Shown here: positions 1 to 64,000 of the stretch, in pieces | Layout of the letters: each line of letters starts with the position of its first letter | Numbering within the stretch: the first letter of the stretch is position 1 | Assembly: GCA_963760915.1 (NCBI GenBank) | Contig: CAVXEU010000002.1 | Coordinates: 1,670,132 to 1,734,131, forward strand | Source: an uncultured Bacteroidales bacterium | GTDB lineage: Bacteria > Bacteroidota > Bacteroidia > Bacteroidales > VadinHA17 | Reading direction: 5' to 3' | Length of the DNA stretch: 64,000 nucleotides | Position numbers and translations under genes: made by a program | Notes under the pieces: generated by a model | The model's database searches: none | The model's input: the letters and a program-made list of their open reading frames with translations, nothing else | Told to the model about the DNA's origin: nothing

Positions 1-1568
1 CCTTCAGTAAAATGACCTCCGCCACCATTACCGCGATATGAGTTAACGGCGACTTTATAGGTTTTATTTTTCTCAAATGGCCGGCCGTCAGTAAACCCGC
101 TTATTTCAATCCTATCTCCGGCGGGTTTGCTAACATCTACAGTATAGTTAATTCCTGCAGCAGAATCAAAATTATAAGGCTGGTACTTCAACCTTGCTCT
201 CCCATCGGTTAAAAGAGGTTTTCCATTTTTACCGGTACGAAGATTAAGCAGAATATCTCCGGGACCCTTCATTGTATTAAACCACTCCGAATAAGAATAT
301 TCAAGGTATTTACGGATTTCTTCTCCTGATAATTCCATTGTGTACAGCATATTTTCAAATCTGTATAATTTGAACATATCTCCGACTGTTATCGGGCCTT
401 TAGGTATACTGACATCAAATGAAAGCGGTGCGGCAAAGGAAATGTCGGCTCCGGTTATTTCAAGTTGAATGGTATGAATCATATCAACAAATGCTGATGG
501 TCCGAAATAAGCATCACGAGAAGTAATCATCACCGAGGAATAGCCAATTACCCTGTTAACATATTCTTCAATCACTTTATACTGCGGGGTAAACTTTGCA
601 ATAAACCCTGAATCCGGTTTATAATCAGCAACGTTAATCAGTTGTCCTTTAATAATTCGCTGCTTTTTACCCTTAACTTTACGTGAAGTAAAGGAAATAT
701 CAGCCCGAGCAATCTTTTCGGCTCTGCTGCCTCCATCAAGTATCAGTAAAGTATCTCCATCAATGTTGACGAATTTTTCATTTGCCAGTTTATGGTCATG
801 GCCATTAAAAATTATATCGAAACCAGGAACATTGTAAGCGACTGCTGCAGAACCATTTTCATTTAACTGTCCGTTCTTTCCGATCTTTACATCCGATCTG
901 TCCCACCCTGAATGAAACAAACCCACAATAAGGTCAGGTTTTTCATTTTTTATAACGGGCATCCATCGCTTAGCTGTTTCAACCATATCCTTAAATTCAA
1001 TTCCGGAATAGAGTTCAGGTGGAAGCCATGTTGGAATTGCAGGTGTTACGAGTCCAAAAACAGCGATTTTAATTCCATCTTTATGCAAAATAACGTAGGG
1101 CTTAAAATAGGGTTCTCCGGTTTTTATGTCAACAGCATTTGCTGCCAGTAAGGGGAAATTATATTCTTTGACCAGCCTGTCATATACAGCATGCCCGGCT
1201 TCAATATCATGATTCCCAACAGTTCCTGCATCATATCCCATATAATTCATCACCTCCGATGATAAATGCGGTGAAACCGTATCGATAAAATTGTAATAAT
1301 ACACTTCAGGCTGTCCCTGAAGATTATCACCATTGTCGAGGAGAATGGTGGCATCTTTTTCATTTCTGATTTGTTTTATCGATGTAAATGCGGATGCCAA
1401 AGAAGCATCCAGCTTTTCTTTCTCAATAAAGTCATATGGAAGAATAACTCCATGAACATCAGTCGTTTCAAGTATACTAATACTCTTTTCCCCTGTTCCT
1501 GTACAGGAAACAAGCAGAAATATCAATAATAACCTGATGGTAACTAGACTAATCTTTCTCATTTTCAT
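1..1568 (-). CDS. bifunctional metallophosphatase/5'-nucleotidase-like lipoprotein (C-terminus runs off the window)
   Basis: Absent from the ORF track because it is open to position 1. My minus-strand translation from the ATG at 1568 reads MKMRKISLVTIRLLLIFLLVSCTG (lipobox). It then shows the metallophosphoesterase motifs DNGDNLQG, GNHD and GHDH, followed by a 5'-nucleotidase-like C-terminal part. Confidence 0.8.
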   Translation of the reverse strand, partial: MKMRKISLVTIRLLLIFLLVSCTGTGEKSISILETTDVHGVILPYDFIEKEKLDASLASAFTSIKQIRNEKDATILLDNGDNLQGQPEVYYYNFIDTVSPHLSSEVMNYMGYDAGTVGNHDIEAGHAVYDRLVKEYNFPLLAANAVDIKTGEPYFKPYVILHKDGIKIAVFGLVTPAIPTWLPPELYSGIEFKDMVETAKRWMPVIKNEKPDLIVGLFHSGWDRSDVKIGKNGQLNENGSAAVAYNVPGFDIIFNGHDHKLANEKFVNIDGDTLLILDGGSRAEKIARADISFTSRKVKGKKQRIIKGQLINVADYKPDSGFIAKFTPQYKVIEEYVNRVIGYSSVMITSRDAYFGPSAFVDMIHTIQLEITGADISFAAPLSFDVSIPKGPITVGDMFKLYRFENMLYTMELSGEEIRKYLEYSYSEWFNTMKGPGDILLNLRTGKNGKPLLTDGRARLKYQPYNFDSAAGINYTVDVSKPAGDRIEISGFTDGRPFEKNKTYKVAVNSYRGNGGGGHFTE

Positions 1569-1582
1569 AACTGCATTCTATT

Positions 1583-4411
1583 TTATTCATTTACAAGGCT
1601 ATATCCGTCTGTTTTACCTTTTTCAAGCTGGGAAATTCCATATTTCATCCAATAAGGCATAGGAGCACCCTTGAGATAATGATCAAAGAACTGCATTTTT
1701 CTGATGGAAATATCTTTTCTGTTGGGTCTTTTCATCAGGTTATGATCTTCATCATTATATGAGAGAAGCCAGGCTGGTTTCTCAAGACGGCGCAGAGCAG
1801 TAATAAACTCAATACCCTGGTACCATGGAACGGCACCGTCAGCATCGTTATGCATCAGAAGTAAGGGTGTTTTTATCTTTGGAACCCAGAATATAGGTGA
1901 ATTTTCAATATACAGGAGTGGTTTATCCCACAATGTTCCTCCAATTCTGCTCTGTGTTTTTTCATACTGGAACATCCTTGACATACCTGTTCCCCATCTT
2001 ATGCCTCCATATGCGCTTATCATATCGCTTACAACGGCACCTGCATATGCACATGCAAACATATCGGTCTGCGTAACCAGCCAGGCGATCTGGTAGCCAC
2101 CCCAGCTCTGTCCATCAAGTCCAAGCCTGTTTCTGTCGATAAAGCTATACCTGTCGAGAAGTGTAGTTGTGCCACTTACTACCGCGTTATAACAGCTTTG
2201 TCCCGGATAACCTGTCACATAAGTAATATCGGGTACAAAAACAAGATATCCATTACTTACTGCAAATATTCTGTTAATAATCGATGCACTCGGAGCCGGA
2301 GGCATATAATTGTATAATCCGTCAGAGCTTCTTTCATAAAAATAGACTATCATCGGATATTTCTTTGACGGGTCAAAATTCTCGGGTTTATACAGGATAC
2401 CCTGAAGCACCTGTTTGTCGAATGAAGTCCATTCTACCAATTCCGCGGTACCCCAATTATAATTTTTCTGCTGAGGATTGGTTATGGATATTCTGTTTAC
2501 ATCTCTGAAGCTCATATTACTCAGGTACAACTCCGGCGAACTTGTAAATGTCCCTTTCTGCCAGAGAAAAACATCAGTTTTGGTTGCCTTGGCAAGATCA
2601 CCCGGAAATGAAGCTTCAGCCATTATCAGGCTGACAGGTTCAGATACTTTCCCGGGATTCATGGAATAAAATCCTGATTCCTTAGTGCTGTAATTAAAAG
2701 CTGAAAGGTACATTGTTTCTTTCCTGCCAATAAATTCGGCTTCAGGGTCCAGTTTATTATATCTGAACCTAAGGTTATTGTTTCTTCCGAAATTATCAGT
2801 GATATTGACAGGGCTTTCAATTCCGTTAATGTCAAGTGACCAGATATCATACCTGTCATATACAAGAACATGTTTTTCATCGTCCAGCCAGCCGGCTATC
2901 CCGTGAGGGGAAGGATCATCGGGAACATCATTAAGTTCGTCGTAAAGCGGAACTTTTATTGAGGATGTGAGGTTTTTTTTGTTCCCTCCGGTAACAGGTA
3001 TTGACATCCAACCCTTAGAATCATTATCCCAGTACACAATATATTTACAAGTGGGAGACATAAAGGCACGTGTGGGACAATCTTCAATAACAAGCGTTTT
3101 TGTACCGGTTTTAATATTAATAGTATAATAATCAGAAGAAGTCCCACCTGTCCACGACGAAGATTTTCTGTATTTCAGATCTGAAGAACCAAGTGCCAGT
3201 GAGTTGTTACCTTTCTGGTATATCCGGACTGATGGAATAACTGTATCTGCAAGCTGAACCATTTTACCATTCTCCAATAGGTATACAGCCATCCACGTCC
3301 TTTTTTTCTCCTGTTCAAGCTGCTTTTTCTGCATTGGTTGCAGAACAGCATCATCCCATGACCAAATATCGAGTTTGTACTTTTCATCATCCAGCAGAGT
3401 ATCTGCGGGTTCCTTAACCGGCTTTTTTGCAGTTCCGAAAAAAACTCTTTTACCATCATCAGAAAATGTTATATTCCCGTTTTCGCTGACAGACCAACCT
3501 GCCGGCATAGCAGGGTTTTCAGCATCAATTATTTTAATTGCTTTTCCAAGGTTACCTGAAAGCCAGAGATCATATACTTTAATCTTTGCAGTATCAGATG
3601 AATAGATAAATGAAACTAAATTACCAACCCTGTCGTTGCTCAATTTTTTAACACTTCCCTTACCTTCGAAAATAATGTTGCCTGTTTCTTTTCCGGTATC
3701 AAATACATTAACCTTGAAATTTTCTGTTTTGGAGGTATCCGGAATGCTTTGGATAAAACTGATCGTATGTCCGTCAGTCGAAACAACATAATCAGTAACA
3801 TCCGGATATTTGTATTCCTTATTAAGAACAGGGTTAAAAATTACCAGTTCAGATCCTTTTGATTCAGGGATCCTGGGTTTCTTAGAAACCTGAGAGTCGG
3901 CTATCTTTGCAGTGTCAGCGTTTGATTTCTTATTACCGGTTTCAGCAGCTTTCTTTTCCATAAGGTAAGCCATCCAGTATGAGTTTTTTTCAGGAAGTGA
4001 AAAAGATTTAACACGAGAAACAATGGTAACTTCTTTGCCAGGTAATAACCTTATCCCCAGACTGTTTTTTGGCAATTTATCATCCTTCAGTTTTTTCTTT
4101 TTTGCCTGGCGCATTTCATCAAATGTCGGGATTATATGATATGCAAGATATCTGCAGTCAGGAGAAAAAACTGCACGGTTTCCTCTTGAAACAGAATCTT
4201 TACTATGAGAATTGACATTATAAATATACAACCACCCATCGCCCTGCTGAGGATTGATTTCATAAGTAACCCATTTCCCATCCTCTGAAATCGCAGAGGA
4301 TCTTAAACTTTTCCACGCATCGTATACATTATTGTCAAGAGGGGGCTTTTGTCCTGATAAAATAAAAGGAATAAGTAATAATACCGGAAGAAAGATTTTA
4401 ATTCTTTTCAT
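1583..4411 (-). CDS. S9 family serine peptidase (prolyl oligopeptidase/acylaminoacyl-peptidase type) with N-terminal propeller-like region
   Basis: Nucleophile motif GQSWGGY, with a downstream Asp (HNDADGAVP) and His (DEDHNL) in S9 order. The ORF-track start at 4435 is a TTG lying inside a promoter-like box. The ATG at 4411 gives the signal peptide MKRIKIFLPVLLLIPFILSG. Confidence 0.85.
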   Translation of the reverse strand: MKRIKIFLPVLLLIPFILSGQKPPLDNNVYDAWKSLRSSAISEDGKWVTYEINPQQGDGWLYIYNVNSHSKDSVSRGNRAVFSPDCRYLAYHIIPTFDEMRQAKKKKLKDDKLPKNSLGIRLLPGKEVTIVSRVKSFSLPEKNSYWMAYLMEKKAAETGNKKSNADTAKIADSQVSKKPRIPESKGSELVIFNPVLNKEYKYPDVTDYVVSTDGHTISFIQSIPDTSKTENFKVNVFDTGKETGNIIFEGKGSVKKLSNDRVGNLVSFIYSSDTAKIKVYDLWLSGNLGKAIKIIDAENPAMPAGWSVSENGNITFSDDGKRVFFGTAKKPVKEPADTLLDDEKYKLDIWSWDDAVLQPMQKKQLEQEKKRTWMAVYLLENGKMVQLADTVIPSVRIYQKGNNSLALGSSDLKYRKSSSWTGGTSSDYYTINIKTGTKTLVIEDCPTRAFMSPTCKYIVYWDNDSKGWMSIPVTGGNKKNLTSSIKVPLYDELNDVPDDPSPHGIAGWLDDEKHVLVYDRYDIWSLDINGIESPVNITDNFGRNNNLRFRYNKLDPEAEFIGRKETMYLSAFNYSTKESGFYSMNPGKVSEPVSLIMAEASFPGDLAKATKTDVFLWQKGTFTSSPELYLSNMSFRDVNRISITNPQQKNYNWGTAELVEWTSFDKQVLQGILYKPENFDPSKKYPMIVYFYERSSDGLYNYMPPAPSASIINRIFAVSNGYLVFVPDITYVTGYPGQSCYNAVVSGTTTLLDRYSFIDRNRLGLDGQSWGGYQIAWLVTQTDMFACAYAGAVVSDMISAYGGIRWGTGMSRMFQYEKTQSRIGGTLWDKPLLYIENSPIFWVPKIKTPLLLMHNDADGAVPWYQGIEFITALRRLEKPAWLLSYNDEDHNLMKRPNRKDISIRKMQFFDHYLKGAPMPYWMKYGISQLEKGKTDGYSLVNE

Positions 4412-4432
4412 GTCATGTTTTATTTTAATGTC

Positions 4433-4440
4433 CAAACTTA
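4433..4440 (-). promoter_or_regulatory. Bacteroidota -7 promoter box TAAGTTTG (TAnnTTTG)
   Basis: The plus strand reads CAAACTTA. On the minus strand this lies 21 nt upstream of the ATG at 4411. Confidence 0.4.
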
Positions 4441-4503
4441 TGAAAGAATAATCATTTTCAAAGAATATGAAATATGTTTTAGATCATTTATATCTGTAAA
4501 TTA

Positions 4504-4511
4504 TATATTTG
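4504..4511 (+). promoter_or_regulatory. Bacteroidota -7 promoter box TATATTTG
   Basis: Exact TAnnTTTG match 17 nt upstream of the ATG at 4528. Confidence 0.4.
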
Positions 4512-4527
4512 CGTTAAATCTATATTT

Positions 4528-5703
4528 ATGGTCATTACAGGTCTGGAGACAATATCCGATAACTTTCCTTCTTCTTTAAAAGGTAAAAAGATTGGTATTT
4601 TATGCCATGCGCCAAGTGTCACAAGAGATTTTACACATATCGCGGAATTATTTTTCAGTAGAAATGATTGCAGACTGGCTGCATTATTTGGCCCGCAACA
4701 TGGAATCCACGGACAGACACAGGATAACATGATTGAGTGGGGAAGCCGGCAACATCCGTATTACAATATTCCTCTCTTCAGTCTTTACGGGGAGCATCGT
4801 AAACCCACAGCCGACATGCTTTCGGATATTGATGCATTAATAATCGATTTGCAGGATGTCGGAGCAAGATTATATACCTATATATGGACAGTTAAGCTCT
4901 GTATTGAGGCCTGTTCCGAATCAGGAATCCCGATATGGTTGCTTGACAGACCGAATCCTATAGCGGGTCTTTCGTGCGACGGACCGGTTCTTAAGGAAGA
5001 ATATTTCACATTTGTAGGTGGTGCATCAATTCCCTTATGTCACAGGATGACAATAGGTGAAATGGCACTCTGGATAAAGGAAAAATATTATTCGAAGTGT
5101 GATCTTAACATTGTATGGATGAAAAACTGGAAAAGATCCTCAATGTACTCTGATACAGGTCTTCCATGGGTATTGCCTTCACCAAATATGCCAACACCGC
5201 AAACAGCCATTGTATATCCGGGAACTGTACTTATAGAAGCTCTCAACCTGTCAGAAGGAAGGGGTACAACAATTCCGTTTGAGCTTTTCGGTGCACCGTT
5301 CATTAATGCGGAAAAACTAAAGATGAATCTGGATGACCGTAATATTGAAGGGTGTGCATTCAGAACCCATGATTTCATACCAACTTTCCACAAGTTCCAG
5401 GGGGAGAATTGTAATGGCCTGCAGATACATGTGACCGACATCAGGAGATTCAGGCCCGTAGGAACTGCCCTGGAAATATTAGATGCAATAATTGAGACCT
5501 CACCGCCTGATTCATTAACATTCAATTCACCACCTTATGAATATGAGAATAGCCTGATGCCTTTTGATATTTTATCGGGTGATTCAGGAATGCGTCAAAC
5601 ATTGCAGGGAAGGAAAAATCTATCTGATGAGAAAGACAGGTGGGCTGCGGAAACGAAAAAGTTTCTGGAAGAGTTCCGCCAGATTTCAGCCTACCCTGAA
5701 TAA
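4528..5703 (+). CDS. DUF1343 family protein (NamZ-like exo-beta-N-acetylmuramidase family)
   Basis: Family-typical stretches KKIGILCHAPS, LFGPQHGIHG and IDLQDVGARLYTYIWT. Length of 391 aa fits the family. Confidence 0.75.
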   Translation: MVITGLETISDNFPSSLKGKKIGILCHAPSVTRDFTHIAELFFSRNDCRLAALFGPQHGIHGQTQDNMIEWGSRQHPYYNIPLFSLYGEHRKPTADMLSDIDALIIDLQDVGARLYTYIWTVKLCIEACSESGIPIWLLDRPNPIAGLSCDGPVLKEEYFTFVGGASIPLCHRMTIGEMALWIKEKYYSKCDLNIVWMKNWKRSSMYSDTGLPWVLPSPNMPTPQTAIVYPGTVLIEALNLSEGRGTTIPFELFGAPFINAEKLKMNLDDRNIEGCAFRTHDFIPTFHKFQGENCNGLQIHVTDIRRFRPVGTALEILDAIIETSPPDSLTFNSPPYEYENSLMPFDILSGDSGMRQTLQGRKNLSDEKDRWAAETKKFLEEFRQISAYPE

Positions 5704-5725
5704 ACAGGTTGGAGTAAAATCATAT

Positions 5726-6115
5726 CTACTTTCGGGAGGACATGCTGTTAACCAGCTTATCAATAAGGTTCTGAGATAAAATTGGTTTAATAATATAATC
5801 GTTAAACCCTGAATCCATAAGTTTTTCTTTATCACCCATCAGGCCATAGGCAGTTTGTGCGATAATGATTATATCTTTTCTGAACTCCCGAATTTTTTCC
5901 GCCGACTGGTATCCATCCATAACCGGGAGCTGAATATCCATAAGGATAATATCAATATCAGGGTTATTAAAGGCAATATCAACAGCTTCCTGTCCGTCAC
6001 CGGCATTAAGCAAAAGCAGACCGGTTCTTTCAAGTATCTTATTAAGATATAGTCTGCTAGACATATCATCTTCAACGATTAGTATTTTCTTGCCTTTCAG
6101 AAATTCATTTTCCAT
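5726..6115 (-). CDS. single-domain response regulator (CheY-like receiver, no output domain)
   Basis: KILIVEDD near the N-terminus, phospho-acceptor context DIILMDIQLPVMDGY, and a conserved Lys region IIKP. The 129 aa protein is receiver domain only. Confidence 0.85.
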   Translation of the reverse strand: MENEFLKGKKILIVEDDMSSRLYLNKILERTGLLLLNAGDGQEAVDIAFNNPDIDIILMDIQLPVMDGYQSAEKIREFRKDIIIIAQTAYGLMGDKEKLMDSGFNDYIIKPILSQNLIDKLVNSMSSRK

Positions 6116-6126
6116 ATTTATTGTTA

Positions 6127-6510
6127 TTATTGGAAGAGTCCATCATCCCTAAGTAGAAGCAATATTGCCGAATGAGGTACAACAATATATTTTTCCGTAT
6201 TAAATTCTATTTCGATAGCACTGTTCTGCATATATACGGCCTGATCACCTTCTTTTGGCTGAAGAGGAACATATTTGGGTTCATCAGATCTGTTCTTCCA
6301 TGGTTCGTCAACATCATTAACCGAAGGAATCGGATATCCCGGGCCGACCTTAACTACATAACCAATCTGCACCTTTTCATTTTCATTTACGCCGGGAGGA
6401 AGAATCAGACCACTTTTGGTTTTTGACTGAGGAACTTTCGGCTTAATAAGAATTCTATCACCGATTACAATCAGCTTCTGCAAATCCTTCTCATCTAATA
6501 ATACACCCAT
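6127..6510 (-). CDS. GroES (Cpn10) family protein with internal insertion
   Basis: GDRILIKP...SKTKSGLILPPG...GYVVKVGPG...EGDQAVY...ILLLL parallels the GroES strand order. At 127 aa it is longer than canonical GroES. Confidence 0.65.
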   Translation of the reverse strand: MGVLLDEKDLQKLIVIGDRILIKPKVPQSKTKSGLILPPGVNENEKVQIGYVVKVGPGYPIPSVNDVDEPWKNRSDEPKYVPLQPKEGDQAVYMQNSAIEIEFNTEKYIVVPHSAILLLLRDDGLFQ

Positions 6511-6528
6511 ATACAGCTTTTAATAAAA

Positions 6529-6536
6529 CAAAAGTA
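6529..6536 (-). promoter_or_regulatory. Bacteroidota -7 promoter box TACTTTTG
   Basis: The plus strand reads CAAAAGTA, 19 nt upstream of the ATG at 6510 on the minus strand. Confidence 0.4.
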
Positions 6537-6681
6537 CCAATTTTTACAAGAATCAGAAACCGGACAAATAGAATTAATTAATATTGCAGATATCTTACAA
6601 CCCACAACCTCCAGAATGAGGGTTCATTTAAGAGTTGCAAATTATTAAGTCCCCGTCATCAGATTCAGGGGCGACATTATT

Positions 6682-7293
6682 ATGGAATCGGACAGTTACA
6701 AAACAATCAGATCATCCTCTCAGGGGATATACAAGGAAAAGGGAAGCAGGTTCATATCATTTGCCTTCCCGGTTTCCGCACCAGAAGAAATCAAATCCAT
6801 TATTGATAAAATCAGAAAGGAGCATCATGAAGCCAGGCATCATTGTTTTGCCTATATGATCGGTCGTGAAAGGAAGATCCGGAGAATGAATGATGACGGA
6901 GAGCCATCAGGTACAGCCGGAAGGCCAATTCTTGGGCAGATAAACGCCTTCAGCCTTACAAATATTTTAATAGTTGTCAGCAGATATTTTGGAGGTACAT
7001 TGCTTGGCGTAAGCGGCTTAATCAATGCCTACAGGTCAGCAGCAGCTTCTGCTATTCAAAATGCAGAGATTATTGAATGTACACTCCGGGAGTATTATGA
7101 AATTACTTTTCCATACCGATCGATGAATGATGTCATGAGGATCTTAAAGGAGGAAAATGTCGGGCAATCTGATCAGCTGTTTGATCTTGAATGTCGTATT
7201 AAAGTAAATTTCAGGGAATCTTTGAGAAGTAAGATTCTGCAAAGGTTATCCAGAATTGACGGATTAAAATATAAGTATATTGGTACTCAATGA
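6682..7293 (+). CDS. YigZ / IMPACT family protein (UPF0029)
   Basis: KGSRFISFAFPV, HHEARHHCFAY and DDGEPSGTAGRPIL are characteristic of the YigZ N-terminal domain. Confidence 0.8.
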   Translation: MESDSYKTIRSSSQGIYKEKGSRFISFAFPVSAPEEIKSIIDKIRKEHHEARHHCFAYMIGRERKIRRMNDDGEPSGTAGRPILGQINAFSLTNILIVVSRYFGGTLLGVSGLINAYRSAAASAIQNAEIIECTLREYYEITFPYRSMNDVMRILKEENVGQSDQLFDLECRIKVNFRESLRSKILQRLSRIDGLKYKYIGTQ

Positions 7294-7360
7294 AATTTTA
7301 TTCTATCTAAAAGTTTTTAAATAATTATTAACAGTCATCGAATTTGAGACATTTCTTAAG

Positions 7361-7368
7361 TACTTTTG
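7361..7368 (+). promoter_or_regulatory. Bacteroidota -7 promoter box TACTTTTG
   Basis: Exact TAnnTTTG match 39 nt upstream of the pyrB ATG. Confidence 0.35.
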
Positions 7369-7406
7369 ATAGTAGTGCGGTAATATTCCAATAATATACC
7401 AAACCA

Positions 7407-8315
7407 ATGAAAAACAGAAGCTTAGTATCTATTGATGATTTTACAACTGAGGAGATCCTGAGAATACTTGATCTTTCTGAAGAATTCGAGAAGGAACCAA
7501 CCAGCAGGTTACTGGAGGGTAAAGTGATAGCAACATTATTTTTTGAGCCATCTACACGTACAAGATTAAGTTTTGAAAGCGCCATAAACAGGCTGGGTGG
7601 TAAAATAATCGGATTTTCCGATTCCTCAAACTCCAGCGTATCAAAAGGCGAAACGCTTAACGATACTATCAGAATGGTTACCAGCTATTGCGATCTGATT
7701 GTTATGCGGCATCCGATAGAGGGCAGTGCAAGGTTTGCAAGTGAGATTGCTTCTGTTCCGGTTATTAATGCAGGAGATGGTGCAAATCAGCATCCATCGC
7801 AGACTTTACTTGATCTTTATTCAATACGTAAGACTCAGGGTAAGCTGGAAGATCTTAATATATTCATGGTAGGTGATCTGAAATACGGCAGGACTGTACA
7901 TTCACTTATGATGGCAATGTCAAGATGGAATGCAACGTTTAATTTTATATCTCCGGAGGAGCTTAAAATGCCTGATGAATTTAAATTATACCTCGACAAC
8001 CTGGGACTTAAATATTATGAACACAGTGATTTCACTGATATTATTTCAAGGGCAGATATAATTTATATGACAAGGGTTCAAAAGGAGAGATTTTCAGATC
8101 CTATGGAATATGAAAAGGTCAAAAATGTATATGTTCTCAGGAATTCAATGCTTAAAAATACAAAACCCAACATGAAGATACTGCATCCTCTTCCCAGGGT
8201 TAATGAGATTCATCCTGATGTTGACAGAAACCCGAAAGCTTATTATTTTGATCAGGCACTTAACGGGGTATATACACGCCAGGCTATATTATGTTCATTA
8301 TTAGGAATTAAATAA
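7407..8315 (+). CDS. pyrB: aspartate carbamoyltransferase catalytic subunit
   Basis: The carbamoyl-phosphate motif STRTR ([15 protein letters not shown]), HPSQ and HPLPR are all present. Confidence 0.95.
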
Positions 8316-8329
8316 TAAATGGCATAGAT

Positions 8330-8788
8330 ATGAAGGAACCAAAACAGATGAGCGTAAGCGCAATTCAGAATGGGACAGTCATTGATCATGTACCGGCAAA
8401 AAACCTATTTAAGGTTATCCAGATTCTTGGTCTTGACAGGATTGATAACCAGATAACCTTCGGGACTAACCTTGAGAGTAAAAAACTTGGACGGAAAGCA
8501 ATTATTAAAATTTCTGAAGTCTTTTTTGAAGATAAGGATATCAACAGAATTGCCCTGGTAGCCCCCGATGCCAAACTTAATATAATACGAGACTATGAAG
8601 TTGTGGAGAAAAAGGTTGTTGAGGTGCCTGATACTATTGTTGGCATTGCCAGATGCATGAATCCTAAATGTATTACCAACTTTGAACCAGTTACAACCAG
8701 GTTCGATGTTGTATCAAAGAAAAATGTGAGCCTTAAGTGTCATTACTGTGAAAAAATAACGAATCAGGAAAACCTGCAGATTATTTAG
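8330..8788 (+). CDS. pyrI: aspartate carbamoyltransferase regulatory subunit
   Basis: Lies immediately downstream of pyrB. The C-terminal zinc domain has CMNPKC ... CHYC. Confidence 0.9.
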   Translation: MKEPKQMSVSAIQNGTVIDHVPAKNLFKVIQILGLDRIDNQITFGTNLESKKLGRKAIIKISEVFFEDKDINRIALVAPDAKLNIIRDYEVVEKKVVEVPDTIVGIARCMNPKCITNFEPVTTRFDVVSKKNVSLKCHYCEKITNQENLQII

Positions 8789-9015
8789 ACACTTTTCCCA
8801 GATAAATTTTTATTATATTTTTTAGAAGAATCTCATTGTTGCATGAGATAGTGAAAGTATCAGGAGAACCAGAAGCTCTCTTCAGATTTAGCCGTATTAT
8901 TCCTTAAGATGTCCAAAAAGAAAATCACTGGTGACATCCTGGCAGAAAGAACCAGCGAAAAAAGCACATTAAAAAATAAAGAGAAAACCAATAACCTTGA
9001 GGATTTAACAATAAT

Positions 9016-9480
9016 TTATCGAAGTCTGTCGTATGACCTGACAAGGTTGTCATCTTTTTTTATTCCCCTGAGAGCCAGGATGGAGAAGGTCAGAAGTAAC
9101 ACAGGGATAATCATTCTGAATACCGGAACCAGTGTTGCTTCATATCTGGTAATAATACTATATGAATAATAGCCAGAGAGGAGCAAAAATGCCGAGCAAA
9201 GCAAAATTAAAAACCTGGTCAGAAGCATCTGAACCTTCCTGTTTCTGAAGAGGAATATAGTAATAAGTGATAAAACCGGAATGATTATCATCAATAAGGT
9301 GAGAGGTAAGAGTTTTTCCGTGATTTCAGATCCCTGTGATGCTGAATCTATTATACCTCTAAATGTGACTTTTATCACAAAACCTGAATTGTTAATAAAC
9401 TGTAAAAAACTTCCCCTGAGGAATAATAGTGACAGGATAGTTGTCAAAAAAAGATATACTGACTGAATGCGCTGAATCAT
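9016..9480 (-). CDS. DUF4293-like small integral membrane protein
   Basis: The N-terminus MIQRIQSVYLFL and about four hydrophobic spans are typical of the Bacteroidota DUF4293 family. Confidence 0.55.
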   Translation of the reverse strand: MIQRIQSVYLFLTTILSLLFLRGSFLQFINNSGFVIKVTFRGIIDSASQGSEITEKLLPLTLLMIIIPVLSLITIFLFRNRKVQMLLTRFLILLCSAFLLLSGYYSYSIITRYEATLVPVFRMIIPVLLLTFSILALRGIKKDDNLVRSYDRLR

Positions 9481-9613
9481 TGTAATTAATTTTTAGACCG
9501 CTAAATTTACCTGCTTTCTTTTAAATAAAGAAGACTATTAAACAAAAGAATCTATTTATGATTATTTAACATTAATTTAGATTAACCTACTATCGGCAGA
9601 CATATAAATTTTC

Positions 9614-9621
9614 TACATTTG
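9614..9621 (+). promoter_or_regulatory. Bacteroidota -7 promoter box TACATTTG upstream of the RND operon
   Basis: Exact TAnnTTTG match about 115 nt upstream of the ATG at 9738. Confidence 0.3.
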
Positions 9622-9737
9622 CGGTTTGGTAAATTATTAATGTGATCAGGCAAAATATAAGATATAGAATCAATAGTTAGTCATATTAAGTTTAAGATTA
9701 CCAATGGATTGTTTGTGTAAACTATTTATCTGAAAAA

Positions 9738-10832
9738 ATGAATAAAAGACTGAGATTAAGTATTACCGTAATTATAATAATTTTTCTTGCCGGTATTATC
9801 TTCTATCCTAAATATAAACCACTGCTTGCCAATAAGATGAAAGGTCAGAATACAGACCGGCCGTTTATAAGACAGGATCAGCAGAAGTTAAATGCCATTG
9901 GATATATTATAGTACCTACATTTCTGAGTGAGTATGTCAATTCAACGGGTACACTCAAGCCAGATGAAGAGACGGATCTGTCTTTTGAAACTTCCGGAAA
10001 AATTGTAGGCATCAATTTTACTGAAGGGACTCATGTAAAAAAAGGAGATTTACTCGCAAAAATAAATGACCGGCCACTGCAGGCACAGCTCGAAAAGCTT
10101 GAGGCACAGTTAAAAATGGCAGATGCGAAAGAATTCAGGCAGAGGAGTTTGTTAGACAAGGATGCAATCAGTCAGGAGAGCTATGATCAGATTGTTACTG
10201 ACGTACAAAGTATTAATGCTGATATCAATCTAATTAAAGCACGGATATCTGAAACTGAACTCAGAGCACCATTTGATGGAATTATTGGTCTTCGCAATCT
10301 CAGTGAAGGATTTTTTGCCACACCTGCAACAAAAATTGCCAGGCTTATTAAAACAAGCCCGCTCAAAATTGAATTCTCAATACCCGAAAAATACGCTCAG
10401 GAGATTGAGATCGGCTATCCTATAACATTTGCTATTGATGGTAATCCAAAAGTATTTAATGCTTCAGTTTATGCCGTTGATCCTAAGATTGATATCGAAA
10501 CCAGAACAATAGTACTTCGTGCATTATATCCTAATAAAAATGAAGAACTCAAATCGGGCCGATATGCAGGAATTACTTTACAGATGTCTCAAATAAAAGA
10601 TGCTATCGCCATTCCATCAGAGGCTCTTATTCCGGAAATGGACGGGGAAAAAGTATTCGTGTACAAAAATGGAAAAGCTCAATCGGTAAAAGTAACCACA
10701 GGCTTAAGAACTGAATCAAAAATTCAGATCTTAAACGGACTTCAGTTCGGAGATACGCTGATCACATCTGGAATTATGCAGTTAAGACAGAATCTTTCAG
10801 TTGTGCTTGACACTGTTATTATAAATAAATAA
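9738..10832 (+). CDS. efflux RND transporter periplasmic adaptor (membrane fusion protein)
   Basis: N-terminal anchor, a coiled-coil hairpin region (LEKLEAQLKMADAKE), and lipoyl/beta-barrel-like segments. It is the first gene of an MFP-RND-OMF operon. Confidence 0.9.
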   Translation: MNKRLRLSITVIIIIFLAGIIFYPKYKPLLANKMKGQNTDRPFIRQDQQKLNAIGYIIVPTFLSEYVNSTGTLKPDEETDLSFETSGKIVGINFTEGTHVKKGDLLAKINDRPLQAQLEKLEAQLKMADAKEFRQRSLLDKDAISQESYDQIVTDVQSINADINLIKARISETELRAPFDGIIGLRNLSEGFFATPATKIARLIKTSPLKIEFSIPEKYAQEIEIGYPITFAIDGNPKVFNASVYAVDPKIDIETRTIVLRALYPNKNEELKSGRYAGITLQMSQIKDAIAIPSEALIPEMDGEKVFVYKNGKAQSVKVTTGLRTESKIQILNGLQFGDTLITSGIMQLRQNLSVVLDTVIINK

Positions 10833-10848
10833 CCGGAAATAATAATAT

Positions 10849-13800
10849 ATGAGTTTATCTTCAGTAAGTATAAACAGACCGGTATTAGCAACCGTATTTG
10901 CTATTTTGATACTGTTATTCGGAGTAGTAGGACTCACTTATCTCGGGATCCGGGAATTTCCGAGCGTAGATCCACCAATTATATCAGTTAGCACCTCATA
11001 CCCCGGGGCAAATTCAGATGTTATTGAAACACAGATTACTGAGCCTCTTGAGCAATCAATAAACGGGATTCCTGGTATACGGTCCCTTACCAGCGTCAGT
11101 CGTACAGGTGGAAGTAATATTACTGTAGAATTTGAGCTTTCCGTCGACATGGAAACTGCTGCCAATGATACCCGGGATAAAGTATCTCAGGCAATGAGAA
11201 TGCTTCCCCGTGATTGCGATCCTCCTACCGTAGCAAAAGCTGACGCTGATGCCAGTCCCATAATGTTTCTTACTATCGAGAGCAAGAAAAGATCACTTCT
11301 TGAAATTTCGGAAATTGCAGAACTGACCATTAAGGAACAATTGCAGACTATTTCAGGGGTAAGTGCAATTATGGTATGGGGAGAGAAACGTTATGCAATG
11401 CGCTTATGGCTTGATCCTGTCAAACTGGCCGGTTATAAACTGACCCCGATGGACGTCAGGAACGCTATTTCACGTGAAAATATTGAATTGCCGTCAGGGT
11501 CAATCGAAGGTGATAATACTCAGCTGACTATCAGAACATTAGGATTAATGACCACGCCAAAAGAGTTTAATGATCTGATTATTAAGCAGTCGGGAGATCA
11601 GATTGTCCGTTTTCAGGATATCGGGCGTGCAGAACTTGGTCCTGAAGATATAAGGGGAATTTTAAAAAGAGATGGTGTTCCGATGGTAGGTAATGCAATT
11701 GTTCCACAGCCAGGCGCTAACCAGATTGATATTGTGGATGAGGTTTACCGGCGTCTTGAATATATTAAGAAGGATCTTCCTGAAGATGTCGTTATTAAGG
11801 TTGGTTTTGATAATACTCAATATATACGTTCCTCCATAAAAGAGGTTAAAAACACTATATATATTGCTTTCCTCCTTGTGGTACTGATTATCTATTTCTT
11901 TCTGAGAAGCTGGCGGGCAACACTAATACCAATAATGGTAATACCTGTCTCACTTATCGGAGCTTTCTTTATAATGTACCTGGCAAATTATTCAATTAAT
12001 GTACTAACGCTGCTGGCAATAGTACTTGCAATCGGTATTGTTGTTGATGACGCGATTGTCGTAATGGAGAATATTTATGTTAAGGTAGAAAACGGAATGC
12101 CACCTGTCAAGGCAGGACTTGAAGGATCCAAAGAGATATATTTTGCTATTATTTCAACAACTATCACTCTTATATCTGTATTCTTTCCAATTGTATTTCT
12201 TCAGGGAATAACCGGGAGGCTCTTCCGGGAATTTGCGGTTGTGATGGCTGGTACCGTTGGTATATCAGCATTTCTTGCGTTATCATTAACACCAATGGTT
12301 TCAACAAAACTGTTAAAACAGGAAACCAGACATAGCTGGTTTTACAGGAAAACAGAAAAATTCTTTAATAATCTGAACAACAGTTATCGTCAACTGCTCG
12401 AAACTTTTCTTAGACGACGGAATCTTACATTCGTTATCATAGCTTTTTCTTTCGGACTCATAATATTATTTTGGAAAGCTATTCCGGCTGAAATGGCGCC
12501 GCTTGAGGACAGGTCGCAGATAAACATCAATACTTCGGCACAGGAGGGGGCAACATACGAATATGTGCTAAACTATGTTGACGATCTGGCAAAAACTGTA
12601 AATGACCTTGTTCCTGAGCGTGATGGGGTCATTTCGATGATAAGAAGCGGGAGTGGTAATGTACGGATAACTCTTCTGAACCCTGATAAAAGAAAACGTA
12701 CACAACAGGAAATTGCAGATCAGTTGAGTTTAGCCTTGAGGAAAAAAACCAAAGCCAGAGCTATGGTTATGCAACAGTCAACCTTCGGCGGAAGGCGTGC
12801 CGGTATGCCTATTCAGTATGTTTTACAGGCAACAACCATTGATAAGCTTAGAGAAATTCTTCCTGTTTTTATGTCGAAAGTGATGGAAAATCCGACTTTC
12901 CAGATGGCTGATGTCAACCTGAAGTTTACCAAGCCTGAACTCAGAATTCATATAGACAGAGATAAGGCAAGCGCACTGGGTGTAACTACGCAGAATATAG
13001 GACAGACCCTTCAGCTTGCTTTGAGCGGACAGCGGTTCGGGTACTTCTTTATGAATGGAAAACAGTACCAGATATTAGGGGATCTTGCACGTAGCGATCG
13101 TAATAAACCATTGGATCTTAAATCATTATATGTAAGAAATAATGCAGGTGATATGATCCAGTTTGATAATCTGGTAACCCTGTCAGAGGAAACTGCACCC
13201 CCGCAACTTTATCGTTATAACAGATTTGTAGCAGCTACAGTTTCTGCAGGGCTGGAGAAAGGGAAATCAATAAGTCAGGGGCTTGACGAAATGGATAAGA
13301 TAGCCAAAGAAGTACTTGATGATACATTCAGAACAGCACTGGCAGGGGACTCAAAAGATTTCAAAGAGAGTTCATCGAGCCTTATGTTTGCTTTTATGCT
13401 GGCGCTTGTGTTGATCTTCCTTGTTTTGTCTGCACAGTTTGAGAGCTTCAAAGATCCTTTTATTGTTATGATGACAGTCCCGCTTGCGCTTACCGGAGCA
13501 CTTTTATTCATGTGGTATTTTAATGTAACAATGAATATATTCAGCCAGATTGGAATTATCATGCTGGTTGGACTGGTAACTAAAAACGGCATTTTGATAG
13601 TGGAATTTGCTAACCAGAGAAAGAATGCAGGTATGTCGAAAATTGAAGCTATTAAATTTGCAGCAGCATCGCGATTCAGGCCTATTCTGATGACCAGCCT
13701 TGCAACAATACTTGGTATTATGCCTCTGGCTCTTGGTTTAGGTGAAGGGGCACAGAGCCGTATATCGATGGGGGTTGCAGTTGTCGGAGGAATGTTATTT

Positions 13801-13893
13801 TCAACGTTACTTACACTCTTTGTAGTTCCGGCTTTCTATACATTTATTTCAAGTGAAACAAAAATATCTGAAAATGAGGCTTCATTATCCTAG
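10849..13893 (+). CDS. efflux RND transporter permease (AcrB/HAE1 type)
   Basis: 1014 aa with 12-TM RND architecture. AcrB-like N-terminus SINRPVLATVFAILILLFG, plus VDDAIVVMENI. Confidence 0.95.
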   Translation: MSLSSVSINRPVLATVFAILILLFGVVGLTYLGIREFPSVDPPIISVSTSYPGANSDVIETQITEPLEQSINGIPGIRSLTSVSRTGGSNITVEFELSVDMETAANDTRDKVSQAMRMLPRDCDPPTVAKADADASPIMFLTIESKKRSLLEISEIAELTIKEQLQTISGVSAIMVWGEKRYAMRLWLDPVKLAGYKLTPMDVRNAISRENIELPSGSIEGDNTQLTIRTLGLMTTPKEFNDLIIKQSGDQIVRFQDIGRAELGPEDIRGILKRDGVPMVGNAIVPQPGANQIDIVDEVYRRLEYIKKDLPEDVVIKVGFDNTQYIRSSIKEVKNTIYIAFLLVVLIIYFFLRSWRATLIPIMVIPVSLIGAFFIMYLANYSINVLTLLAIVLAIGIVVDDAIVVMENIYVKVENGMPPVKAGLEGSKEIYFAIISTTITLISVFFPIVFLQGITGRLFREFAVVMAGTVGISAFLALSLTPMVSTKLLKQETRHSWFYRKTEKFFNNLNNSYRQLLETFLRRRNLTFVIIAFSFGLIILFWKAIPAEMAPLEDRSQININTSAQEGATYEYVLNYVDDLAKTVNDLVPERDGVISMIRSGSGNVRITLLNPDKRKRTQQEIADQLSLALRKKTKARAMVMQQSTFGGRRAGMPIQYVLQATTIDKLREILPVFMSKVMENPTFQMADVNLKFTKPELRIHIDRDKASALGVTTQNIGQTLQLALSGQRFGYFFMNGKQYQILGDLARSDRNKPLDLKSLYVRNNAGDMIQFDNLVTLSEETAPPQLYRYNRFVAATVSAGLEKGKSISQGLDEMDKIAKEVLDDTFRTALAGDSKDFKESSSSLMFAFMLALVLIFLVLSAQFESFKDPFIVMMTVPLALTGALLFMWYFNVTMNIFSQIGIIMLVGLVTKNGILIVEFANQRKNAGMSKIEAIKFAAASRFRPILMTSLATILGIMPLALGLGEGAQSRISMGVAVVGGMLFSTLLTLFVVPAFYTFISSETKISENEASLS

Positions 13894-15196
13894 CTTACTT
13901 ACTTTTTTAATATTGTCAGTCATCCCGGTACAAGGTCAAAATGTTTACGGACTAAAAGATTGTATATCAGTCGGATTGGAAAGAAATTTCTCAATACTTA
14001 TCGCCAGGAACAGCGAGACAATATCAAAAAATAATTATACTCTGGGCAATGCCGGTTTCTTACCAACATTAGATCTCAATGGCCGGCAAAGCGGAACACT
14101 TAATAATAGCACATTAAATCTCACAGACGGGACGCAAAATGTTTCCAACGGAGTATTCAATACAACAACAAATGGCTCAGTTGTGCTGGGCATGACTATT
14201 TTTAATGGATTTAACGCCGTTACATCATATAAAAAACTTGGCGAACTGAATCAGATAGGAATATTGAATACCCAACTTACCATTGAAAACCTTATTTCCA
14301 ACATAGTTTCAGGTTATTACAACTATATCCTGCAGGTCCAGCTTATGAACAATCTGAAATATGCATTAACCCTGTCAAGGGAAAGACTAAGGATTGATGA
14401 AACCCGATATCTTCTTGGCTCAGGATCTAAACTGGAAGTTTTGCAGTCACAGGTTTACGTCAACTCTGACAGTTCAAATCTTTCAAGACAAAATGAAGTA
14501 GTGATATCTGCACAGATCAGGTTGAATGAAATGATGGCCGTGGAAAATCTGGGTAACGAATTCTCAACAAGGGACACTTCCATTGATGTAAATCCCAACC
14601 TGCTTTATGAAAAGCTTCTGGAGGAAACTCTTTTAAGCAATACAAGTCTTCTTATTGCTTCCAAAAACAAAATTATTTCTGATTATGATTATAAGTTAAT
14701 AGTCTCAAGGTCTTATCCTTATCTTAATTTTTCCGGTGGTTACAGTTATAATCTGAATACCTATTCAAAGAGCGTAAACAAGAATCTGATTACTAACGGG
14801 ATGAACTACGGACTGACACTTGGCTTTAACCTCTTCGACGGAAACAATCAGAGACGCAGCATTCGAAATTCTGCAATTGACAGAGACAACAAGGACCTTT
14901 TGTATCGTGAGATCGAACAGGGAATAAGAGCAGATCTGCTGACGATTTACAGTGCATATAATAACAATCTTAGGCTCATATCCCTTGAAAAACAGAACTT
15001 CCAGACTGCAACAGAAAACCTTGATATTGCTCTGGAGAGATATAAACTGGGTAGTCTTTCCGGGATAGATCTTCGTGAGGTGCAGAAAAGTCTGCTGGAT
15101 GCCAGAGAAAGATTAATATCGGCGAACTATCAGACTAAACTTGCAGAGATATCACTCCAGCTTGTCTCCGGTAAAATAATGACATATTTTCAATAG
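13874..15196 (+). CDS. TolC family outer membrane efflux protein
   Basis: Two-repeat TolC-like helical pattern at the end of the RND operon. The ORF-track start at 13853 is GTG. The ATG at 13874 gives the signal peptide MRLHYPSLLTFLILSVIPVQG. Confidence 0.85.
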   Translation: MRLHYPSLLTFLILSVIPVQGQNVYGLKDCISVGLERNFSILIARNSETISKNNYTLGNAGFLPTLDLNGRQSGTLNNSTLNLTDGTQNVSNGVFNTTTNGSVVLGMTIFNGFNAVTSYKKLGELNQIGILNTQLTIENLISNIVSGYYNYILQVQLMNNLKYALTLSRERLRIDETRYLLGSGSKLEVLQSQVYVNSDSSNLSRQNEVVISAQIRLNEMMAVENLGNEFSTRDTSIDVNPNLLYEKLLEETLLSNTSLLIASKNKIISDYDYKLIVSRSYPYLNFSGGYSYNLNTYSKSVNKNLITNGMNYGLTLGFNLFDGNNQRRSIRNSAIDRDNKDLLYREIEQGIRADLLTIYSAYNNNLRLISLEKQNFQTATENLDIALERYKLGSLSGIDLREVQKSLLDARERLISANYQTKLAEISLQLVSGKIMTYFQ

Positions 15197-15239
15197 AAAA
15201 GTTTCGTGTTAAGCATTTCGTGTAATCATCAGATTATCG

Positions 15240-15247
15240 TAAATTTG
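15240..15247 (+). promoter_or_regulatory. Bacteroidota -7 promoter box TAAATTTG
   Basis: Exact TAnnTTTG match 17 nt upstream of the ATG at 15264. Confidence 0.4.
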
Positions 15248-15263
15248 GTGCTTAATTTTTTTT

Positions 15264-16127
15264 ATGGAAAAGAAGACTGAATTAATAACCAATAAAGACG
15301 GAAGTATATTCCATCTTAATCTCCTGCCTGGAGATATAGCTCATAAAATAATAATTGTTGGTGATCCTGGACGCGTGGAAATGTTTGCGTCGCTCATGCA
15401 GGAAGTAAGAGTGAGGAAGGAGAACAGGGAGTTTCATACCGTCACCGGTACCTTTGATTTACAAGAAATTACGGTGATCTCTTCGGGTATAGGTCCTGAC
15501 AATATCGATATCCTCATCAATGAGCTTGATGCGCTTGTGAACATAGATCTGGCTACTGGTATAATTAAGGAAGAACCTGTTTCACTTACATTAATCAGGC
15601 TTGGCACTTCAGGAGGTCTCAGGGAGGATATACCAGCAGGATCGTGTGTGATGGCTGAAACCGCCATCGGATTTGATGGTCTTCTTCATTTTTATGAAGG
15701 GTATGACTGGATCCTTGATACAGGTCTCGCTGATGCATTAGCTGATTATCTTGAGTGGCCAGACACACTCTCCTACCCTTATGCGGTAAATGCCGACAAG
15801 GAGCTTCTGGAACTATTCGGCAGTGAGAATTTCACCAAAGGCATTACTATCTCTGCCCCCGGTTTTTATGCTCCTCAGGGAAGGAGATTAAGACTCGAAA
15901 CCTTTGATAATGAGATCAACCAGAAGCTGTCGGAATTCTCATACGGAAGAAGGACAATAAGCAACTATGAGATGGAAAGTTCTGCTATTTATGGATTGTC
16001 AGCATTACTCGGTCACAAAGCACTCACCATATGCCTGGTTATCGGAAACCGTGTAACAGGAGAATTTGTTCAGGATTACAAGCCTCTAATGAGTGATCTG
16101 GCTCTTAAGGTGTTTAATATTATATGA
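15264..16127 (+). CDS. nucleoside phosphorylase (PNP/UDP phosphorylase family 1)
   Basis: GDPGRV, RLGTSGGL and YEMESSAIY are typical of uridine/purine nucleoside phosphorylases. Confidence 0.8.
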   Translation: MEKKTELITNKDGSIFHLNLLPGDIAHKIIIVGDPGRVEMFASLMQEVRVRKENREFHTVTGTFDLQEITVISSGIGPDNIDILINELDALVNIDLATGIIKEEPVSLTLIRLGTSGGLREDIPAGSCVMAETAIGFDGLLHFYEGYDWILDTGLADALADYLEWPDTLSYPYAVNADKELLELFGSENFTKGITISAPGFYAPQGRRLRLETFDNEINQKLSEFSYGRRTISNYEMESSAIYGLSALLGHKALTICLVIGNRVTGEFVQDYKPLMSDLALKVFNII

Positions 16128-16164
16128 CCTGAAATCTGTCTCTTGGATTTAGTGCAAATTTGAA

Positions 16165-16172
16165 TATATTTG
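16165..16172 (+). promoter_or_regulatory. Bacteroidota -7 promoter box TATATTTG
   Basis: Exact TAnnTTTG match 28 nt upstream of the ATG at 16200. Confidence 0.4.
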
Positions 16173-16199
16173 TAAAACTAACAAGTCAATTTACAAACA

Positions 16200-17189
16200 A
16201 TGTCTGAGAACACAACTAATAATAAGAACGTCAGGGATGACGAAATTGATCTTTTGGATCTATTCAGGAGGATGGGCAGAACACTGTCACACTGGGGCAA
16301 TGCATTAGGCAGGGCATTTCTTATTTCTGTAATATTTCTGTTAAAACGCTGGTTGCCGCTGGGACTCAGCATTGCGATTGGAGTTGGTGCAGCTTACCTA
16401 TTCAAGGCAACATCTGACTCCTCCTTTACTTCCGATCTTGTTCTGAGGACAAACGCACCAACTACAGCTGAAATGATCTCTTATCTGAACAGGCTGCATA
16501 CATTTTGCAGAGAACAGAATAAACAAGCATTATCCGAAGCTTTATCCATTAAACCAGATCAGGTAGATAATATCAGTGATATCAGCGCTTACTGGATAAT
16601 TGATAACGGGAGGGACGGTATTCCTGATTATGTTGATTACAACAATAACCACAATGTTTATGACACAGTAAATGTCAGGATGCTGGACCGTCTTGATATC
16701 AGAGCAAGTACCAAATCACCGCAGGAACTTTATGCTGTTCGCGACGGTATAATTAAATTTATAAAATCTGATCAATTATTCCAGCAACGCAATGCTGTGA
16801 GGTTAAGGCAAAACCAGGAAATGCTGACAAGGCTTGATTATGATATACTCCAGCTAGACAGTTTGCAGAAAGTAAAATATTTTGAAGAAACCAGAAACAT
16901 GCAGCCAAAGGCTGGTGGTCAAATGATATTTCTTCAGGAGCAGAAGACACAGTTGCTTTATAGTGACATTTATGAACTGTATGCAAAGAAACAAGCCCTG
17001 GAATCAGAACGGGACTTGTACCCTGATCTTGTGACTGTTCTGAGTGAGTTTTCGATACCTGCAAAAAGAACAAATGGGGGCATGTATTATGCTAAAAGGG
17101 TTGTTCCGATCTTATTTGGACTGACTCTTCTAATATTGATAATTTTGGCTAATAAAAAGAAGCTAACAGATATATTTAACAAATACTAA
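16200..17189 (+). CDS. putative polysaccharide co-polymerase (Wzz-like chain-length determinant topology)
   Basis: N-terminal DEIDLLDLFRR followed by a TM span, a long soluble middle part, and one C-terminal TM span (VVPILFGLTLLILIILA). It sits at the edge of the glycan region. Topology-based call only. Confidence 0.45.
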   Translation: MSENTTNNKNVRDDEIDLLDLFRRMGRTLSHWGNALGRAFLISVIFLLKRWLPLGLSIAIGVGAAYLFKATSDSSFTSDLVLRTNAPTTAEMISYLNRLHTFCREQNKQALSEALSIKPDQVDNISDISAYWIIDNGRDGIPDYVDYNNNHNVYDTVNVRMLDRLDIRASTKSPQELYAVRDGIIKFIKSDQLFQQRNAVRLRQNQEMLTRLDYDILQLDSLQKVKYFEETRNMQPKAGGQMIFLQEQKTQLLYSDIYELYAKKQALESERDLYPDLVTVLSEFSIPAKRTNGGMYYAKRVVPILFGLTLLILIILANKKKLTDIFNKY

Positions 17190-17221
17190 AAACAGTTATT
17201 TTTCCAAACTATATAGACAAT

Positions 17222-18520
17222 TTAACTCGATGAAATATATCCATTCTTTTCATATGGAATAAATAAAAATAAAAAAGAAAAGACTGTAAAGTATGATATC
17301 CCTGCTAATCTACTTAACATGGATTCAAAAAGGAAGAAAATAAGGCAGGTTATTATAAATATTGTATATAAAATATTTTTCTTTTTCAGAGATATAAAGA
17401 ATATCCAAGCCATTATACTCAAGAAAAGAATTAATCCAATAATCCCATTTTCTAATAATATCTCCAGATATTCATTATGCGCATTATAACTAAAGCTCAG
17501 CCTTTGTACATTTGCATTTTTATTATATTCTTTTAATAATTCTTCTTTTAAGTCTCCTGTTCCAACTCCTAATATGATATTTTTATCAATTACATGAATC
17601 GCTGATTTCCAAAGATTACCCCTTTCGTCTAGCATAAGAAACTCTTTCAAGGAAGAGCCTCTCAGTTTTTGTGAATAATAGTTGAATCTGGCATTGCCAT
17701 TCAAAACTGAAAAAAAAACTACAAAAAGCATTAAGATACCAAAAAACGAAACAATGAAATTGATATTATTTTTGACTCTATTTATAAAATAAATTGGAAC
17801 TGTCAGTACTATTGCCAGCAATGCTGCCCTTGAAGATAAAAGGTCAAGAGAGATGATCATAAGTATTACGGCAACACGCCATCCCCACCGCGAAATCCAA
17901 TTAACTGATTTATTAAGAATTGCTTCAAAAGCAATGAAAATAGCCATAATTGTATACATTGCAAAATATGAAGGGTGAACTCCCATGGTAAATCCACCCG
18001 AAGAAAAGAAATAATTATTCCAATATCTGTTTTCAGGATAAGGTTTGAATATCCATGCTCCGTTGACATGCTGCAATGATTGCAAGAGAGCATGCATCAG
18101 ACAGATTAGAATATACAAAACGACACCAAGGGCAAAAATCTGAAGTAGTTGTTTTCCATTTTTCTTTATCATTTCACCCGGGTTTTGCAAAAGAAAAGGA
18201 ATAATTAAAAAAGGCAATCTCATAAAAATATTCTCAAATCCATTCTTTAAGTTGCTTGAATAAAGCAACCCTACCATCTGCCAAATATAAAAAGTGATAA
18301 ATAGAGTTAGTAACACACTGTAATCCAAATCGTTTTTCAATAATTTAAGAATCCTTTTGTTCTTGCTGACAATCCAGACAATACACCAAATAACCATTAC
18401 CGGGGGGAAATACCAGCTGTATAAGGATATAGTTATTACAGAAAGGACAGCACAACAGAATGGGAAAAAGCCTTTTTCCTCCAATTCCTTGTATTGTTTT
18501 GATGCAAAAGATATTGTCAT
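17222..18520 (-). CDS. O-antigen ligase / Wzy_C family membrane protein
   Basis: Polytopic membrane protein with SSRAALLAIVL and the Wzy_C signature GVGTGD...NAHNEYLEILLENGIIGLILFL. Confidence 0.75.
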   Translation of the reverse strand: MTISFASKQYKELEEKGFFPFCCAVLSVITISLYSWYFPPVMVIWCIVWIVSKNKRILKLLKNDLDYSVLLTLFITFYIWQMVGLLYSSNLKNGFENIFMRLPFLIIPFLLQNPGEMIKKNGKQLLQIFALGVVLYILICLMHALLQSLQHVNGAWIFKPYPENRYWNNYFFSSGGFTMGVHPSYFAMYTIMAIFIAFEAILNKSVNWISRWGWRVAVILMIISLDLLSSRAALLAIVLTVPIYFINRVKNNINFIVSFFGILMLFVVFFSVLNGNARFNYYSQKLRGSSLKEFLMLDERGNLWKSAIHVIDKNIILGVGTGDLKEELLKEYNKNANVQRLSFSYNAHNEYLEILLENGIIGLILFLSIMAWIFFISLKKKNILYTIFIITCLIFFLFESMLSRLAGISYFTVFSFLFLFIPYEKNGYISSS

Positions 18521-18594
18521 TTCATATATACGTCTTATGTCTTTTACAGTCCATTAAAATATGTAGTAGTTTTGCTTTACTCTTAAAAGTTCAC

Positions 18595-19185
18595 CTAAGA
18601 AATGAAAATTCGCCAAATTGTCTTAAATAAAATCGAAAAATAGTTTTTAATAGAATTGTCATAAATAAACTTCTGATTTAATTCAATCTTCTTAGGCATT
18701 ATATCTTCAACATAGATTTTTTCAGGATTTATAGCCGCCGCAAGTATCTCATTTTCATTATAGAATTCAATTGAAGCATAATCCGTAATGCCCGGCTTTA
18801 CTTTAAGAATTTTCATCTGTTCTGAAGAATAATATTTAACATATTCCAAAACTTCCGGTCGTGGCCCGACTAAACTCATATCACCAAGTATCACATTACA
18901 AAACTGGGGAATTTCATCCAACTTATATTTCCGCAGGAAGCATCCAAACCTGGTCACTCTGCTGTCATGATATCCAATAGTAATAAGTCCATTTAAATCA
19001 GAATCCTGATACATAGTTCTGAATTTGATAAGGCAAAAAAGCACTCCATTTCGCCCCACTCTATCTTGAGTATAAAAGGGTCTCCCTTTAGTTACAAAAA
19101 AGTTAACTAAAATTATTGCCAAAGAAACAGGTAATGTAAGAGTTACAGCAATTATTGAAAGAAATAAGTCAAAGAATCTAATCAT
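18595..19185 (-). CDS. small monotopic phosphoglycosyl transferase (bacterial sugar transferase, PglC/WcfS type)
   Basis: 196 aa with a single N-terminal re-entrant helix. Motifs KFRTM, DEIPQF and GDMSLVGPRP. Confidence 0.9.
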   Translation of the reverse strand: MIRFFDLFLSIIAVTLTLPVSLAIILVNFFVTKGRPFYTQDRVGRNGVLFCLIKFRTMYQDSDLNGLITIGYHDSRVTRFGCFLRKYKLDEIPQFCNVILGDMSLVGPRPEVLEYVKYYSSEQMKILKVKPGITDYASIEFYNENEILAAAINPEKIYVEDIMPKKIELNQKFIYDNSIKNYFSILFKTIWRIFIS

Positions 19186-20399
19186 TTTTTAATGATAGCT
19201 TCAACTGAACTTATAACAGCTGTAAGTACCTCCTCAATTTGATCATCTGTAATATCATAAAAAGTTGGCAAAGTTATTTCACATGCGTAAGCATTAAATG
19301 CAACAGGATAATTTAATGTATTATATCCAAGGTTTTTGTAGAAGGTCAGTTCCGATAATGGAATATAATGTACATTGACTGAAACACCCTTTTCAAGAAT
19401 GCTTTGAATAATCTGATCGCGGATTTCTTCACTCACACCGTAAATACGTAACATATACAGATGATATGACGAAATTCTTTTATTCTTCTCATAGACAGGT
19501 ATTTCAGCCCATTTATATTTCTTAAGTTTAGAACTATATTTATCAAATATCTCCTTAAATCTGACAAGTGTATCCTTCTCATACCTTTCAATTTCCACAA
19601 GACCAATAGAGGCCAAAACATCAGTCATGTTGGCTTTGTACCCGGCATCCAATACATCGTATCGCCACTTTCCACCAACTGTTTTTGTATATGCGTCTTT
19701 ATTCTGGCCATGTAAGGAGAAAATACTAAAATAGTCGTATAATTCCTCATTGCTAAATGGTTTTGGCAAATTAAAAGCAATGGCACCACCCTCGCCGGTA
19801 GTAAGATTCTTTACAGCATGAAATGAAAAAACTGAAACATCTGTAAGGCTGCCCGCTTTTTTATTATAGTAGATAGCGCCCATTGAATGAGCAGAATCGG
19901 ATAATATCAGTATCCGTCCAAGTTTTTCCTGAATTTCATTACCAGGAACAAACAAGTTGTTCACATCATCCCGTGTAACTAAATCGTTTATCCCGTTATA
20001 ATCACAAGGCATTCCACCTAAATCAACCGGAATAATAACTTTTGTTCGGGAGGTTATCGCCTTTTCAATTTCTTTAATTGATATTGTAAAATCATCTGCA
20101 TTAATATCAACAAAAACTGGTTTAGCCCCGGTATGTATAACAACATTGGCAGTAGCGCAATATGTATAAACTGGTAATATAACCTCGTCTCCCTCCTTAA
20201 CACCGAACCATCTTAAAATTAATTCCAATCCGGATGTGGCAGAATTCACACATAATGTTTTTTTGCATCCGCAGAAATCAGTAATCTTCTTTTCAAATAA
20301 TTTAGTCTTCGGGCCAGTTGTAATCCACCCTGAACGAAGAGTATCAACTACTTCATTAATTATTTTTTCGTCAATTCTTGGAGGCGAGAATGGTATCAT
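19182..20399 (-). CDS. DegT/DnrJ/EryC1/StrS family sugar aminotransferase (PglE/WcfR-like)
   Basis: PLP-lysine context SFHAVKNLTTGEGGA. It overlaps the downstream transferase gene by 4 nt. Confidence 0.9.
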   Translation of the reverse strand: MIPFSPPRIDEKIINEVVDTLRSGWITTGPKTKLFEKKITDFCGCKKTLCVNSATSGLELILRWFGVKEGDEVILPVYTYCATANVVIHTGAKPVFVDINADDFTISIKEIEKAITSRTKVIIPVDLGGMPCDYNGINDLVTRDDVNNLFVPGNEIQEKLGRILILSDSAHSMGAIYYNKKAGSLTDVSVFSFHAVKNLTTGEGGAIAFNLPKPFSNEELYDYFSIFSLHGQNKDAYTKTVGGKWRYDVLDAGYKANMTDVLASIGLVEIERYEKDTLVRFKEIFDKYSSKLKKYKWAEIPVYEKNKRISSYHLYMLRIYGVSEEIRDQIIQSILEKGVSVNVHYIPLSELTFYKNLGYNTLNYPVAFNAYACEITLPTFYDITDDQIEEVLTAVISSVEAIIKK

Positions 20400-20473
20400 A
20401 TATAGTGAATTAGTTAAAATCTAATGGAAAAAACTTATGGCTGAATCAATGATTCTGGAAACACAGATTATAA

Positions 20474-21625
20474 TCATAAGATATCATTGATATTATTTTT
20501 TAAAAAACTAAGTACATTTTCAATATTATTATTCAATGTTGGCAAATTTACCAGATGTTTTGACAAATACGATGCATTTGGCAAACTTTCAACTTCCAAC
20601 CCCCATCTATTAAAATTCTCTTTAACAGGGTGAAGCGGTGAAATAAACCAATCGCCAAGTTTAATATGATTTTTTTCAGCCTTAAACATAAAGCTCTGCC
20701 TGTCTTCAACTAATAAAGGATATACAAGAAAAGAGTGGTTATCCCAAAAATCTTTAGATATATATTTTTTTTTATTTTCACTCAAAAAACCGGAATAAAG
20801 CTTTGAGTTTTCTCGTCTTTTAAGTAGATTACTGTTAAGTGATTTAATATTCTTAATGCCAATTCTTGACTGAATTACAGAAGCAGATTTAAAAAAGTTA
20901 TCCGGAATTTCATTCCCCTTGATTTCTTCTCCCTGGGATGAACCAATAACTATATTGGCTTTGCTTAGAACTCTATAGAGATTACGAAGTGTCCAGAAGC
21001 TTTTATCATTGATTAATATTTTCTTAGCCCAAATTAAAATCCAGAGCATCAGTTCATCCACAACCCTGGGTTTAATCAGTTTTTTGTTAACTTCCTCTAA
21101 TCCAATAATTAAATCAGGGTTCTGAACAACACAAAATCCTCCAATACCTGTTGAATAGGGTTTATTCCATTGTGTTGAAAAAATTGCTGCATCACAATAG
21201 CTTCCATTTGGTTTATTATTATATAATCCGCCAAAACCATGAGTACAATCTTCAATTGTTAAAATATTATGTTGTTTAGCATAATTTACAAGTTCTTCTA
21301 CATCTGACGATAATCCGAATGTATTTTGAATAATCAGTACCTTTACTTTATCAGATATTTTTTCAATATAACTACCAAATTCAGGATTATAAGTATTAGC
21401 TGAGACATCTATATATACAGGTTTAGCCCCTAGATAAATAATCGCATTTGGCACAACAACACAAGTTAATCCTGATAATAATACTTCATCTCCATTTCCG
21501 ATACCTGCAGCCTTAAGTAATGCGTACAGAGCGACCCTTCCCTTCCAATATAAATAAACATTATCTGGATTCACTGACAGAACTGATGAAATGGCTTGCT
21601 TATATTTCAGATGAATGTTGGACAT
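20474..21625 (-). CDS. DegT family PLP-dependent enzyme (second copy)
   Basis: GDEVLLSGLTCVVVPNAIIYLGAKPVYIDV, IEDCTHGFGG and FSTQWNKPYSTGIGG follow the DegT fold pattern. Confidence 0.7.
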   Translation of the reverse strand: MSNIHLKYKQAISSVLSVNPDNVYLYWKGRVALYALLKAAGIGNGDEVLLSGLTCVVVPNAIIYLGAKPVYIDVSANTYNPEFGSYIEKISDKVKVLIIQNTFGLSSDVEELVNYAKQHNILTIEDCTHGFGGLYNNKPNGSYCDAAIFSTQWNKPYSTGIGGFCVVQNPDLIIGLEEVNKKLIKPRVVDELMLWILIWAKKILINDKSFWTLRNLYRVLSKANIVIGSSQGEEIKGNEIPDNFFKSASVIQSRIGIKNIKSLNSNLLKRRENSKLYSGFLSENKKKYISKDFWDNHSFLVYPLLVEDRQSFMFKAEKNHIKLGDWFISPLHPVKENFNRWGLEVESLPNASYLSKHLVNLPTLNNNIENVLSFLKNNINDIL

Positions 21626-22505
21626 AATATCTTCTAATTCTCTCCATTTCCAGTATTGCTGATAACCTGGGTTCTAATTTATTCACTATTTCCCGAAAAG
21701 GGTATAAGCTCTTTACAATACAATTATAGAGTGGTTTATAATAAACTCTTAGTGATAATCCTGCTTCAATAAAATTAAATTTCTTTATAAGAAAATTCTG
21801 AATATTTGTATCGTGTAATAGTGATCTATATCCATCATTGACATAATCAAACTTCATTTCCTCCAGGTAATGTTCATTCATTTTATAAATAAGTGCATAA
21901 GAAGGGTAGTAGTTTAAAAATGAAGGGTCTATCTTTAAAGAGCTGTATAATGCTTCTGTTGTATCAAATGCATAGATAGAGCTGAAACCTATTAGTTTAT
22001 TCTGATAAAAAACTCCCCAATAATTAACAATATCATCAAAATCCACACTTGATAATATATTATTGACAAAGAGATTTTTATTTGTGGCATTTATCTTATA
22101 ATTCTTATACCTGCTTAGTGCACTTAAATAAATTTCATATCCAAATCTGGCAACAGACTTTGCATCAATTTGTTGAACATGGCAATTTGAAAGTCCTTTA
22201 TTTAATTCATTTCTTAATTTAGACTTAACCTGATCAATATTTGTGAATTTCTTGCATATTATTGCATACCATTCCGGAACTTCACTAAATAAAAAAACTC
22301 CATCTGTATATCTTAAAAGTTTTCCATTCAACCGGTTTAAGATTCCTTTAGCCTGAACATCTGTGATTTTTACTCCTTCATTGGCTGGAGAGAAAGGCAC
22401 TATTATTCCATTATAATTATAGTAAAGTGTGCTATCAACAATTTCAATTATTGCTCCCCTTCTGCTGAATAACTCACTATACCGATTTAAAAGATGCTCT
22501 TTCAA
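21600..22505 (-). CDS. hypothetical protein, weak resemblance to FemAB / GNAT (Acetyltransf_6-like) acyl or aminoacyl transferases
   Basis: SKLRNELNKG, then the YWGVFYQNKLIGFSSIYAF...LYSSLKIDPSFLNYYPSYALIYKMNEHYLEE pattern. It has a TTG start and no nearby in-frame ATG. Confidence 0.3.
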   Translation of the reverse strand: MKEHLLNRYSELFSRRGAIIEIVDSTLYYNYNGIIVPFSPANEGVKITDVQAKGILNRLNGKLLRYTDGVFLFSEVPEWYAIICKKFTNIDQVKSKLRNELNKGLSNCHVQQIDAKSVARFGYEIYLSALSRYKNYKINATNKNLFVNNILSSVDFDDIVNYWGVFYQNKLIGFSSIYAFDTTEALYSSLKIDPSFLNYYPSYALIYKMNEHYLEEMKFDYVNDGYRSLLHDTNIQNFLIKKFNFIEAGLSLRVYYKPLYNCIVKSLYPFREIVNKLEPRLSAILEMERIRRYYVQHSSEI

Positions 22506-22539
22506 AATTTAGTCATTACTAATATGATAACTGTCTTTC

Positions 22540-23532
22540 TTAATGCTTATCTATTCTAAACAAACCAACAAGTGAACCAAAACCATAAGAAAAATGTAAA
22601 ACAATAAACCCCCAGAATACATAAAAGACTCCTGTGCATTTATCCTTAAGACCCATCGAAACATATATTATAAAACTTAAATATGCAAGGAGTGAAACAA
22701 TAGATATAGAAACAAAATACTTGGTAAGAAATAAGCTTAAAATTAATGGAAAAAATAATGACGATACAAATATTAAAGGTACAAAATGCCTTATACTTAA
22801 TGAATTGAATCGTCTGGTAATATAGAATGTAAGTATATTCCAGACTCCATTTTTATATGCATTTTGTGCAAATTTGCTATAGGTTTCACGAGCATAATAA
22901 GTACATCGGATATATGAGACTAAAACAATTTTTTTACCTTTCCTGAGTAGCCTCTTAGAAAATTCAATATCATGATTTCTTACCAATTTCTCATTGTAAT
23001 AACCTAATTCTTCGAATAGAGATTTTTTATAGATTCCAAACGGAACAGTGTCGACATAAAGAATTTCATTTTTTTTAATCCTAAAATGAGAATTGCCTAC
23101 GCCATAAGCAGAACTAAGCACTTTTATTATTGCCTCGGATGTTGGGGTTGACTTTATTACCTCCGTGTCTATTCCTCCTCCTATCCCATCACAATTCATT
23201 TCTAATAGTTTATCAATAAGAATTGAAATATAATCAGAAGGAAATTTTGAGTGGGCACTTGCTATAAGTACATATTTTCCCGTTGCATTCTTAATTCCAA
23301 TATTTAAAGAAACCGGAGTAATTCTCTCAGGATTAGAAAGTACTTTAATATTAGAAAACTTTTTTTGGATCTTATTAATTATAGAGATGGTATTATCAGT
23401 GCATCCCCCATCAATAATTAGAATCTCTAATAATTCTGATGGGTAGTCCTGTTGCAGGAATGACTGTATGCAGTTTTCAATGTATTTTTCTTCATTGAAA
23501 CATGGAATAACTATAGATATCGACCTATTCAT
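22540..23532 (-). CDS. family 2 glycosyltransferase with C-terminal TM spans
   Basis: SIVIPCFNEEKYIENCIQS, IIDGGCTDNT and a GT-A fold pattern. Confidence 0.85.
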   Translation of the reverse strand: MNRSISIVIPCFNEEKYIENCIQSFLQQDYPSELLEILIIDGGCTDNTISIINKIQKKFSNIKVLSNPERITPVSLNIGIKNATGKYVLIASAHSKFPSDYISILIDKLLEMNCDGIGGGIDTEVIKSTPTSEAIIKVLSSAYGVGNSHFRIKKNEILYVDTVPFGIYKKSLFEELGYYNEKLVRNHDIEFSKRLLRKGKKIVLVSYIRCTYYARETYSKFAQNAYKNGVWNILTFYITRRFNSLSIRHFVPLIFVSSLFFPLILSLFLTKYFVSISIVSLLAYLSFIIYVSMGLKDKCTGVFYVFWGFIVLHFSYGFGSLVGLFRIDKH

Positions 23533-23596
23533 TTGAATCGATTAAAAAATGCATCTACATTTTGATAGCTATACTTCTGCTTTTTACAATAATTCA

Positions 23597-24490
23597 CTAA
23601 TCCCAATGTTGAGGATGCAGAAGTATTACCACTTTTTTACCCGGCTCAATTGTATCCCAATTAACCATCCCCATATTCCATCGCTTTCCATTAACACTGC
23701 CTCCATCAGTGAAATAGTAATCCCACTTCAAATTGTAACCTTCATAATCCAGAGCATAATTTGACATTATATCTTTCTCAAGCGGAATCAAATTATTTTT
23801 TTTAAAAACAGTATTGTATTCATAAAATTCCGGATCTTCTTCAGCTCCTTCCCAAAAGTAGGAATTCAGATAATGATAGATGTAACAATATGGAGATCCA
23901 TGGGCAACACTACCAGTCATATATATCCCATTATTACGCCAAAACTCAAGTTCATCTTTTAAGAATTTTCTGGAGTCTATATTATAAACTACCTGAAGAG
24001 TGACAAGATCATTGTGAAAACCAATCTCCTGGTGAAACGTATTTTGTAAATAGATCAAATAATAAATTAGGTTGTCATTCCTTTTAAAATATTTTTCTTT
24101 TGTTTTGCCATAATAAGATGCAGTATGTAAAATAAAATATGTAGCTGTGATTCCATATTTTGACTCACGATACGCCATTTTTATTGCCGAATTAATATTA
24201 TCATCAACATCGTGCCTTATTGAAAGTACTACCTTATCAGTTGAATTGGTTGAGTCGAAATCTTTTTGTGGTACTATTAAAAACCTGTTTGACTCAACTA
24301 AATACTTTATAAATTGCTCATAGGTATTATAATTAAAAATCTCATCATGAACAAGTACGCCATTATCTATAATGATATCATCTGATACTTTGATAGTCCT
24401 AACACTATCATAAGTAATTAAATAACTGTCCTTTGTGCAACTGATAAATAAATAGATTGAAATAAATAAAATATAGAGTTTACATTTCAC
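23597..24490 (-). CDS. predicted lipoprotein, polysaccharide deacetylase-like (weak)
   Basis: GTG start. Lipobox LFISC in (M/V)KCKLYILFISIYLFISCTKD. IRHDVDD followed by FHND and HG histidines resembles the divergent NodB fold. Confidence 0.35.
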   Translation of the reverse strand: MKCKLYILFISIYLFISCTKDSYLITYDSVRTIKVSDDIIIDNGVLVHDEIFNYNTYEQFIKYLVESNRFLIVPQKDFDSTNSTDKVVLSIRHDVDDNINSAIKMAYRESKYGITATYFILHTASYYGKTKEKYFKRNDNLIYYLIYLQNTFHQEIGFHNDLVTLQVVYNIDSRKFLKDELEFWRNNGIYMTGSVAHGSPYCYIYHYLNSYFWEGAEEDPEFYEYNTVFKKNNLIPLEKDIMSNYALDYEGYNLKWDYYFTDGGSVNGKRWNMGMVNWDTIEPGKKVVILLHPQHWD

Positions 24491-24517
24491 TGGAATATTT
24501 TATTTTAGATTCAATTT

Positions 24518-24694
24518 TCAATAAATAAAATTCCTGACGATATTCAAAGTCTCGTCAGTACTTAATCCATCAGATACAACTATCTCAATCTTATCCTTTG
24601 GAAAGTCATTTTCAAGAATGCTGTTAAGACATGCTGAAATAAACGACTCTTCATTTCGGCAAGGAATTATTAACGAAACAAGTGGGTATGTCAT
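24518..24694 (-). pseudogene. N-terminal stump (58 codons) of a family 2 glycosyltransferase
   Basis: My translation is MTYPLVSLIIPCRNEESFISACLNSILENDFPKDKIEIVVSDGLSTDETLNIVRNFIY-stop. This is a typical GT2 N-terminus, cut off where a full enzyme would continue for about 200 or more aa. It is below the ORF-track size cutoff. Confidence 0.65.
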
Positions 24695-24695
24695 T

Positions 24696-25796
24696 CTATT
24701 TAAAAAAAGTAGAATATAAAGTCAATAACTTTTTCTTTTCAGAATTCCAATTATATTTATTGCGAACTGCTTCAGCCCCGTTATTGCCCATAATCGCAGC
24801 TTTTTCTTTATTAAGCAGTAAGAATTCAATAGCTTCTGAAATATCTTCAGGGCTATCAGGATTGACGCATATACCACAATTATTGCCCTCAACAATCTCT
24901 TTCCATAAGGGAAAATCAGAAGCGATTAAGGGCAATGATGCAGCCATATATTCAAACATCTTATTTGGTTGTGCTTCAATATGATTAGGGACAGGTAAAA
25001 ATGTGACTATTCCAATTTCAGATTTTCTAAGAATATCAATCACCTTATCTGAGCTTACATTTCCAAAATAATCCACTTTTCCCCAGCTTTTATCCTTCAT
25101 TAATTCTTCTTTAATTTCATCTGATTCAAAATCTCCTGCCAGGTTTAAAGTTGTTTCAATATTTTTCAACGAAGATAAAATTTCTTTTATTCCCCTGATA
25201 CGGTTTATTACGCCGACGTAACAAAGTCCCTGCCGGTCATTATATTGAACCGGAGTTACGTCTAATAAAAATGGATAGTTATTTATGATAATGCTATGTT
25301 TGTTTAGCTTACAAAACCTTTTATTGATAGTGGGAGTAACAGTTATTACTGCGTCTAATTGTGAAGAAACATGGTTTTCAATTATTCTTATTGTTTTTGC
25401 CAGCAATTTTCTGAATAGAAAATGGATATAATCCTTACTGAGAATTTGTTTAGGCAAATCTTCGTGCACATCATAAATGATTTTTCTGCCATTTTTTGCA
25501 AGTTTCCAGGCGTGAAAAAGAAATTCCGGGTCATGAAAATGGTAAACCTTACAATCTAATTCTAAAGCTTTCCTATAAGCCATTCGACTGGTAAAAATCA
25601 TCCTTCTGATTCTGGAAGAGTGCCTTAGCCCAATATCATAAATTTTTATATTATTTAATATTGCATCCCCTTTCCCATCTGCAACAATTAAGCTTACGTT
25701 ATATGCTTCACTGAGACTCTGACAAATTTTCCTGAATATCCTGACATCGTTCCTGGGATGTACTGTAGTGATCTGACAAACGTTCTGTAATGTCAT
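24696..25796 (-). CDS. GT-B fold glycosyltransferase (family 4 / group 1)
   Basis: The C-terminal EX7E-type region EAQPNKMFEYMAASLPLIASD. Confidence 0.85.
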   Translation of the reverse strand: MTLQNVCQITTVHPRNDVRIFRKICQSLSEAYNVSLIVADGKGDAILNNIKIYDIGLRHSSRIRRMIFTSRMAYRKALELDCKVYHFHDPEFLFHAWKLAKNGRKIIYDVHEDLPKQILSKDYIHFLFRKLLAKTIRIIENHVSSQLDAVITVTPTINKRFCKLNKHSIIINNYPFLLDVTPVQYNDRQGLCYVGVINRIRGIKEILSSLKNIETTLNLAGDFESDEIKEELMKDKSWGKVDYFGNVSSDKVIDILRKSEIGIVTFLPVPNHIEAQPNKMFEYMAASLPLIASDFPLWKEIVEGNNCGICVNPDSPEDISEAIEFLLLNKEKAAIMGNNGAEAVRNKYNWNSEKKKLLTLYSTFFK

Positions 25797-25801
25797 AAAA
25801 T

Positions 25802-26692
25802 TCAGATTTCTATTCCTGCTACTTTTATTTTCGGAGAATGATCAATTTTATTTTTAATCATCTCCAGGTCCCGAATAAATATTGCATTGCCAGTAAAAGA
25901 ATCAGCAGCATCATCCTCTTTCAATTTTCTGGTAAAAGGATCATAAACATAAGAGCCAAAGCCATAAGATTTCATTAGTGTAAAAATTTCACGCTCATCG
26001 TATCCAAATCTTGAGCCGTGTCCTTTTAGTCTAATTATGAGTGAATTAACTGATTTGTTATGCAATATTTTCAAAGCACCATTTAAAACAGGAGTTTCAT
26101 AACCTTCAACATCAATTTTAAGCATTGTCGGTGATTCATCAGAGAGGATAGCATCTAGAGAAGAAACTTTTACTGATTGAACATTTAAATTCTCTGATAT
26201 TTCTCTTATTACAAGGTTTGTTGCATTCCTGTTAGTTGTGAAATATAGCGATTCATCCTTATCGGAAATGCCAATATTTAATGCCTTAACACGATCATTC
26301 AAGTTATTTATTCGAATATTTTCAACGAGTCGGTCATATGTATCAGGGATCGGTTCAAAACAATAACCTTTTGCACCTTTAACTGCGCATGCCAGAATTG
26401 TAAAACAGCCTATATTTGAACCAACATCAATGAATAAATCTTCAGGAGTCAGGACATGAAGAACAAAAGCCATTTCCGAAAAAGTATATAATCCGCAATA
26501 AATCTGTCCGGTAACACTAGTTTCGCCTTTCCTTGCAATAATTTTTGAACCATTTATCCAGTTAAAGATAACTTCCTCTGGAACTAATCTTGACCCAATC
26601 TGCCACTTAAAAAAATTAAGAATAGCCTTAGTCTTCCGTTTTCTGTTCAGAGGATGTTTTGAAATAAAAAGAAGAGTTTTTAATAAGCCCAC
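25802..26692 (-). CDS. FkbM family methyltransferase
   Basis: DVGSNIGCFT (SAM-binding glycine-rich loop) and MLKIDVEGYETPVLNGA, the hallmark of the FkbM family. GTG start. Confidence 0.8.
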   Translation of the reverse strand: MGLLKTLLFISKHPLNRKRKTKAILNFFKWQIGSRLVPEEVIFNWINGSKIIARKGETSVTGQIYCGLYTFSEMAFVLHVLTPEDLFIDVGSNIGCFTILACAVKGAKGYCFEPIPDTYDRLVENIRINNLNDRVKALNIGISDKDESLYFTTNRNATNLVIREISENLNVQSVKVSSLDAILSDESPTMLKIDVEGYETPVLNGALKILHNKSVNSLIIRLKGHGSRFGYDEREIFTLMKSYGFGSYVYDPFTRKLKEDDAADSFTGNAIFIRDLEMIKNKIDHSPKIKVAGIEI

Positions 26693-26729
26693 AACGAAAT
26701 TTCCGGATTAATACTTCAGTTTCAATTAA

Positions 26730-28133
26730 TTATAAATCATTAGTCATTGAACCCAAATAATCAATAATTTTAGAATAATATTTCTGGTAAGGATACCATT
26801 CAGAGACGTTAAAAGAATTTGTATGCCATAGCAAGACGAATTTTCCTTTATACTTTTTCACTACATCAATAAGGAAGCATATTTTTTTAAAATAATCCTC
26901 AGTATTTTCAGAAACAGTTATGGCCGCTCCATCCATAACTGTTATAGGTAATTCAACGAGATCCAATTGCTTTCTTTCAAGAAAGTCGTAAACATGATAT
27001 GGAAATGAAGTTCCGCAGCGGAAACCGATATTATGAACAAATCCTAATGTGCTGTCTAACTCTATTTTGACTTTATCCATAATTGTCCAGCTTGTTGGTG
27101 GGGAGAAGCGTAAATAGTGCTGTCTGCTTTCATTTATATCACCAGCAATAGATCTTAATCTTGAAAGTTCTTTGTTAAAAAGATCAATATTATTAAAACT
27201 ATTATAGCTTCCATGAATCCCTAGAAAATGCCCCCGGGACTTTATTAGCTCAATTACTGAATTTAAATATTCGCTCCTTATATCGTATCTGAAATCGAAG
27301 TTTGCCAATGATGAACCAGAGCTATCTGATCTGGATTGTGAAATGAAGTAGAAATGTGATTTTACCCTTATCCTTTCAGACTGATCCATCAGATAATCGA
27401 AAGTATCGAAGCTATCCTTCTTCTTTCGGTTTTTTATGTCACGATAGTTTTTAATTGAATCCGGAATAAGAGAAGGTTGCTTGCGGAGAAATATATCTCC
27501 TCCAATTATTCGGAGGAGCTTCAGAAAGTTTTTGAATCTGATAACCTGATCTACATCATGTGATAAAACAGCTTCAAAATTATTTATTTTACGTTCGCCT
27601 TCATAACCTAAAAATATTAGCATTTTCCAAAGCATCTCAATATATTCATCTACAACTGGCCTCTGATTAATCCCATACTTAATTGCTAATGCATATTTCT
27701 CAGGGAATCTACCGTACTTATCTTTATCTTTTATTACATACTCTTCCCATCTGGTAAGCATAAAAAATATACTACTGAAAATATCAATTTTACTTTGAAT
27801 GTTCTTTCTTATTCCATTATCAACCACCACTTCAGGCAGACCAAAAATCACAGGAATATTTTTTTCAACTGTGAAAGGGTTATTAGAGTATGAAATATTA
27901 TTCGGGATGTGCTCCCTTTTTAGATAATCTAATCCGTCTGGAAAAGCAGAAAAGAAGTGATCTTCTATTACTAATGAATTTTTGTTTGGTAATACTATTT
28001 CATATTGTTGAATTGTATTAATATTAATACTAAATTCCAGGCCCAGGAATCCTTTAAAAACAGTATCCAGCAGATAAATTCTTTCACTTTTAAACCCTTT
28101 AGGGATTGTTATATTCAAACAAGAATTTACCAT
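26730..28133 (-). CDS. hypothetical two-domain protein, C-terminal polysaccharide deacetylase-like (weak)
   Basis: LSHDVDQV and IHGSYNS histidine/aspartate motifs, with an N-terminal domain of unknown function. Confidence 0.35.
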   Translation of the reverse strand: MVNSCLNITIPKGFKSERIYLLDTVFKGFLGLEFSININTIQQYEIVLPNKNSLVIEDHFFSAFPDGLDYLKREHIPNNISYSNNPFTVEKNIPVIFGLPEVVVDNGIRKNIQSKIDIFSSIFFMLTRWEEYVIKDKDKYGRFPEKYALAIKYGINQRPVVDEYIEMLWKMLIFLGYEGERKINNFEAVLSHDVDQVIRFKNFLKLLRIIGGDIFLRKQPSLIPDSIKNYRDIKNRKKKDSFDTFDYLMDQSERIRVKSHFYFISQSRSDSSGSSLANFDFRYDIRSEYLNSVIELIKSRGHFLGIHGSYNSFNNIDLFNKELSRLRSIAGDINESRQHYLRFSPPTSWTIMDKVKIELDSTLGFVHNIGFRCGTSFPYHVYDFLERKQLDLVELPITVMDGAAITVSENTEDYFKKICFLIDVVKKYKGKFVLLWHTNSFNVSEWYPYQKYYSKIIDYLGSMTNDL

Positions 28134-28202
28134 TAGTCTTTAATATGAGTAGAATTGAAAACTTTTCATACTCTCAAATTTCAGGATTTTGAAATTGACT
28201 AT

Positions 28203-29474
28203 TCAAAATGCATGTTTTACTCCCTTGCTAAAAGAATAAGACAAATAAAATTCGATACAATACTTAATGCTATAAACTATTGTATATAATAAGATAGCTG
28301 CCTTTGGCTGATTGAATATTTTATACCCGGCAACAAATGAAAGACACACAAAAGAAAAAAGTATTATTTGTATAATTAAGTCTACTTTTTGTTTTTCGGC
28401 GATGAAGAACATGTTTGACAGTGGACTGACAATGAATTTAATAAAAAACATAACTGTCATTATTTGAGTGTATTCGCCGGCAATTCTCCATTCTGCTCCA
28501 AAAATAAATGAGAAAAGGAAAGGTGCCAGAAAAAATAGTAAGGCAAACGGGATAATGGCAATTTTAAATAGCAGTCTGAATAGTTTCAAAAAAATGTCAA
28601 CGCAATTTCCATTTTCAAGGTATTCGACATTTGCCTGTTGTCTGAATACATTGCCTATTGATACGGCAACAAGAATTTCAGGGGCAGCAATTAATCGCTG
28701 AGAAAGAGAGAAAAATCCTGTTATGGCTGTTCCAAAAAATGAAGTCAGAAATATAACGGGAACCTGACCCGAACCCTTCTCCAGCAATCCAGACAATAAG
28801 TTAAATTTTGGAAACTTATCATACCTTTTTGCCTGCGTAAGAATGTTTTTCTTTGAGATCGATGAGATTATCTTTCTATCGTATTTCAACGATCGAAAAA
28901 GGAGGTATAATCCAGAAAGTGCCTGTCCTATCGTATCAGCAATTATTAATCCTCCTGTTTTAAGCACAGTTAGTCCAAAGCCTATACTGAAAAAGCTTGA
29001 AAAAACTGATCTCGTTATTTTTCCTCCTGAAATACTTTTATAATGCTCTTTCCGGTTAAGCCAGAAACTAAAAATTGACGAGAATCCCAATCCCAAGATA
29101 GTTACAGGCAAAAGAAAAAGATAATTATTAATGCCAGGATTGGAAAACTGAACTGGAACAAAAAACCTTATAGTAAGAACAACAATTAAACAAAGAATGC
29201 TAACAAGAAAAGTTATTGCAACTGACAGAGCAACAACATTGGCAGCATCTTCGTCCTTCTCCGGAAGGATTATTGCCATTTCATAACGGCCTGCCACAAA
29301 TACTGAAATAATTTGAGCTATTCCAAAATAAAGAGCAAATAATCCAAAATCTTCAGGTGTAAATAGACGCGTTAATACTGGGGAAATGGCAAGAGGAATT
29401 GCCTGGGAAACAACGGTCCCCACAAATAATATAATAACATTCCTCGAAAACTTATCCTTGGTGTTAAAAAGCAT
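28203..29474 (-). CDS. wzx: oligosaccharide flippase (Wzx, MOP superfamily)
   Basis: About 12 TM spans, with the N-terminal pattern GTVVSQAIPLAISPVLTRLFTPEDFG typical of Wzx. Confidence 0.8.
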   Translation of the reverse strand: MLFNTKDKFSRNVIILFVGTVVSQAIPLAISPVLTRLFTPEDFGLFALYFGIAQIISVFVAGRYEMAIILPEKDEDAANVVALSVAITFLVSILCLIVVLTIRFFVPVQFSNPGINNYLFLLPVTILGLGFSSIFSFWLNRKEHYKSISGGKITRSVFSSFFSIGFGLTVLKTGGLIIADTIGQALSGLYLLFRSLKYDRKIISSISKKNILTQAKRYDKFPKFNLLSGLLEKGSGQVPVIFLTSFFGTAITGFFSLSQRLIAAPEILVAVSIGNVFRQQANVEYLENGNCVDIFLKLFRLLFKIAIIPFALLFFLAPFLFSFIFGAEWRIAGEYTQIMTVMFFIKFIVSPLSNMFFIAEKQKVDLIIQIILFSFVCLSFVAGYKIFNQPKAAILLYTIVYSIKYCIEFYLSYSFSKGVKHAF

Positions 29475-29554
29475 TTAAATATTTAATAATCATCTTTAGA
29501 AATCAAATCTCGCTCGAAATTGACTTAAACTTCTTGATAAACTTTTAATTCAGA

Positions 29555-30541
29555 TTACACCGAATTAAATGGGATCTTTTTATCAATAACTTTTACCAGA
29601 ATAGCGTTAATAATTAAACATAAAGGAAATGAAATAAGATACGATAAAACCCCTTTTTCAGAAAGGAATACCAGGATAACAAAAAAAATGTTAATTAATA
29701 TTGAAAATATAACCGCCTTTTTATGACTGAAACCATATTGTACAATTCTCTGGTAATAATGTTTTCGATGTGCCTGACTAAGTTTTTCATTATTTCTCCA
29801 ACGTTTAAACAGTGTTAACGAAGCATCAATCCAGAAAAGTGAGGTAAGTATTAACCAACCCAAAAAATTAAATTTGAATTGATTATTAAAATATATTGCC
29901 AGAATCAACAGGATATAGCCAAGCTGAGTGCTTCCAATATCACCCATAAATATTTTTGCTTTCGGCCAGTTCCAGACCAGAAAGCCAGAAACTGAAAAAA
30001 TTAAAATCAGTAAAACCGGATTATAAAGGATCAGAAACATACCAAGCGCCACAAGTATTGTTTCAGCGGATGCATAAGCATCAATTCCATCCAGAAAGTT
30101 GAACAGATTTATAAACCAAATGCTACCTAAAACAGCCAAAAAGGTTAAGATAAACGGATAATTCAATATAGCATCGGACAAGTAAATTACTTTAAATCCT
30201 CCAATAAAAAACAAGCCTGACATTACTGTAACTACCTGAAAAAAAATCCTTATCCCCGGCTTGATATCAAATAAGTCATCAAGGAAACTGATAGTTGCAA
30301 GAAAAACTCCGGATAATAAAGCAAAAAAAAGATCTGATTCAATCAGACCCATATACCTGAGCGCTGCCAGACCAATGTACCACGAGATTACGATAGCAAG
30401 TCCACCTCCTCTGGGAGTTGGGTGAGTATGTGAACTTCGAATATTAGGAATATCCATTATATTCTTCCTGACGGCAATTTTTAAAATTAAAAAAGTGCTG
30501 GCAAATGAAGTTATTAGGATTAAGAATAACAGTAAAGTCAA
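29555..30541 (-). CDS. polyprenyl-phosphate HexNAc-1-phosphate transferase (MraY/WecA family)
   Basis: FLDDLFDIKP, NLFNFLDGIDAYA and FMGDIGSTQLGY. Polytopic protein with a TTG start. Confidence 0.85.
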   Translation of the reverse strand: MTLLLFLILITSFASTFLILKIAVRKNIMDIPNIRSSHTHPTPRGGGLAIVISWYIGLAALRYMGLIESDLFFALLSGVFLATISFLDDLFDIKPGIRIFFQVVTVMSGLFFIGGFKVIYLSDAILNYPFILTFLAVLGSIWFINLFNFLDGIDAYASAETILVALGMFLILYNPVLLILIFSVSGFLVWNWPKAKIFMGDIGSTQLGYILLILAIYFNNQFKFNFLGWLILTSLFWIDASLTLFKRWRNNEKLSQAHRKHYYQRIVQYGFSHKKAVIFSILINIFFVILVFLSEKGVLSYLISFPLCLIINAILVKVIDKKIPFNSV

Positions 30542-30552
30542 TTTATTAAATT

Positions 30553-33099
30553 TCAGCTGTTTATTTTGATTTGTTTTTCCGTTTCCTCTTTCTCTTCTTT
30601 TTCGACTAAATATTTTGTAAGAAATGGTATTATGCTGAAGATAGCATATATTGGAATCGAAAAATGGGTATTACCGCTAAAAAAACTAAAATAGAATATA
30701 ACAAGGAAGCATATAAAATAAAAAGCATGATATTTGTAAAATTTAATGTAATAGTAGAAGACAAGGAACATGTACCATATATATGCCATGCCGCCAATAA
30801 TACCTGAATATAAAAAAGCAGAAATGAAGGGATTATGGGGATATTCATATTCACCGACGCCGAACTTAGTGCCAAACATTTTCATATAATCAAAACCGCC
30901 ACCATAAATTTTCTGTGCAAAACTCAGACTATCAGAAAACACCGTCCAGGAATATATCCAGAGATTTGTCCTATCACTAAATAGTTTATTATTTTTTAAT
31001 AACACTGCATTATCTGAAGTATCACTATTATTACTGAGTCCATTGTTTATTAATGAGTCATTTTTTATCTGATCTACGAAGAAGGGAAGGGAATCGTTCC
31101 GATCTAAATCAATTAAGGCTATATCAGCTATATCTACTGTAGAATAATCCTGAAGAGAATTTAAGAAGGCTGGTAAATCTTTCTGAGTTGATCTGAATCT
31201 ATATGAACATTTGGCTTCTTTCCAGCCAGAATACTTAATTTTAGTTGTAAGTGGAAGTGCTGCTACTTCCCAATAGCCATTACCTTCATTTACCCACCAC
31301 CCAATATTAAAAGGCAATTCGTTTCCTTTAACAACTTTGTAATAAAAACTGAACTCATATTTATGACCTGAATAATATATTATAGGACGCCCCATGTATC
31401 TCAATGACCAATCTCCCCCATTTCCATCTGTACGAGAAACTTCAACTCCATGACCAAAAGGGGTTTCAATTAATCTAAGATTTGTTGAATCGGCATATTT
31501 GCTCCAAAATAAATTACCTGCAGTGAATTTCCCGTTATAGATCAAACTGTTTGCATTCGTTTTAACAAAATTTTTAAAATCAAAATCTTGCAAAAGATCC
31601 TTTACAACTTGATTATTAGAGGATATTTGATCAGTATATTTAGCCAGATTTTCATTATAGTTTTCATCTATCAATTTTATATCCGCAAAATCAATTATTG
31701 TTGAATCTAATTGGGAATTCATAAAAAAATGCGCATTAGTCCGACTCTTTAGAGGTATATAAATACACTGGCCTTTTTCCCAGCCATCTCCCAAATCCGA
31801 ACGCATTATTCTTAGGTTTTCAGAATCATCTAAAGTAAGATATTCTGAATCAGTAGTAAATCCAATCCTGAAAGGTAACTCCTCTCCTTTTTGAACTTTA
31901 AACTTAAATTCCAAAGAATAAATATGATTAGAATAAAATATAATGTTTCTGCCATAATACTGGAGAGGCCATCCCTTTTGATCCCCAAAATCCCGCTTGA
32001 CTCTAACTCCATTGCCATAAGGGGTCTTTATTATTTTGAGAGTGGTAGCTTTAGCATTCGGGTGCCAAAAAAGCAGTCCCCAATTGAAATTGCCATTATA
32101 CATTAGATTAGATTCAGTTGAGATATCTTTTAATTTATCGTAATCAACTGCCTTTAAATTATTATTTTCTTGCCCCCACAACCTAATATAGACATCATCC
32201 CATGAGTCATTGTTACTAATAATGGTTAAATATCTGGAAACCAATGATGTAAGTATTTCCTGAAAATGGACTATCTTACTTTGATCAAATTCTAACGACT
32301 TACGTTCGTAATCTCTAAACATTGACAATTTTAAATAGATTATTACAGCTAAAACTGTCGTGATTGCTGAGACTATAAACAATAATTTAAGTTTGAGTCT
32401 TTTTTTTTCAAACTTAAAATTAAAACCGAAAATGAAAAGCAATAGTAAAAAAAATATAAGCAGGAGTAACCCTCTGCGAGATCCTGAAAATAAAATATTT
32501 AAACTTAGAAGTGTTAGAAAAATAATAAAAGTACTTTTTCGAAACTTAGCCCTACTAAAACATAGAATTAACAAACCAACCAAACTAAAAAGACTAAAGA
32601 AATTATAATCAGTCACTAAGGAAGTTCCCAGAGATTTCATAAATATAATGTTAAAGCCGAGAAGTTGTAAGCAGAACTTGGCTAATCCTATTAGACTAAT
32701 AATTATCGAAATCTTCAGAATTTGGTTTATAAATATATCTGTGAACCTGGTAAAATCTTGACGGGTTCTGATTAGAAAGAAAAGTGCACAAAAAAGGAAT
32801 ATGATTAAAAGTACATATAACAATTCCTTTAAATAGGTAAAAGAATATGTTTTAGAAATTATGAAACCAATAAACACAAAGGCTGGGATACTAACAATTA
32901 TAAAAACAATCTTAAAAGTTAATGATCTAAATTCAGATATATCTGTCTTAAAAACATGAAAAAATGTGAAGAATATGAATGGTACAAGAATTATAAAAAA
33001 GACAAAATTTATGTATGGGATTACCATTCTCAAAATGCATAAGAGTATAATTAATGATAAAAATAACAATGGATCAATTTGTAAAAATTTCTTAAACAT
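30553..33099 (-). CDS. Wzy_C / O-antigen-ligase-like membrane protein with a very large periplasmic loop containing a tandem duplicated soluble module
   Basis: The N-terminal TM bundle ends in LFSGSRRGLL. A soluble stretch of about 480 aa follows. The C-terminal signature is IYGGGFDYM...YEYPHNPFISAFLYSGIIGGMAYI, plus further TM spans. Confidence 0.65.
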   Translation of the reverse strand: MFKKFLQIDPLLFLSLIILLCILRMVIPYINFVFFIILVPFIFFTFFHVFKTDISEFRSLTFKIVFIIVSIPAFVFIGFIISKTYSFTYLKELLYVLLIIFLFCALFFLIRTRQDFTRFTDIFINQILKISIIISLIGLAKFCLQLLGFNIIFMKSLGTSLVTDYNFFSLFSLVGLLILCFSRAKFRKSTFIIFLTLLSLNILFSGSRRGLLLLIFFLLLLFIFGFNFKFEKKRLKLKLLFIVSAITTVLAVIIYLKLSMFRDYERKSLEFDQSKIVHFQEILTSLVSRYLTIISNNDSWDDVYIRLWGQENNNLKAVDYDKLKDISTESNLMYNGNFNWGLLFWHPNAKATTLKIIKTPYGNGVRVKRDFGDQKGWPLQYYGRNIIFYSNHIYSLEFKFKVQKGEELPFRIGFTTDSEYLTLDDSENLRIMRSDLGDGWEKGQCIYIPLKSRTNAHFFMNSQLDSTIIDFADIKLIDENYNENLAKYTDQISSNNQVVKDLLQDFDFKNFVKTNANSLIYNGKFTAGNLFWSKYADSTNLRLIETPFGHGVEVSRTDGNGGDWSLRYMGRPIIYYSGHKYEFSFYYKVVKGNELPFNIGWWVNEGNGYWEVAALPLTTKIKYSGWKEAKCSYRFRSTQKDLPAFLNSLQDYSTVDIADIALIDLDRNDSLPFFVDQIKNDSLINNGLSNNSDTSDNAVLLKNNKLFSDRTNLWIYSWTVFSDSLSFAQKIYGGGFDYMKMFGTKFGVGEYEYPHNPFISAFLYSGIIGGMAYIWYMFLVFYYYIKFYKYHAFYFICFLVIFYFSFFSGNTHFSIPIYAIFSIIPFLTKYLVEKEEKEETEKQIKINS
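31105..32109 (-). repeat. intragenic tandem duplication (two modules of about 148 aa with a 187 aa period) inside the Wzy_C-like gene
   Basis: Copy 1 and copy 2 align along their whole length. YNGNFNWGLLFWHPNAKATTLKIIKTPYGNGVRV matches YNGKFTAGNLFWSKYADSTNLRLIETPFGHGVEV. YSNHIYSLEFKFKVQKGEELPFRIGF matches YSGHKYEFSFYYKVVKGNELPFNIGW. IIDFADIKLID matches TVDIADIALID. Confidence 0.7.
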
Positions 33100-33293
33100 T
33101 TACTATTTCGACTATATAATTAATATTCTGAGAATTTGCTTTAACTTTATAACTTTCAATCACAAGAATTCAAATTAAAAGTTTTAAAACCTATATTAAT
33201 ACCTTATGCCTTTTATTGGACATGCTACTAAGATTATTACCAAATTTCAATAATGACTAATTCGTTCAAAAACACACACGAAACAAGTCATTT

Positions 33294-34295
33294 TTATAGG
33301 TCAAAAACATCTTCAATCCATCCTCCTATTGAATACTTTCTATAAGTAACCTCTGAAATCCTATCGTAATTGTTTTTAAAAAAGGAAGTAGAAATAGAAG
33401 GTCTTAAACGATCCAGAATCATGATATTTTGAGATGAATAAAGATCATATTTTTTGATAGAACTATTAGTAGTTATAAGTTTGCGTCCAGCACCTAACGC
33501 TTCTAAAGTTCTGATTGTTAATCCAGTCTGTTTAGGATGTTGAATATCCAGAATCGTACTTGACACAAGAATCAATTTAATAATCTTGCTTTTATGAATA
33601 GGCCTAAATCGTACATCCTTCAGGGGAATGGTTCTGAATTTTCTATCAAATATTTTTCGAACGATGAAGATTAATGGACTCTGAATATACAAATAATAAC
33701 AATAATTAAGGTTATTTTTTATTGCTTGTTTTTTGACCTCTTCTAGGAATTGCCAACGATCACTATGTACAGTCCCTACAAATAATAAATCATATTTAAA
33801 ATTTGATGTAGCAGAATCTTTGCAGTTAACAAAATCATCAAGATAAAATAATGGTCTGAAAATTAAAGAATCTACTGCGATAGAATCATCATAATCAAAA
33901 GTCAATTTTCTGTCAAATAGATTTAAAGAGTTTCTTATATCCTTGTAATTATGAATGGAATCCCATAAATACAAAATGAGCTTGGCTGCAGGAAATGCTA
34001 CTTTTAGGTTTCTAACTATATGAGGAGTAAATACTTCCCCCTTTATAATAAATATATAGTCATAATTACTATCTTTATTTGACAAAATAATTCTTTCAAA
34101 ATATTTATTAGCATATTTTTGAATAAATCTCTTGTCCAATCGAATAATGACCTTAATTAAGAAATTTTTTGAAGGCCTTTCGTCATACAAATCAACATTT
34201 GCGCCATACTCTAAAAGTTTATTTTTTACTTCTATATCATATCCAAAAAAATTTGGTGCGAACAGAAGTATTGATTTGCCTGAAAGGTCAATCAT
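33294..34295 (-). CDS. hypothetical polysaccharide biosynthesis protein (possible GT-B-like transferase; family not recognised)
   Basis: Assigned from its position in the operon (4 nt overlap with the upstream gene) and Rossmann-like alternation (ILLFAPNFFGYD, LLFVGTVHSDR, EALGAGRKLITTN). Confidence 0.3.
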   Translation of the reverse strand: MIDLSGKSILLFAPNFFGYDIEVKNKLLEYGANVDLYDERPSKNFLIKVIIRLDKRFIQKYANKYFERIILSNKDSNYDYIFIIKGEVFTPHIVRNLKVAFPAAKLILYLWDSIHNYKDIRNSLNLFDRKLTFDYDDSIAVDSLIFRPLFYLDDFVNCKDSATSNFKYDLLFVGTVHSDRWQFLEEVKKQAIKNNLNYCYYLYIQSPLIFIVRKIFDRKFRTIPLKDVRFRPIHKSKIIKLILVSSTILDIQHPKQTGLTIRTLEALGAGRKLITTNSSIKKYDLYSSQNIMILDRLRPSISTSFFKNNYDRISEVTYRKYSIGGWIEDVFDL

Positions 34296-35431
34296 TTGAA
34301 GAGTCCCTTTTGTTTCATTTCCTCAATTGAGGAATCATAATTATCCACTCTAACTTCTTGTTTGTTAACCCACTTCACAAATTCTTCGATACCAGTGGAA
34401 AATTCAACTCTTGGACTGAATTTTAAAACATTTTGAATTTTTGAGATATCTGCATAATTACTCCGAATATCTCCCAATCTATAATTTCCTGTTATTTTAA
34501 TAGATACGGGGTACTTAAATCTTTCTTTTAAAGTTTCAGCGACAGTTAAAACATTTGTACTTACGCCAGTACCTACATTAATACGTTGATAATCTGCTTC
34601 TTGCATGTCAAGGCCAAGTTTTGTAGCTTCAACTACGTCATCAATATATACAAAGTCACGACTTTCATTACCATCTTCAAAAATCTGGATATCATTACCA
34701 TTCTTTATCCTTGTAGAAAATATTGATAATATTCCTGTGTATGGATTTGAAAGTGACTGACCAGGACCATAAACGTTCTGATATCGAAATGCCACTACCG
34801 GTACTTTTAACGACTTGCCCGCGATAAGGCTTAATTCCTCTTGAGCATACTTTGTAAATCCATAAATTGAAGTAGGGTGAATTAATGAATCCTCAGTAGT
34901 CGACATTAATTCAACATTCTCACCACAAATGGGACATTTAACATTAAAATCACCATTTCTCATATCAGATTCAATCCGTGATTCAGGATATACGATGCCA
35001 TCAATTTTACAATTATATCGCCCTTCTCCATAAATTGCTCGAGATGAGGCAATAACCACCTTCTTAATTGAGTTGTTCTTACTACCAATTATATCCCAAA
35101 GCAAAGCTGTTCCTGAAATATTAGATTTTGTATACTGCTCAATTGAGTACATTGACTGCCCAGTACCTGTTTCAGCAGCAAGATGCACAATGGCATCCTG
35201 TCCCTGAATAGATTTTTCCCAATTTTCCCTTATTGTAACATCACCACGTATGAAGTTTACTTTATCCTTAATATTTATAAATAGTGGAGATTTATCAGGG
35301 TCAAAGCCGTGAATTTGATTTGAAAGATTATCTAAAACTGTAACATTAAATCCCTCATTAATAAGTTTAAGTGATAAATTGCTTCCAATAAAGCCAGCTC
35401 CGCCAGTAATCAATACATTTCTAATTTTCAT
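34292..35431 (-). CDS. extended SDR NAD-dependent sugar epimerase/dehydratase with an insertion carrying C-x24-CxxC
   Basis: ITGGAGFIGSNL and YGFTKYAQEE (YxxxK). About 59 residues separate the catalytic Ser region from the Tyr. The ORF-track start at 35437 is GTG; the ATG at 35431 gives MKIRNVLITGG. Confidence 0.85.
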   Translation of the reverse strand: MKIRNVLITGGAGFIGSNLSLKLINEGFNVTVLDNLSNQIHGFDPDKSPLFINIKDKVNFIRGDVTIRENWEKSIQGQDAIVHLAAETGTGQSMYSIEQYTKSNISGTALLWDIIGSKNNSIKKVVIASSRAIYGEGRYNCKIDGIVYPESRIESDMRNGDFNVKCPICGENVELMSTTEDSLIHPTSIYGFTKYAQEELSLIAGKSLKVPVVAFRYQNVYGPGQSLSNPYTGILSIFSTRIKNGNDIQIFEDGNESRDFVYIDDVVEATKLGLDMQEADYQRINVGTGVSTNVLTVAETLKERFKYPVSIKITGNYRLGDIRSNYADISKIQNVLKFSPRVEFSTGIEEFVKWVNKQEVRVDNYDSSIEEMKQKGLFK

Positions 35432-36041
35432 TTGCACGGTTATTTATTTTCTCCCACCTTGACGTTTCCAAATTGAATTTTTTTATTTCCATTGCCGGAT
35501 TTCCAACAGCAATTACATTTGATGAAATACTTTTTGTTACTACACTATTTGCACCAATAATTGATCCAGTTCCTATTTTTACTCCAGGCAGTACCGTAAC
35601 TGACTCTCCTATCCATACATTATTTTCAATAATTACTGTTTTACTAAAAAGAGGTCTATCTTTAGGGATACTTAATGGGTTACTGTCATTTTCATCACCT
35701 GAATAACTTCCATGAGATGAATCAGATATATAAACCTTACTTGCTATAAGAACGTTATTCCCAATTAGTACTTTATTTATACCCGTTATATGTACATAAT
35801 CATTAATCTGAACATTTTCTCCAATTATTATTGACTTTGACTTATTATCTTGGGGATAAGCTTCCAATCTACAACCAACTCCGGTGGTAAATCCTTTTCC
35901 GAACTTTATGTACTTAAGCCCCCTGATATCAAAAGGAAACCTTATAATTTTAGCATCATGGTAATAAATACGCGTCCGTATTGTATTTATAATTAGCCTA
36001 AACAATCCACTAAAAGTATAAAGTCTTAAGTATTTTTTCAT
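35421..36041 (-). CDS. hexapeptide-repeat (left-handed beta-helix) acetyltransferase
   Basis: Repeated [LIV]G-x4 hexapeptides: IGENVQINDYVHITG, IGNNVLIAS, IENNVWIGESVTVLPGVKIGTGSIIGANSVV. Confidence 0.8.
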   Translation of the reverse strand: MKKYLRLYTFSGLFRLIINTIRTRIYYHDAKIIRFPFDIRGLKYIKFGKGFTTGVGCRLEAYPQDNKSKSIIIGENVQINDYVHITGINKVLIGNNVLIASKVYISDSSHGSYSGDENDSNPLSIPKDRPLFSKTVIIENNVWIGESVTVLPGVKIGTGSIIGANSVVTKSISSNVIAVGNPAMEIKKFNLETSRWEKINNRANEN

Positions 36042-37123
36042 TTTTTTGTATTGAATAGAATCTGATAAAAATCCTTAACTTCTTCAAAAGATTTAGTCCA
36101 TGAAAATTTTGAGGATTGAATAAATCCCTTTTCAATTTTTTCAAACCTAATATTTTGATCTGAATATTCAAGTATTGCAGCAGCAAATGAATCAGGATCA
36201 AGGTTGCTCACTTGAATAGTCGCATCTCCTGCTACCTCAGGTATTGAAGACCTATCAGTAGTTACTACCGGACAGCCTGCTCTCATAGCTTCCAAAACTG
36301 GTATCCCAAATCCCTCATAACTTGAAGGATATATCAGGCAAAAAGCATAATTGTAAAATATGTTCAGTTCATCATTACTGATTCCTGAATAACATATATA
36401 CCTATCTTGTAATATTAATGTGAGGCTTTTTGATTCAACATTTGTAAGTTTTTCGCCAATAACTATAAATTTGAAATCTGACCCGAGCCTGCTAATAGCT
36501 TCTGCAGCTATAAAGAAGTTTTTATAACTTGTCCTATGCCCAACATATAAGATATATTTTTGATCCAGAATATTTTTATATTTAAAATCCGCTGAGACTA
36601 ACGAGTTATCTATTTTAAAATAATCACTACTAACTCCGTTATAAATTACTTTTATTTTGCTTTGATCAATAGCGGGATATAACTTCAACAGATCTTTTTT
36701 TGTATTGTTGGAAATGCATATTATTCCATCGGAATTTAGAATTGCTTTTCTTTTTCGTATCATGTGTATATATCTTCTAATCCCTGTTAAGAAGAACTCT
36801 GAAGTAAAATCATGAATAGTAACAACGTTAATTGCATCCTTTGACTTTGAAATTCTATAATAGCTGGAATGGAAAATAAACTTTCCTGTAACAGGGATAG
36901 TAAAATTAGCTATTCTCAGATATAGTAATGGTAATTTTTCAAAGAATGTGACCTGAAGTGCAAGATTCTGCCTAAAATTATTTTCCAATTTCTTTCTTGG
37001 CTCAGAGAAATATACCTCGATGGAATTATCTTCTATGGCCTGTTTGATTAATTCAATCCAATATATTGTACCTCCTCCTGATCGTTGTAAATAAAAAATA
37101 ATATTATCAAAAACTACCTTCAT
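36038..37123 (-). CDS. GT-B fold glycosyltransferase (family 4)
   Basis: YPSSYEGFGIPVLEAMRAGCPVVTTDRSSIPEVAGDA. It is 361 aa, the same length as the paralogue at 42818..43903, and collinear with it. Confidence 0.85.
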   Translation of the reverse strand: MKVVFDNIIFYLQRSGGGTIYWIELIKQAIEDNSIEVYFSEPRKKLENNFRQNLALQVTFFEKLPLLYLRIANFTIPVTGKFIFHSSYYRISKSKDAINVVTIHDFTSEFFLTGIRRYIHMIRKRKAILNSDGIICISNNTKKDLLKLYPAIDQSKIKVIYNGVSSDYFKIDNSLVSADFKYKNILDQKYILYVGHRTSYKNFFIAAEAISRLGSDFKFIVIGEKLTNVESKSLTLILQDRYICYSGISNDELNIFYNYAFCLIYPSSYEGFGIPVLEAMRAGCPVVTTDRSSIPEVAGDATIQVSNLDPDSFAAAILEYSDQNIRFEKIEKGFIQSSKFSWTKSFEEVKDFYQILFNTKK

Positions 37124-37177
37124 CCGATTGATTTTATATGCTTATCTGGATATTATATTGCATTAAAAAAACCGATG

Positions 37178-38260
37178 TCAATATCGCATCTTTATTTCTT
37201 TTATCTTATTTAAATATCCTTTCCCGAATAATGTATCTGGTTCTAAATAATTTCCTTCGCCCCATTCATTCCAGGATTTAATAAATACTACTTGCATATC
37301 ATCCGGTTTATTTTTTACAGTTTCAAATACACTGATTATATGTTTTCCAAATAATTCAGGAGATGACCTATGAAGAACCAGTCCCTTATTCCCACTTCTT
37401 GGAGTATGATCCCAATTAGGGATTAATGATGGAAATACATTATTAGTTCTATCGATACTTTTGCTGAAAATATTAATTGAAGTTTCATAATCAATTTTAA
37501 GTGGTTTATTAAATAATCTGTGCTCAACAACTCTAAATATATTTCTGGTTAAAAAACCTTTTTCCCTCAAACAATCCCCAATACGAACTATATTTATAGC
37601 ATCAAATCCTAAATCCAGAATTTTCATCATCCCATTTGATACATTACTATGTCCAACAAAAAAAATCCCTGATGAAATACCTTCTTTTATAGCCAGATCG
37701 TTCCAGATTTCAATGAACTTCTTAGATTCTGGTAACATAAATGGCTTATAAATCACGAACACAGGTCTGTCTTTAATCCTTACGTATCGTTTATCCCTGA
37801 AAGATGGCAATACAGAGTAAAAGTGATCGATAATATCCTTTTCTCCTGGATAAAATTGCTCAATAAGAGTTCTGTCATTTTTATTACTTTCCTTGCTCCA
37901 AACTTTTGCTTTCCATGTTTCATTTGCCCATCCTAAACAAAAAGGGAAATCAGGCTTTCTGGAAGCCATGACTGCCTTAAATGGTTTCTCTAAAAGTTGT
38001 TCCCCGTTGCCAAACCAATAGTGCCAATAACAGAATGCATCAATACCAGCATCTTTTGCCATTTGTGCCTGTTTAGCGCGAACTTCATCTTCCATAATAT
38101 TATAATATCCTAAATCGGCAGGAACAATTGGTTGATAATGTCCCTTAAATAAGGGCTTTGCATTCTTCACGTTTGTCCATTCAGTAAATCCATCTCCCCA
38201 CCATTCATCATTTTCTGGAATAGTATGATATTGAGGCAAATAGTAAGCTATTAATTTCAT
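37178..38260 (-). CDS. WbsX family glycosyltransferase-like protein
   Basis: The N-terminus MKLIAYYLPQYHTIPENDEWWGDGFTEWTNV is the hallmark of the WbsX family. Confidence 0.75.
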   Translation of the reverse strand: MKLIAYYLPQYHTIPENDEWWGDGFTEWTNVKNAKPLFKGHYQPIVPADLGYYNIMEDEVRAKQAQMAKDAGIDAFCYWHYWFGNGEQLLEKPFKAVMASRKPDFPFCLGWANETWKAKVWSKESNKNDRTLIEQFYPGEKDIIDHFYSVLPSFRDKRYVRIKDRPVFVIYKPFMLPESKKFIEIWNDLAIKEGISSGIFFVGHSNVSNGMMKILDLGFDAINIVRIGDCLREKGFLTRNIFRVVEHRLFNKPLKIDYETSINIFSKSIDRTNNVFPSLIPNWDHTPRSGNKGLVLHRSSPELFGKHIISVFETVKNKPDDMQVVFIKSWNEWGEGNYLEPDTLFGKGYLNKIKEIKMRY

Positions 38261-39024
38261 TATACTTTGACCCTACTTTTAAAAATTTGTAAAAGATTCA
38301 ATACCGACTTCATAAGTTTTGAAATCGCCATGGTTGCAAAAACAGCGTATCCAAGATGATTGATAATCAGTTTTATCTGATCGTTTTTAAAATTTATATC
38401 ACGACTTAATGATGTTAGTCCAGCCATATCATAAATTGCAATATTTTGATTAAGATAAATGAATTTGTTTTTTCTAAAAATCTTCATATTATATTCCCAA
38501 TCAGAATAAAGTCGATATTTTAAATTAAATTCATTTTTTGTGTATATTTTTCTTGGATAAAATATTGTCTGATGACAAATATTTGTTTTGGCTAATTTAA
38601 GTTTAGAAATCGCCTCACCCTTATATACTGAGATAATTCCTTCTTTGTTTATTGATAAAGCATTTCCGTAATATACAGAACTATTATCTGCAAAATATTG
38701 AATCGCATCTGCCACAGTTTGGCTTGAGCAAAATATATCTCCGGCATTCATAAAAAGAAGAAAATCTCCACTCGCAAGTTTCAGCGATTTATTCATTGCG
38801 TCATAAATTCCCTTATCGGCTTCGATAAGTATTTTAGTAATCTGTGAAGAATATTTGTTTATAATATCAACGGTTCCGTCAGACGATCCTCCATCAATAA
38901 CGAGATATTCTATATTTTTGTAGGTCTGTTTAATAATAGACTCTATCGTTTTACTGATAAGATCTTTTGAGTTTAACACTACTGTGACAATGGAAATACA
39001 GAATCCTTTATCTCTAAGAGTCAT
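38260..39024 (-). CDS. family 2 glycosyltransferase
   Basis: ISIVTVVLNSKDLISKTIESI, EYLVIDGGSSDGT and FMNAGD (DxD-like). Confidence 0.85.
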   Translation of the reverse strand: MTLRDKGFCISIVTVVLNSKDLISKTIESIIKQTYKNIEYLVIDGGSSDGTVDIINKYSSQITKILIEADKGIYDAMNKSLKLASGDFLLFMNAGDIFCSSQTVADAIQYFADNSSVYYGNALSINKEGIISVYKGEAISKLKLAKTNICHQTIFYPRKIYTKNEFNLKYRLYSDWEYNMKIFRKNKFIYLNQNIAIYDMAGLTSLSRDINFKNDQIKLIINHLGYAVFATMAISKLMKSVLNLLQIFKSRVKV

Positions 39025-40309
39025 AAGGTAAAACAGCTTTAGCTAATACTTTGTTATACATTAATTGAATAACTAAAATTACAATTACCATAAATGCTAC
39101 ATTTAGAATAGTATCAAAAAGATAACCCATACCAAGACATGGATCGACTATAAAAGTTATAAATTGAATTACAATATAAAGACTTAAAATTGAAGAAATG
39201 ATACCATTAGGCATCAAAGAAGGTAAATTGAATATTATCATGGAAATCATAAATCCCAGTATAAAAGAGAAGATCAAACCTCCCCAGCCAAAATAAATAA
39301 ACCCAAGTAAGGCTGGAAGGCTTAATGGGCCCGTTGACACTCCTGCACTTGCCGGATAAACTAATCCTGTCAATTGATATCCTATCGGAAGCATTACATT
39401 GTCTCCGCTCATCAACCTTGTAGGACCTATTAATCCATAAAAAAGGTGTTTATACCATTCTCCAATGTCAATATGCATCCAGGTATCCTTAGGTAATGCC
39501 ATGAAATAGGCATCTCCTGAAGAAATTATCCTTTCCATAAACGGACGGAAACTTCCGATAAGGTTGTTCGATCCAGACTGAATCGCAAATGTAACTATTG
39601 TTACAAAAATACCAAGAATAAATATTTTATAATACTTTGTAATCCGAATGATATCTCTTTGAAAAAAAAAACAATAACCCCAGTAGACGTACAAGAAAAT
39701 GAAAAAGCTAGATCTGCTTCCCGAGAGAATCCCTGTTATTATAAAAATAAGAAATATAAAGAATACTAATAATCTTTTAACGTTTAACTTACTACCACTT
39801 TCCCACAAATAAAATGAATAAAAGATACAGTATATCTTTAAAAATGGAATCATTCTTCCAAGTACGCCTAAACCAGAGCCTACATAAGTATCTAGTCTGC
39901 TTCCCATAAAGATCGGTATACCTAAAAGAATATATGTAGCACTCGTAAAAATAATAAACAATACAATAAAGATCAAATACAGGATAAACGAAATATTTCT
40001 TTCATTAGAAAGGACTTTACTGGAAAAACGGATATTTTTTTTTGCAGGTAACATGAAGGCCAGCCAAAAAATTAATTCAGCAAGGCAGAAATACAGAAAA
40101 ATATCTGCTTTTATAGAGCCTTTCATGAACAGGAAAACAAATACAGTCGTAGCAAATGCTGAGGCAACTAATTGAATCCTTAACGGATCAAACCAGGTAT
40201 GAGTATATTTTTTCCCAATATATATATATAAAATTGAACAAAAAGCAAGTGCAAGCAAGTACGTCTGCCAGTTTTTATAAACAAAAATGTAGAATTCATA
40301 ATGGGTCAT
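39014..40309 (-). CDS. O-unit polymerase-like polytopic membrane protein (Wzy type)
   Basis: About 11-12 TM spans with no soluble domains, lying among glycosyltransferases. Wzy proteins lack strong motifs, so the call rests on topology and context. Confidence 0.55.
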   Translation of the reverse strand: MTHYEFYIFVYKNWQTYLLALAFCSILYIYIGKKYTHTWFDPLRIQLVASAFATTVFVFLFMKGSIKADIFLYFCLAELIFWLAFMLPAKKNIRFSSKVLSNERNISFILYLIFIVLFIIFTSATYILLGIPIFMGSRLDTYVGSGLGVLGRMIPFLKIYCIFYSFYLWESGSKLNVKRLLVFFIFLIFIITGILSGSRSSFFIFLYVYWGYCFFFQRDIIRITKYYKIFILGIFVTIVTFAIQSGSNNLIGSFRPFMERIISSGDAYFMALPKDTWMHIDIGEWYKHLFYGLIGPTRLMSGDNVMLPIGYQLTGLVYPASAGVSTGPLSLPALLGFIYFGWGGLIFSFILGFMISMIIFNLPSLMPNGIISSILSLYIVIQFITFIVDPCLGMGYLFDTILNVAFMVIVILVIQLMYNKVLAKAVLPYDS

Positions 40310-40497
40310 ACAGAGATCATGCTAAAAATTAAATTACAAAGGCAGTATGTCTATAATTTGAATATTTAGAATAACAGTTATTGGAAAATATAAATTTACA
40401 CCAAAGAATTCAACAATGTATTTCGAAATTCAAGGCCAGATACCGCAAATAAGTGATAATCTTAATTATAGAAAAGGAGGATAATTCCTATCATAAA

Positions 40498-40827
40498 TTA
40501 AATAGTCGATCCATAATAATACGTGTTTTTCTTTCATTCATCAGCATTGGATATTTACTGGAGGCAAAATAAGTACCTGATAAATCCTGATAAAAATTAA
40601 GTTAAGTATTTCTTCCTTCCTGAACCTCATCCACTTCAACATATTATATGCTGTAACTGCCAATAATATAGAGATCCTGTCTCCTACAATGCCACTGAGG
40701 TAATTTCTTTAACATGATTTTCAGGGTTCTGATCAAATTTAATCAAAACCAAAGCAAAAAACAAGACCACAATGAACATATGTCATTAACAATCGGATTG
40801 TTATAATTATTAAGAACCAACTATTTA
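40498..40827 (-). mobile_element. miniature IS5-family-like element, copy A (internally deleted, non-autonomous)
   Basis: Minus-strand translation gives LLAVTAYNMLKWMRFRKEEILNLIFIRIYQVLILPPVNIQC-stop, a DDE transposase C-terminus pattern. The ends are imperfect terminal inverted repeats (AAATAGTCGATCC.ATAATAAT versus AAATAGTTGGTTCTTAATAAT). It aligns with copy B apart from a deletion of about 140 bp. Confidence 0.55.
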
Positions 40828-42100
40828 TTTTGCAAACAACGAACAGAAAAGCCAAACTGCTTATCAATAGAGCCTCCCCTGTTTACAACACTAGAACTGT
40901 AGTATAAGTAACGAGCCCAAACGTAAGAAGTATTTATCTCTGTAGCCGACCACAGGTAACAGCTACCACCTATGCCGCCAAACGATCCACTTTGATCACG
41001 GAGGCCACCCGGACGAGATGAGAAGCCTGTTTCATTAGTTGCTCCTGTATTGGGACTTTGCCAAAGTGAAATGCCTGTTTCTTTTAGTTTACCTCCTGCA
41101 ACATTTTCACCCCCAAGATATGTTGTTAGTGTTGTCCATTCTGCATCAGTAGGAACATGCCAGCCTGTGGGACATAGCTTTCCTGAGTTTACTGTGAACC
41201 AATTATATAAAGCACCATAAGTAACTTTAATTGAAGGAAATGTTGGTACATCGTTATTATAATAACAATATGCAGATGTGGTTAATTCTGCCCATGTATT
41301 TGGCGCCGTAACCAAAGGTATTGATGTATTATCGTTGAATTTTGTGGTTTTAAGGTTCTCCATCATCCATGTTTGAGTGCCAATGGTTATAGTGTTGTAA
41401 ACATTGAGGTCTAAATCGGTTATAGACGTAACTGCATAAGAAGTAGTAAAGCTTATTTCATTTCCATAAGCTGTTCCTGCACTGTTGGTGGCATATGCTT
41501 TAACATAATATATTGTGTTTGCTGACAGACCTGTTATACTACTTATAAATGTACCAGTGGTACCAGTTTCAGAAGTTTTGGTAGTTAAGGCAATTGTAGG
41601 ATTTAGTGATGCACTCCAACATATTCCCCTTGCAGTAATTGTATCTCCATTGTCATCTGCAATATTTCCACCTGAAGTAGCTGATGTTTGAGTAATTGAA
41701 GAAGTTTCTGCAGTAGTCAAAATAGGAACCTTAATCTGGCTTGTAGTAAATGATATCTCATTACCATAACTTGTGCCATCATTATTCGTAACATAGGCTC
41801 TTAAGCAATAGCTCGTATTTGGTGTTAGCTGGGTAATATTACTGATAAAATGTCCTAATCTACCAATCTCAATAGTCGTGCTATTCATAACGGTAGGTTC
41901 AGCAGATGTATTCCAACAAACACCTCTAGAAACAACTGGGGACCCGCCTTCATTTGTAACTGTACCTCCAGAAACGGCAGTAGTATAAGAAAATCAGCTA
42001 TAGCAGATGTAGTCACTGTAGCAGGACTTGTTTTTTCTTTACATGAATAGAATATGAAAAATAAAAAAATACCTATTGAAATTCTAAATATATTACGCAT
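40821..42100 (-). pseudogene. surface lipoprotein with three tandem Ig/Fn3-like repeats and a C-terminal FISUMP (Fibrobacter succinogenes major paralogous) domain, interrupted by a 1 nt frameshift
   Basis: The lipobox is IFYSCKEK. The two track ORFs (41885..42100 and 40821..41888) join if the A4 run at 41990-41993 is read as A5. The restored text ...ADFSYTTAVSGGTVTNEGGSPVVSRGVCWNTSAEPTV... matches the later repeats (...SGGNIADDNGDTITARGICWSASLNPTI...). FISUMP motifs: IGTQTWMMENL, YGALYNW, CPTGWHVPTDAEW, GFSVRC. Confidence 0.75.
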
Positions 42101-42123
42101 TAGAATTATATTATTTACAGTTT

Positions 42124-42149
42124 AATTAGATATGTTAACATATCTAATT
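42124..42149. repeat. perfect 26 bp palindrome AATTAGATATGTTAACATATCTAATT
   Basis: Checked base by base; it equals its own reverse complement. It begins 24 nt upstream of the lipoprotein start codon at 42100. Confidence 0.9.
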
Positions 42150-42256
42150 TACTATTTGCCTGAAACTAAAAATGTGATTAGCTAAAGACAAACATGATAG
42201 CGTGAGAGGGATTGCGTTGTATGCAAGGAAACCCATTAATTTCAGGCCACAATATC

Positions 42257-42706
42257 TTAAATAGTTGATTCTTATTAATAGGTGTTTTTTGTTTCATTCG
42301 TCAGCATTGGATATTTACTTGTGGCAAAATAAATACCTTATAAATCCTACGAAAAATTAAGTTAAGAATTTCTTTCTCCCTGAACCTCATCCACTTCAAC
42401 ATATTATATGCTATAGCTGCCAATAATGTGTTGATCTTCTCGACGATCGCCTTCTTGATTTTGCCTCCAGCAGGTTCCTTTACCTGTTCCAGTTGGGGTT
42501 CTAAAGTATGTCTATCGTATGCAATGTTCTATCACTTTTTCAGTAAGCTTCCGGTCTGTTGGAAATGTGATGGCTTAGGCAATTTCATAAACATGATTTT
42601 CAGGGTTCTGACCAAATTTAATCAAACCCAAACCAAAAAACAAGACTTAAAAGAACATATGTTACCAACAATCTGATTATTAATAATTATTCAAAACCAA
42701 CTAATC
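42257..42706 (-). mobile_element. miniature IS5-family-like element, copy B (longer copy)
   Basis: Minus-strand translation gives ...EPAGGKIKKAIVEKINTLLAAIAYNMLKWMRFREKEILNLIFRRIYKVFILPQVNIQC-stop. Upstream of it is a short start fragment, MKLPKPSHFQQTGSLLKK-stop. It lies in the same orientation as copy A, and both ends are shared with it. Confidence 0.6.
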
Positions 42707-42817
42707 AATTAGTACTTAAATACATACTCTTTTACAATTTCTACAAACGCGGAGAGCCTGGCAGAAAAACATTTTAATTATAAACTTCATAAATTGTAAC
42801 AATTTCCAACGAAATAA

Positions 42818-43903
42818 TTAAAGGGTTTTGTATAATTGCTTCGTTTGGAGGACTGTTTTTTCCCATGAAAATTTCTTTACATGTTCAAGTCCCCTACTTA
42901 TCAATTCTATTCTTCTTTTAGTATTATTAAGTAATGTTTCAATTGCTTTTGCTATTGACCCTTCATCATAGGGATCAAAATACTCAGCGGCATCTTCAGC
43001 AATTTCAGGAAAACAACTTGAATTACTAATCGCAATAGGGCAGCCTGATGCCATTGCCTCTAATATTGGAATTCCAAAACCTTCATAAAGTGAAGGAAAA
43101 ACAAACAACTCAGCATTTTTATATAATGAAGCCAATTCTGAGTCATTTACTGAAAGAACAGTTGTTACTCCATAAATTCCAAGGTTCATTATCAATATTT
43201 CTTCTGATTTTGAGAACGGATCTCCAACACAGACTAGTTTCAAATTGGACTTTTTTTTATGCACTTGTGCAAAAGCATTCACAAAACGAACGAAATTTTT
43301 ATAATGACGTCTATCTCCAACAAATAATATGTAATTTCTGGGAGTCTGAAATAAAGGCGATATTTTCCCATTATTCAAACGATAGCCCTGATAAATTACC
43401 TCAATTTTTTCAGCATCTGCACCAATAATATCTATTATATCTTGTTTTGTTTGATTGCTTATAGCAATTATCTTTTCGGCTCTAAGTATTAATTCTTTCT
43501 TGTTTTTAATATTAATGTCCTTCTCTGGAAAAAGATCGGTAAACTTCTCATGAATCATATCGTGAACTGTAAGAATAAAAGGTTTGCCTTTTAAGCTCTT
43601 TAAAAAATAAGGATCATAATATGTTGGATGAAAAATGTCAAAATCATTATTCCTGAGAAAATGTTTTGATAGATTTATATTTATAAAATTTATTAATCTT
43701 TTTTTACCACGAAAATTATATTTATTTAATAATTCGTATAGCCTATTATTATTCCCTAAATAGTAATTCTGATCTAACATTCTGGGAAGCATGATCTCAA
43801 TGTTCGGGTCTTTTCTAAATTGGAAAATTAACTCAGAAAAATAGCGCGATACGCCTCCATATTTTTGAAGTGAAAAGATTTGAGCGTCGTATATTATTTT
43901 CAT
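42818..43903 (-). CDS. GT-B fold glycosyltransferase (family 4), paralogue of 36038..37123
   Basis: FPSLYEGFGIPILEAMASGCPIAISNSSCFPEIAEDA. It is 361 aa, and the N-terminus MKIIYDAQIFSLQKYGGVSRYF parallels MKVVFDNIIFYLQRSGGGTIYW. Confidence 0.85.
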   Translation of the reverse strand: MKIIYDAQIFSLQKYGGVSRYFSELIFQFRKDPNIEIMLPRMLDQNYYLGNNNRLYELLNKYNFRGKKRLINFININLSKHFLRNNDFDIFHPTYYDPYFLKSLKGKPFILTVHDMIHEKFTDLFPEKDINIKNKKELILRAEKIIAISNQTKQDIIDIIGADAEKIEVIYQGYRLNNGKISPLFQTPRNYILFVGDRRHYKNFVRFVNAFAQVHKKKSNLKLVCVGDPFSKSEEILIMNLGIYGVTTVLSVNDSELASLYKNAELFVFPSLYEGFGIPILEAMASGCPIAISNSSCFPEIAEDAAEYFDPYDEGSIAKAIETLLNNTKRRIELISRGLEHVKKFSWEKTVLQTKQLYKTL

Positions 43904-44673
43904 TTTTTACTACCTGATATCTGAAAATAATCTTGCCATGTTAAACTTGTCAAAAAAAGTTTAGCCAAAAATTTATGAAGTCCAAACTTATTTAGTCTGA
44001 GTAAAAATTTCAACTTTCTCTCAGAAATTCTTTTGTCTGTAAATATATGAAAGGAGCCATGGTGTATATATTTTAAATCAAAAGAGTTTGCAATATAATT
44101 AAGAGTCTTTTCCGAATATATAGAAATATGTTGCCCGTGGTCAAGTCCAAAATACCACCATTCATTAGGTTGGGGGACTGGTTCAGTTAATATCTCAGTC
44201 GTGAAAATTATGTTTTTTGAAATAGAGAGCATTTTTTCTATTTCCCCAATTGGATTTTCAAAATGTTCGAAACTTTCAAAGGTGGTTATTGCTTCCACCT
44301 TTTCACCATTCCATTCAAATACTCTTGAAAAAAGATTTTGAGTATATTTATCCTGCCAATAGAAGTCGAATCCGACATCTCTCATAAGTCTGACGAATAC
44401 ACCATAGCCTCCTGCATAATCTAGAAACTTTCCTTTAGGATCAAATAATAGAGTTAATATTACAGAAGCGGATTTTGATAGAACTATATTTCTATGCAGA
44501 TATCCGGTGTCAGACAAATTAATAGATTCTGAATATGCCTCACTTAGCCAGTAAGGTTCTTCAGTTTGAAGGAAACCGCAAGTAGGGCAATGAAAATATT
44601 TCACATCATACTTATTCAATACCTTAGCATTAAAGATATAGACTGACTCTTCATTACAAATTTTACAAATCAT
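43900..44673 (-). CDS. class I SAM-dependent methyltransferase with N-terminal CxxC...CxxC zinc-ribbon-like segment
   Basis: CKIC...CPTC at the N-terminus and LDYAGGYGVF (glycine-rich SAM loop). The ORF-track start at 44688 is TTG, so the ATG at 44673 was chosen. Confidence 0.65.
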   Translation of the reverse strand: MICKICNEESVYIFNAKVLNKYDVKYFHCPTCGFLQTEEPYWLSEAYSESINLSDTGYLHRNIVLSKSASVILTLLFDPKGKFLDYAGGYGVFVRLMRDVGFDFYWQDKYTQNLFSRVFEWNGEKVEAITTFESFEHFENPIGEIEKMLSISKNIIFTTEILTEPVPQPNEWWYFGLDHGQHISIYSEKTLNYIANSFDLKYIHHGSFHIFTDKRISERKLKFLLRLNKFGLHKFLAKLFLTSLTWQDYFQISGSKK

Positions 44674-44680
44674 TTTACAT

Positions 44681-45583
44681 TTATTCAAATAGCCTCATGA
44701 TCTTCTTACCCACTCGAATAATTAATGGTGGTGGGGAATAATGGTTTTTAAAGGTGTAGTAATCTGCCTTTTCAAATCTTTCTATTATTTGGGGATGTTT
44801 GATGTTATCAATTTCGTATGTCGGTTTATTCGCATCTTTATTATCTGCATTTTTTGTGTGCGTTGCTTCCTTACCAAATCCAATGTTTGAAATTAAATTG
44901 ACGTTTGGAAGGATCGCTAATCCCTTATTAAACCACATAGTAAAGTTGCATTGGTAATCCCAGGTATCGATTTCTCTATTTTTCATTTTCCAGAATATAT
45001 CACTCCAATATTTAAAAGCATTACCAGACCAATAATTTTTTATAAATGAATCATTTGGAATGCTATTTAACTCTACATCATAAAATTTCCATCTATTAGC
45101 CCAACATGCCCAACCCCAAACATGATTTAATCCAGAAAAATAATAACTTGCATCACCTCTTTTAATTCCATTTTGAAAATTACATCCTCCAATTTGCCAT
45201 ATTCGATTATCATCCTTATATTTTTTTAAAAGATTTTGGCAAAAACTAAAGAAACTTTGGCTGGGTAAACAATCATCTTCAAGAATGATTCCTTCTTCTA
45301 CATTCTCAAAAAACCAGCTTATAGCTGAGCTTATGGATAGCTTGACCTCCAAATACTCCTCACGGAAAAGTGTCTGCACATCGCAGTTCCAATCGACCAG
45401 TTGTAAAATATTCCTGGTCTCTTGGCATCTTTCAGCTTCGCCTCCGACTTGAGCTCGTGGAGCATTTGCTGCAACAAAAAGCCTTGATGGTTTTACTTTA
45501 CGAATAGCTTCAAAAACTAGTTGAGTAGTCTCCAGTCGTTTGAAGATAATAAATAAGATAGGAGTATTAAATAATTCCTTCAT
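44681..45583 (-). CDS. putative GT-A fold nucleotide-diphospho-sugar transferase (GnT-I/HlpA-like)
   Basis: TPILFIIFKRLETTQLVFEAI (beta-alpha start) and ILEDDCLP (acidic DxD-like motif). The resemblance is weak. Confidence 0.45.
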   Translation of the reverse strand: MKELFNTPILFIIFKRLETTQLVFEAIRKVKPSRLFVAANAPRAQVGGEAERCQETRNILQLVDWNCDVQTLFREEYLEVKLSISSAISWFFENVEEGIILEDDCLPSQSFFSFCQNLLKKYKDDNRIWQIGGCNFQNGIKRGDASYYFSGLNHVWGWACWANRWKFYDVELNSIPNDSFIKNYWSGNAFKYWSDIFWKMKNREIDTWDYQCNFTMWFNKGLAILPNVNLISNIGFGKEATHTKNADNKDANKPTYEIDNIKHPQIIERFEKADYYTFKNHYSPPPLIIRVGKKIMRLFE

Positions 45584-45891
45584 AATTAATTTATATAATT
45601 GGTCATTGATCGTTTCAGTCTAATTTCGGTTTATTAAATACCAACAATTATCTTAGGCTAGAATGCATATTGAATCCACAGATGATTTTTTTCAAATAGT
45701 TTTGAATGGATCAATAAACCCACTGACATTAAATGTACTTTTCTGATTCCTTAAATTCAATGGAATCATCTTCCGAATTTTTTTTTACCCAGATTACCTC
45801 CTAGAGAGAATAAGTTTTAGATATAATTAAATCTAAACATCAGTTAAATTAAATCGAACAATCAGAGTTCGGAAGAAAGAGATGATATTTC

Positions 45892-46866
45892 TTATCTGAT
45901 TTTGTCATGATTTTTTTCTAAATAACCAAACAAATCATTTATTCCTGATTTAAGATCAAAAAGCGGTAGAAATCCAATTCCCCTGATATTTGCATTGCTA
46001 ATCTTGTATCTCTTGATTTCAGGGAAAACATCATTATCTAAAATTATTTTTTGGGGTGTAATTATGGGAAGATCCTGATTATAACGATTTTGATATACTT
46101 CTTTAACTAATTTAGCAATTTCCATAATTGTCAGAGTTTCTCCTGAACTAATATGGTAAATATTATTTTCAATCCTCTTAGAATCATTTTCGATGATCTT
46201 TTTTATTGCTTGACAAACATCATTACCGTGTATAAAATCCCGTTGCGGGGATCCATCAGACTGTAGTTGTATTTTTTTATTTAAATAGGCACCTTTACAA
46301 AGATCGTTAACTACCAGCCACCAACAGTTATTATCAGAAAAAACTGGGGCCCCATAACTGTTTGAAAGTCTGACGATGATAGCATCCGTCGATGTTTTTC
46401 TGTTATAATAGTCACATATATTTTCACTTAAATAATGTGTTAACCCATAGACACTATTAGTTTTAACAGGCTGGCTTTCCTCAATAATATTGTTTTCAAG
46501 TTTACCATATACGTGAATTGTAGAAATATATATAAACTTTTTCAAATTTTGCTTAGAACATTGATCTAATAATCTCCATGTAGGTAAAACATTAACATCA
46601 TTAACAAAACCAGGCTCCTTGTCAGAATCAAAATGATCAAGTGACACGAGGTGAATAATGATGTCAGGTTTAAACTCAGAAATTTTTAAAATAGTTTCAT
46701 GATGCCGTATATCTCCTTCGATAATGGCATACATTTTACTTTTCCAATCTTCATTTTTAGGCGCATAAGGAAAGCATACCGGAATAATTAGGTTCCCTGC
46801 ATCAGCCAGATACTGCGATAAACGCGCTCCAATATATCCATTACCACCGGTGATAACAATTTTCAT
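45892..46866 (-). CDS. extended SDR family NDP-sugar reductase/epimerase (AscF/RfbJ-position enzyme), catalytic Lys not conserved
   Basis: ITGGNGYIGARL. The active-site stretch reads NSVYGLTHYLSE, i.e. YxxxH instead of YxxxK. It is the last gene of the CDP-hexose gene block. Confidence 0.7.
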   Translation of the reverse strand: MKIVITGGNGYIGARLSQYLADAGNLIIPVCFPYAPKNEDWKSKMYAIIEGDIRHHETILKISEFKPDIIIHLVSLDHFDSDKEPGFVNDVNVLPTWRLLDQCSKQNLKKFIYISTIHVYGKLENNIIEESQPVKTNSVYGLTHYLSENICDYYNRKTSTDAIIVRLSNSYGAPVFSDNNCWWLVVNDLCKGAYLNKKIQLQSDGSPQRDFIHGNDVCQAIKKIIENDSKRIENNIYHISSGETLTIMEIAKLVKEVYQNRYNQDLPIITPQKIILDNDVFPEIKRYKISNANIRGIGFLPLFDLKSGINDLFGYLEKNHDKIR

Positions 46867-46878
46867 AATCTCACAAGT

Positions 46879-47331
46879 TCATCTGTCTTTAACAGCCCAG
46901 TCATAATCGATTGTTTCGTTTTGATGAGGATCCATTCTAACAATTTCTTCCTGATCGTGAGGTATATCTGTAAAATTAATTACGAAAGCTTCCTCAGTAC
47001 CAATGCCTTTAAAACCATTCCAAACTAAAGGAGGTACGGTCACCATAACGTACTGATTTTCTCCGATATAAATTTCTTGTAATTGTTTATAAGTAGGTGA
47101 ATCGCGTCTTGCATCGAATAGTACAAATTTAATATTTCCTTTAAGGACCACATAATTAAGTGTCATCTTTTTATGCATATGCCAAGCTTTAACTACTCCC
47201 GGAAATACAGTGGAACAATAGACTTCTCCAAATGTATTAAATTGTGTATCAGAGCATTTCAGTATATGCATTATTTTTCCTCGATCATCCGGGATAATCT
47301 TACGAGGAGTAATTTGTACATCTTGAATCAT
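46879..47331 (-). CDS. RmlC-like cupin NDP-4-keto-6-deoxyhexose epimerase
   Basis: VKAWHMHKKMTLNYVVLKGNIKFVLFDARRDSPTYKQ parallels the RmlC core (..GLH.Q....KLV.C..G...DV.VD.R..SPT.G). Confidence 0.7.
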   Translation of the reverse strand: MIQDVQITPRKIIPDDRGKIMHILKCSDTQFNTFGEVYCSTVFPGVVKAWHMHKKMTLNYVVLKGNIKFVLFDARRDSPTYKQLQEIYIGENQYVMVTVPPLVWNGFKGIGTEEAFVINFTDIPHDQEEIVRMDPHQNETIDYDWAVKDR

Positions 47332-48407
47332 AAGTTATATGCCTCCATAAATTGGGTTATATCATTTAATGATAAAATTCTAGGATCAATGCCCTCCTTT
47401 AGATACTTTTTGTACCATAATATGGTATTTATTATTGTCTGTTCAAAATCCCAGGTAGGATTCCATCCTAGATGATGAATTGCTTTATCGCAATTTAGAT
47501 GTAATAATCCTGCTTCATGTTTTAAGCTATCTTTTTGGCCAACTTTTAAAGTGCCTTCACCAAATATAGAGATAACTTTTTCTGCAAGTTCATAAACAGT
47601 TTTAATTGATTTTACAGATGGCCCAAAATTCCAAGATCCAGAATACTTTTTAGGATTATTGTATAATTTTTGAGCTAAGAGCATATAACCAGATAGAGGT
47701 TCTAATACATGTTGCCAGGGTCTGGTTGAATTAGGGTTCCGAATTTCAAGCTCCTTGTGTTCCATTAGAGATCGAATACAATCAGGGATAATGCGATCGT
47801 TAGCCCAATCACCACCGCCAATTACATTACCAGCCCTAACGCTAGCAACGCCTTTATTCGAATTAAGGCTAAAATAAGAATCAAAATAAGATGAGAAAAC
47901 TATTTCTGCAGCTGCCTTCGAAGCGCTGTATGGATCATGACCTCCCAATTCATCATTTTCCCTATATCCCCAAATCCATTCCTTATTTTTGTAACATTTA
48001 TCGCTGGTAACATATATAAGAGACTTTACAGACTTAGATTTTCGGATAGATTCAAGAATATTTGCTGATCCTAAAACATTTGTATCAAAAGTAAGCTTTG
48101 GCTCATCATAGGAATATCTCACAAGTGCCTGAGCTGCTAAATGAAATACAATCTCTGGTTTAATTTCATCGAATTGTTTTTTTAGCCAGTTAAAATCTAA
48201 TAAGTTACCATCAATATGATGTATTTCTTTATGAAGTTTTATCAGATTATAATGATCGTGTTCATATTCAGGCGGAAGGGAATAACCATACACGCTGGCC
48301 CCCAATGTTTTAAGCCACAATGCTAGCCAGGAACCCTTAAATCCTGTATCTCCGGTAATTAAGATACGTTTATTTTTGAAGAAGTCAGATATTACCACTT
48401 TTTCCAT
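47328..48407 (-). CDS. rfbG: CDP-glucose 4,6-dehydratase
   Basis: ITGDTGFKGSWLALWL (signature of the CDP-glucose dehydratase subgroup) and YSASKAAAE. It overlaps rfbF. Confidence 0.9.
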   Translation of the reverse strand: MEKVVISDFFKNKRILITGDTGFKGSWLALWLKTLGASVYGYSLPPEYEHDHYNLIKLHKEIHHIDGNLLDFNWLKKQFDEIKPEIVFHLAAQALVRYSYDEPKLTFDTNVLGSANILESIRKSKSVKSLIYVTSDKCYKNKEWIWGYRENDELGGHDPYSASKAAAEIVFSSYFDSYFSLNSNKGVASVRAGNVIGGGDWANDRIIPDCIRSLMEHKELEIRNPNSTRPWQHVLEPLSGYMLLAQKLYNNPKKYSGSWNFGPSVKSIKTVYELAEKVISIFGEGTLKVGQKDSLKHEAGLLHLNCDKAIHHLGWNPTWDFEQTIINTILWYKKYLKEGIDPRILSLNDITQFMEAYNL

Positions 48408-49174
48408 GGGGCCTTATTATCTTCATAAAGAGAATTTAATAATATATATTCACGGTATGTATCCATGGGTTGCCAAAAACCATCATGATTGAATTGCATT
48501 AATTGTTTATCATTAACCAGTTTCATCATTGGAGCTTTTTCAAATATCAGATCATCATCTCCATCTAGATACTCAAATAAGCGGCGATTACAAACAAAAA
48601 ATCCACCATTTATGCGACCTTCGGCTGCCTGGGGTTTTTCATTGAATTCTGAAATGACTCCTTCATCGGTACATTTAATTTCACCAAATCTTCCGGATGG
48701 ACGTACCCCAGTAAGGGTGAGAATTCGTTCATGGTTGTTGTGATAGGTGATTAGCTTTTCAAGATCAATATCGCTTAAACCGTCGCCATATGTAAGCAAA
48801 AAAGTCTTATCCTCTCCAATATATTTCTCAATTTTTTTGACTCGAGCTCCTGTCATGGTTTTTTCACCTGTCTCTACAAAAGTAATTTTCCAGTCATTCT
48901 CATCAATTTTATTGTGAAAATATACCGATTCTTTGTTTCCTAAATTAAGTGTAAAATCAGAAATATATGCTCTATAATTAAGAAAATATTCTTTAATCAC
49001 TTGCCCTTGATGGCCTAAGCATAATATAAATTCATTATGGCCAAATATTGAATAATACTTCATAATATGCCATAATATTGGATAACCACCAACGGGAATC
49101 ATTGGTTTCGGTATATTATCTGCTACATCCCTGATTCTGGTGCCTTGACCCCCACAAAGAATGACTATTTTCAC
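48392..49174 (-). CDS. rfbF: glucose-1-phosphate cytidylyltransferase
   Basis: (M/V)KIVILCGGQGTRIRDVADNIPKPMIPVGGYPILWHIMKYY is the typical RfbF N-terminus. GTG start. Confidence 0.9.
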   Translation of the reverse strand: MKIVILCGGQGTRIRDVADNIPKPMIPVGGYPILWHIMKYYSIFGHNEFILCLGHQGQVIKEYFLNYRAYISDFTLNLGNKESVYFHNKIDENDWKITFVETGEKTMTGARVKKIEKYIGEDKTFLLTYGDGLSDIDLEKLITYHNNHERILTLTGVRPSGRFGEIKCTDEGVISEFNEKPQAAEGRINGGFFVCNRRLFEYLDGDDDLIFEKAPMMKLVNDKQLMQFNHDGFWQPMDTYREYILLNSLYEDNKAPWKKW

Positions 49175-49349
49175 AGCTTTATAATTTTAAAGAAATTATT
49201 AATATATATCGAAATCTATTCATATTTGATGTAAATCTCAGAAAACTCATTAAAATGAGTAAATGCATTTAAACTCTAATATAAAATTGGGAGTTAAAAT
49301 ATTACTTTTTTCTAAATTGGCAGTATGATGTCTATCAAATTTTTACTCT

Positions 49350-50672
49350 TTACGATTTATAAATATCGAATGGCCAAATAATTGCTAAAGTTTTTAGCTT
49401 TAATTGTTTATGAAGGCGTTTATCGAAAATATCATATAGATAATTTGTTGAAAATTGGGCAATAAGTGTGGCCATTGCAGATCCAACAATACCATATTTT
49501 GGTATCCAAATTAGATTTAGAATAATATTTAAAGTTGCCCCAGCAATTGTTCTGTAGAATGATATTTTTGTTAAATTTTCAGTCAGCAAGTATTGACTGA
49601 ATGCATATCCTAAGAACACGAATACTGCAGTCCAAATATGTATCATCAAAACTTTGCTTGCTTCTAAATATGCATTTCCATACAGGAATGAAACGATCCA
49701 ATTACTGAAAAAAGTAATGGGGAGTGCGATACCTATAGCCATCCAAACCATCAATGTATAAAGTCTTTGTAATCTTTTATTAAAAAAATCTTCATTTATC
49801 TTTTTTGCATTTAGGATAGCAGTAAAAAGTGAGTTAGTAATAATCAAAGGCACAAAATACCAGATCTCGCTAATTCTCACAGCTGCGGAATAAAGCCCAA
49901 CAGAACGGTCATCTAGCATCTCTTTTATCATTATTTGATCTATTCGCATATAAATCATTATAGCAATATTACTCAAAATCAAGGCCCAACTATCTGATAA
50001 AAATCTTTTGCCTATTGTCCAATCAAAGTGTTTAAAAAAATTGCCGATTTTTTGATATTTGTAAGCAATAAGGAATGATATAGAAAGTGTAATTGAATCA
50101 AACAAAATTATAAGCACAAACCAGAATAAATCAGCATGTTTTAATACAAAATAAATTTTCAATAGTGACGATAAAAAAAGTTGTGTCATCTTACATATTG
50201 AAACAAATTTTGATAAAACTTTGCTTTGAAAATAAAAATCAACTACTTCAAAACTCTGAAATATTATTCCAGCAGCTATTATAAAAATATAAACGTTTGT
50301 AGTGGCATCATTTGAAGTAAAAAGTGTAGCTATACCTATTATAAACAATGTTATAATCCCACCTACAAATTTCAGCCAAAATGCTGTACCTAAATAGATA
50401 TCACGCTTCTCAGGAAAGTTTACTAGATCTCTTATTATAATGCCATCCAAACCAAGTTTTGCAAGTCCACCAAATATGGCTGCAAATGCAATAGCATAAC
50501 TAAAAGTCCCAAATTTTTCGGGTCCTAGATATCTTGCCACCCAAAGACCTACAATAAAACCTGCTATCAATCGAAGGATGGTCTCTGAAAACATCCATGC
50601 AGTATTTTTTGCATATTTTTTAAAACCTTGATGCTTATAAATTGTCTTTAACTTTTGGGTAATACTTCTCAT
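49350..50672 (-). CDS. wzx: oligosaccharide flippase (Wzx, MOP superfamily), second copy
   Basis: About 12-14 TM spans, with KNTAWMFSETILRLIAGFIVGLWVARYLGPEKFG. Confidence 0.8.
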   Translation of the reverse strand: MRSITQKLKTIYKHQGFKKYAKNTAWMFSETILRLIAGFIVGLWVARYLGPEKFGTFSYAIAFAAIFGGLAKLGLDGIIIRDLVNFPEKRDIYLGTAFWLKFVGGIITLFIIGIATLFTSNDATTNVYIFIIAAGIIFQSFEVVDFYFQSKVLSKFVSICKMTQLFLSSLLKIYFVLKHADLFWFVLIILFDSITLSISFLIAYKYQKIGNFFKHFDWTIGKRFLSDSWALILSNIAIMIYMRIDQIMIKEMLDDRSVGLYSAAVRISEIWYFVPLIITNSLFTAILNAKKINEDFFNKRLQRLYTLMVWMAIGIALPITFFSNWIVSFLYGNAYLEASKVLMIHIWTAVFVFLGYAFSQYLLTENLTKISFYRTIAGATLNIILNLIWIPKYGIVGSAMATLIAQFSTNYLYDIFDKRLHKQLKLKTLAIIWPFDIYKS

Positions 50673-50761
50673 ATAGTTAACTGTCCTAACTCACATTCTT
50701 TTCAATTATATTCAAGATTTCTGCACCTCCTCATAAAAACCGCCTGTGAATTAATTCTAGA

Positions 50762-51973
50762 TTATTTGTTCTGCTTAGTTATTTCAAGCCTATTTTTATA
50801 AACCATATTTAATCCTTCTTCCAGACTAACTTCCTCCTTCCATCCTAGCCCGTTTATCTTTGAAACATCCAGCAGTTTACGTGGAGTTCCGTCTGGTTTG
50901 GAAGAATCCCATTTCAGCTCACCCTTAAATCCAACAATACTTTTTATCATCTCTGCAAGTTCCTTAATTGTCAGATCCTTCCCGGTGCCAATATTGATAT
51001 GTGTATTCTTTATGTCGGCATGGGGCGTGGGGCGTGGGGCGTGGGGCAAGGAGCTAAGAGCATGTGGCTCAGGATTACTTACCTTAAGATCGCTAAAATC
51101 AACATGATTCATGACAAAAACGCAAGCTTCTGCCATATCATCTACATACAGGAACTCACGAAAAGGCGTTCCGGTACCCCAGAGGGTAATCGAAACGGGT
51201 TGCAGGGTGCGAGCCTCCTTCGCTAAAGCTTCGAAGGCTAAAAGGTGTGAGGCATTATCTGATGAATATTTAATACCATATTTAGCTAGTTTCTCTATTA
51301 TTAGTGCCTCAGAAGCAGTTTCGTCAATCCCTTCAATCGGGTACTTTTTCAGATCGCTTCTGATGCCGGCCCAATCATTGCTTTCCAGACATTTACCGAG
51401 GTGCATTTTTCTGATCAATGCAGGAAGAACATGCGACGTTTCCAGGTTGTAATTATCATTCGGCCCGTACAGGTTTGTCGGCATGACTGAAATAAAGTTT
51501 GTTCCATATTGAATATTATACGATTCACACATCTTTATTCCTGCAATCTTTGCTATGGCATAAGGTTCATTTGTATATTCAAGCTCATCAGTTAATAAAT
51601 ACTCTTCTTTGATAGGTTGAGGGCAATTCTTCGGATATATACATGAACTCCCAAGGAACAGCAATTTCTTGACTCCATTCTTATAACTCTGATGGATAAT
51701 GTTATTCTGGATCATCAGGTTCTCATAAAGAAACTGTCCCCGGAAAGTATTATTGGCCATGATCCCTCCCACTTTTGCAGCAGCCAGAATTACAAATTCC
51801 GGTTTCTCCTTTTCAAAAAAATTAGCAACAATTTGCTGATTTGTAAGGTCATACGGAGGATATGGAGTAAAAACGAGGTTAGAATAGCCATGATCCAGCA
51901 AATTCCTGGTAATTGCGCTGCCAACCATGCCTTTATGACCGGCCACGTATATTTTAGAGTCTTTTTCCATCAT
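50762..51973 (-). CDS. fcl: GDP-L-fucose synthase with two in-frame insertions
   Basis: [23 protein letters not shown] (YxxxK), [16 protein letters not shown] and [14 protein letters not shown]. It is 403 aa, whereas E. coli Fcl is 321 aa. Confidence 0.85.
51021..51048 (-). repeat. heptanucleotide tandem repeat (TGGGGCG x3 plus TGGGGCA on the plus strand; CCCCACG units on the coding strand) inside fcl
   Basis: Read directly at 51021-51048. It encodes [11 protein letters not shown]. Confidence 0.9.
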
Positions 51974-52012
51974 GAAATGTTAAGTTGCAATGATTTTATT
52001 AAATCCATTAAC

Positions 52013-52048
52013 CGCAAAGCACACAAAGAATGCGCAAAGGTCGCAAAG
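52013..52048. repeat. four phased (G/A)CAAAG boxes with 9-11 bp spacing in the gmd-fcl spacer
   Basis: GCAAAG at 52014, ACAAAG at 52023, GCAAAG at 52034 and GCAAAG at 52043. Confidence 0.6.
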
Positions 52049-52065
52049 ATATGCACCTGAGTTTC

Positions 52066-53109
52066 TTATATAATACGCTTCTTAGCTTTCTTAAAATCGG
52101 ACATAACCATGATTTTCACCAGGTCCCGGAAAGTGGTTTTTGGCTGCCAGCCAAGTATTTCCTTTGCCTTTGCAGGATTGCCAATCAGAATATCGACTTC
52201 AGTCGGCCGGAAATGGCGTGGTTCAATACCCACTACCTCTTTTCCGGTTGACTTCAATATTCCTTTCTCCGCAATTCCTTTTCCTGTCCATCTGATTTCA
52301 TCTCCCAAAACTTTAAATGTCTCTTCAACAAATTCACGTATAGTATGTGTTTCGTTCGTTGCCAGTACAAAATCATCAGGCTTATCTGCCTGAAGGATGC
52401 GCCACATTCCTTCAACATATTCCGGGGCATATCCCCAGTCTCTTTTCGAATCTATATTCCCCAGCATAAGTTTCTCCTGCTGTCCCAGTATAATTTTTGA
52501 TGCAGCAACAGTTATCTTGCGTGTAACAAATGTCTTACCCCTTCGCTCGCTTTCATGATTAAAAAGGATCCCGTTACTTGCAAAAACATTATATGCTTCC
52601 CTGTAATTCACAACCACCCAGTAAGCATACAGTTTGGCTGCAGCATAAGGACTTCTCGGGTAAAAAGGAGTTTTTTCCGTTTGGGGGATCTCCTGAACCT
52701 TTCCATAAAGCTCGGATGTTGAAGCCTGGTAGAAACGGGTTTTAATCCCGGTTTCTTTGATTGCATCTAAAAAACGGAGAGTCCCCACTCCGTCGACCTC
52801 AGCTGTGTACTCAGGGACTTCAAAGGATACCTGTACATGTGACTGAGCACCAAGATTGTAAATTTCGGTTGGTTTAACTTTTTCGACCAGCCTGTTCAGA
52901 TTACTCGAATCGGTCAGATCTCCGTAATGAAGAAAAAACCTTTTATTCAGATAATCGGGATTGTTATAAATATGATCTATCCGGAAAGTATTAAATGAGC
53001 TTGAACGCCTCATGATGCCATGTACCTCATACCCTTTATCCAGAAGAAGTTCCGTAAGGTATGATCCATCCTGCCCGGTTATCCCTGATATTAGTGCAAT
53101 ATTTCTCAT
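52066..53109 (-). CDS. gmd: GDP-mannose 4,6-dehydratase
   Basis: [39 protein letters not shown] and NHESERRG. Confidence 0.95.
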
Positions 53110-53134
53110 ATTCTTATTAATTTAACTTAAATAT

Positions 53135-54298
53135 CTAGATCCAATAATCCTTAAGCCTGATTTTTACCCTTATTGCATTTTGAATTTCCTCTTCACTTAT
53201 AAGTATAAGATATCCACCACCTCCTGCTCCTGAAAGTTTCCATGCAACAGCCTTATCCTTATGCATATCAATTACACCTCCGATTTTTTCATTCATCATC
53301 TTCGGAAACATTGCCACCTGGGCATTGAACGAAGCCAGGAATCCTTTCGAAAAATCTTTTATGTCCTGCCTCTTCAACCCATCCCAGGCCAGTTCAGAAG
53401 CACCAGTCAGCCTATGGACCTTCTCAGCAGAAATATCAGTATGCTTAAGCACAACAAAATCAGAAGGTCTGGGCCATAATGTGACCATATAAAGTCGTTC
53501 TTCAAGCCATTTAATAGTTGACAGATCCGATATTGTCTCAAACCTTGATGGCCAGTATTTTTCGCTATCGTAATAAAAACGGTTTATTCCCGGCATCGTT
53601 ATACCTATCGAATCCTGCGAACCGCTTACATCTTTAGTTCCCGGATCGTTATCATATCTGAAAAGCACCTTTGCAAGTTTTTCCGGATTATCCATCGGAA
53701 GATGGTCATTCCAAAGCTCAATTGCTTTCTTGCGGGTTGATGTAGCCATTCCGGAACGTTCATTGAATTCAATTGTAGGCTCAATTGATGTTGTAATTGC
53801 CCATCCACCACAATACTTCGATACATAAGGCTGATCAATCCAGGTACCTGCAAGATCTATACGGTAGGGAATCGGTGTCTCTTTTCGCAAAGAAGTTGTG
53901 GAGCGAACAGGTAAATTTGCATGAGGTATCCTTTTTAAAACTTTGTAGTCAATACCAAGATCTTTACAAATTTTTTCTTTCTCAGGTGTATGCCCATCCT
54001 CATTAACAATGAAAACATCAGGTCCCAGGTCCTTCATATCATCCAGAAAATCAAGGATCCCGCTTCCTCTGTTAATTTTAACATTATTAACACATGAAAG
54101 GGCTTCGATCATATAAAGTCGTTCGTCTTCAGAATTAATGGTTTTGCGTCCTTTCAGATCAAACACTGTCTTGTCAGATCCCAGTCCGACGTGCAAATCG
54201 CCATACTGCGAAGCTTCTTTCAAAAAAGCAATATGACCGGAATGGAGTATGTCAAAACAACCACTGACAAAGACTTTCTTTGGAGACCTGGATCGCAT
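53135..54298 (-). CDS. fusion protein: N-terminal cytidylyltransferase-like (TagD/RfaE-II type HxGH) domain plus C-terminal GHMP sugar kinase-like domain
   Basis: N-terminal part: VFVSGCFDILHSGHIAFLKEA. C-terminal part: ERSGMATST (a divergent GHMP phosphate loop), SGSQDS (compare the GxQDQ of heptose/fucose kinases) and KLSGAGGGGYLILI. The ATG at 54298 (MRSRSPKK) is preferred over the track start at 54358. Confidence 0.6.
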   Translation of the reverse strand: MRSRSPKKVFVSGCFDILHSGHIAFLKEASQYGDLHVGLGSDKTVFDLKGRKTINSEDERLYMIEALSCVNNVKINRGSGILDFLDDMKDLGPDVFIVNEDGHTPEKEKICKDLGIDYKVLKRIPHANLPVRSTTSLRKETPIPYRIDLAGTWIDQPYVSKYCGGWAITTSIEPTIEFNERSGMATSTRKKAIELWNDHLPMDNPEKLAKVLFRYDNDPGTKDVSGSQDSIGITMPGINRFYYDSEKYWPSRFETISDLSTIKWLEERLYMVTLWPRPSDFVVLKHTDISAEKVHRLTGASELAWDGLKRQDIKDFSKGFLASFNAQVAMFPKMMNEKIGGVIDMHKDKAVAWKLSGAGGGGYLILISEEEIQNAIRVKIRLKDYWI

Positions 54299-54405
54299 AT
54301 AATAAGATTTTAATAACTTGATGAAGGATAAAGATAAAAGACAAAAGTCACAAGACAAACTTTTATCTTTCTACTTTAATATTTTGTCTAAGAAATTTTT
54401 AACCT

Positions 54406-56310
54406 TTATTCGTGGGTTGTTGCAGCATACTTACTTGTATAACCGGGTACGATATCTTTCATTGCTTCAACAACCTGAGGACCGGTCTTATCGTAAATAT
54501 TAACAAGAGTTTCATTAATCTTAGGCAGAATACATTCATTGTCAGCATCTGCGACTCTGGCGATACTGATTTTGGGATTGTGAGTCGCCAGTTGTTGCTC
54601 ATAGTCAGAGAACAGCTCTTCATAAAGCTTCTCACCGGGACGTAACCCTGTAAAGACTATCTCAATATCTTTATATGGTTCAAGACCTGATAAGCGGATA
54701 AGTTTAGTGGCAATATCCAGAATTTTTATTGGTTTACCCATATCAAAAATAAAAATTTCACCACCGTTCCCCATAAAACCTGCTTCAAGAACCAGCTGGC
54801 ATGCTTCCGGGATTGTCATAAAGAAACGTGTTATTTCAGGATCTGTAATGGTAACCGGACCACCTTCTGCAATCTGTTTTTTAAATATTGGAATAACGGA
54901 TCCGTTTGAACCAAGTACATTTCCAAAGCGCGTAGTAACAAACTTTGTTCTGGTACCGGTTCTCCTGGATTGTGCCTGAACAATCAATTCACATATCTTT
55001 TTTGTCGCACCCATTATATTGGTGGGATTTACAGCCTTGTCGGAAGATACCATGACAAATTTCTCAGCCTTATATCTTAATGCAAACTCAGAAACTATTT
55101 TAGTTCCTCCCACGTTAACCCTGAAAGCCTCATGAGGATTTGATTCCATAACCGGAACATGCTTGTATGCAGCCGCGTGAAATACTATTTCAGGGCGATA
55201 CCTTCTGAAAACAAAATCCATCTTAAGTTCATTGGTAATGTCGCCAATAATAAATTTGTAATTGCATTCAGGATACTTTTCTTTCAATTCATTAATCAGA
55301 TAAAATGATGGCGTCTCAGCCTGATCAACAAGAATAAGTTTCTTACAATTATACTTAGTGAGTTGCCGTACTATTTCAGATCCGATTGATCCTGCAGCGC
55401 CAGTCACCAGAATTGTTTTACCATTGAGACCTTCTTTAATTTTTCTGAGGTCAAGGGTTATTGGTTCGCGACCCAGAAGAGCTTCAAATTGTACCTTCTT
55501 TAATTGATTTACCTGCAACTGGCCATTAAGCCATTTGTCAAATGATGGTGTATCGAGTATCTCAAGTCCAAGATTAATAACTGATTCCAGTACTTCTTTT
55601 TTTCTTGCAGGTGAAATATCTTTAATAGCAAAAATAAATACCTCTATGCCCTCTTCTTCAACAAAATCTTTTGACAGAACATTCTTCGAGTACACAGGAA
55701 ATCCATCAAGCTTTTTACCCTGAAGCTTGCTATTATCATCTATAAAACCCTTGAGCTGATAACTGCTCTTTGGATCGCTTTCAAGAACTCTTTTTACTAT
55801 GATACCTGTATCCCCTGAACCATAGATTAATACCTTTTTCTTGCGGCTGGAAGGGATGGTAACAAAAACATAAAACATTTTGATAAATACTCTGAAAAAG
55901 ACAAGAGCAACAGTGACGGTTCCATAGTGGATCATTAAAATGGACAATGGGACATTAAAGAGTGGATTAAATTCAAATTTCCTGCTGATAATCGTAACTA
56001 TAAATAATAATGCAAATGCTACAGTATTGGTAACTGCAATAATGAATGTATCTTTAATTGTTGTCTGGCGCAGCAGTCCGGAATATGATTTAAAAATGAG
56101 CATAAAAACGATGTAGCCTGAACACACCAGAAATGCCTGTTTCATTGCAAGGGAAATACTGAATGATTCAGGTTCAAGGTTAAATCTTAAAAGGTAAGCC
56201 AGTAAAAAAGTAAAGAAAACTGCTGAAATATCAATCAACAGAACAAACCATCTGGGCAATGAGTGTTTCCTGAAAATTTGTATTGTCAGATATTTAAGCG
56301 AATTGATCAT
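54406..56310 (-). CDS. membrane-anchored UDP-HexNAc 4,6-dehydratase (CapD/PglF/WbpM family)
   Basis: Four N-terminal TM spans, two Rossmann regions (VLIYGSGDTG; ILVTGAAGSIGSE), and MGATKKICE, the family variant of YxxxK. Confidence 0.9.
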   Translation of the reverse strand: MINSLKYLTIQIFRKHSLPRWFVLLIDISAVFFTFLLAYLLRFNLEPESFSISLAMKQAFLVCSGYIVFMLIFKSYSGLLRQTTIKDTFIIAVTNTVAFALLFIVTIISRKFEFNPLFNVPLSILMIHYGTVTVALVFFRVFIKMFYVFVTIPSSRKKKVLIYGSGDTGIIVKRVLESDPKSSYQLKGFIDDNSKLQGKKLDGFPVYSKNVLSKDFVEEEGIEVFIFAIKDISPARKKEVLESVINLGLEILDTPSFDKWLNGQLQVNQLKKVQFEALLGREPITLDLRKIKEGLNGKTILVTGAAGSIGSEIVRQLTKYNCKKLILVDQAETPSFYLINELKEKYPECNYKFIIGDITNELKMDFVFRRYRPEIVFHAAAYKHVPVMESNPHEAFRVNVGGTKIVSEFALRYKAEKFVMVSSDKAVNPTNIMGATKKICELIVQAQSRRTGTRTKFVTTRFGNVLGSNGSVIPIFKKQIAEGGPVTITDPEITRFFMTIPEACQLVLEAGFMGNGGEIFIFDMGKPIKILDIATKLIRLSGLEPYKDIEIVFTGLRPGEKLYEELFSDYEQQLATHNPKISIARVADADNECILPKINETLVNIYDKTGPQVVEAMKDIVPGYTSKYAATTHE

Positions 56311-56549
56311 AAGACAAGATCATGTTTGTAAATTTAGTTAAATTTTGTTAAGATAAATCAGTTGGTTTACGTATATTAGATTGAAAGGTTGCATTTGGAT
56401 TAATGGTTTTGTTAACGATTCAAGGAATTATAACAAACCTGACATTTTTTTTTAGCCTGATGCAGAGATGCTTTCGCCACGTCAGTCACATTATATGCAT
56501 ACATATATGTCTGGCTATGTGATAAATACGATAAGTATTGTAACAAATG

Positions 56550-57533
56550 TTACAAATTATTCAGGTACCACTGAACTGCTTCTTTAAGACCACCGGCAAC
56601 ATTCTTAACAGGAGAATAACCCAGAAGTCTTTTGGCTTTTTCAATTGAGGCCAGTGAATGAGCTATATCACCTGCCCTGGGCGGTCCATAAGCAGGTTCA
56701 ATTGATAAGATATCCCTATCGGACTCACCAGCCAAATCACGAATAATGTAAAAAAGCTGGTTAAGAGTTGTCCTTTCTCCATGCGCAACATTGTAAACCT
56801 GGTTAAGAGCTTCTCTGTTCTCAATAACGGCAGCAAGGTGATTAGCCTGAACCACATTGTCAATATATGTAAAATCGCGTGATACACTACCATCTCCATT
56901 TATCAGGGGTATCTCATGATTCATAAGCATTTTTACAAATTTCGGAATAACCGCTGCATATGCCCCGTCAGGATCCTGTCTTTTGCCAAAAACATTAAAA
57001 TAACGTAACCCGATCACATCAATCCCATATCCTTTCGCAAAATTTTCAGCAAACAGTTCATCAACATATTTGGTAATGGCATAAGGAGATAAGGGCGAAC
57101 CTATTTGATCTTCGACTTTCGGAAGATCAGGGTGATCACCATAAGTTGAAGAGCTGGCTGCGTAAATAAACCTTCTGACACCGTATTCTTTTGCTGCAAA
57201 AAGCATTTTAACAAACCCTCCGATATTTACATCTGTTGATGATATCGGATCTTTTATTGATCGTGGCACCGACCCCAGTGCAGCCTGGTGAAAAACAACT
57301 TCAATATTCCGGACAGCATTTGTGCAATCACTGTAATCCCGAATATCACCTTCTATTAATTTAAATGCAGGATTGGTTATAAACTCTTTCAGATTCTCTC
57401 TTTTTCCTGTTGAAAAATTATCCAGACAAACGACAGAATTTCCTGTAAGTAAAAGTGACTCTACCAGATTCGATCCTATAAACCCCGCTCCACCAGTAAC
57501 CAGTACTCTTTTATCCCTTAACTTTCTTTCCAT
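56550..57533 (-). CDS. extended SDR UDP-sugar 4-epimerase (WbpP/TviC-like)
   Basis: VLVTGGAGFIGSNL and SPYAITKYVDE. The ORF-track start at 57539 is TTG; the ATG at 57533 gives MERKLRDKRVLVTGG. Confidence 0.8.
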   Translation of the reverse strand: MERKLRDKRVLVTGGAGFIGSNLVESLLLTGNSVVCLDNFSTGKRENLKEFITNPAFKLIEGDIRDYSDCTNAVRNIEVVFHQAALGSVPRSIKDPISSTDVNIGGFVKMLFAAKEYGVRRFIYAASSSTYGDHPDLPKVEDQIGSPLSPYAITKYVDELFAENFAKGYGIDVIGLRYFNVFGKRQDPDGAYAAVIPKFVKMLMNHEIPLINGDGSVSRDFTYIDNVVQANHLAAVIENREALNQVYNVAHGERTTLNQLFYIIRDLAGESDRDILSIEPAYGPPRAGDIAHSLASIEKAKRLLGYSPVKNVAGGLKEAVQWYLNNL

Positions 57534-57587
57534 CAGCAATTAAAACCTCAATATTACAAATATTAACACAATTTAACATCATTAAAA

Positions 57588-58751
57588 TTACACTTTTTCA
57601 AACATCCGTAATATTTCATTCAGAATGAATTCGGCAGTTTTTCCATCACCATAGAACCGGGGATATCTCAACAATTTCGTTGAATCGAGATAATATAAAA
57701 ACTCATTTCGTATAAGTTCCGGATCCGCATCTACAAGCCTTGCCGTACCATTTTTTACCAGTTCGACCCACTCAGTCTCCTTCCTCAGGACGATACATGG
57801 CTTATTAAAAAAATGCGATTCTTTCTGAACTCCCCCAGAGTCAGTAATGATTAAACGGCAATTCTTCTCAAGAAGTATCATTTCAAGAAATGATACAGGT
57901 GGAATAATTTTAATGCGCTCAGAATATGAAAGTTCTCGAAATAGCCCCTGAAGACTGGTTTTCAGAGATCTGATAGTTCTCGGATGAAAAGGCATAACAA
58001 ATACAATGCCATTCTCTTCCGCCAGATTTTTCAGAGTAATAAGTATCTCCTTAAGCCTTTCAATGTTATCGGTATTTGTATCTCTGTGAATTGTGACAAG
58101 TATATAGTTATTTCTTTCCAGAGAAAGCTTTTGAAGAAAATCAGTCTTAGTTTTTTCGGCAAGTTCCGCAAAGAACAGAGTATTGTCATACATTATATCC
58201 CCAGTGAAATAGATCTTTGGATTATTGATGGTATATGGCGGACTGTTCTCAGGTCTGAACCCTTCGTTAATAAGGTTCTTAAAGGCAGCATTTGTAGGTG
58301 CAAAAAGCAAAGTTGAAGAATGATCACTAATGATCCTGTTAAGTTCTTCAGGCATTGCTTTATTGAATGACCTCATGCCGGCTTCAATATGGATTACCGG
58401 GAAATGAAGTTTTGCAGCAGCCAGAGCTCCTGCAAGAGTTGAATTTGTGTCACCATAAAGCAAAACACAATCAGGCTTTTCTTTAAGAAGAATCTCTTCA
58501 ATACCTGTAATCATCATGGATGTTTGCCGGCCATGACCGGATGATCCCACACCGAGATTATAATGTGGCTTATGAATTTCAAGTTCGTCAAAAAACACTC
58601 CGGAGAGCTCTTTATCATAATGCTGTCCTGTATGAACAATTATTTCAGAGATATCCTTTGCAAAATGATTACGAATAGACCTGCTTATTGCAGAAGCCTT
58701 AATGATTTGTGGTCTGGCACCCACAATATTTAGTAGTTTGATCAAAGACAT
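57588..58751 (-). CDS. wecB: UDP-N-acetylglucosamine 2-epimerase (non-hydrolysing)
   Basis: VGARPQIIKA, HTGQHYD, VLLYGDTNSTLAGALAA, HIEAGMRS and TDSGGVQKE. The track start at 58778 is a TTG overlapping a promoter box, so the ATG at 58751 was used. Confidence 0.9.
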   Translation of the reverse strand: MSLIKLLNIVGARPQIIKASAISRSIRNHFAKDISEIIVHTGQHYDKELSGVFFDELEIHKPHYNLGVGSSGHGRQTSMMITGIEEILLKEKPDCVLLYGDTNSTLAGALAAAKLHFPVIHIEAGMRSFNKAMPEELNRIISDHSSTLLFAPTNAAFKNLINEGFRPENSPPYTINNPKIYFTGDIMYDNTLFFAELAEKTKTDFLQKLSLERNNYILVTIHRDTNTDNIERLKEILITLKNLAEENGIVFVMPFHPRTIRSLKTSLQGLFRELSYSERIKIIPPVSFLEMILLEKNCRLIITDSGGVQKESHFFNKPCIVLRKETEWVELVKNGTARLVDADPELIRNEFLYYLDSTKLLRYPRFYGDGKTAEFILNEILRMFEKV

Positions 58752-58775
58752 TGAAGGTTGAAATTTATCAGGCTC

Positions 58776-58783
58776 CAAATATA
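58776..58783 (-). promoter_or_regulatory. Bacteroidota -7 promoter box TATATTTG at the head of the glycan region
   Basis: The plus strand reads CAAATATA. On the minus strand this lies 24 nt upstream of the wecB ATG and just downstream of the rny terminator. Confidence 0.45.
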
Positions 58784-58811
58784 GAAAAAATATTAGTTTC
58801 TCTATGTGTTT

Positions 58812-58846
58812 TTAAACAGAAAAGGCACCTGAAATAAAGGTGCCTT
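58812..58846 (-). terminator. intrinsic terminator of rny
   Basis: On the minus strand, AAGGCACC-TTATTTCA-GGTGCCTT (8 bp stem) is followed by TTTCTGTTT. It starts about 20 nt after the rny stop codon. Confidence 0.7.
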
Positions 58847-58864
58847 CTTAACTTCTGATAATTT

Positions 58865-60427
58865 TTATTTCGCGAAATTGACTGCCCGTGTCTCACGGAT
58901 AACGGTAATTTTTATTTGTCCTGGATAGGTCATCTCGTTCTGGATCTTTCTTGCAATTTCAAATGAAAGACCCTCTGCTTCCTTATCTGTAACTTTTTCA
59001 GCACCCACAATCACGCGGAGTTCCCTCCCTGCCTGAATTGCATAAGTCTTCATTACACCGGGGTACTGAAGCGCTAACGATTCCAGTTCCTTCAGTCTTT
59101 TAATATAAGATTCCACCACTTCACGTCTTGCACCTGGCCTGGCACCTGAAATAGCATCGCATACCTGAACAATGGGTGCTATCAGAGTTGTCATTTCAGT
59201 TTCATCATGATGAGAACCTATTGCATTGCAAATTTCTGGTTTCTCTTTGAATTTTTCAGCCAGTTTCATTCCAAGTATTGCATGTGGCAATTCCGGCTCA
59301 TCGTCGGGTACTTTGCCTATGTCATGAAGAAGTCCGGCTCTTTTTGCAAGTTTTGGATTCAGACCAAGCTCTGCCGCCATAATAGCACAAAGATTTGCTA
59401 CTTCTCTCGAGTGCATCAGAAGGTTTTGACCATATGATGATCTATATTTCATTTTACCGATTAACCTTATAAGCTCAGGGTGCAAACCATGAATACCAAG
59501 ATCTATTGTAGTTCTTTTTCCTACCTCGAGTATTTCCTCTTCTACCTGCTTCCTTGTCTTTTCAACCATCTCTTCAATCCTTGCAGGATGGATTCTGCCG
59601 TCAGTAACAAGCTGATGCAGAGCAAGTCTGGCAACCTCCCTTCTGACCGGATCAAATGCTGACAGAACGATAGCTTCAGGTGTATCATCCACAATAATTT
59701 CTACACCGGTCGCTGCTTCCAAAGCCCTGATATTACGGCCTTCCCTACCAATTATCCGTCCTTTCATTTCATCAGATTCTATATGGAATACTGTTACTGC
59801 ATTTTCAATTGCGTTTTCAGCTGCCACTCTTTGAATCGTTTGAACCACAATCCTTTTCGCCTCTTTGTTTGCCGTCATCTTGGCTTCATCGAGAATTTCG
59901 TTAATATATGACATAGCATCTGTTTTTGCCTCCTCTTTCAAAGATTCTATCAGATGGTTCTTAGCTTCTTCTGCAGAAAAGCCTGAAATAGATTCAAGCT
60001 GGTCGACCTGCTGCTTATGCAGCCGGGCAACTTCTTCAGATTTTTTCTCAACAAGTTCAAGCTGTGAAGTAAGGTTTTCCTTTATGGCTTCAGCTTCATT
60101 CTTCTTGCGCTGTGTCTCCTCTAGTTTTTGAGAGAGAGAGAGTTCTTTCTGTTTAATCCTGCTCTCTGCCTGTCCAATCCTGCTATTCTTCTCATTTATT
60201 ACCTTTTCATGTTCAGTTTTCAGTTGAAGAAATCTTTCTTTTGCCTGTAGAATCTTTTCCTTTCTGATCACTTCAGCTTCAGCTTCAGCTTCACTTACAA
60301 TCTTCAGCCGTCTGTTTTTCAGTGCAATCTGCCATACAAGGTATGAAGCACCGAAACCAATAACGAGCGCTGATAAACAAGAAACGATCAGCAATCCGTT
60401 AGTTAATGGTCCTATTATTAAAGTCAT
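58865..60427 (-). CDS. rny: ribonuclease Y
   Basis: N-terminal TM helix, a long coiled coil, a KH domain ([15 protein letters not shown]) and an HD domain (HSREVANL...LLHDIGK). Confidence 0.95.
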
Positions 60428-60457
60428 TATTTATCCAATTTTTAGTATATATATAAT

Positions 60458-60657
60458 AAAAAACCCGCAAAGTTCCTCCAGCTTTTATAAAACCCCATGT
60501 CTGAATGGCTGGAGCTACTAACACAGTTTGAACTTCCACTGTTCCGCCTTTCGGCGGAAGCCCGACGAATCGGGATGAGGCCTGTTCTAGTTGAATTAAG
60601 GTTGCTCCAAAGTTTTAACTGTTGAGTTTCAAAAATGAATGAAGAAACAATGCGGGC
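60458..60657 (-). ncRNA. candidate structured RNA of about 200 nt, 6S (SsrS)-like rod with paired 5' and 3' ends
   Basis: All on the minus strand. 5' GCCCGCAUUGUUUC pairs with 3' GGAACUUUGCGGGU, followed by a U6 run. There is an internal 10 bp helix, CAGUUAAAACUU/AAGUUCAAACUG. Two adjacent hairpins carry UUCG and GAAA tetraloops (CCCGAUUCGUCGGG, CCGCCGAAAGGCGG). A 3'-side hairpin CUCCAGC...GCUGGAG faces an unpaired U-rich 5' strand. The candidate lies directly downstream of zapA, as ssrS does in E. coli. Confidence 0.45.
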
Positions 60658-60687
60658 AATTTAAGTTATCTATTTTAAAGAACGCAG

Positions 60688-60981
60688 TTACTCTTTTATA
60701 TCAAGAACCGAATCAATTTTCTGTATCAGTTCTTTTAAGGCATCAGGGAGGTAGTCTTTTTCAAGTTTTTCCTCTTCTTCTGTGAGTTTTATCACATATT
60801 GCAGGGAAGCCATTGCCAGAAAATCCTGGACATCCTTATCTGTGTACCGCTGCTTGTATTGCAGCACCTTCTCATTAATCATCCTGGCAGCTTTCCTGAT
60901 CTTCTCCTCATTTTCCCTTTCCACCTTCAATGGATAATATCTGTCAGCTACATTAACTCTGATCGAAAGCTTATCATCCAT
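60688..60981 (-). CDS. zapA: cell division protein ZapA
   Basis: LSIRVNVADRYYPLKVERENEEKIRKAARMINEKV matches the ZapA core. 97 aa. Confidence 0.8.
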   Translation of the reverse strand: MDDKLSIRVNVADRYYPLKVERENEEKIRKAARMINEKVLQYKQRYTDKDVQDFLAMASLQYVIKLTEEEEKLEKDYLPDALKELIQKIDSVLDIKE

Positions 60982-60990
60982 TGTTATATT

Positions 60991-61284
60991 TTATCTGTTT
61001 AAAAGAGCAACACATCTGTCAATTTCCCGCACAAGTTCTGTAATCTTCCTCTTTGCTTCAAAGGCATTTTCGCCTTCTCCCAACAATGCTCCTGATAATT
61101 TAACTCTATCGTAATTTAGTTCCAGTTCATTTATTCTTACATCCCGCTCATGAATACTTACTTTTAACTCTTCATTCACGTTTTTGACGGCTTCCAGTTC
61201 ATTCTTCAACTCATTATACCGATTTAACAATTCATCCAGTTTTCTGTTCAATACTATTAATTCCTCGTAACCCTGACCGGACAT
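60991..61284 (-). CDS. small coiled-coil protein (ZapB-like position upstream of zapA)
   Basis: 97 aa with heptad-rich sequence (LNRKLDELLNRYNELKNELEAVKNVNEELK) and no other motif. Confidence 0.4.
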   Translation of the reverse strand: MSGQGYEELIVLNRKLDELLNRYNELKNELEAVKNVNEELKVSIHERDVRINELELNYDRVKLSGALLGEGENAFEAKRKITELVREIDRCVALLNR

Positions 61285-61300
61285 AGTAAAATCTTTACTA

Positions 61301-61308
61301 CAAAATTA
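61301..61308 (-). promoter_or_regulatory. Bacteroidota -7 promoter box TAATTTTG
   Basis: The plus strand reads CAAAATTA, 17 nt upstream of the ATG at 61284 on the minus strand. Confidence 0.4.
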
Positions 61309-61370
61309 ACATTGTTAATGATATTTTCAAAAAATTGAGCGAAATAGTTTGGTCGGTTGTACCAGAAGTA

Positions 61371-61378
61371 TAGCTTTG
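61371..61378 (+). promoter_or_regulatory. Bacteroidota -7 box TAGCTTTG with a TTTG -33 element 19 nt upstream (61348-61351)
   Basis: Both elements are present at consensus spacing. They lie inside the ORF-track N-terminal extension of the M23 gene. Confidence 0.5.
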
Positions 61379-61408
61379 CACCTCTGTAAGCTTAATAAAT
61401 CCAGTGAT

Positions 61409-63130
61409 ATGCTTTTGACCAGATTTTATATCATCAGTCTTCTTTTCATCAATACATTAAACTACAACCCTGGCAATAATCCGGATTTTATATCCCCTGT
61501 AAAAATCCCGTTGCTCTTTTCAGCAAATTTTGGTGAACTGAGGGTAGATCACTTCCACTCGGGAGTAGATATAAAAACTCAGGGGACTATCGGTAAAGAG
61601 GTCGTTGCAGCAGCTGATGGATATATTTACAGGATAAGCGTTTCTCCGGGAGGATTTGGAAACGCGCTTTATATCAGACATTCTTCAGGGTATTCAACAG
61701 TATATGGCCACCTTGACAGATTCACTCCAGAGGTGGAAGAGTATGTAAGATCACAACAATATGACAGAAAAAGCTTCCTGGTTACATTGTTTCCTTCAAA
61801 AGAAAAATTCCCGGTTAAACAAGGTGAACTTATAGCATATTCAGGTAATTCCGGTAGTTCAGGCGGTCCACATCTACATTTCGAAATAAGAAAATCAGAT
61901 AACGAGGTTCCACTTAATCCACTGCTGTTTGAATTTGGATCAGTAGATAATATTAATCCTGTAATTGAAAAGCTTGCAATTTACCCCGCTGACAGACATT
62001 CAATCATAAATAACAAGCACCTCACCAGGAAAATCAATGTTTCAGGAGGACATGGGAAATATTATATCCCGGATGATAACGAAATCATTATAAGCGGTCG
62101 TGCCGGCTTTGGAATTAAAGCTTTCGATATGCTTAATGGCAGCAGCAACAAATGTGCCCTTTACTCAATAGAACTCAGTATAGATAGTGTGCCGATATTT
62201 AAATATATTATGGATGGATTCTCTTTTAATGAATCAAGATATGTTAACAGTCATATAGATTATGAGACTTATCAAAAAGAAAACATTTACATTGAAAGGG
62301 CTTTTGTACTTCCAAACGATAAACTGAGCGTCTATAAAGATGTTATTAACAGAGGTATATACAACTTCAACGATGACAAAACTCATCGTGCAATAATTAT
62401 TGTAAGTGATGCTCAAAACAATAAATCAGTATTATCATTTCTGATCAGATCGCAATCAGGAAATTCAAATGAATTACCAGCATCAGTTGATAATAATCTG
62501 AAAATGATGACATTTAACAGAAGCAATAGATTTTCCTCAGAAAATATTATGGTTAACATTCCCTCAGGAGCTCTGTATGATACTTTGTATTTCTCATATA
62601 AGAAGAGCCCGGGAAGCAAAGAGATGTTATCTGAGCTGCACTCTGTCCATAACAAATACACACCGGTTCACAAAGCCTATACTCTTTCAATAAAACCAGT
62701 TATCATTCCGGCAGGGAAGGAGTCAAAAATGCTTATTGCAGAGCTGGGCGACAATCATAAAATTAGTGCACTAAACAGCAGCTGGCAGGATGGATATCTT
62801 ACCGCTGAACCATTATCATTTGGCAATTTTTTTATCGGGATTGACACAGTTGCTCCTGTAATCTCAGCAATCGGATTTATTTCCGGAGCAGATCTCACAG
62901 GCAGGAAAGAACTGAAAATCAGGATCTCTGACGATTTTTCCGGAATAAAAACTTATGAGCCTTCAGTTGACGGAAAATGGGCTTTGTTTGAATATGATCA
63001 AAAAAACAACCTGCTCATTTACCGGTTTGATGATAAAAGGATTAACAGGGGATCAAAGCATAATCTTATACTAAAAGTAACTGATAACAAGGATAATAAC
63101 AGTATTTATAACTGCACCTTTACATGGTAG
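61409..63130 (+). CDS. M23 family metallopeptidase with large C-terminal extension
   Basis: HFHSGVDIKT (HxxxD) and GGPHLHFEIR (HxH). The track start at 61349 is a TTG upstream of the promoter box. The ATG at 61409 gives the hydrophobic N-terminus MLLTRFYIISLLFI. Confidence 0.85.
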   Translation: MLLTRFYIISLLFINTLNYNPGNNPDFISPVKIPLLFSANFGELRVDHFHSGVDIKTQGTIGKEVVAAADGYIYRISVSPGGFGNALYIRHSSGYSTVYGHLDRFTPEVEEYVRSQQYDRKSFLVTLFPSKEKFPVKQGELIAYSGNSGSSGGPHLHFEIRKSDNEVPLNPLLFEFGSVDNINPVIEKLAIYPADRHSIINNKHLTRKINVSGGHGKYYIPDDNEIIISGRAGFGIKAFDMLNGSSNKCALYSIELSIDSVPIFKYIMDGFSFNESRYVNSHIDYETYQKENIYIERAFVLPNDKLSVYKDVINRGIYNFNDDKTHRAIIIVSDAQNNKSVLSFLIRSQSGNSNELPASVDNNLKMMTFNRSNRFSSENIMVNIPSGALYDTLYFSYKKSPGSKEMLSELHSVHNKYTPVHKAYTLSIKPVIIPAGKESKMLIAELGDNHKISALNSSWQDGYLTAEPLSFGNFFIGIDTVAPVISAIGFISGADLTGRKELKIRISDDFSGIKTYEPSVDGKWALFEYDQKNNLLIYRFDDKRINRGSKHNLILKVTDNKDNNSIYNCTFTW

Positions 63131-63184
63131 AAACTACCGGAGCATTCAGTCAATACTTAATAAATCAGTACTGATTTTTCACCA

Positions 63185-64000
63185 TTAATCTTCTTTGGCA
63201 ATATCAATATCATGTTTAACCCATTCCGTTATTTTAACCCAATCAACTAAACCAACCCGGTTCGTCCACAATGGATTTATATTTTGGTGCAAAGCTGTCT
63301 CCGTATATTTGCTCCAGTAATCCAATGCACTGACAAGCTCCTCAACAGCAGCTTCCTGATATTTTTTGTCTTTAGTCTCCCTATATAGAGCAAGTTGTGT
63401 TGAACCTGAAATTTTGTACGCATAGTATTTCCCCAAACAGGCCATGGTACGTATATCGTTTATAGTGGCTTTCAATTCATTATCATCACCGGCATCCATA
63501 GATTCAAGCAATTCCATTGATTTATCCGAGTAGTCATGTAATTTCCGGGCAACCTGGAATGGACTTTCCAGATCGGAAGTACCTCCTGTGGTAAACATTT
63601 TAACATAATCAGGAATAGATTGAAAACCTGATGCTGGGTGCGGAGGAAGATTGATAAAGCGATTTACATCGTGAAAACCTGTATTATTTTGGGCATAGTC
63701 AGAACGGCTTTTGCACGCCTCAATATACCATTGAAAATCGAGCGCTCCCCAGTGAAAACCGGTTGTCGTCGGATAAATCATTGATGCTTCCTGCCAGGCA
63801 GTAAAAAGCTTTTGCGCATCAACTTCGGGGAAATGATTTTGTAGGATTTGAACAAATCGCTCATCTGTAATTTCAGGATTGTATCCCAGACGGCCCCACA
63901 TCATCCAATGGTACCAATGCTTCACAATTTCAATCTGGCGAGGAGAACCTGCTTCCTTCATAGTAAATTCACGCCCCCATATCCACTGGTCTGAACCATA
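63185..64000 (-). CDS. hypothetical protein, C-terminal part only (N-terminus beyond window); possibly the tail domain of a carbohydrate-active enzyme
   Basis: The reading frame stays open from 63961 to the window end (YGSDQWIWGREFTMKEAG...). The WGRLGYNPEI-type segment recalls C-terminal domains of some Bacteroidota glycoside hydrolases. That link is weak. Confidence 0.4.
   Translation of the reverse strand, partial: YGSDQWIWGREFTMKEAGSPRQIEIVKHWYHWMMWGRLGYNPEITDERFVQILQNHFPEVDAQKLFTAWQEASMIYPTTTGFHWGALDFQWYIEACKSRSDYAQNNTGFHDVNRFINLPPHPASGFQSIPDYVKMFTTGGTSDLESPFQVARKLHDYSDKSMELLESMDAGDDNELKATINDIRTMACLGKYYAYKISGSTQLALYRETKDKKYQEAAVEELVSALDYWSKYTETALHQNINPLWTNRVGLVDWVKITEWVKHDIDIAKED

Follow-up and report, generated by a model that had tools for sequence, protein, structure and literature searches.

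Tandem carbohydrate-binding-module-like domains in the catalytic loop of a WaaL/Wzy_C-type membrane glycan transferase of Bacteroidia

How do Wzy-type enzymes grip a growing polysaccharide, and how is the length of its chain set? These long-standing questions are open, and they arise again at a gene of an uncultured Bacteroidales bacterium, found in a stretch of 64,000 nucleotides that we refer to as the window (GenBank assembly GCA_963760915.1, contig CAVXEU010000002.1, positions 1,670,132 to 1,734,131). The gene is a complete open reading frame on the minus strand (30553..33099, ATG start, 848 aa). Its predicted product is a membrane glycan transferase of the WaaL/Wzy_C type, into which a tandem insert resembling carbohydrate-binding modules (CBMs) is built. 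What are these modules, and why would a membrane enzyme of this type carry them in its catalytic loop?

Integrity of the frame and the membrane core

Could so long a frame be an artefact, either an assembly chimera or two genes fused by a sequencing error? The initial annotation had itself raised the chimera, a worry that the homologs dispel. The frame is intact, and independent assemblies hold a protein that is identical to its product, residue for residue. Full-length collinear homologs with 39–52% identity lie on many contigs, and the two-module architecture is found in 28 cluster representatives that align collinearly over their full length. The insert is flanked by both halves of the Wzy_C profile, and every part of the protein contains residues that are invariant in the homolog alignment. 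Apart from one relative, in locus L006, that is split into two ORFs, we found no support for an artefact and give it next to no probability; the collinear homologs and the identical protein on separate assemblies rule out a chimera or fusion of two genes. All motifs quoted in the initial annotation were located, namely SGSRRG (aa 205–210), GGGFDYM (733–739), YPHNPF (753–758) and GIIGG (766–770). Rfam has no match anywhere in the window, and a scan for promoters and terminators around the gene, which does not cover Bacteroidota promoters, returned counts equal to the shuffle expectation.

Hydropathy, AlphaFold2 and the positive-inside rule together predict 12 transmembrane (TM) helices, two cytoplasmic termini and a single periplasmic loop of 496 aa. 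All parts of the protein lie on the minus strand. TM helices 1–9 (aa 1–261, 32317..33099), assigned from hydropathy, AlphaFold2 helices and the positive-inside count, have a mean pairwise identity of 39.6% in the family. They are followed by the first periplasmic helices (aa 262–328, 32116..32316; alignment and AlphaFold2), which contain the invariant pair R289-Y290 and after which the insert starts. TM helices 10–12 and a charged cytoplasmic tail (aa 758–848, 30556..30828; AlphaFold2 and positive-inside count) complete the core. Because hydropathy detects no TM-like segment from about residue 262 to about residue 757, the soluble stretch measures 496 aa, close to the earlier estimate of about 480. 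The short loops on the N-terminal side contain 20 lysines and arginines and those opposite contain 4; across 16 homologs the counts are 237 and 47. Loop 262–757 is therefore non-cytoplasmic. Its counterpart in WaaL is the periplasmic catalytic loop. A cytoplasmic insert, which the initial annotation had considered as a counter-argument to its own reading, is thus contradicted by both the charge counts and the WaaL match.

To which enzyme family does this core belong? The 848-aa protein alone does not reach the gathering cutoff of Wzy_C (PF04932; 17.6 versus 31.7 bits), its match being broken into two stretches by the insert. The same profile matches 13 of 16 full-length homologs (best E 2.2e-10), and P0018 exceeds the cutoff with 33.0 bits; profile positions 2–63 map before the insert and positions 54/74–149 after it. 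Pfam reports CBM_4_9, Wzy_C and a spurious YrhC on the 848-aa protein and no PglL-specific domain, and NCBIfam has no match for it. The C-terminal half of the Wzy_C profile maps, in homologs, to the periplasmic catalytic helices (aa 707–757, 30829..30981; placed by alignment). Nowhere is the protein more conserved than here, at 60.1% identity, with R710, W714, Y716, K730, GGGF(D)Y (733–738) and PHNP (754–757) as invariant residues. The helices run into the H-X10-G motif, HNPFISAFLYSG (aa 755–766, 30802..30837), the catalytic histidine signature of WaaL/Wzy_C as defined in PMC3121466. The motif reads H755-X10-G766 in this protein, and none of the 147 complete members of the family lacks it.

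The conserved polar residues (SGSRRG, R289-Y290, R710, GGGFDY and H755-X10-G766) all lie on the periplasmic face. It is at this face that WaaL/Wzy_C-type enzymes bind undecaprenyl-pyrophosphate-linked glycans. The SGSRRG motif (aa 205–210, 32470..32487), on the short turn that joins TM7 to TM8 in the periplasm, carries an arginine pair that is invariant in profile A1, and S[RK]RG is kept in most classes of the family. By analogy with WaaL R191, a comparison that rests on PMC10920833, this pair is a candidate for the arginines that bind the phosphates of undecaprenyl pyrophosphate; R208/R209, R289 and R710, all invariant and periplasmic, are candidate counterparts of the lipid-pyrophosphate-binding R191 and R265 of the WaaL structure 7TPG.

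The fold of the core was seen with the model of an insert-less homolog, P0024, whose confidence is moderate (pLDDT 65.7); Foldseek with the whole-protein model gave CBM matches only. The P0024 model matches WaaL (7TPG_B) over its whole length with probability 1.00, E 9.4e-3 and TM 0.52. The next match, at E 1.9, is about 200-fold worse, which leaves WaaL as the sole structural match. Neither of the profiles A1 and A2, nor the ORF at 17222, reached 7TPG when searched by sequence against the PDB, and the comparison by hhalign was weak with both other polymerase or ligase candidates of the window: 4.8% probability for ORF 17222, with which the segment R..W..G.G..HN..GIIG did align, and 3.1% for ORF 39014. 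The link between the core and WaaL (H755 against H313) relies on HX10G and the fold match. The earlier assignment to the Wzy_C family thus holds, on the strength of the homolog matches, the invariant motif and 7TPG. By these features, the gene encodes a genuine glycan transferase of the inner membrane, and one of the WaaL/Wzy_C type (GT-C, subclass B).

Two CBM-like modules and a family of loop arrays

BLASTP comparison of the protein with itself aligns aa ~319–498 with ~505–684 (37% identity over 186 aa, E 1e-38). A module HMM places the units, each of about 153 aa, at 329–481 and 516–668, in good agreement with the two collinear modules first proposed at 331–478 and 518–665. Module 1 (31657..32115), a CBM_4_9-like beta-sandwich, scores 212 bits with the module HMM and is also recovered by AlphaFold2 and Foldseek; module 2 (31096..31554), of the same predicted type, is found by these three methods and by Pfam, whose best CBM_4_9 stretch spans 518–639. 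A poorly conserved linker with a short helix (aa 482–515, 31555..31656; 31.7% identity) separates the modules. A low-complexity linker rich in Asn, Ser and Asp (aa 669–706, 30982..31095; pLDDT below 50) leads to the catalytic helices.

CBM_4_9 (PF02018) matches the 848-aa protein in two stretches with 35.3 bits, above its cutoff of 25.9, and it matches 15 of 16 family members (best E 1.7e-13). AlphaFold2 predicts two beta-sandwiches with strands at 352–478 and 539–664 and pLDDT mostly 75–90. The top Foldseek matches are a tandem CBM22 (E 4e-8), a CBM4 (TM 0.56), a porphyran-binding CBM (TM 0.69) and a CBM16 (TM 0.64), the modules matching structures 4XUP, 3P6B, 8XMZ, 2ZEY and 3K4Z; Cry protoxin and meprin are also among the matches. 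A PDB profile search returned CBMs of glycoside hydrolases. The beta-sandwich fold on which the initial annotation had depended is thus predicted, with CBM families as its relatives by both profile and structure. With pLDDT 72 and 66, the AlphaFold2 models are moderately good, and where they place the modules with respect to the active site is for this reason unreliable.

Are the modules maintained by selection? Within the family, identity is 51.4% for module 1 and 52.2% for module 2, compared to ~40% for TM1–9 and 27–33% for the linkers, and by this comparison of sequences both modules are under constraint. Module 1 resembles module 1 of other members at 51%, and module 2 resembles module 2 at 52%, versus 40% between module 1 and module 2; on these identities, the duplication is older than the divergence of the two-module clade. 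Aromatic and polar positions are conserved in all 32 modules examined (W345/532, Y381/568, R384/571, H392/579 and W440/626). The modules are near neutral (pI 6.3 and 6.9), which gives no pointer to an anionic ligand, and a homolog search with the module only returned just two fragments. The CBM fold suggests, but does not by itself establish, a glycan-binding role for both modules.

The family of the 848-aa protein comprises about 1000 clusters in Bacteroidia, and its loop arrays range from 0 to 4 modules. Close relatives carry 0, 1 or 2 CBM-like modules at one shared site in the loop. Others carry, at that site, a module of another, unrelated kind (class B, ~165 aa) in 1 to 4 copies, and in some relatives one module class is nested in the other, again at that site. 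The class-B module has no CBM signature and no Pfam or PDB relative, and hhalign against the class-A module gives a probability of 0.6%. The family with loop-embedded module arrays is large and previously undescribed. Its members are annotated as hypothetical or as 'carbohydrate binding domain-containing', labels that miss what kind of protein they are. The initial annotation had treated the protein singly; the large family with variable arrays at one site emerged in the present analysis.

Do the modules bind glycan at all? In either a polymerase or a ligase, they might instead act as a spacer, or give a partner (for example a co-polymerase, an export channel or peptidoglycan) a place to dock. 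Jelly-roll beta-sandwiches of this kind also serve non-carbohydrate roles, as the Cry protoxin and meprin matches illustrate, and the class-B modules of relatives are devoid of a CBM signature. In addition, neither the window nor five annotated related loci yielded a Wzz or Wza gene. Against this, the Pfam match is specifically to CBM_4_9 and above cutoff, the solved single-domain structures that match best are true CBMs, and aromatic and polar residues are conserved across the modules examined. We therefore regard modules without a glycan-binding function as unlikely.

Genomic setting and candidate functions

Which reaction does the enzyme catalyse? As initially described, the gene lies directly upstream of a WecA-type transferase and a flippase, both on the minus strand. 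The initiating transferase, of the WecA/MraY family (Glycos_transf_4; 29555..30541), begins 11 bp downstream and is a conserved neighbour, kept in loci L001, L003, L005, L006 and L012–L014. The flippase, the second Wzx (MOP) of the window (28203..29474), belongs to a recurrent subfamily that is found next to or near the family gene in 12 loci, the window and 11 related ones, spanning Bacteroidales, Flavobacteriales and one Lysobacterales MAG. In L007, L009 and L016 the two frames overlap, and in L012 and L013 the block with this Wzx contains no Wzy-like membrane protein other than the family protein. In L015, where a class-B relative stands at the cluster end after Bac_transf, no Wzx was seen nearby. 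Upstream, across a gap of 194 bp, lies a WaaS/CpsH-family glycosyltransferase (33294..34295, minus strand, 271.8 bits).

Two further membrane proteins of the window, both on the minus strand and both named in the initial annotation, were recovered. The plain Wzy_C protein (17222..18520, 432 aa, 82.5 bits) stands at the locus end beside Bac_transf and DegT, a trio that recurs in L007 and L009; it is an alternative ligase or polymerase candidate. The polytopic 431-aa protein (39014..40309) has a weak, end-to-end match to the repeat-unit polymerase model TIGR04370 and is probably the Wzy of the upstream cluster, the partner of the first Wzx (49350–50672).

The cluster with an adjoining flippase that typifies Wzy is thus found in the window and 11 further loci, and we give about an even chance to a repeat-unit polymerase (Wzy) whose modules hold the nascent glycan. 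Its partners would be the WecA-like initiating transferase and the Wzx that lie next to it. The catalytic loop between TM9 and TM10 has been split open, with two CBM4/9/22-like modules, born of an old duplication, lying between the first helices and the catalytic-histidine helices. The modules would grip the growing polysaccharide above the active site, the product would stay tethered through successive transfers, and tethering would raise processivity and possibly influence chain length. Read as a polymerase, the protein parses the window into two Wzx, two polymerases (39014 and 30553–33099) and one plain Wzy_C ligase candidate (17222). The protein could also be a spare polymerase, as 17222 and 39014 are polymerase candidates too. 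A fairly unlikely extension is that the array is an intrinsic chain-handling device, a processivity clamp or ruler doing the job of a Wzz-type co-polymerase, with module number and class tuning polymer length or specificity across Bacteroidia.

Inverting polymerases of clan GT-C1 have Asp or Glu at the acceptor-activating position (CAZy survey, PMC10920833). Such a residue is absent here, and the family has an invariant histidine instead. The same survey contains no Bacteroidota seeds and expects further families, so that the invariant histidine is compatible with a polymerase; just one polymerase has been biochemically characterised so far (PMC10920833). A counterpoint to the polymerase is that the sole solved structural relative is a ligase; the class-B relative of L015, with no Wzx seen nearby, also speaks against it.

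Could the protein itself be a ligase of the WaaL type? It would then take the completed glycan off undecaprenyl pyrophosphate and attach it to a lipid acceptor, lipid A-core or another, with the modules selecting the donor polymer or recognising the core oligosaccharide acceptor. The histidine of HX10G together with a conserved arginine is the catalytic signature described for O-antigen ligases, a constellation that is present here, although HX10G has also been reported in a Wzy, that of Shigella. The window holds other polymerase candidates at 17222 and 39014, and a Wzx with a ligase but no polymerase, as in L012–L014, would also be a coherent system. However, the gene sits inside variable glycan clusters, tightly paired or overlapping with one Wzx subfamily, as is usual for wzy, and in L007, L009 and the window the separate plain Wzy_C protein could be the ligase. 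We consider the ligase possible but doubtful.

PglL-type O-oligosaccharyltransferases belong to the Wzy_C superfamily and rely on the same histidine. A PglL/PilO-like enzyme, whose beta-sandwich modules would recognise acceptor proteins, also fits a single-unit glycan, which is possible in L012–L014 as the adjoining Wzx block is free of any other Wzy-like protein. Yet Pfam detects no PglL-specific domain, the modules match carbohydrate-binding families, and the family, in contrast to a general glycosylation enzyme, is patchy and has varying numbers of modules. Protein O-glycosylation is highly unlikely as the function of this gene.

Relation to known systems

Like WaaL (GT121; 7TPG of Cupriavidus metallidurans), the protein has a GT-C subclass B core of 12 TM helices. 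In both, a long periplasmic loop towards the C terminus bears the catalytic histidine in HX10G, and conserved arginines face the periplasm. The loop of WaaL is without a soluble domain, whereas ~380 extra residues form two predicted beta-sandwiches here. The setting also differs from the usual one of waaL, the gene being placed in a glycan cluster and paired with a Wzx. In this respect it resembles the Wzy polymerases (BP-Pols, GT122–GT135; P. aeruginosa, Shigella), which are polytopic and adjoin wzx in Wzx/Wzy-type clusters. The 'catch and release' model of Wzy proposes that glycan is bound by periplasmic loops that are important for function. Known Wzy hold the chain by short loops, in contrast to the folded CBM-type modules of the present family, and the histidine of this family takes the place of the Asp or Glu of clan GT-C1 polymerases.

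That the scaffold tolerates additions is known from WadA of Brucella and Mesorhizobium, a bimodular GT121 + GT25 ligase and the sole multi-module member of these families noted by the CAZy survey. Its extra domain is a catalytic glycosyltransferase that is appended to the membrane domain, whereas the CBM-type modules are non-catalytic and lie inside the catalytic loop. The initial annotation knew of no characterised ligase or polymerase with such an insertion, and literature searches that included the 2024 CAZy survey and a 2025 review of Wzy agree, none being described there. Among the newly defined CAZy GT-C families a single bimodular case was known before; the present family extends them by a modular type, and its folded modules offer a direct handle on how chains are held and their length is set. 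Its relatives form a natural series of 0, 1, 2, 3 and 4 modules that can be deleted, swapped and counted against polymer length, and the soluble loop could be produced for studies of binding and structure.

Nascent polysaccharide is held or measured, in the periplasm or cytoplasm, by Wzz/PCP co-polymerases and by carbohydrate-binding domains in Wzt and BcsB. These possible functional analogues are separate proteins of different folds, for which we claim no homology. The modules themselves are like CBM families 4, 9, 16 and 22, including the tandem CBM22-1/CBM22-2 of Xyn10C (4XUP), in their predicted beta-sandwich fold, their tandem arrangement and a Pfam match above cutoff, at an identity below 20% to any solved CBM. 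The CBMs of these families sit on secreted, degradative glycoside hydrolases, whereas the modules described here are embedded in a biosynthetic enzyme of the membrane.

Membrane core and predicted catalytic residues

The minus-strand ORF 30553-33099 is an unbroken 848-aa frame with an ATG start, and its translation contains all motifs quoted in the initial annotation. An assembly chimera, considered at that stage, is excluded by an identical protein on separate assemblies and by full-length collinear homologs (39-52% identity) from many contigs and sources. The architecture is thus real and no artefact.

Hydropathy analysis yields dense TM-like segments up to residue ~262, none until ~757 and three afterwards; twelve TM segments are assignable. 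Short loops on the N-terminal side contain 20 Lys+Arg, versus 4 on the other side (237 versus 47 across 16 homologs). This excess places both termini in the cytoplasm and the insert-bearing 496-aa loop (aa 262-757) in the periplasm, as originally proposed. Pfam Wzy_C scores 17.6 bits against the focal protein alone, under its cutoff of 31.7, because the insert splits the domain: profile positions 2-63 align to aa 194-260 and the remainder after the insert. The same profile matches 13 of 16 homologs (best E 2.2e-10), with one relative above cutoff. A structural model of P0024, a 493-aa homolog that lacks the insert, was computed from an alignment of 18 sequences (pLDDT 65.7, pTM 0.66). Over its whole length the model resembles just one known structure to a meaningful degree, the O-antigen ligase WaaL of Cupriavidus metallidurans (7TPG; probability 1.00, E 9.4e-3, TM 0.52); the next match has an E of 1.9.

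All invariant residues lie on the periplasmic side: N201, S205-G-S-R-R-G210, R289-Y290, R710, W714, Y716, K730, G733-x-G-F736, Y738, P754-H-N-P-F758 and G766. H755-X10-G766 conforms exactly to HX10G, the motif that bears the periplasmic His on which catalysis by WaaL ligases depends and that Shigella Wzy shares (PMC3121466); it is present in 147/147 complete family members. According to a CAZy survey of these enzymes, R191 and R265 of 7TPG bind undecaprenyl pyrophosphate (Und-PP) and H313 activates the acceptor (PMC10920833); invariant Arg residues of the focal family are plausible candidates for equivalents of R191/R265. Topology, HX10G, family-level HMM and fold all assign the core to the Wzy_C/WaaL-type superfamily, in agreement with the initial annotation.

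Tandem modules in the periplasmic loop

What does the loop contain? Aligned over 186 aa, residues 301-500 and 501-700 are 37% identical (E 1e-38), an internal duplication far above chance. A profile HMM trained on module sequences from 16 homologs delimits the two collinear units at aa 329-481 and 516-668; the initial annotation gave 331-478 and 518-665. Pfam CBM_4_9 (PF02018) matches two stretches of the focal protein (35.3 bits, cutoff 25.9) and 15 of 16 full-length homologs (best E 1.7e-13). AlphaFold2 (16-sequence alignment, mean pLDDT 72, pTM 0.52) predicts two beta-rich domains, aa 352-478 and 539-664, with pLDDT mostly 75-90. Foldseek against the PDB retrieved tandem CBM22-1/CBM22-2 of Xyn10C (E 4e-8), CelK CBM4 (TM 0.56), a porphyran-binding CBM (TM 0.69) and CBM16 (TM 0.64), as well as the CBM-like domains at the C terminus of Cry protoxins. 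Searching PDB sequences with profiles gave weak matches, only to CBMs of glycoside hydrolases. Because sequence match and predicted fold agree, we assign both modules to the CBM4/9/22-type beta-sandwiches. The structure prediction and CBM-family HMM search suggested earlier therefore bear out the CBM-like, beta-strand-rich character first noted. A reading in which the two modules do not bind glycan seems unlikely.

Across proteins, mean identity is 51% between first modules, 52% between second modules and 40% between first and second. Each kind is closest to its own, indicating that the duplication is older than the divergence of the two-module clade. With mean pairwise identities of 51-52%, the modules are exceeded only by the catalytic helices (60%) and TM10-12 (55.5%); TM1-9 (40%) and the linkers (27-33%) lie below. 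Over all 32 modules, 32 positions are at least 90% conserved, including W345/532, R369/556, Y381/568, R384/571, H392/579, W440/626 and N461/647.

A family with a variable module array

Searched exhaustively with a profile, 1.84 billion cluster representatives yielded 1060 proteins at E <= 1e-3, 467 of them at E <= 1e-30; public annotation calls family members hypothetical or 'carbohydrate binding domain-containing'. Using purpose-built HMMs for N-core, C-core and modules, we classified 147 complete proteins, taken from the 150 best hits of this search and the 24 of a first search. Two class-A (CBM_4_9-like) modules occur in 28 proteins and one in 27, a class favoured in the ranking because the query profile contained class-A modules. 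A class-B unit (~165 aa) is present in one (45 proteins), two (19), three (4) or four (4) copies; in nine proteins a class-B unit is interrupted near its position 117 by a class-A module, six carry other inserts and five none. Class-B proteins were ranked by core similarity alone, yet are commoner than insert-less ones. Among genomic relatives, those bearing inserts belong to Bacteroidales, Marinilabiliales and Rikenella MAGs and those lacking them to Flavobacteriales and one Lysobacterales MAG. These proteins make up a sizeable Bacteroidia family that had not been described before, in which module number varies naturally in steps.

For class B, neither Pfam nor the PDB offers a relative, and hhalign detects no similarity between it and class A (probability 0.6%). 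In 72 relatives it fills the loop position that class A takes in others, in 1-4 tandem copies (for example the insert regions of P0021, P0023, P0018, P0095 and P0122; loci L003 2768-5296, L004 5202-8582, L005 9947-13330 and L008 8381-10393). Nested relatives (P0019, P0034, P0038, P0039, P0041, P0044, P0046, P0048, P0051) show a double nesting: class A in class B in the Wzy_C loop.

Locus context and possible role

Every gene from ~17.2 to 57.5 kb lies on the minus strand and forms a glycan-assembly region with a GC content of 0.28-0.35, versus 0.38-0.41 in the flanks. The low-GC island (~17-50 kb) would fit a variable surface-polysaccharide locus subject to horizontal exchange. The region encodes two Wzx flippases (49350 and 28203-29474), two initiating transferases (WecA-like, 29555-30541; Bac_transf, 18595) and three Wzy-like polytopic proteins (39014-40309, the focal gene and 17222-18520); no Wzz- or Wza-family gene was found in it. 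The WecA-type and Wzx neighbours named initially are confirmed, as is the plain Wzy_C protein at 17222 (82.5 bits). ORF 39014, initially designated a plain Wzy, gives a weak TIGR04370 polymerase match. ORF 17222 also has an HX10G motif (AHNEYLEILLENG).

Several further features of the locus were observed. The largest intergenic gap of the stretch (194 bp, 33100-33293) lies upstream of the focal gene, in the lowest-GC 2-kb bin (0.282), and may hold a promoter for the focal gene, WecA and Wzx unit; a sigma-70-type scan was uninformative. Direct repeats of ~300 bp (40493-40803 and 42252-42682, 82-87% identical), each encoding a 40-aa ORF, MA(V/A)(T/I)AYNMLKWMRFR..., lie on either side of a gene (40821-41888) mid-locus whose product has a Fibrobacter-succinogenes-major domain, which looks like an inserted gene between duplicated sequence or a mobile-element remnant. 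A DUF7033 protein (26730-28133, minus strand) resembles the UDP-2,3-diacetamido-2,3-dideoxy-glucuronate deacetylase VimE (162 bits, under the equivalog cutoff of 440); related loci have WbpS-like Asn-synthase and HisH/HisF-like genes at this place. Together these genes hint at a modified diacetamido-uronic acid in the glycan.

The order focal-family gene, WecA-like gene, 28203-type Wzx recurs in L003, L006, L012 and L014 and, slightly varied, in L001, L005 and L013. A 28203-type Wzx lies near the family member in the window and 11 loci (L003, L005-L010, L012-L014, L016), and in L007, L009 and L016 the reading frame of the insert-less version overlaps that of Wzx. In L006 (9989-14853; uncultured Bacteroidales MAG MFD04716) two ORFs (211 and 582 aa) take the place of one intact homolog and the neighbouring WecA and Wzx genes are fragmented too, reflecting either pseudogenes or assembly frameshift errors. 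A separate 17222-type Wzy_C protein adjoins DegT and Bac_transf in the window, L007 and L009. This trio of Wzy_C, DegT aminotransferase and small Bac_transf phosphoglycosyl transferase (window 17222-20399, minus strand; L007 13242-16291; L009 9867-13115) is conserved in Bacteroidales and Flavobacteriales loci, and its Wzy_C protein may be their ligase module.

Polymerase or ligase? Read most simply, the window encodes two flippases, a pair of polymerases (39014 and the focal gene) and one ligase-type protein (17222). A focal ligase, using the same chemistry for transfer to lipid A-core, would fit the His-type motif and the structural resemblance of the core to WaaL, but the pairing with Wzx and the position inside the cluster argue against it, and we regard it as possible but doubtful. 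Under this reversed assignment 17222 would be the polymerase, and any relative that lacks one would produce glycans of a single unit. An O-OTase role seems very improbable. From the focal-family gene to Bac_transf, L012 and L013 hold a single Wzx and lack any further Wzy-like protein. We infer both role and module function, and give an even chance to a Wzy-type polymerase whose two modules hold the polymerised chain. Such a polymerase would act on WecA-primed, Wzx-flipped Und-PP-linked units, its Arg residues holding the pyrophosphates and H755 activating the acceptor hydroxyl. The two modules, projecting mid-catalytic-loop, would bind the already polymerised chain, which would stay at the enzyme between transfers.

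Full-text literature searches on Wzy or O-antigen ligase and CBM yielded no description of a loop-CBM architecture, and a 2025 Wzy polymerase review is silent on soluble domains, sandwiches and insertions, in keeping with the initial claim of no characterised precedent. The structural interpretation is supported and the finding real: a Wzy_C-type enzyme with an array of predicted CBM-type modules inside its catalytic loop. The CAZy survey, which does not mention CBMs, lists one bimodular case, WadA (PMC10920833). There, a GT25 domain is appended, whereas the focal family carries its predicted CBM-type modules within the catalytic loop. The proposed polymerase would resemble the 'catch and release' loop proposal for P. 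aeruginosa Wzy, except that folded modules would do the holding.

Follow-up and report, generated by a model that had tools for sequence, protein, structure and literature searches.

Probable decayed copies of an IS5-family insertion sequence on either side of a lipoprotein gene in a Bacteroidales glycan locus

Composite transposons such as Tn9 and Tn903 consist of two copies of one insertion sequence (IS) flanking passenger genes, and elements of the IS5 group, in the ISfinder classification, usually show a target duplication of 3-4 bp. In Bacteroides, genes such as cfiA and nim receive promoters from IS elements next to them, and in O-antigen and capsule gene clusters IS remnants occur at module junctions. 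The locus described here lies in a stretch of 64,000 nucleotides from the genome of an uncultured peat Bacteroidales bacterium (hereafter the window), in which two short direct repeats, A and B, bracket a lipoprotein gene inside a glycan locus of 33 kb. We consider it probable, at about 0.8, that A and B are dead, independently decayed copies of one IS5-family insertion sequence, with the history that is set out below.

Every gene of the glycan locus (about 25.8-58.8 kb) is on the minus strand, as are A and B. In the direction of transcription, the cassette and its borders are composed as follows.

42818-43903, minus strand: GT4 glycosyltransferase gene (Pfam Glycos_transf_1 6e-33, Glyco_transf_4), upstream of the cassette
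42258-42707, minus strand: IS5-family remnant B, 450 bp, holding parent positions ~1-145, 572-622, 1025-1112 and 1302-1480 with three deletions (blastn to the full-length relatives L014 and L116)
42683-42707, minus strand: left terminal inverted repeat of B, TGATTAGTTGGTTTTGAATAATTAT, matching the right one at 16/25 positions
42258-42282, minus strand: right terminal inverted repeat of B
40821-42100, minus strand: FISUMP lipoprotein gene, the passenger (PF09603 2.8e-40, TIGR02145 3.4e-29)
40499-40827, minus strand: IS5-family remnant A, 329 bp, holding parent positions ~1-130 and 1274-1480 with one deletion of ~1.14 kb (blastn to L014 and L116)
40803-40827, minus strand: left terminal inverted repeat of A, TAAATAGTTGGTTCTTAATAATTAT, which holds the stop codon of the lipoprotein gene
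39014-40309, minus strand: putative Wzy-type polymerase gene wzy, 431 aa with many membrane spans and no Pfam match, the first operon gene after the cassette

A repeat search of the window confirmed the direct repeats as four collinear blocks with 82-87% identity and an offset of 1759-1880 bp, namely 40526-40681 with 42286-42441 (87%), 40695-40803 with 42574-42682 (85%), 40493-40530 with 42252-42289 (82%) and 40803-40830 with 42683-42710 (82%). On pairwise MAFFT alignment, both ends are common to A and B and the interiors differ, and the two copies display 85-88% identity, i.e. 12-15% divergence. Chance likeness between them is excluded by the BLAST E-values within the genome, which range from 1e-35 to 1e-56. 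With the boundaries of A and B set against full-length relatives, the coordinates given in the initial annotation were right within 1-2 nt. Its description of the pair also stands: these are internally deleted, non-autonomous IS5-family copies in direct orientation, flanking the sole non-glycan gene of the region, with terminal inverted repeats that are imperfect (18/25 in A and 16/25 in B). The ends of the parents read TA(A)nTAGTTGATCCTTAATAATTAT at the left and the complement at the right.

The source of these copies was recognised in congeneric genomes. Indeed, in a search of 40 relatives, B matched a stretch of ~1.48 kb, and one such locus (L014, found in G010:C32) carries an intact ORF of 459-466 aa (L014 1094-2494) which reaches 427 bits against NF033578 (transpos_IS5_1, IS5 family; cut-off 275 bits) and also matches Pfam DUF772 (PF05598) and DDE_Tnp_1 (PF01609). 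The parent element has a single DDE transposase of ~459 aa, imperfect terminal inverted repeats of ~25 bp and a QEKNITFPTDRKL motif. The segments retained in A and B are 71-90% identical to L014, L116, L013 and others, the left 130 bp at 81-90% vs 71-83% for the right end, and the closest full-length copy (L034, from the same record as L116) shows 83-89% identity to A and B over the retained parts. This homology indicates that A and B are derived from an IS5-family element of ~1.48 kb. A scan of genome contigs also found the element, at 75-100% amino acid identity, in MAGs labelled Bacteroidales, Rikenellaceae, Prolixibacteraceae and Lentimicrobiaceae, several of which have isolate names that indicate peat, fen or soil surveys (SPRUCE, fen_, MFD). 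The repeats could be imagined not to be mobile DNA but an intergenic repeat conserved in the glycan locus for a regulatory role, a reading that has their position between genes in its favour and nothing else. It runs against clear homology, in nucleotide and protein sequence alike, to an intact IS5-family element that occupies unrelated loci in many genomes, and no Rfam match was found for the repeats; refuted as it is by intact full-length parents with an IS5-family transposase, it deserves practically no credence.

The reduction of the parent to A and B can be followed at the level of the coding remnants and of the deletion junctions.

42301-42441, minus strand: C-terminal transposase remnant of B (EKINTLLAAIAYNML...VNIQC*; start also EKINTLLAAIAYNMLKWMRF), 46 codons, tblastn with the intact transposase
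42563-42572, 42522-42523 and 42436-42441, minus strand: the three deletion junctions of B, each at a 5-9 nt imperfect microhomology in the parent
40541-40708, minus strand: C-terminal transposase remnant of A (RNYLSG...AYNMLKWMRF...VNIQC*), 55 codons, tblastn with the intact transposase
40699-40709, minus strand: deletion junction of A, 11-nt microhomology AAGAAATTACC, fusion out of frame

Neither A nor B, from which 70-78% of the element is missing, can encode a transposase. The C-terminal remnants previously reported for both were found again; an N-terminal fragment, which had been assigned to B only, is present in both, in the form of the first ~6 transposase codons, and B has moreover two internal fragments, one of which includes ITFPTDRKLTEKVIEHC. 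All four junctions of A and B lie at microhomologies of 5-11 nt of the parent, where AAGAAATTACC occurs at transposase codons 3-6 and again ~1.14 kb downstream. Such a position at short parental repeats is the signature of slippage or illegitimate recombination. With L116 as reference, positions 1274-1301 of the parent are found in A and not in B, and positions 572-622 and 1025-1112 in B and not in A. Since each copy retains blocks that are missing from the other, neither is derivable from the other. As read from these alignments, the deletions (one in A and three in B) are independent, which replaces the first description of the copies as differing by an internal deletion.

The genome, which is 99.65% complete in 8 contigs, was next searched for further members of the lineage. 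An intact transposase of the family is absent from it on tblastn with the intact transposase, the matches being A, B and a 34-codon N-terminal fragment at C2:122379-122480, and two further left-end fragments were found by blastn (C5:94984-95128 and C2:122369-122588). The genome thus holds only remnants, which indicates that the IS lineage is extinct there with four relics left. The initial annotation had proposed a search of this genome for more copies and for an autonomous parent: the two extra fragments were indeed found, but the parent is absent from it and present in congeneric genomes. Together, these fragments and parents uphold the mobile-element reading.

With about 40 non-identical copies, one tree was calculated for the left 130 bp and another for the right 170 bp, and in both of them A and B are sisters, with an SH-like support of 0.87 (left) and 0.99 (right); the derived bases common to them amount to 3 at the left end and 7 at the right end. 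The junction of A was seen in 0 of 212 genomes of the genus and in no other copy of its own genome, and the junctions of B were not found in 41 genomes. At least 8 other loci of the genus hold internal-deletion derivatives, the junctions of which are all distinct except for G192 and G189; given that these two share a near-identical gene just downstream as well, they are probably one locus. A mobilisable MITE family, moved in trans by a full-length IS5 transposase, would match the small size of A and B (329 and 450 bp), the retention of both terminal inverted repeats with no transposase coding, and the presence of short derivatives of the IS in other genomes of the genus. We nevertheless regard it as very improbable, for the junctions of A and B differ and recur in none of the genomes searched (0/212 for A, 0/41 for B), the genome has no transposase of the family and the copies have diverged by 12-15%. 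The different junctions, taken with the 0/212 result for A, suggest that the shortening happened in place. Hence, A and B, being sisters with independent deletions, are two decayed insertion sequences and not an amplified MITE family, and the term miniature element, in its MITE sense, does not apply to them.

The passenger encodes a FISUMP protein with a lipoprotein signal peptide, three Fn3-like repeats and a Fib_succ_major domain; the PF09603 match spans positions 1-186 of the 187 of the profile, and the TIGR02145 match scores 102.8 bits (cut-off 41.65). The gene is present between the copies as initially annotated, but a frameshift in it had been overlooked. Indeed, it is split over two frames, one with the signal peptide (41885-42100, 71 aa, MRNIFRISIGIFLFFIFYSC...) and one with the domain (40821-41888, 355 aa), by a 1-nt frameshift at a T4 run (41990-41993), and homologues of 420-437 aa align across the break. 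The gene is a probable pseudogene; as the break falls in a T4 run of a MAG assembly, it could be a sequencing error. At its other end, the protein terminates in ...VRCLQNK*, one residue longer than its homologues (...RCIKN*, ...RCLKD*), and the last seven bases of the gene, T AAA TAG, fall in the left terminal repeat of A. The stop codon, TAG at 40821-40823, is therefore inside that repeat, in agreement with what was first observed, which places the entry of the IS at the original stop or no more than two codons from it.

Genomes of the genus carry 10-24 FISUMP genes each; the nearest relative of the passenger is 56-61% identical to it, and no close nucleotide copy that would represent a donor locus was found in the genome. 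An association between the IS and FISUMP genes was considered and rejected: a FISUMP gene lies just upstream of the IS at two more independent loci (one seen in G090 and G119, the other in G179) out of about 45 in the genus, which is near the number expected with 10-24 FISUMP genes per genome. A palindrome was also noted in front of the gene.

42124-42149, no strand: perfect 26-bp palindrome in the 161-bp leader of the lipoprotein gene

It occurs once in the genome and was discarded as a repeated operator.

With respect to the surrounding locus, the cassette lies in a spacer and no glycan gene is interrupted by it: the distance from the GT4 stop to the left end of B is 111 bp, and that from the right end of A to the wzy start is 190 bp. 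The G+C content of the passenger is 37.8%, that of the genome 38.7% and that of the flanking locus 31.6-35.3%. No wzy orthologue was found in 100 genomes of the genus. The sole wzy relative among genus genomes and metagenome contigs, on the metagenome contig L156, is 56% identical at the amino acid level, which is too distant to define the insertion site; this homologue is located between GT4 and GT2 genes, with a GT4-wzy gap of 90 bp and no cassette. Recombination between the two GT4 paralogues was considered as well and set aside, these being only 33% identical.

As to how the cassette arose, a composite-transposon origin, with IS-gene-IS as a unit, is plausible from the sequence, and arrival as a unit is favoured by the G+C content of the passenger, which is near that of the genome, and by the wzy relative that has no cassette. 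Alternatively, the FISUMP gene would have been resident and would have received two independent insertions, B after GT4 and A at the FISUMP stop, with no composite at any time. In nearly all insertions of this lineage, the left end of the IS either overlaps the stop of a co-oriented gene or follows it at 43-782 bp (mostly 50-250 bp), and this placement is also that of B, 111 bp past the GT4 stop, and of A, located at the stop of the FISUMP gene; the sister status of A and B would be expected here also, and no outer target-site duplication was found. Since each copy fits the co-oriented placement alone, two insertions explain the layout about as well as a composite. They leave unexplained, however, a lone FISUMP gene of genome-like G+C in a low-G+C glycan operon, and the related wzy module has no FISUMP gene. 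Two independent insertions are thus a serious possibility, though not the one that we would choose, the odds of the composite vs two separate insertions being roughly 50:35.

The ends of the copies were inspected in this context. No target-site duplication of at least 3 bp was detected on either side of A, B, the pair as a whole or ~10 intact copies, under several definitions of the ends, and the duplications suggested in the initial annotation for A and B were thus not borne out. An invariant TA is common to all ends and inseparable from the repeat, so that a TA-NN...NN-TA pattern is ambiguous; the outer flanks of the pair read ...ACTAAT and ATTTAT... and hold no repeat. Moreover, no second occurrence of the IS-gene-IS unit was found, nor an empty site among the genus genomes and metagenome contigs searched for wzy, and the nearest FISUMP homologue (56-61%) is not flanked in this manner.

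The placement of the lineage relative to neighbouring genes was recorded separately. For 47 loci of the IS in the genus, co-orientation with the immediate upstream gene was seen in 26 of the 28 that could be scored (10/10 full-length copies and 16/18 truncated ones) and with the downstream gene in 22 of 27, and the left end is mostly found 50-250 bp past the upstream stop. In a scan of genome contigs, seven further independent close relatives were all co-oriented with the upstream gene; for close relatives as a whole, A and B included, the figure is about 34 of 36 independent insertions. More distant Bacteroidales relatives (41-76% amino acid identity) gave 14/20, and IS5 relatives elsewhere 15/24 in Thioclava, 2/11 in a Rhodospirillaceae MAG and 5/9 in mixed other taxa; the alphaproteobacterial relatives display no consistent bias. 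Family-specific orientation biases relative to replication have been reported, and no general bias relative to neighbouring genes (PMC3971601, PMC9208149). We put forward only tentatively, and rather doubt, that this IS5 lineage inserts or survives almost only just downstream of a co-oriented gene, with its remnants kept as promoter modules. If true, this would mean either that gene 3' ends are targeted in a strand-specific manner, with transcription or terminators as the guide, or that there is strong selection for co-oriented, promoter-carrying, non-polar insertions. If upheld, the bias could help to understand how DDE insertion sequences select operon contexts or persist in them; it is not needed for the finding described here.

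The possible effect of the cassette on transcription was approached through a motif search, which identified a promoter-like box in each copy.

42613-42620, minus strand: Bacteroidetes-type -7 promoter box TAAATTTG of B, ~19 nt before the remnant ATG (42592-42594), directed towards the lipoprotein gene
40734-40741, minus strand: -7 promoter box TAAATTTG of A, directed towards wzy

The TAAATTTG box is conserved across ~40 copies, about 20 nt before the transposase ATG, which makes re-initiation ahead of the lipoprotein gene and of wzy plausible. Termination, which had been proposed as another possible effect, was not supported, as 0 terminator-like sites were found. A scan for sigma-70-type promoters gave results no better than shuffled sequence, and the leader from the remnant to wzy, with a fold z-score of 0.76, shows no unusual degree of structure and has no Rfam match. 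With no glycan gene interrupted, the inward promoter boxes kept and no terminator found, the net effect on the operon is likely small, consisting of read-through and possibly of extra initiation before the lipoprotein gene and wzy, as suggested by the motif and by the absence of hairpins.

A further reading, compatible with the decay of two IS copies, is that the remnants persist as domesticated promoter modules, B for the FISUMP gene and A for wzy and the genes downstream. The TAAATTTG box is kept in both though most of the element is gone, the left 130 bp are the best conserved part (81-90% vs 71-83% for the right end), and in 14 of 16 truncated derivatives of the genus the next downstream gene is co-oriented, often only 5-130 bp off. 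Yet co-orientation is more frequent with the upstream gene (26/28) than with the downstream one (22/27), the bias is also found in full-length copies and at convergent gene pairs, and the FISUMP gene that B would drive is frameshifted. The bias towards the upstream gene, seen in full-length copies too, argues for an insertion preference rather than for promoter selection, and we judge such domestication unlikely.

Taken together, the preferred account of two dead IS copies would run as follows. Two sister copies in the same orientation would have flanked the FISUMP gene in the GT4-wzy spacer, most economically by arrival of IS-gene-IS as a composite transposon or, in an alternative step, by an active element that inserted twice beside a gene already present. 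Microhomology-mediated deletions, one in A and three in B, would then have stripped away most of the transposase gene, the copies would have diverged to 85-88% identity and the passenger would have gained its frameshift. As every intact transposase has been lost from the genome, the cassette would now be fixed in place. The value of this account is mainly one of annotation: it explains the presence of a lipoprotein gene amid a glycan operon, flags the FISUMP gene as a probable pseudogene while the glycan genes are intact, and puts on record an unnamed IS5-family lineage, found in Bacteroidales of peat and soil, whose copies are decaying throughout the genus by microhomology-mediated internal deletions. 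Overall, the cassette is an ordinary trace that past IS activity has left in a variable glycan locus, and the initial annotation was right, largely so in its interpretation.

Compared with known systems, the parent shares with the IS5 family a transposase that matches the family model, a length of ~1.48 kb, terminal repeats of ~25 bp and the QEKNITFPTDRKL motif, whereas A and B differ in that most of the element is gone and no transposase is left; the target duplication usual for the IS5 group cannot be seen in this lineage, not even next to intact copies. A and B resemble MITEs by their small size, their terminal repeats and their lack of coding capacity, but they have not been amplified, their junctions differ and none is shared with other genomes. 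As in composite transposons, sister IS copies in direct orientation bracket a single passenger with its 161-bp leader; here, however, there is no outer duplication and no second unit, both IS copies are dead and the genome has no transposase, and mobility of the unit is accordingly a deduction. Like the Bacteroides IS elements that provide promoters for cfiA and nim, A and B carry a promoter-like box aimed at downstream genes; in the present case it is the predicted inward promoter of the element's own transposase, brought nearer to the host gene by internal deletion, and not an outward or hybrid one. Finally, the likeness to the IS remnants of O-antigen and capsule clusters consists of an IS relic located between a transferase block and wzy in a highly variable locus of low G+C content.

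Internal-deletion derivatives of the parent of copies A and B, the full-length IS5-family element, are common in the genus (loci L113, L114, L115, L122, L125, L131, L136 and L141), with lengths of ~ 270 bp to 1 kb and with both ends retained in several of them. Each of these derivatives displays a distinct deletion junction, except for L131 and L141 (genomes G192 and G189 respectively). In L131 and L141 alike, the junction joins 150 to 722 and a 360-aa gene, near-identical between the two, follows directly downstream, so they probably represent one orthologous locus. Two further relics, reduced to the left end, are found in the genome of the window itself.

Further IS relics in the same genome
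C5:94984-95128 (= L154 4484-4628), left end only, ~ 76% identity to the parent
C2:122369-122588 (= L155 4369-4588), left end only, ~ 76% identity to the parent

Downstream of the C5 relic, at a distance of 480 bp, follows a TonB-dependent-receptor-like gene of 1056 aa in the same orientation. Furthermore, as in the window, a FISUMP lipoprotein gene is followed by a co-oriented IS relic 170-620 bp downstream in three other genomes. With 10-24 FISUMP genes per genome, the number of such neighbours is near chance level.

IS relics paired with FISUMP genes elsewhere
L111 2746-2957, relic, with FISUMP gene at L111 3127-4131
L112, relic and FISUMP gene, arranged as in L111
L113 2220-2595, relic, with FISUMP gene at 3214-3819

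Two palindromes were observed within the cassette. A perfect one of 26 bp, AATTAGATATGTTAACATATCTAATT, is located at window 42124-42149, 24 nt 5' of the FISUMP start codon; it has no further copy elsewhere in the genome and was therefore ruled out as a repeated operator. The other is small and conserved, and lies just inside the IS left terminal repeat.

Window 40770-40790 (copy A), palindrome TTAACAAT-nnn-ATTGTTAA, corresponding column present in all IS copies

In the case of the putative wzy (window 39014-40309), no Pfam match was obtained and no orthologue was found among 100 genomes of the genus. One 56% relative on a metagenome contig displays the matching GT4-wzy-GT2 order.

At L040 3998-4019, close to the end of contig CAISJJ010000017.1, only a 2-bp spacer separates a right IS end from a left one, GGATCAACTA-AA-TAGTTGATCC. 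Possible readings are a tandem dimer, an assembly wrap-around artefact or a form resembling a circle junction. On CAWHSA010000005.1 (~ 25.7-41.9 kb), two full-length copies (L036 and L037), oriented alike and separated by ~ 9 kb, could form a live composite arrangement.

Finally, the IS5 lineage of A and B shows the same orientation as the immediate upstream gene in ~ 34/36 independent insertions, counted over L013-L017, L111-L155 and L032-L059 (from the genus itself and from close Bacteroidales) plus window copies A and B. In most cases the stop of that gene is 50-250 bp away from the left end of the IS. Either targeting or selection may underlie this bias. It is weaker among more distant Bacteroidales relatives (14 of 20) and inconsistent among alphaproteobacterial IS5 relatives, with 15/24 in Thioclava and 2/11 in a Rhodospirillaceae MAG.

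What the first reader, a model, noticed from the sequence alone, without database searches (positions are those of the whole stretch)
60458..60657. A candidate 6S-like RNA lies between zapA and rny
The 260 nt zapA-rny spacer folds convincingly on the minus strand. The two termini pair over 7+5 bp and are followed by a U6 run. A 10 bp internal helix encloses two adjacent hairpins capped by UUCG and GAAA tetraloops, which are the stable forms only on this strand. A 3'-side hairpin faces an unpaired U-rich 5' strand, like the central bubble of 6S RNA. In E. coli, ssrS lies immediately downstream of zapA, so the synteny fits. No promoter box precedes either this element or rny. That suggests co-transcription with zapA followed by processing, and rny itself would then be expressed from the same transcript.
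Basis: partly seen in the sequence, partly recalled or inferred. Interest (0 to 1): 0.6.

Follow-up and report, generated by a model that had tools for sequence, protein, structure and literature searches.

The report
Bacteroidales 6S RNA gene, boxA-led
The gap between the cell-division gene zapA and the RNase Y gene holds this bacterium's 6S RNA, the small RNA that mimics an open promoter to hold back RNA polymerase; it is an ordinary member of a known Bacteroidota family that standard databases miss, and it is preceded by a ribosomal-RNA-type boxA antitermination signal.

Summary
Window 60457-60659 (minus strand) encodes a structured RNA of about 200 nt. Across 55 homologues, 42 of 54 base pairs show compensatory changes. 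The supported fold is a long rod: three closing helices, a 13/13-nt central bubble, three inner helices and a forked tip.

The RNA is single-copy in 115 of 151 sampled genomes of the order, and it always sits in the order small ORF-zapA-RNA-rny. No Rfam model reaches threshold on this sequence. My covariance model nevertheless lands on the same coordinates as weak or strong hits of 6S-Flavo (RF01685) and Bacteroidales-1 (RF01693). RF01693 covers the Bacteroides thetaiotaomicron 6S RNA, which has been shown to be expressed and to give product RNAs. The two forms are complementary across genomes.

So this is the lineage's 6S RNA: a new member of a known kind.

One extra point: no promoter lies between zapA and rny. 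Instead, a near-invariant GTTCTTT(G/A)AAA motif follows the zapA stop. It is identical to this order's rRNA-leader boxA, which suggests Nus-factor-protected co-transcription.

The parts
60457..60659 (-). 6S RNA gene (match to model R1, 203 nt; the RNA proper is about 60657-60458)
   Evidence: R1 scores 219 bits, E=5.5e-43, and this is the only hit in the genome. Covariation.
60651..60657 (-). P1 5' arm, GCCCGCA. It pairs with 60463-60469.
   Evidence: CG/GC pairs nearly invariant in 55 sequences, 97% of cells paired.
60458..60469 (-). P1 3' arm UGCGGGU plus the U6 run (60463-60458). A terminator-like 3' end formed by a long-range helix.
   Evidence: UGCGGGUUUUUU is conserved in all 55 homologues. 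B. theta 6S ends the same way.
60640..60648 (-). P2 5' arm, GUUUCUUCA. It pairs with 60472-60480.
   Evidence: All 8 pairs show changes on both sides.
60624..60631 (-). P3 5' arm, UGAAACUC. It pairs with 60488-60495 (GGGUUUUA).
   Evidence: 97.5% of cells paired. The outer two pairs covary; the inner pairs are sequence-invariant.
60611..60623 (-). Central bubble, 5' strand AACAGUUAAAACU. The predicted product-RNA template starts at C 60621.
   Evidence: AAACUCAACA is invariant across orders. C39 aligns with B. theta orphan TSS 512957 inside BTnc017. This step is inference.
60496..60508 (-). Central bubble, 3' strand CCAUUCAGACAUG
   Evidence: Unpaired in the consensus. CAUGU-like sequence is conserved. 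The local CCAU/AUGG hairpin is genus-specific.
60604..60610 (-). P4 5' arm, UUGGAGC. It pairs with 60509-60515.
   Evidence: 6 of 7 pairs show changes on both sides.
60591..60599 (-). P5 5' arm. It pairs with 60518-60526.
   Evidence: 8 of 9 pairs show changes on both sides.
60530..60587 (-). P6 (GAAC/GUUC plus CC/GG) enclosing the forked tip: UUCG hairpin 60574-60561 and GAAA hairpin 60559-60542
   Evidence: All pairs of both hairpins covary. AGGCC and CAGUGGAAGUUCGA are conserved in the junction.
60673..60684 (-). boxA-like element C-GTTCTTTAAAA, 3 nt after the zapA stop and 24 nt before the RNA
   Evidence: Perfect match to GYTCTTTAANA (PMC5725501). Present within one mismatch in 54 of 55 homologous loci. 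Same motif in the rRNA leaders of own genome and of 21 of 30 relatives.
60688..60981 (-). zapA
   Evidence: Pfam ZapA E=1.4e-16.
60991..61284 (-). 97-aa coiled-coil ORF, always upstream of zapA
   Evidence: Found by tblastn next to zapA in nearly all loci.
61301..61331 (-). Likely operon promoter: TTTG (61331-61328), 19 nt, then TAATTTTG (61308-61301)
   Evidence: One of only two exact TAnnTTTG boxes on this strand between 58700 and 61500; the other lies after rny. A box at the same relative place in 35 of 37 relatives.
58865..60427 (-). rny (RNase Y). It starts 30 nt after the U-run, with no promoter box of its own.
   Evidence: Pfam RNase_Y_N, KH and HD.

Best explanation
This is the organism's 6S RNA (ssrS equivalent). 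It is the Bacteroidales orthologue of 6S-Flavo, kept in the ancestral slot between zapA and rny.

Shown here:
- A single-copy RNA of about 200 nt.
- A covariation-supported fold of closing stem, central bubble and inner stem.
- Sequence-invariant bubble flanks.
- Model-level homology to the 6S RNA of Bacteroides.

Inferred:
- The RNA binds the sigma-A RNA polymerase holoenzyme as an open-promoter mimic and holds it back, typically in stationary phase.
- On outgrowth the polymerase copies a short product RNA from the 5' bubble strand. I predict it starts opposite C 60621 and reads 5'-GUUGAGUUUCAAAAA. This unzips P3 and releases the enzyme.
- The gene has no promoter of its own. It is transcribed from the promoter upstream of the small ORF and zapA.
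- The boxA right after the zapA stop recruits NusB/S10, and with them the Nus complex. That would let polymerase cross the untranslated 6S stretch without Rho termination.
- P1 plus U6 defines the 3' end, and read-through feeds rny.
- The 5' end is made by processing.
For: Structure: 42 of 54 pairs with changes on both sides, 93-96% of cells paired, 0 of 500 shuffles as good. Strand: forward 219 bits, reverse 44 bits.

Distribution: 115 of 151 genomes of the order have a hit, nearly all with exactly one full-length copy. In the sample of 201 genomes of the class, 46 have a hit, 44 of them outside the order.

Synteny:
- 29 of the 30 best loci in the order show zapA-RNA-rny; the other shows the small ORF and rny only.
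- 13 of 19 in other orders show all three flanking genes, and 17 of 19 at least two.
- All 6 6S-Flavo loci show it.

Links to known 6S families:
- R1 hits the Bacteroides 6S locus full-length in 8 of 8 loci, with no other hit up to E=10. The two of those loci that I scanned score 179 bits on RF01693, which Rfam describes as '6S-Bacteroidales RNA suggested'.
- Weak RF01693 hits fall on the coordinates of strong R1 hits, and weak R1 hits on those of strong RF01693 hits.
- RF01685 hits lie inside R1 hits.
- R1 and RF01693 together cover 137 of 151 genomes.

B. theta BTnc017 is expressed and gives product RNAs (PMC7366714).

The own genome has no other 6S candidate.
Against: No Rfam 6S-type model reaches its threshold on this sequence, and none appears even at E<=10. 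The link is therefore transitive, through intermediate homologues.

R1 scores on Bacteroides 6S are low: 24-27 bits, E of about 3e-4 to 1e-3 per 64 kb.

As far as I found, 6S function in Bacteroidota rests on expression and product RNAs in one species, not on polymerase binding.

The tip is forked into two hairpins, unlike the single terminal loop of E. coli 6S.
Confidence: 0.9

Rival explanations
1. It is a cis-acting leader or attenuator of rny. The structure gates read-through into, or processing of, the RNase Y message and has no action in trans.
For: It sits 30 nt upstream of rny. rny has no promoter box of its own. The P1+U6 end looks like a terminator. The link to rny is conserved across orders. 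Genomes that moved the RNA elsewhere keep a short hairpin plus U-run before rny.
Against: Homologues detached from rny sit after rplT with their own TAnnTTTG promoter. They keep the same fold and conserved bubble sequence, and in B. theta they give product RNAs. A 200-nt rod with invariant bubble sequence is far more than a terminator needs. The two roles are not exclusive: the 3' end may also gate rny.
Confidence: 0.05
2. It is a conserved structured small RNA of another function, for example a protein sponge or a scaffold. It shares ancestry and shape with 6S-Flavo and Bacteroidales-1 but does not act on RNA polymerase.
For: I found no polymerase-binding evidence for any Bacteroidota 6S-type RNA. 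Bacteroidetes sigma-A and its promoters differ from sigma-70 (PMC7366714). No clear mimic of the TAnnTTTG box is visible in the bubble (my reading).
Against: The product RNAs reported in B. theta need RNA-templated synthesis by polymerase. The orphan TSS 512957 falls in the 5' bubble strand, exactly where 6S RNAs template product RNA. Single copy and housekeeping-like spread fit 6S.
Confidence: 0.04
3. It is only the zapA terminator, or chance complementarity in an AT-rich spacer.
For: A U6 run follows a GC-rich helix. The folding z-score is similar on both strands.
Against: The spacer DNA is 79-92% identical across the genus. There are 572 compensated cells. A calibrated model finds one copy per genome across a whole class.
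Confidence: 0.01

Closest known systems
6S-Flavo RNA (Rfam RF01685; Weinberg et al. 2010, PMC2864571)
   Same: Same slot: small ORF-zapA-boxA-RNA-rny. Same invariant ACUCAACA bubble sequence. Same closing stem followed by a U-run. RF01685 hits lie inside R1 hits.
   Different: RF01685 models only the inner 108 nt and scores nothing on this sequence. The tip here is forked into two hairpins. P1 reads CCCGCA/UGCGGG, where Flavobacterium-type RNAs read CUACAUUA/UAAUGUAG.
Bacteroidales-1 RNA (Rfam RF01693), which covers the 6S RNA BTnc017 of Bacteroides thetaiotaomicron (Ryan et al. 2020, PMC7366714)
   Same: Same order of bacteria. Same overall fold and conserved blocks: GAAACUC..CA, GGCC-hairpin-hairpin-GUGGA, GUUU, GCGG followed by a U-run. 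The two models cross-hit at the same coordinates. Their distributions are complementary, with one copy per genome.
   Different: The Bacteroides type is about 180 nt. It lies after thrS-infC-rpmI-rplT, has its own TAnnTTTG promoter and has no boxA. The RNA here is about 200 nt, sits between zapA and rny, has no own promoter and follows a boxA. The RF01693 gathering score is not reached.
E. coli 6S RNA (ssrS, Rfam RF00013) in the zapA-ssrS-ygfA locus
   Same: It lies immediately downstream of zapA. It is a rod with a central bubble. It is processed from longer transcripts and co-transcribed with the downstream gene (established knowledge).
   Different: There is no detectable sequence similarity; RF00013 finds nothing in this genome. 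The downstream gene is rny, not ygfA. E. coli ssrS has its own promoters, and I know of no boxA there.
rRNA-leader boxA / Nus-factor antitermination (E. coli rrn boxA GCUCUUUAACAA, PMC2724277; consensus GYTCTTTAANA, PMC5725501)
   Same: The motif after zapA, GTTCTTTAAAA, fits the consensus exactly. It equals the GTTCTTTGAAAA found 88-154 nt upstream of 16S in this order. It lies in transcribed, untranslated RNA ahead of a structured stable RNA whose two ends pair over a long range.
   Different: The target is a 6S RNA embedded in a protein-coding operon, not rRNA. Binding of NusB/S10 was not tested.

Membership tests
6S RNA (functional class) | Single-copy RNA of about 160-200 nt | tested here: met
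   203-nt model match, the only hit in the genome. One copy in nearly all of the 115 positive genomes out of 151.
6S RNA (functional class) | Rod of closing stem, large central bubble and inner stem, supported by covariation | tested here: met
   P1-P3, a 13/13-nt bubble, then P4-P6 and the tip. 42 of 54 pairs show changes on both sides, and 0 of 500 shuffles do as well.
6S RNA (functional class) | Product RNA templated from the 5' strand of the bubble | not testable with these tools
   Inference only. The invariant C39 (60621) aligns with B. theta orphan TSS 512957 inside BTnc017. The strand of that TSS is not given in the file held.
6S RNA (functional class) | Abundant, stable transcript that binds the housekeeping RNA polymerase holoenzyme | not testable with these tools
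Rfam 6S (RF00013) | Score at or above the gathering threshold of 46.4 bits | tested here: not met
   No hit in the window or the genome, even at E<=10. RF00013 also misses the control B. thetaiotaomicron, which has a 6S RNA.
6S-Flavo (RF01685) | Score at or above the gathering threshold of 85 bits | tested here: not met
   No hit on this element. Only 1 of 201 genomes of the class reaches the threshold, so the model is narrow.
6S-Flavo (RF01685) | Same locus and shared core with accepted members | tested here: met
   The top RF01685 loci lie in small ORF-zapA-boxA-RNA-rny. Six RF01685 hits fall inside R1 hits.
Bacteroidales-1 (RF01693) | Score at or above the gathering threshold of 60 bits | tested here: not met
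   No hit in the own genome. Close relatives of the element, such as the G034 copy that is in the seed alignment, give sub-threshold hits at the same coordinates.
Bacteroidales-1 (RF01693) | Own Bacteroidetes promoter and a position downstream of rplT | tested here: not met
   There is no TAnnTTTG box between zapA and rny. The locus is zapA-rny. Bacteroides loci have both features.
boxA (Nus-factor site) | Match to the boxA consensus and to the same lineage's rRNA-leader boxA | tested here: met
   GTTCTTTAAAA fits GYTCTTTAANA (PMC5725501). The own rRNA leader has GTTCTTTGAAA, and 21 of 30 rRNA leaders in the order have GTTCTTT downstream of promoters. The motif is conserved in 54 of 55 loci.
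boxA (Nus-factor site) | Binds NusB/S10 and changes termination | not testable with these tools
   No assay is available.

The most novel reading that the evidence does not exclude
Across Bacteroidia the 6S RNA is not a free-standing gene. It is an operon-embedded stable RNA placed under an rRNA-type boxA. The Nus antitermination complex is loaded right after the zapA stop. It shields the 6S stretch from Rho, helps the 5' and 3' ends meet to form the long-range P1 helix, and sets how much transcription continues into the RNase Y gene.

This would make 6S RNA a non-ribosomal, non-coding target of Nus factors. It would also couple levels of the polymerase regulator to those of a cell-division protein and the main decay-initiating RNase.

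Lineages that gave 6S its own promoter after rplT lost the boxA. They kept only a stem plus U-run remnant in the old slot.
Probability: 0.45. Interest if true: 0.55.

Novelty: new member of a known kind. Interest (0 to 1): 0.35.

Why it matters
For annotation: most of the order Bacteroidales, and much of the class Bacteroidia, carries a 6S RNA that Rfam thresholds do not call. In my sample of the order, 115 of 151 genomes hit model R1, against 24 over the RF01693 cut-off. One model built here bridges 6S-Flavo and Bacteroidales-1 and could merge them into one clan.

For biology: the locus shows that zapA-6S linkage is ancient and shared with E. coli. It shows that the Bacteroides arrangement (after rplT, with its own promoter) is derived. 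It also shows that the ancestral gene is led by a boxA identical to the rRNA-leader boxA. If that boxA works, Nus factors would have a stable-RNA target outside rRNA. Baniulyte et al. (PMC5725501) say that their boxA search did not consider non-coding RNAs.

Tried and rejected
- **Rfam scans.** I scanned the whole window at gathering thresholds and the spacer at E<=10. Nothing relevant appeared; the six weak hits were a snoRNA, a lncRNA, a miRNA and the like, which is noise.
- **RF00013 and RF01685 on the whole genome.** They gave nothing, or E=2.25 at an unrelated place.
- **Folding energy as a strand test.** It was uninformative: z = -3.2 against -3.5.
- **CGTTCTTT motif as a promoter.** Rejected. 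It lacks the TA of TAnnTTTG, its distance to the RNA varies from 16 to 103 nt, and in the rRNA and tRNA-Thr leaders it lies downstream of canonical promoters.
- **CGTTCTTT motif as an alternative partner of the P2 3' arm.** It can pair in this genome. Rejected, because P2 covaries while the motif is invariant.
- **CGTTCTTT motif as a genome-wide repeat or regulator site.** It is not enriched: 139 copies against about 299 for permuted 8-mers.
- **The 3'-bubble hairpin CCAU/AUGG.** It is not conserved outside the genus.
- **A mimic of the TAnnTTTG box in the bubble.** I found no consistent one.
- **A promoter for rny inside the 3' half of the RNA (GAACTTTG).** It is not conserved in other families.
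- **Wehner et al. 2014 (PMC4615782)**, which predicted Bacteroidetes 6S RNAs, is not held.

Full report
**What is there.** The 260-nt spacer lies between zapA (60688-60981, minus strand; Pfam ZapA E=1.4e-16) and rny (58865-60427, minus strand; RNase_Y_N, KH and HD domains). It has no ORF of 50 aa or more.
- GCCCGCA pairs with UGCGGGU, and six U follow.
- A second closing helix follows the first.
- An inner helix, UUGGAGC/GCUCCAG, encloses the tip.
- The tip carries two adjacent hairpins with UUCG and GAAA loops.

The minimum free energy of the spacer is -70.3 kcal/mol (z = -3.2). The other strand folds about as well (z = -3.5), so energy neither proves the element nor fixes the strand.

**Is it more than chance?** Yes.
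- The spacer DNA is 79-92% identical in 23 of 24 genomes of the same genus, and about 70% identical in several other families.
- An alignment of 25 copies gives an RNAalifold consensus of 54 pairs, 26 of them with changes on both sides.
- Counted on that structure, 95.8% of cells pair. None of 500 shuffles reaches any of the five measures. Sliding the partners by 1-3 columns drops pairing to 35-54%.
- I built a covariance model, R1, from this alignment.
- Aligning 55 homologues from about 50 families and several orders to R1 raises the count to 42 of 54 pairs and 572 compensated cells, again with 0 of 500 shuffles as good. That alignment is fitted to the model, so it leans towards the structure. 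The first alignment was not fitted and gives the same answer.
- Invariant G-U pairs, and 219 bits forward against 44 bits reverse, place the RNA on the minus strand.

**Anatomy.**
- P1: 60657-60651 with 60469-60463.
- P2: 60648-60640 with 60480-60472.
- P3: 60631-60624 with 60495-60488.
- Internal loop of 13 nt (60623-60611, AACAGUUAAAACU) against 13 nt (60508-60496).
- P4: 60610-60604 with 60515-60509.
- P5: 60599-60591 with 60526-60518.
- P6, then a fork of two hairpins.

This is the closing stem, central bubble and inner stem layout of 6S RNA. The consensus-compatible fold of this sequence (-68.3 kcal/mol) is as good as its unconstrained optimum (-67.8).

Sequence, not only pairing, is invariant at these places:
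- CCCGCA...UGCGGGUUUUUU
- AAACUCAACA
- AGGCC
- CAGUGGAAGUUCGA
- GGGGUUU

**Database tests.** No Rfam family reaches its threshold in the window. At E<=10 on the spacer only noise appears. RF00013 finds nothing in the whole genome. RF01685 finds only E=2.25 at an unrelated place. RF00013 also fails to ring in the control genome of Bacteroides thetaiotaomicron. That species has a 6S RNA, BTnc017, that was detected by dRNA-seq together with product RNAs (PMC7366714). So a missing Rfam hit is not evidence against a 6S RNA in this phylum.

**Distribution of the element.**
- R1 finds a full-length match in 115 of 151 sampled genomes of the order (E from 1e-10 to 1e-43), nearly always exactly one.
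- In a sample of 201 genomes of the class, 46 have a match, 44 of them outside the order.
- Of the 30 best loci in the order, 29 lie in the arrangement 97-aa ORF, zapA, RNA, rny; the remaining one shows the 97-aa ORF and rny but no zapA hit.
- Of 19 loci in other orders, 13 show all three flanking genes and 17 at least two.

**Link to known 6S RNAs.**
- A 32-nt pattern from BTnc017 fetched 21 named Bacteroides loci.
- In the locus I read, the RNA lies after thrS-infC-rpmI-rplT.
- The two loci I scanned score 179 bits on RF01693. Rfam describes that family as 'Bacteroidales-1 6S-Bacteroidales RNA suggested'.
- R1 aligns full-length to exactly that RNA in 8 of 8 loci tested (24-27 bits, E of 3e-4 to 1e-3 per 64 kb), with no other hit up to E=10.

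Over the same 151 genomes RF01693 passes its cut-off in 24, mostly genomes that lack an R1 hit.
- Its sub-threshold hits fall on the very coordinates of strong R1 hits (G034, G063, G092, G101, G112, G130, G155).
- The weak R1 hits in G025, G041 and G115 fall on strong RF01693 hits.
- Together the two models cover 137 of 151 genomes, one copy each.

RF01685 behaves the same way across the class. Six of its hits lie inside R1 hits. Its top loci sit in the same ORF-zapA-RNA-rny slot. Weinberg et al. counted 6S-Flavo as an expansion of 6S RNA (PMC2864571).

The element is therefore the Bacteroidales orthologue of 6S-Flavo and a sister form of Bacteroidales-1. The family is known, but this branch of it is not called by current models.

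**History of the locus.** Genomes with the RF01693-type RNA keep the cluster 97-aa ORF-zapA-rny, although zapA itself was too diverged to detect in three of the ten. Their spacer holds only a hairpin of 50-70 nt plus a U-run, and the stem of that hairpin resembles P1 (CCGCAC...GUGCGG). One genome (L089) looks like an internally deleted 6S gene. Other orders have the zapA-rny form. The simplest reading is that this form is ancestral and that the copy after rplT, with its own promoter, is derived.

**How it is expressed (inferred).**
- Bacteroides-type 6S genes carry a canonical TAnnTTTG box 15-20 nt upstream. B. theta has a primary start at 512917 and a processing site at 512925.
- Here, two exact TAnnTTTG boxes lie on the minus strand between 58700 and 61500. 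One is at 61308-61301, upstream of the 97-aa ORF, with TTTG 19 nt before it. The other is at 58783, after rny.
- 35 of 37 relatives have a box at the same relative place before the small ORF. 23 of 37 have none between zapA and rny.
- rny starts only 30 nt after the U-run.

This fits one transcription unit: ORF-zapA-6S-rny. The 5' end of 6S would be processed, and there would be partial read-through at P1+U6.

**The boxA.** Three nucleotides after the zapA stop the sequence reads C-GTTCTTTAAAA (60684-60673).
- The core GTTCTTT is present within one mismatch in 54 of 55 loci. By my count it is exact in at least 47: the script scored 45, and two more that it marked approximate contain an exact copy. 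Its distance to the RNA varies from 16 to 103 nt.
- It fits the gamma-proteobacterial boxA consensus GYTCTTTAANA exactly (PMC5725501; E. coli GCUCUUUAACAA, PMC2724277).
- The same motif, AAGTTCTTTGAAAA, lies 88-154 nt upstream of 16S, downstream of TAnnTTTG promoters, in this genome and in 21 of 30 rRNA leaders of the order.
- It also sits in the leader of a tRNA-Thr gene.
- It is not a common word in the genome.
- It is absent from all ten zapA-rny spacers that lost the 6S gene, and from the promoter-driven Bacteroides 6S genes that I inspected.

I read it as a boxA that loads Nus factors after translation of zapA ends, so that polymerase can cross the untranslated 6S stretch. Whether it also helps the long-range P1 helix form, or promotes read-through into rny, is open. 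No paper in the held library combines boxA, 6S RNA and antitermination. That is not proof of novelty.

**Product RNA (inferred).** The source data of Ryan et al. list an orphan start site at 512957, inside BTnc017. That is C34 of CUCUUC|AAAU, which aligns with C39 of CUCAAC|AGUU here, window 60621. If that site is the product-RNA start, the product here would begin 5'-GUUGAGUUUCAAAAA. It would invade P3, as in other 6S RNAs. The strand of that start site is not given in the file held.

**Verdict.** The element is a new member of a known kind and is useful for annotation. The conserved boxA and the operon-embedded arrangement are the only parts that go beyond the ordinary. Notes from earlier agents of this scan on other genomes reached the same 6S reading for look-alike spacers. 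I treated them as leads only.

Noticed in passing
window 60673-60684 (-): A boxA-like element, C-GTTCTTTAAAA, lies directly after the zapA stop. It is identical to the order's rRNA-leader boxA and conserved in 54 of 55 homologous loci at a variable distance from the 6S gene.
   Followed up: yes
L089-L098 (zapA-rny spacers of genomes with the RF01693-type 6S): The old 6S slot keeps a hairpin of 50-70 nt plus a U-run, with a P1-like stem (CCGCAC...GUGCGG). L089 (G053) looks like an internally deleted 6S gene: CCCGCATTATTT..GTTTGAAACTTTTCAGCCATTGG..TTATGCGGTTTT. These spacers have no boxA.
   Followed up: partly
window 60991-61284 (-): A 97-aa coiled-coil ORF (only a weak Pfam IFT57 hit, below threshold) lies upstream of zapA in nearly every locus examined across Bacteroidia. 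It may be a ZapB-like partner. The operon's only canonical promoter precedes it.
   Followed up: partly
genome contig C2:859837-859924 (outside the window): The tRNA-Thr gene has a TACATTTG promoter, then CGTTCTTTAAATT 13 nt before the mature 5' end. Three other tRNA genes have one-mismatch copies 12-21 nt upstream. boxA-like leaders may be general for stable RNAs here.
   Followed up: partly
genome contig C1, 16S-23S spacer region (outside the window): The string TTCAACTCCCAACGTTTTTTGATAGGTAATTAAG recurs at least six times with a 105-nt period downstream of 16S. This is either a tandem array of a tRNA end plus a spacer boxA-like motif, or an assembly artefact.
   Followed up: no
G121:C12:81636-81805: One genome of the order has a second, diverged R1 match of 170 nt (53 bits, E=6.6e-8) besides its zapA-rny copy. 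It may be a 6S paralogue.
   Followed up: no
window 58776-58783 (-): An exact TATATTTG box lies right after the rny terminator and ahead of the wecB-like gene (57588-58778). This is the same box that an earlier first-stage reader noted (e1-3247364).
   Followed up: no
L041, L042, L050, L052, L054, L061: In six homologues the loop between P2 and P3 reads TAnnTTTG on the sense strand, 8-10 nt before AAACUCAACA. That is a promoter-like word inside the 6S RNA next to the predicted product-RNA start. Its meaning is unknown and it may be chance.
   Followed up: no
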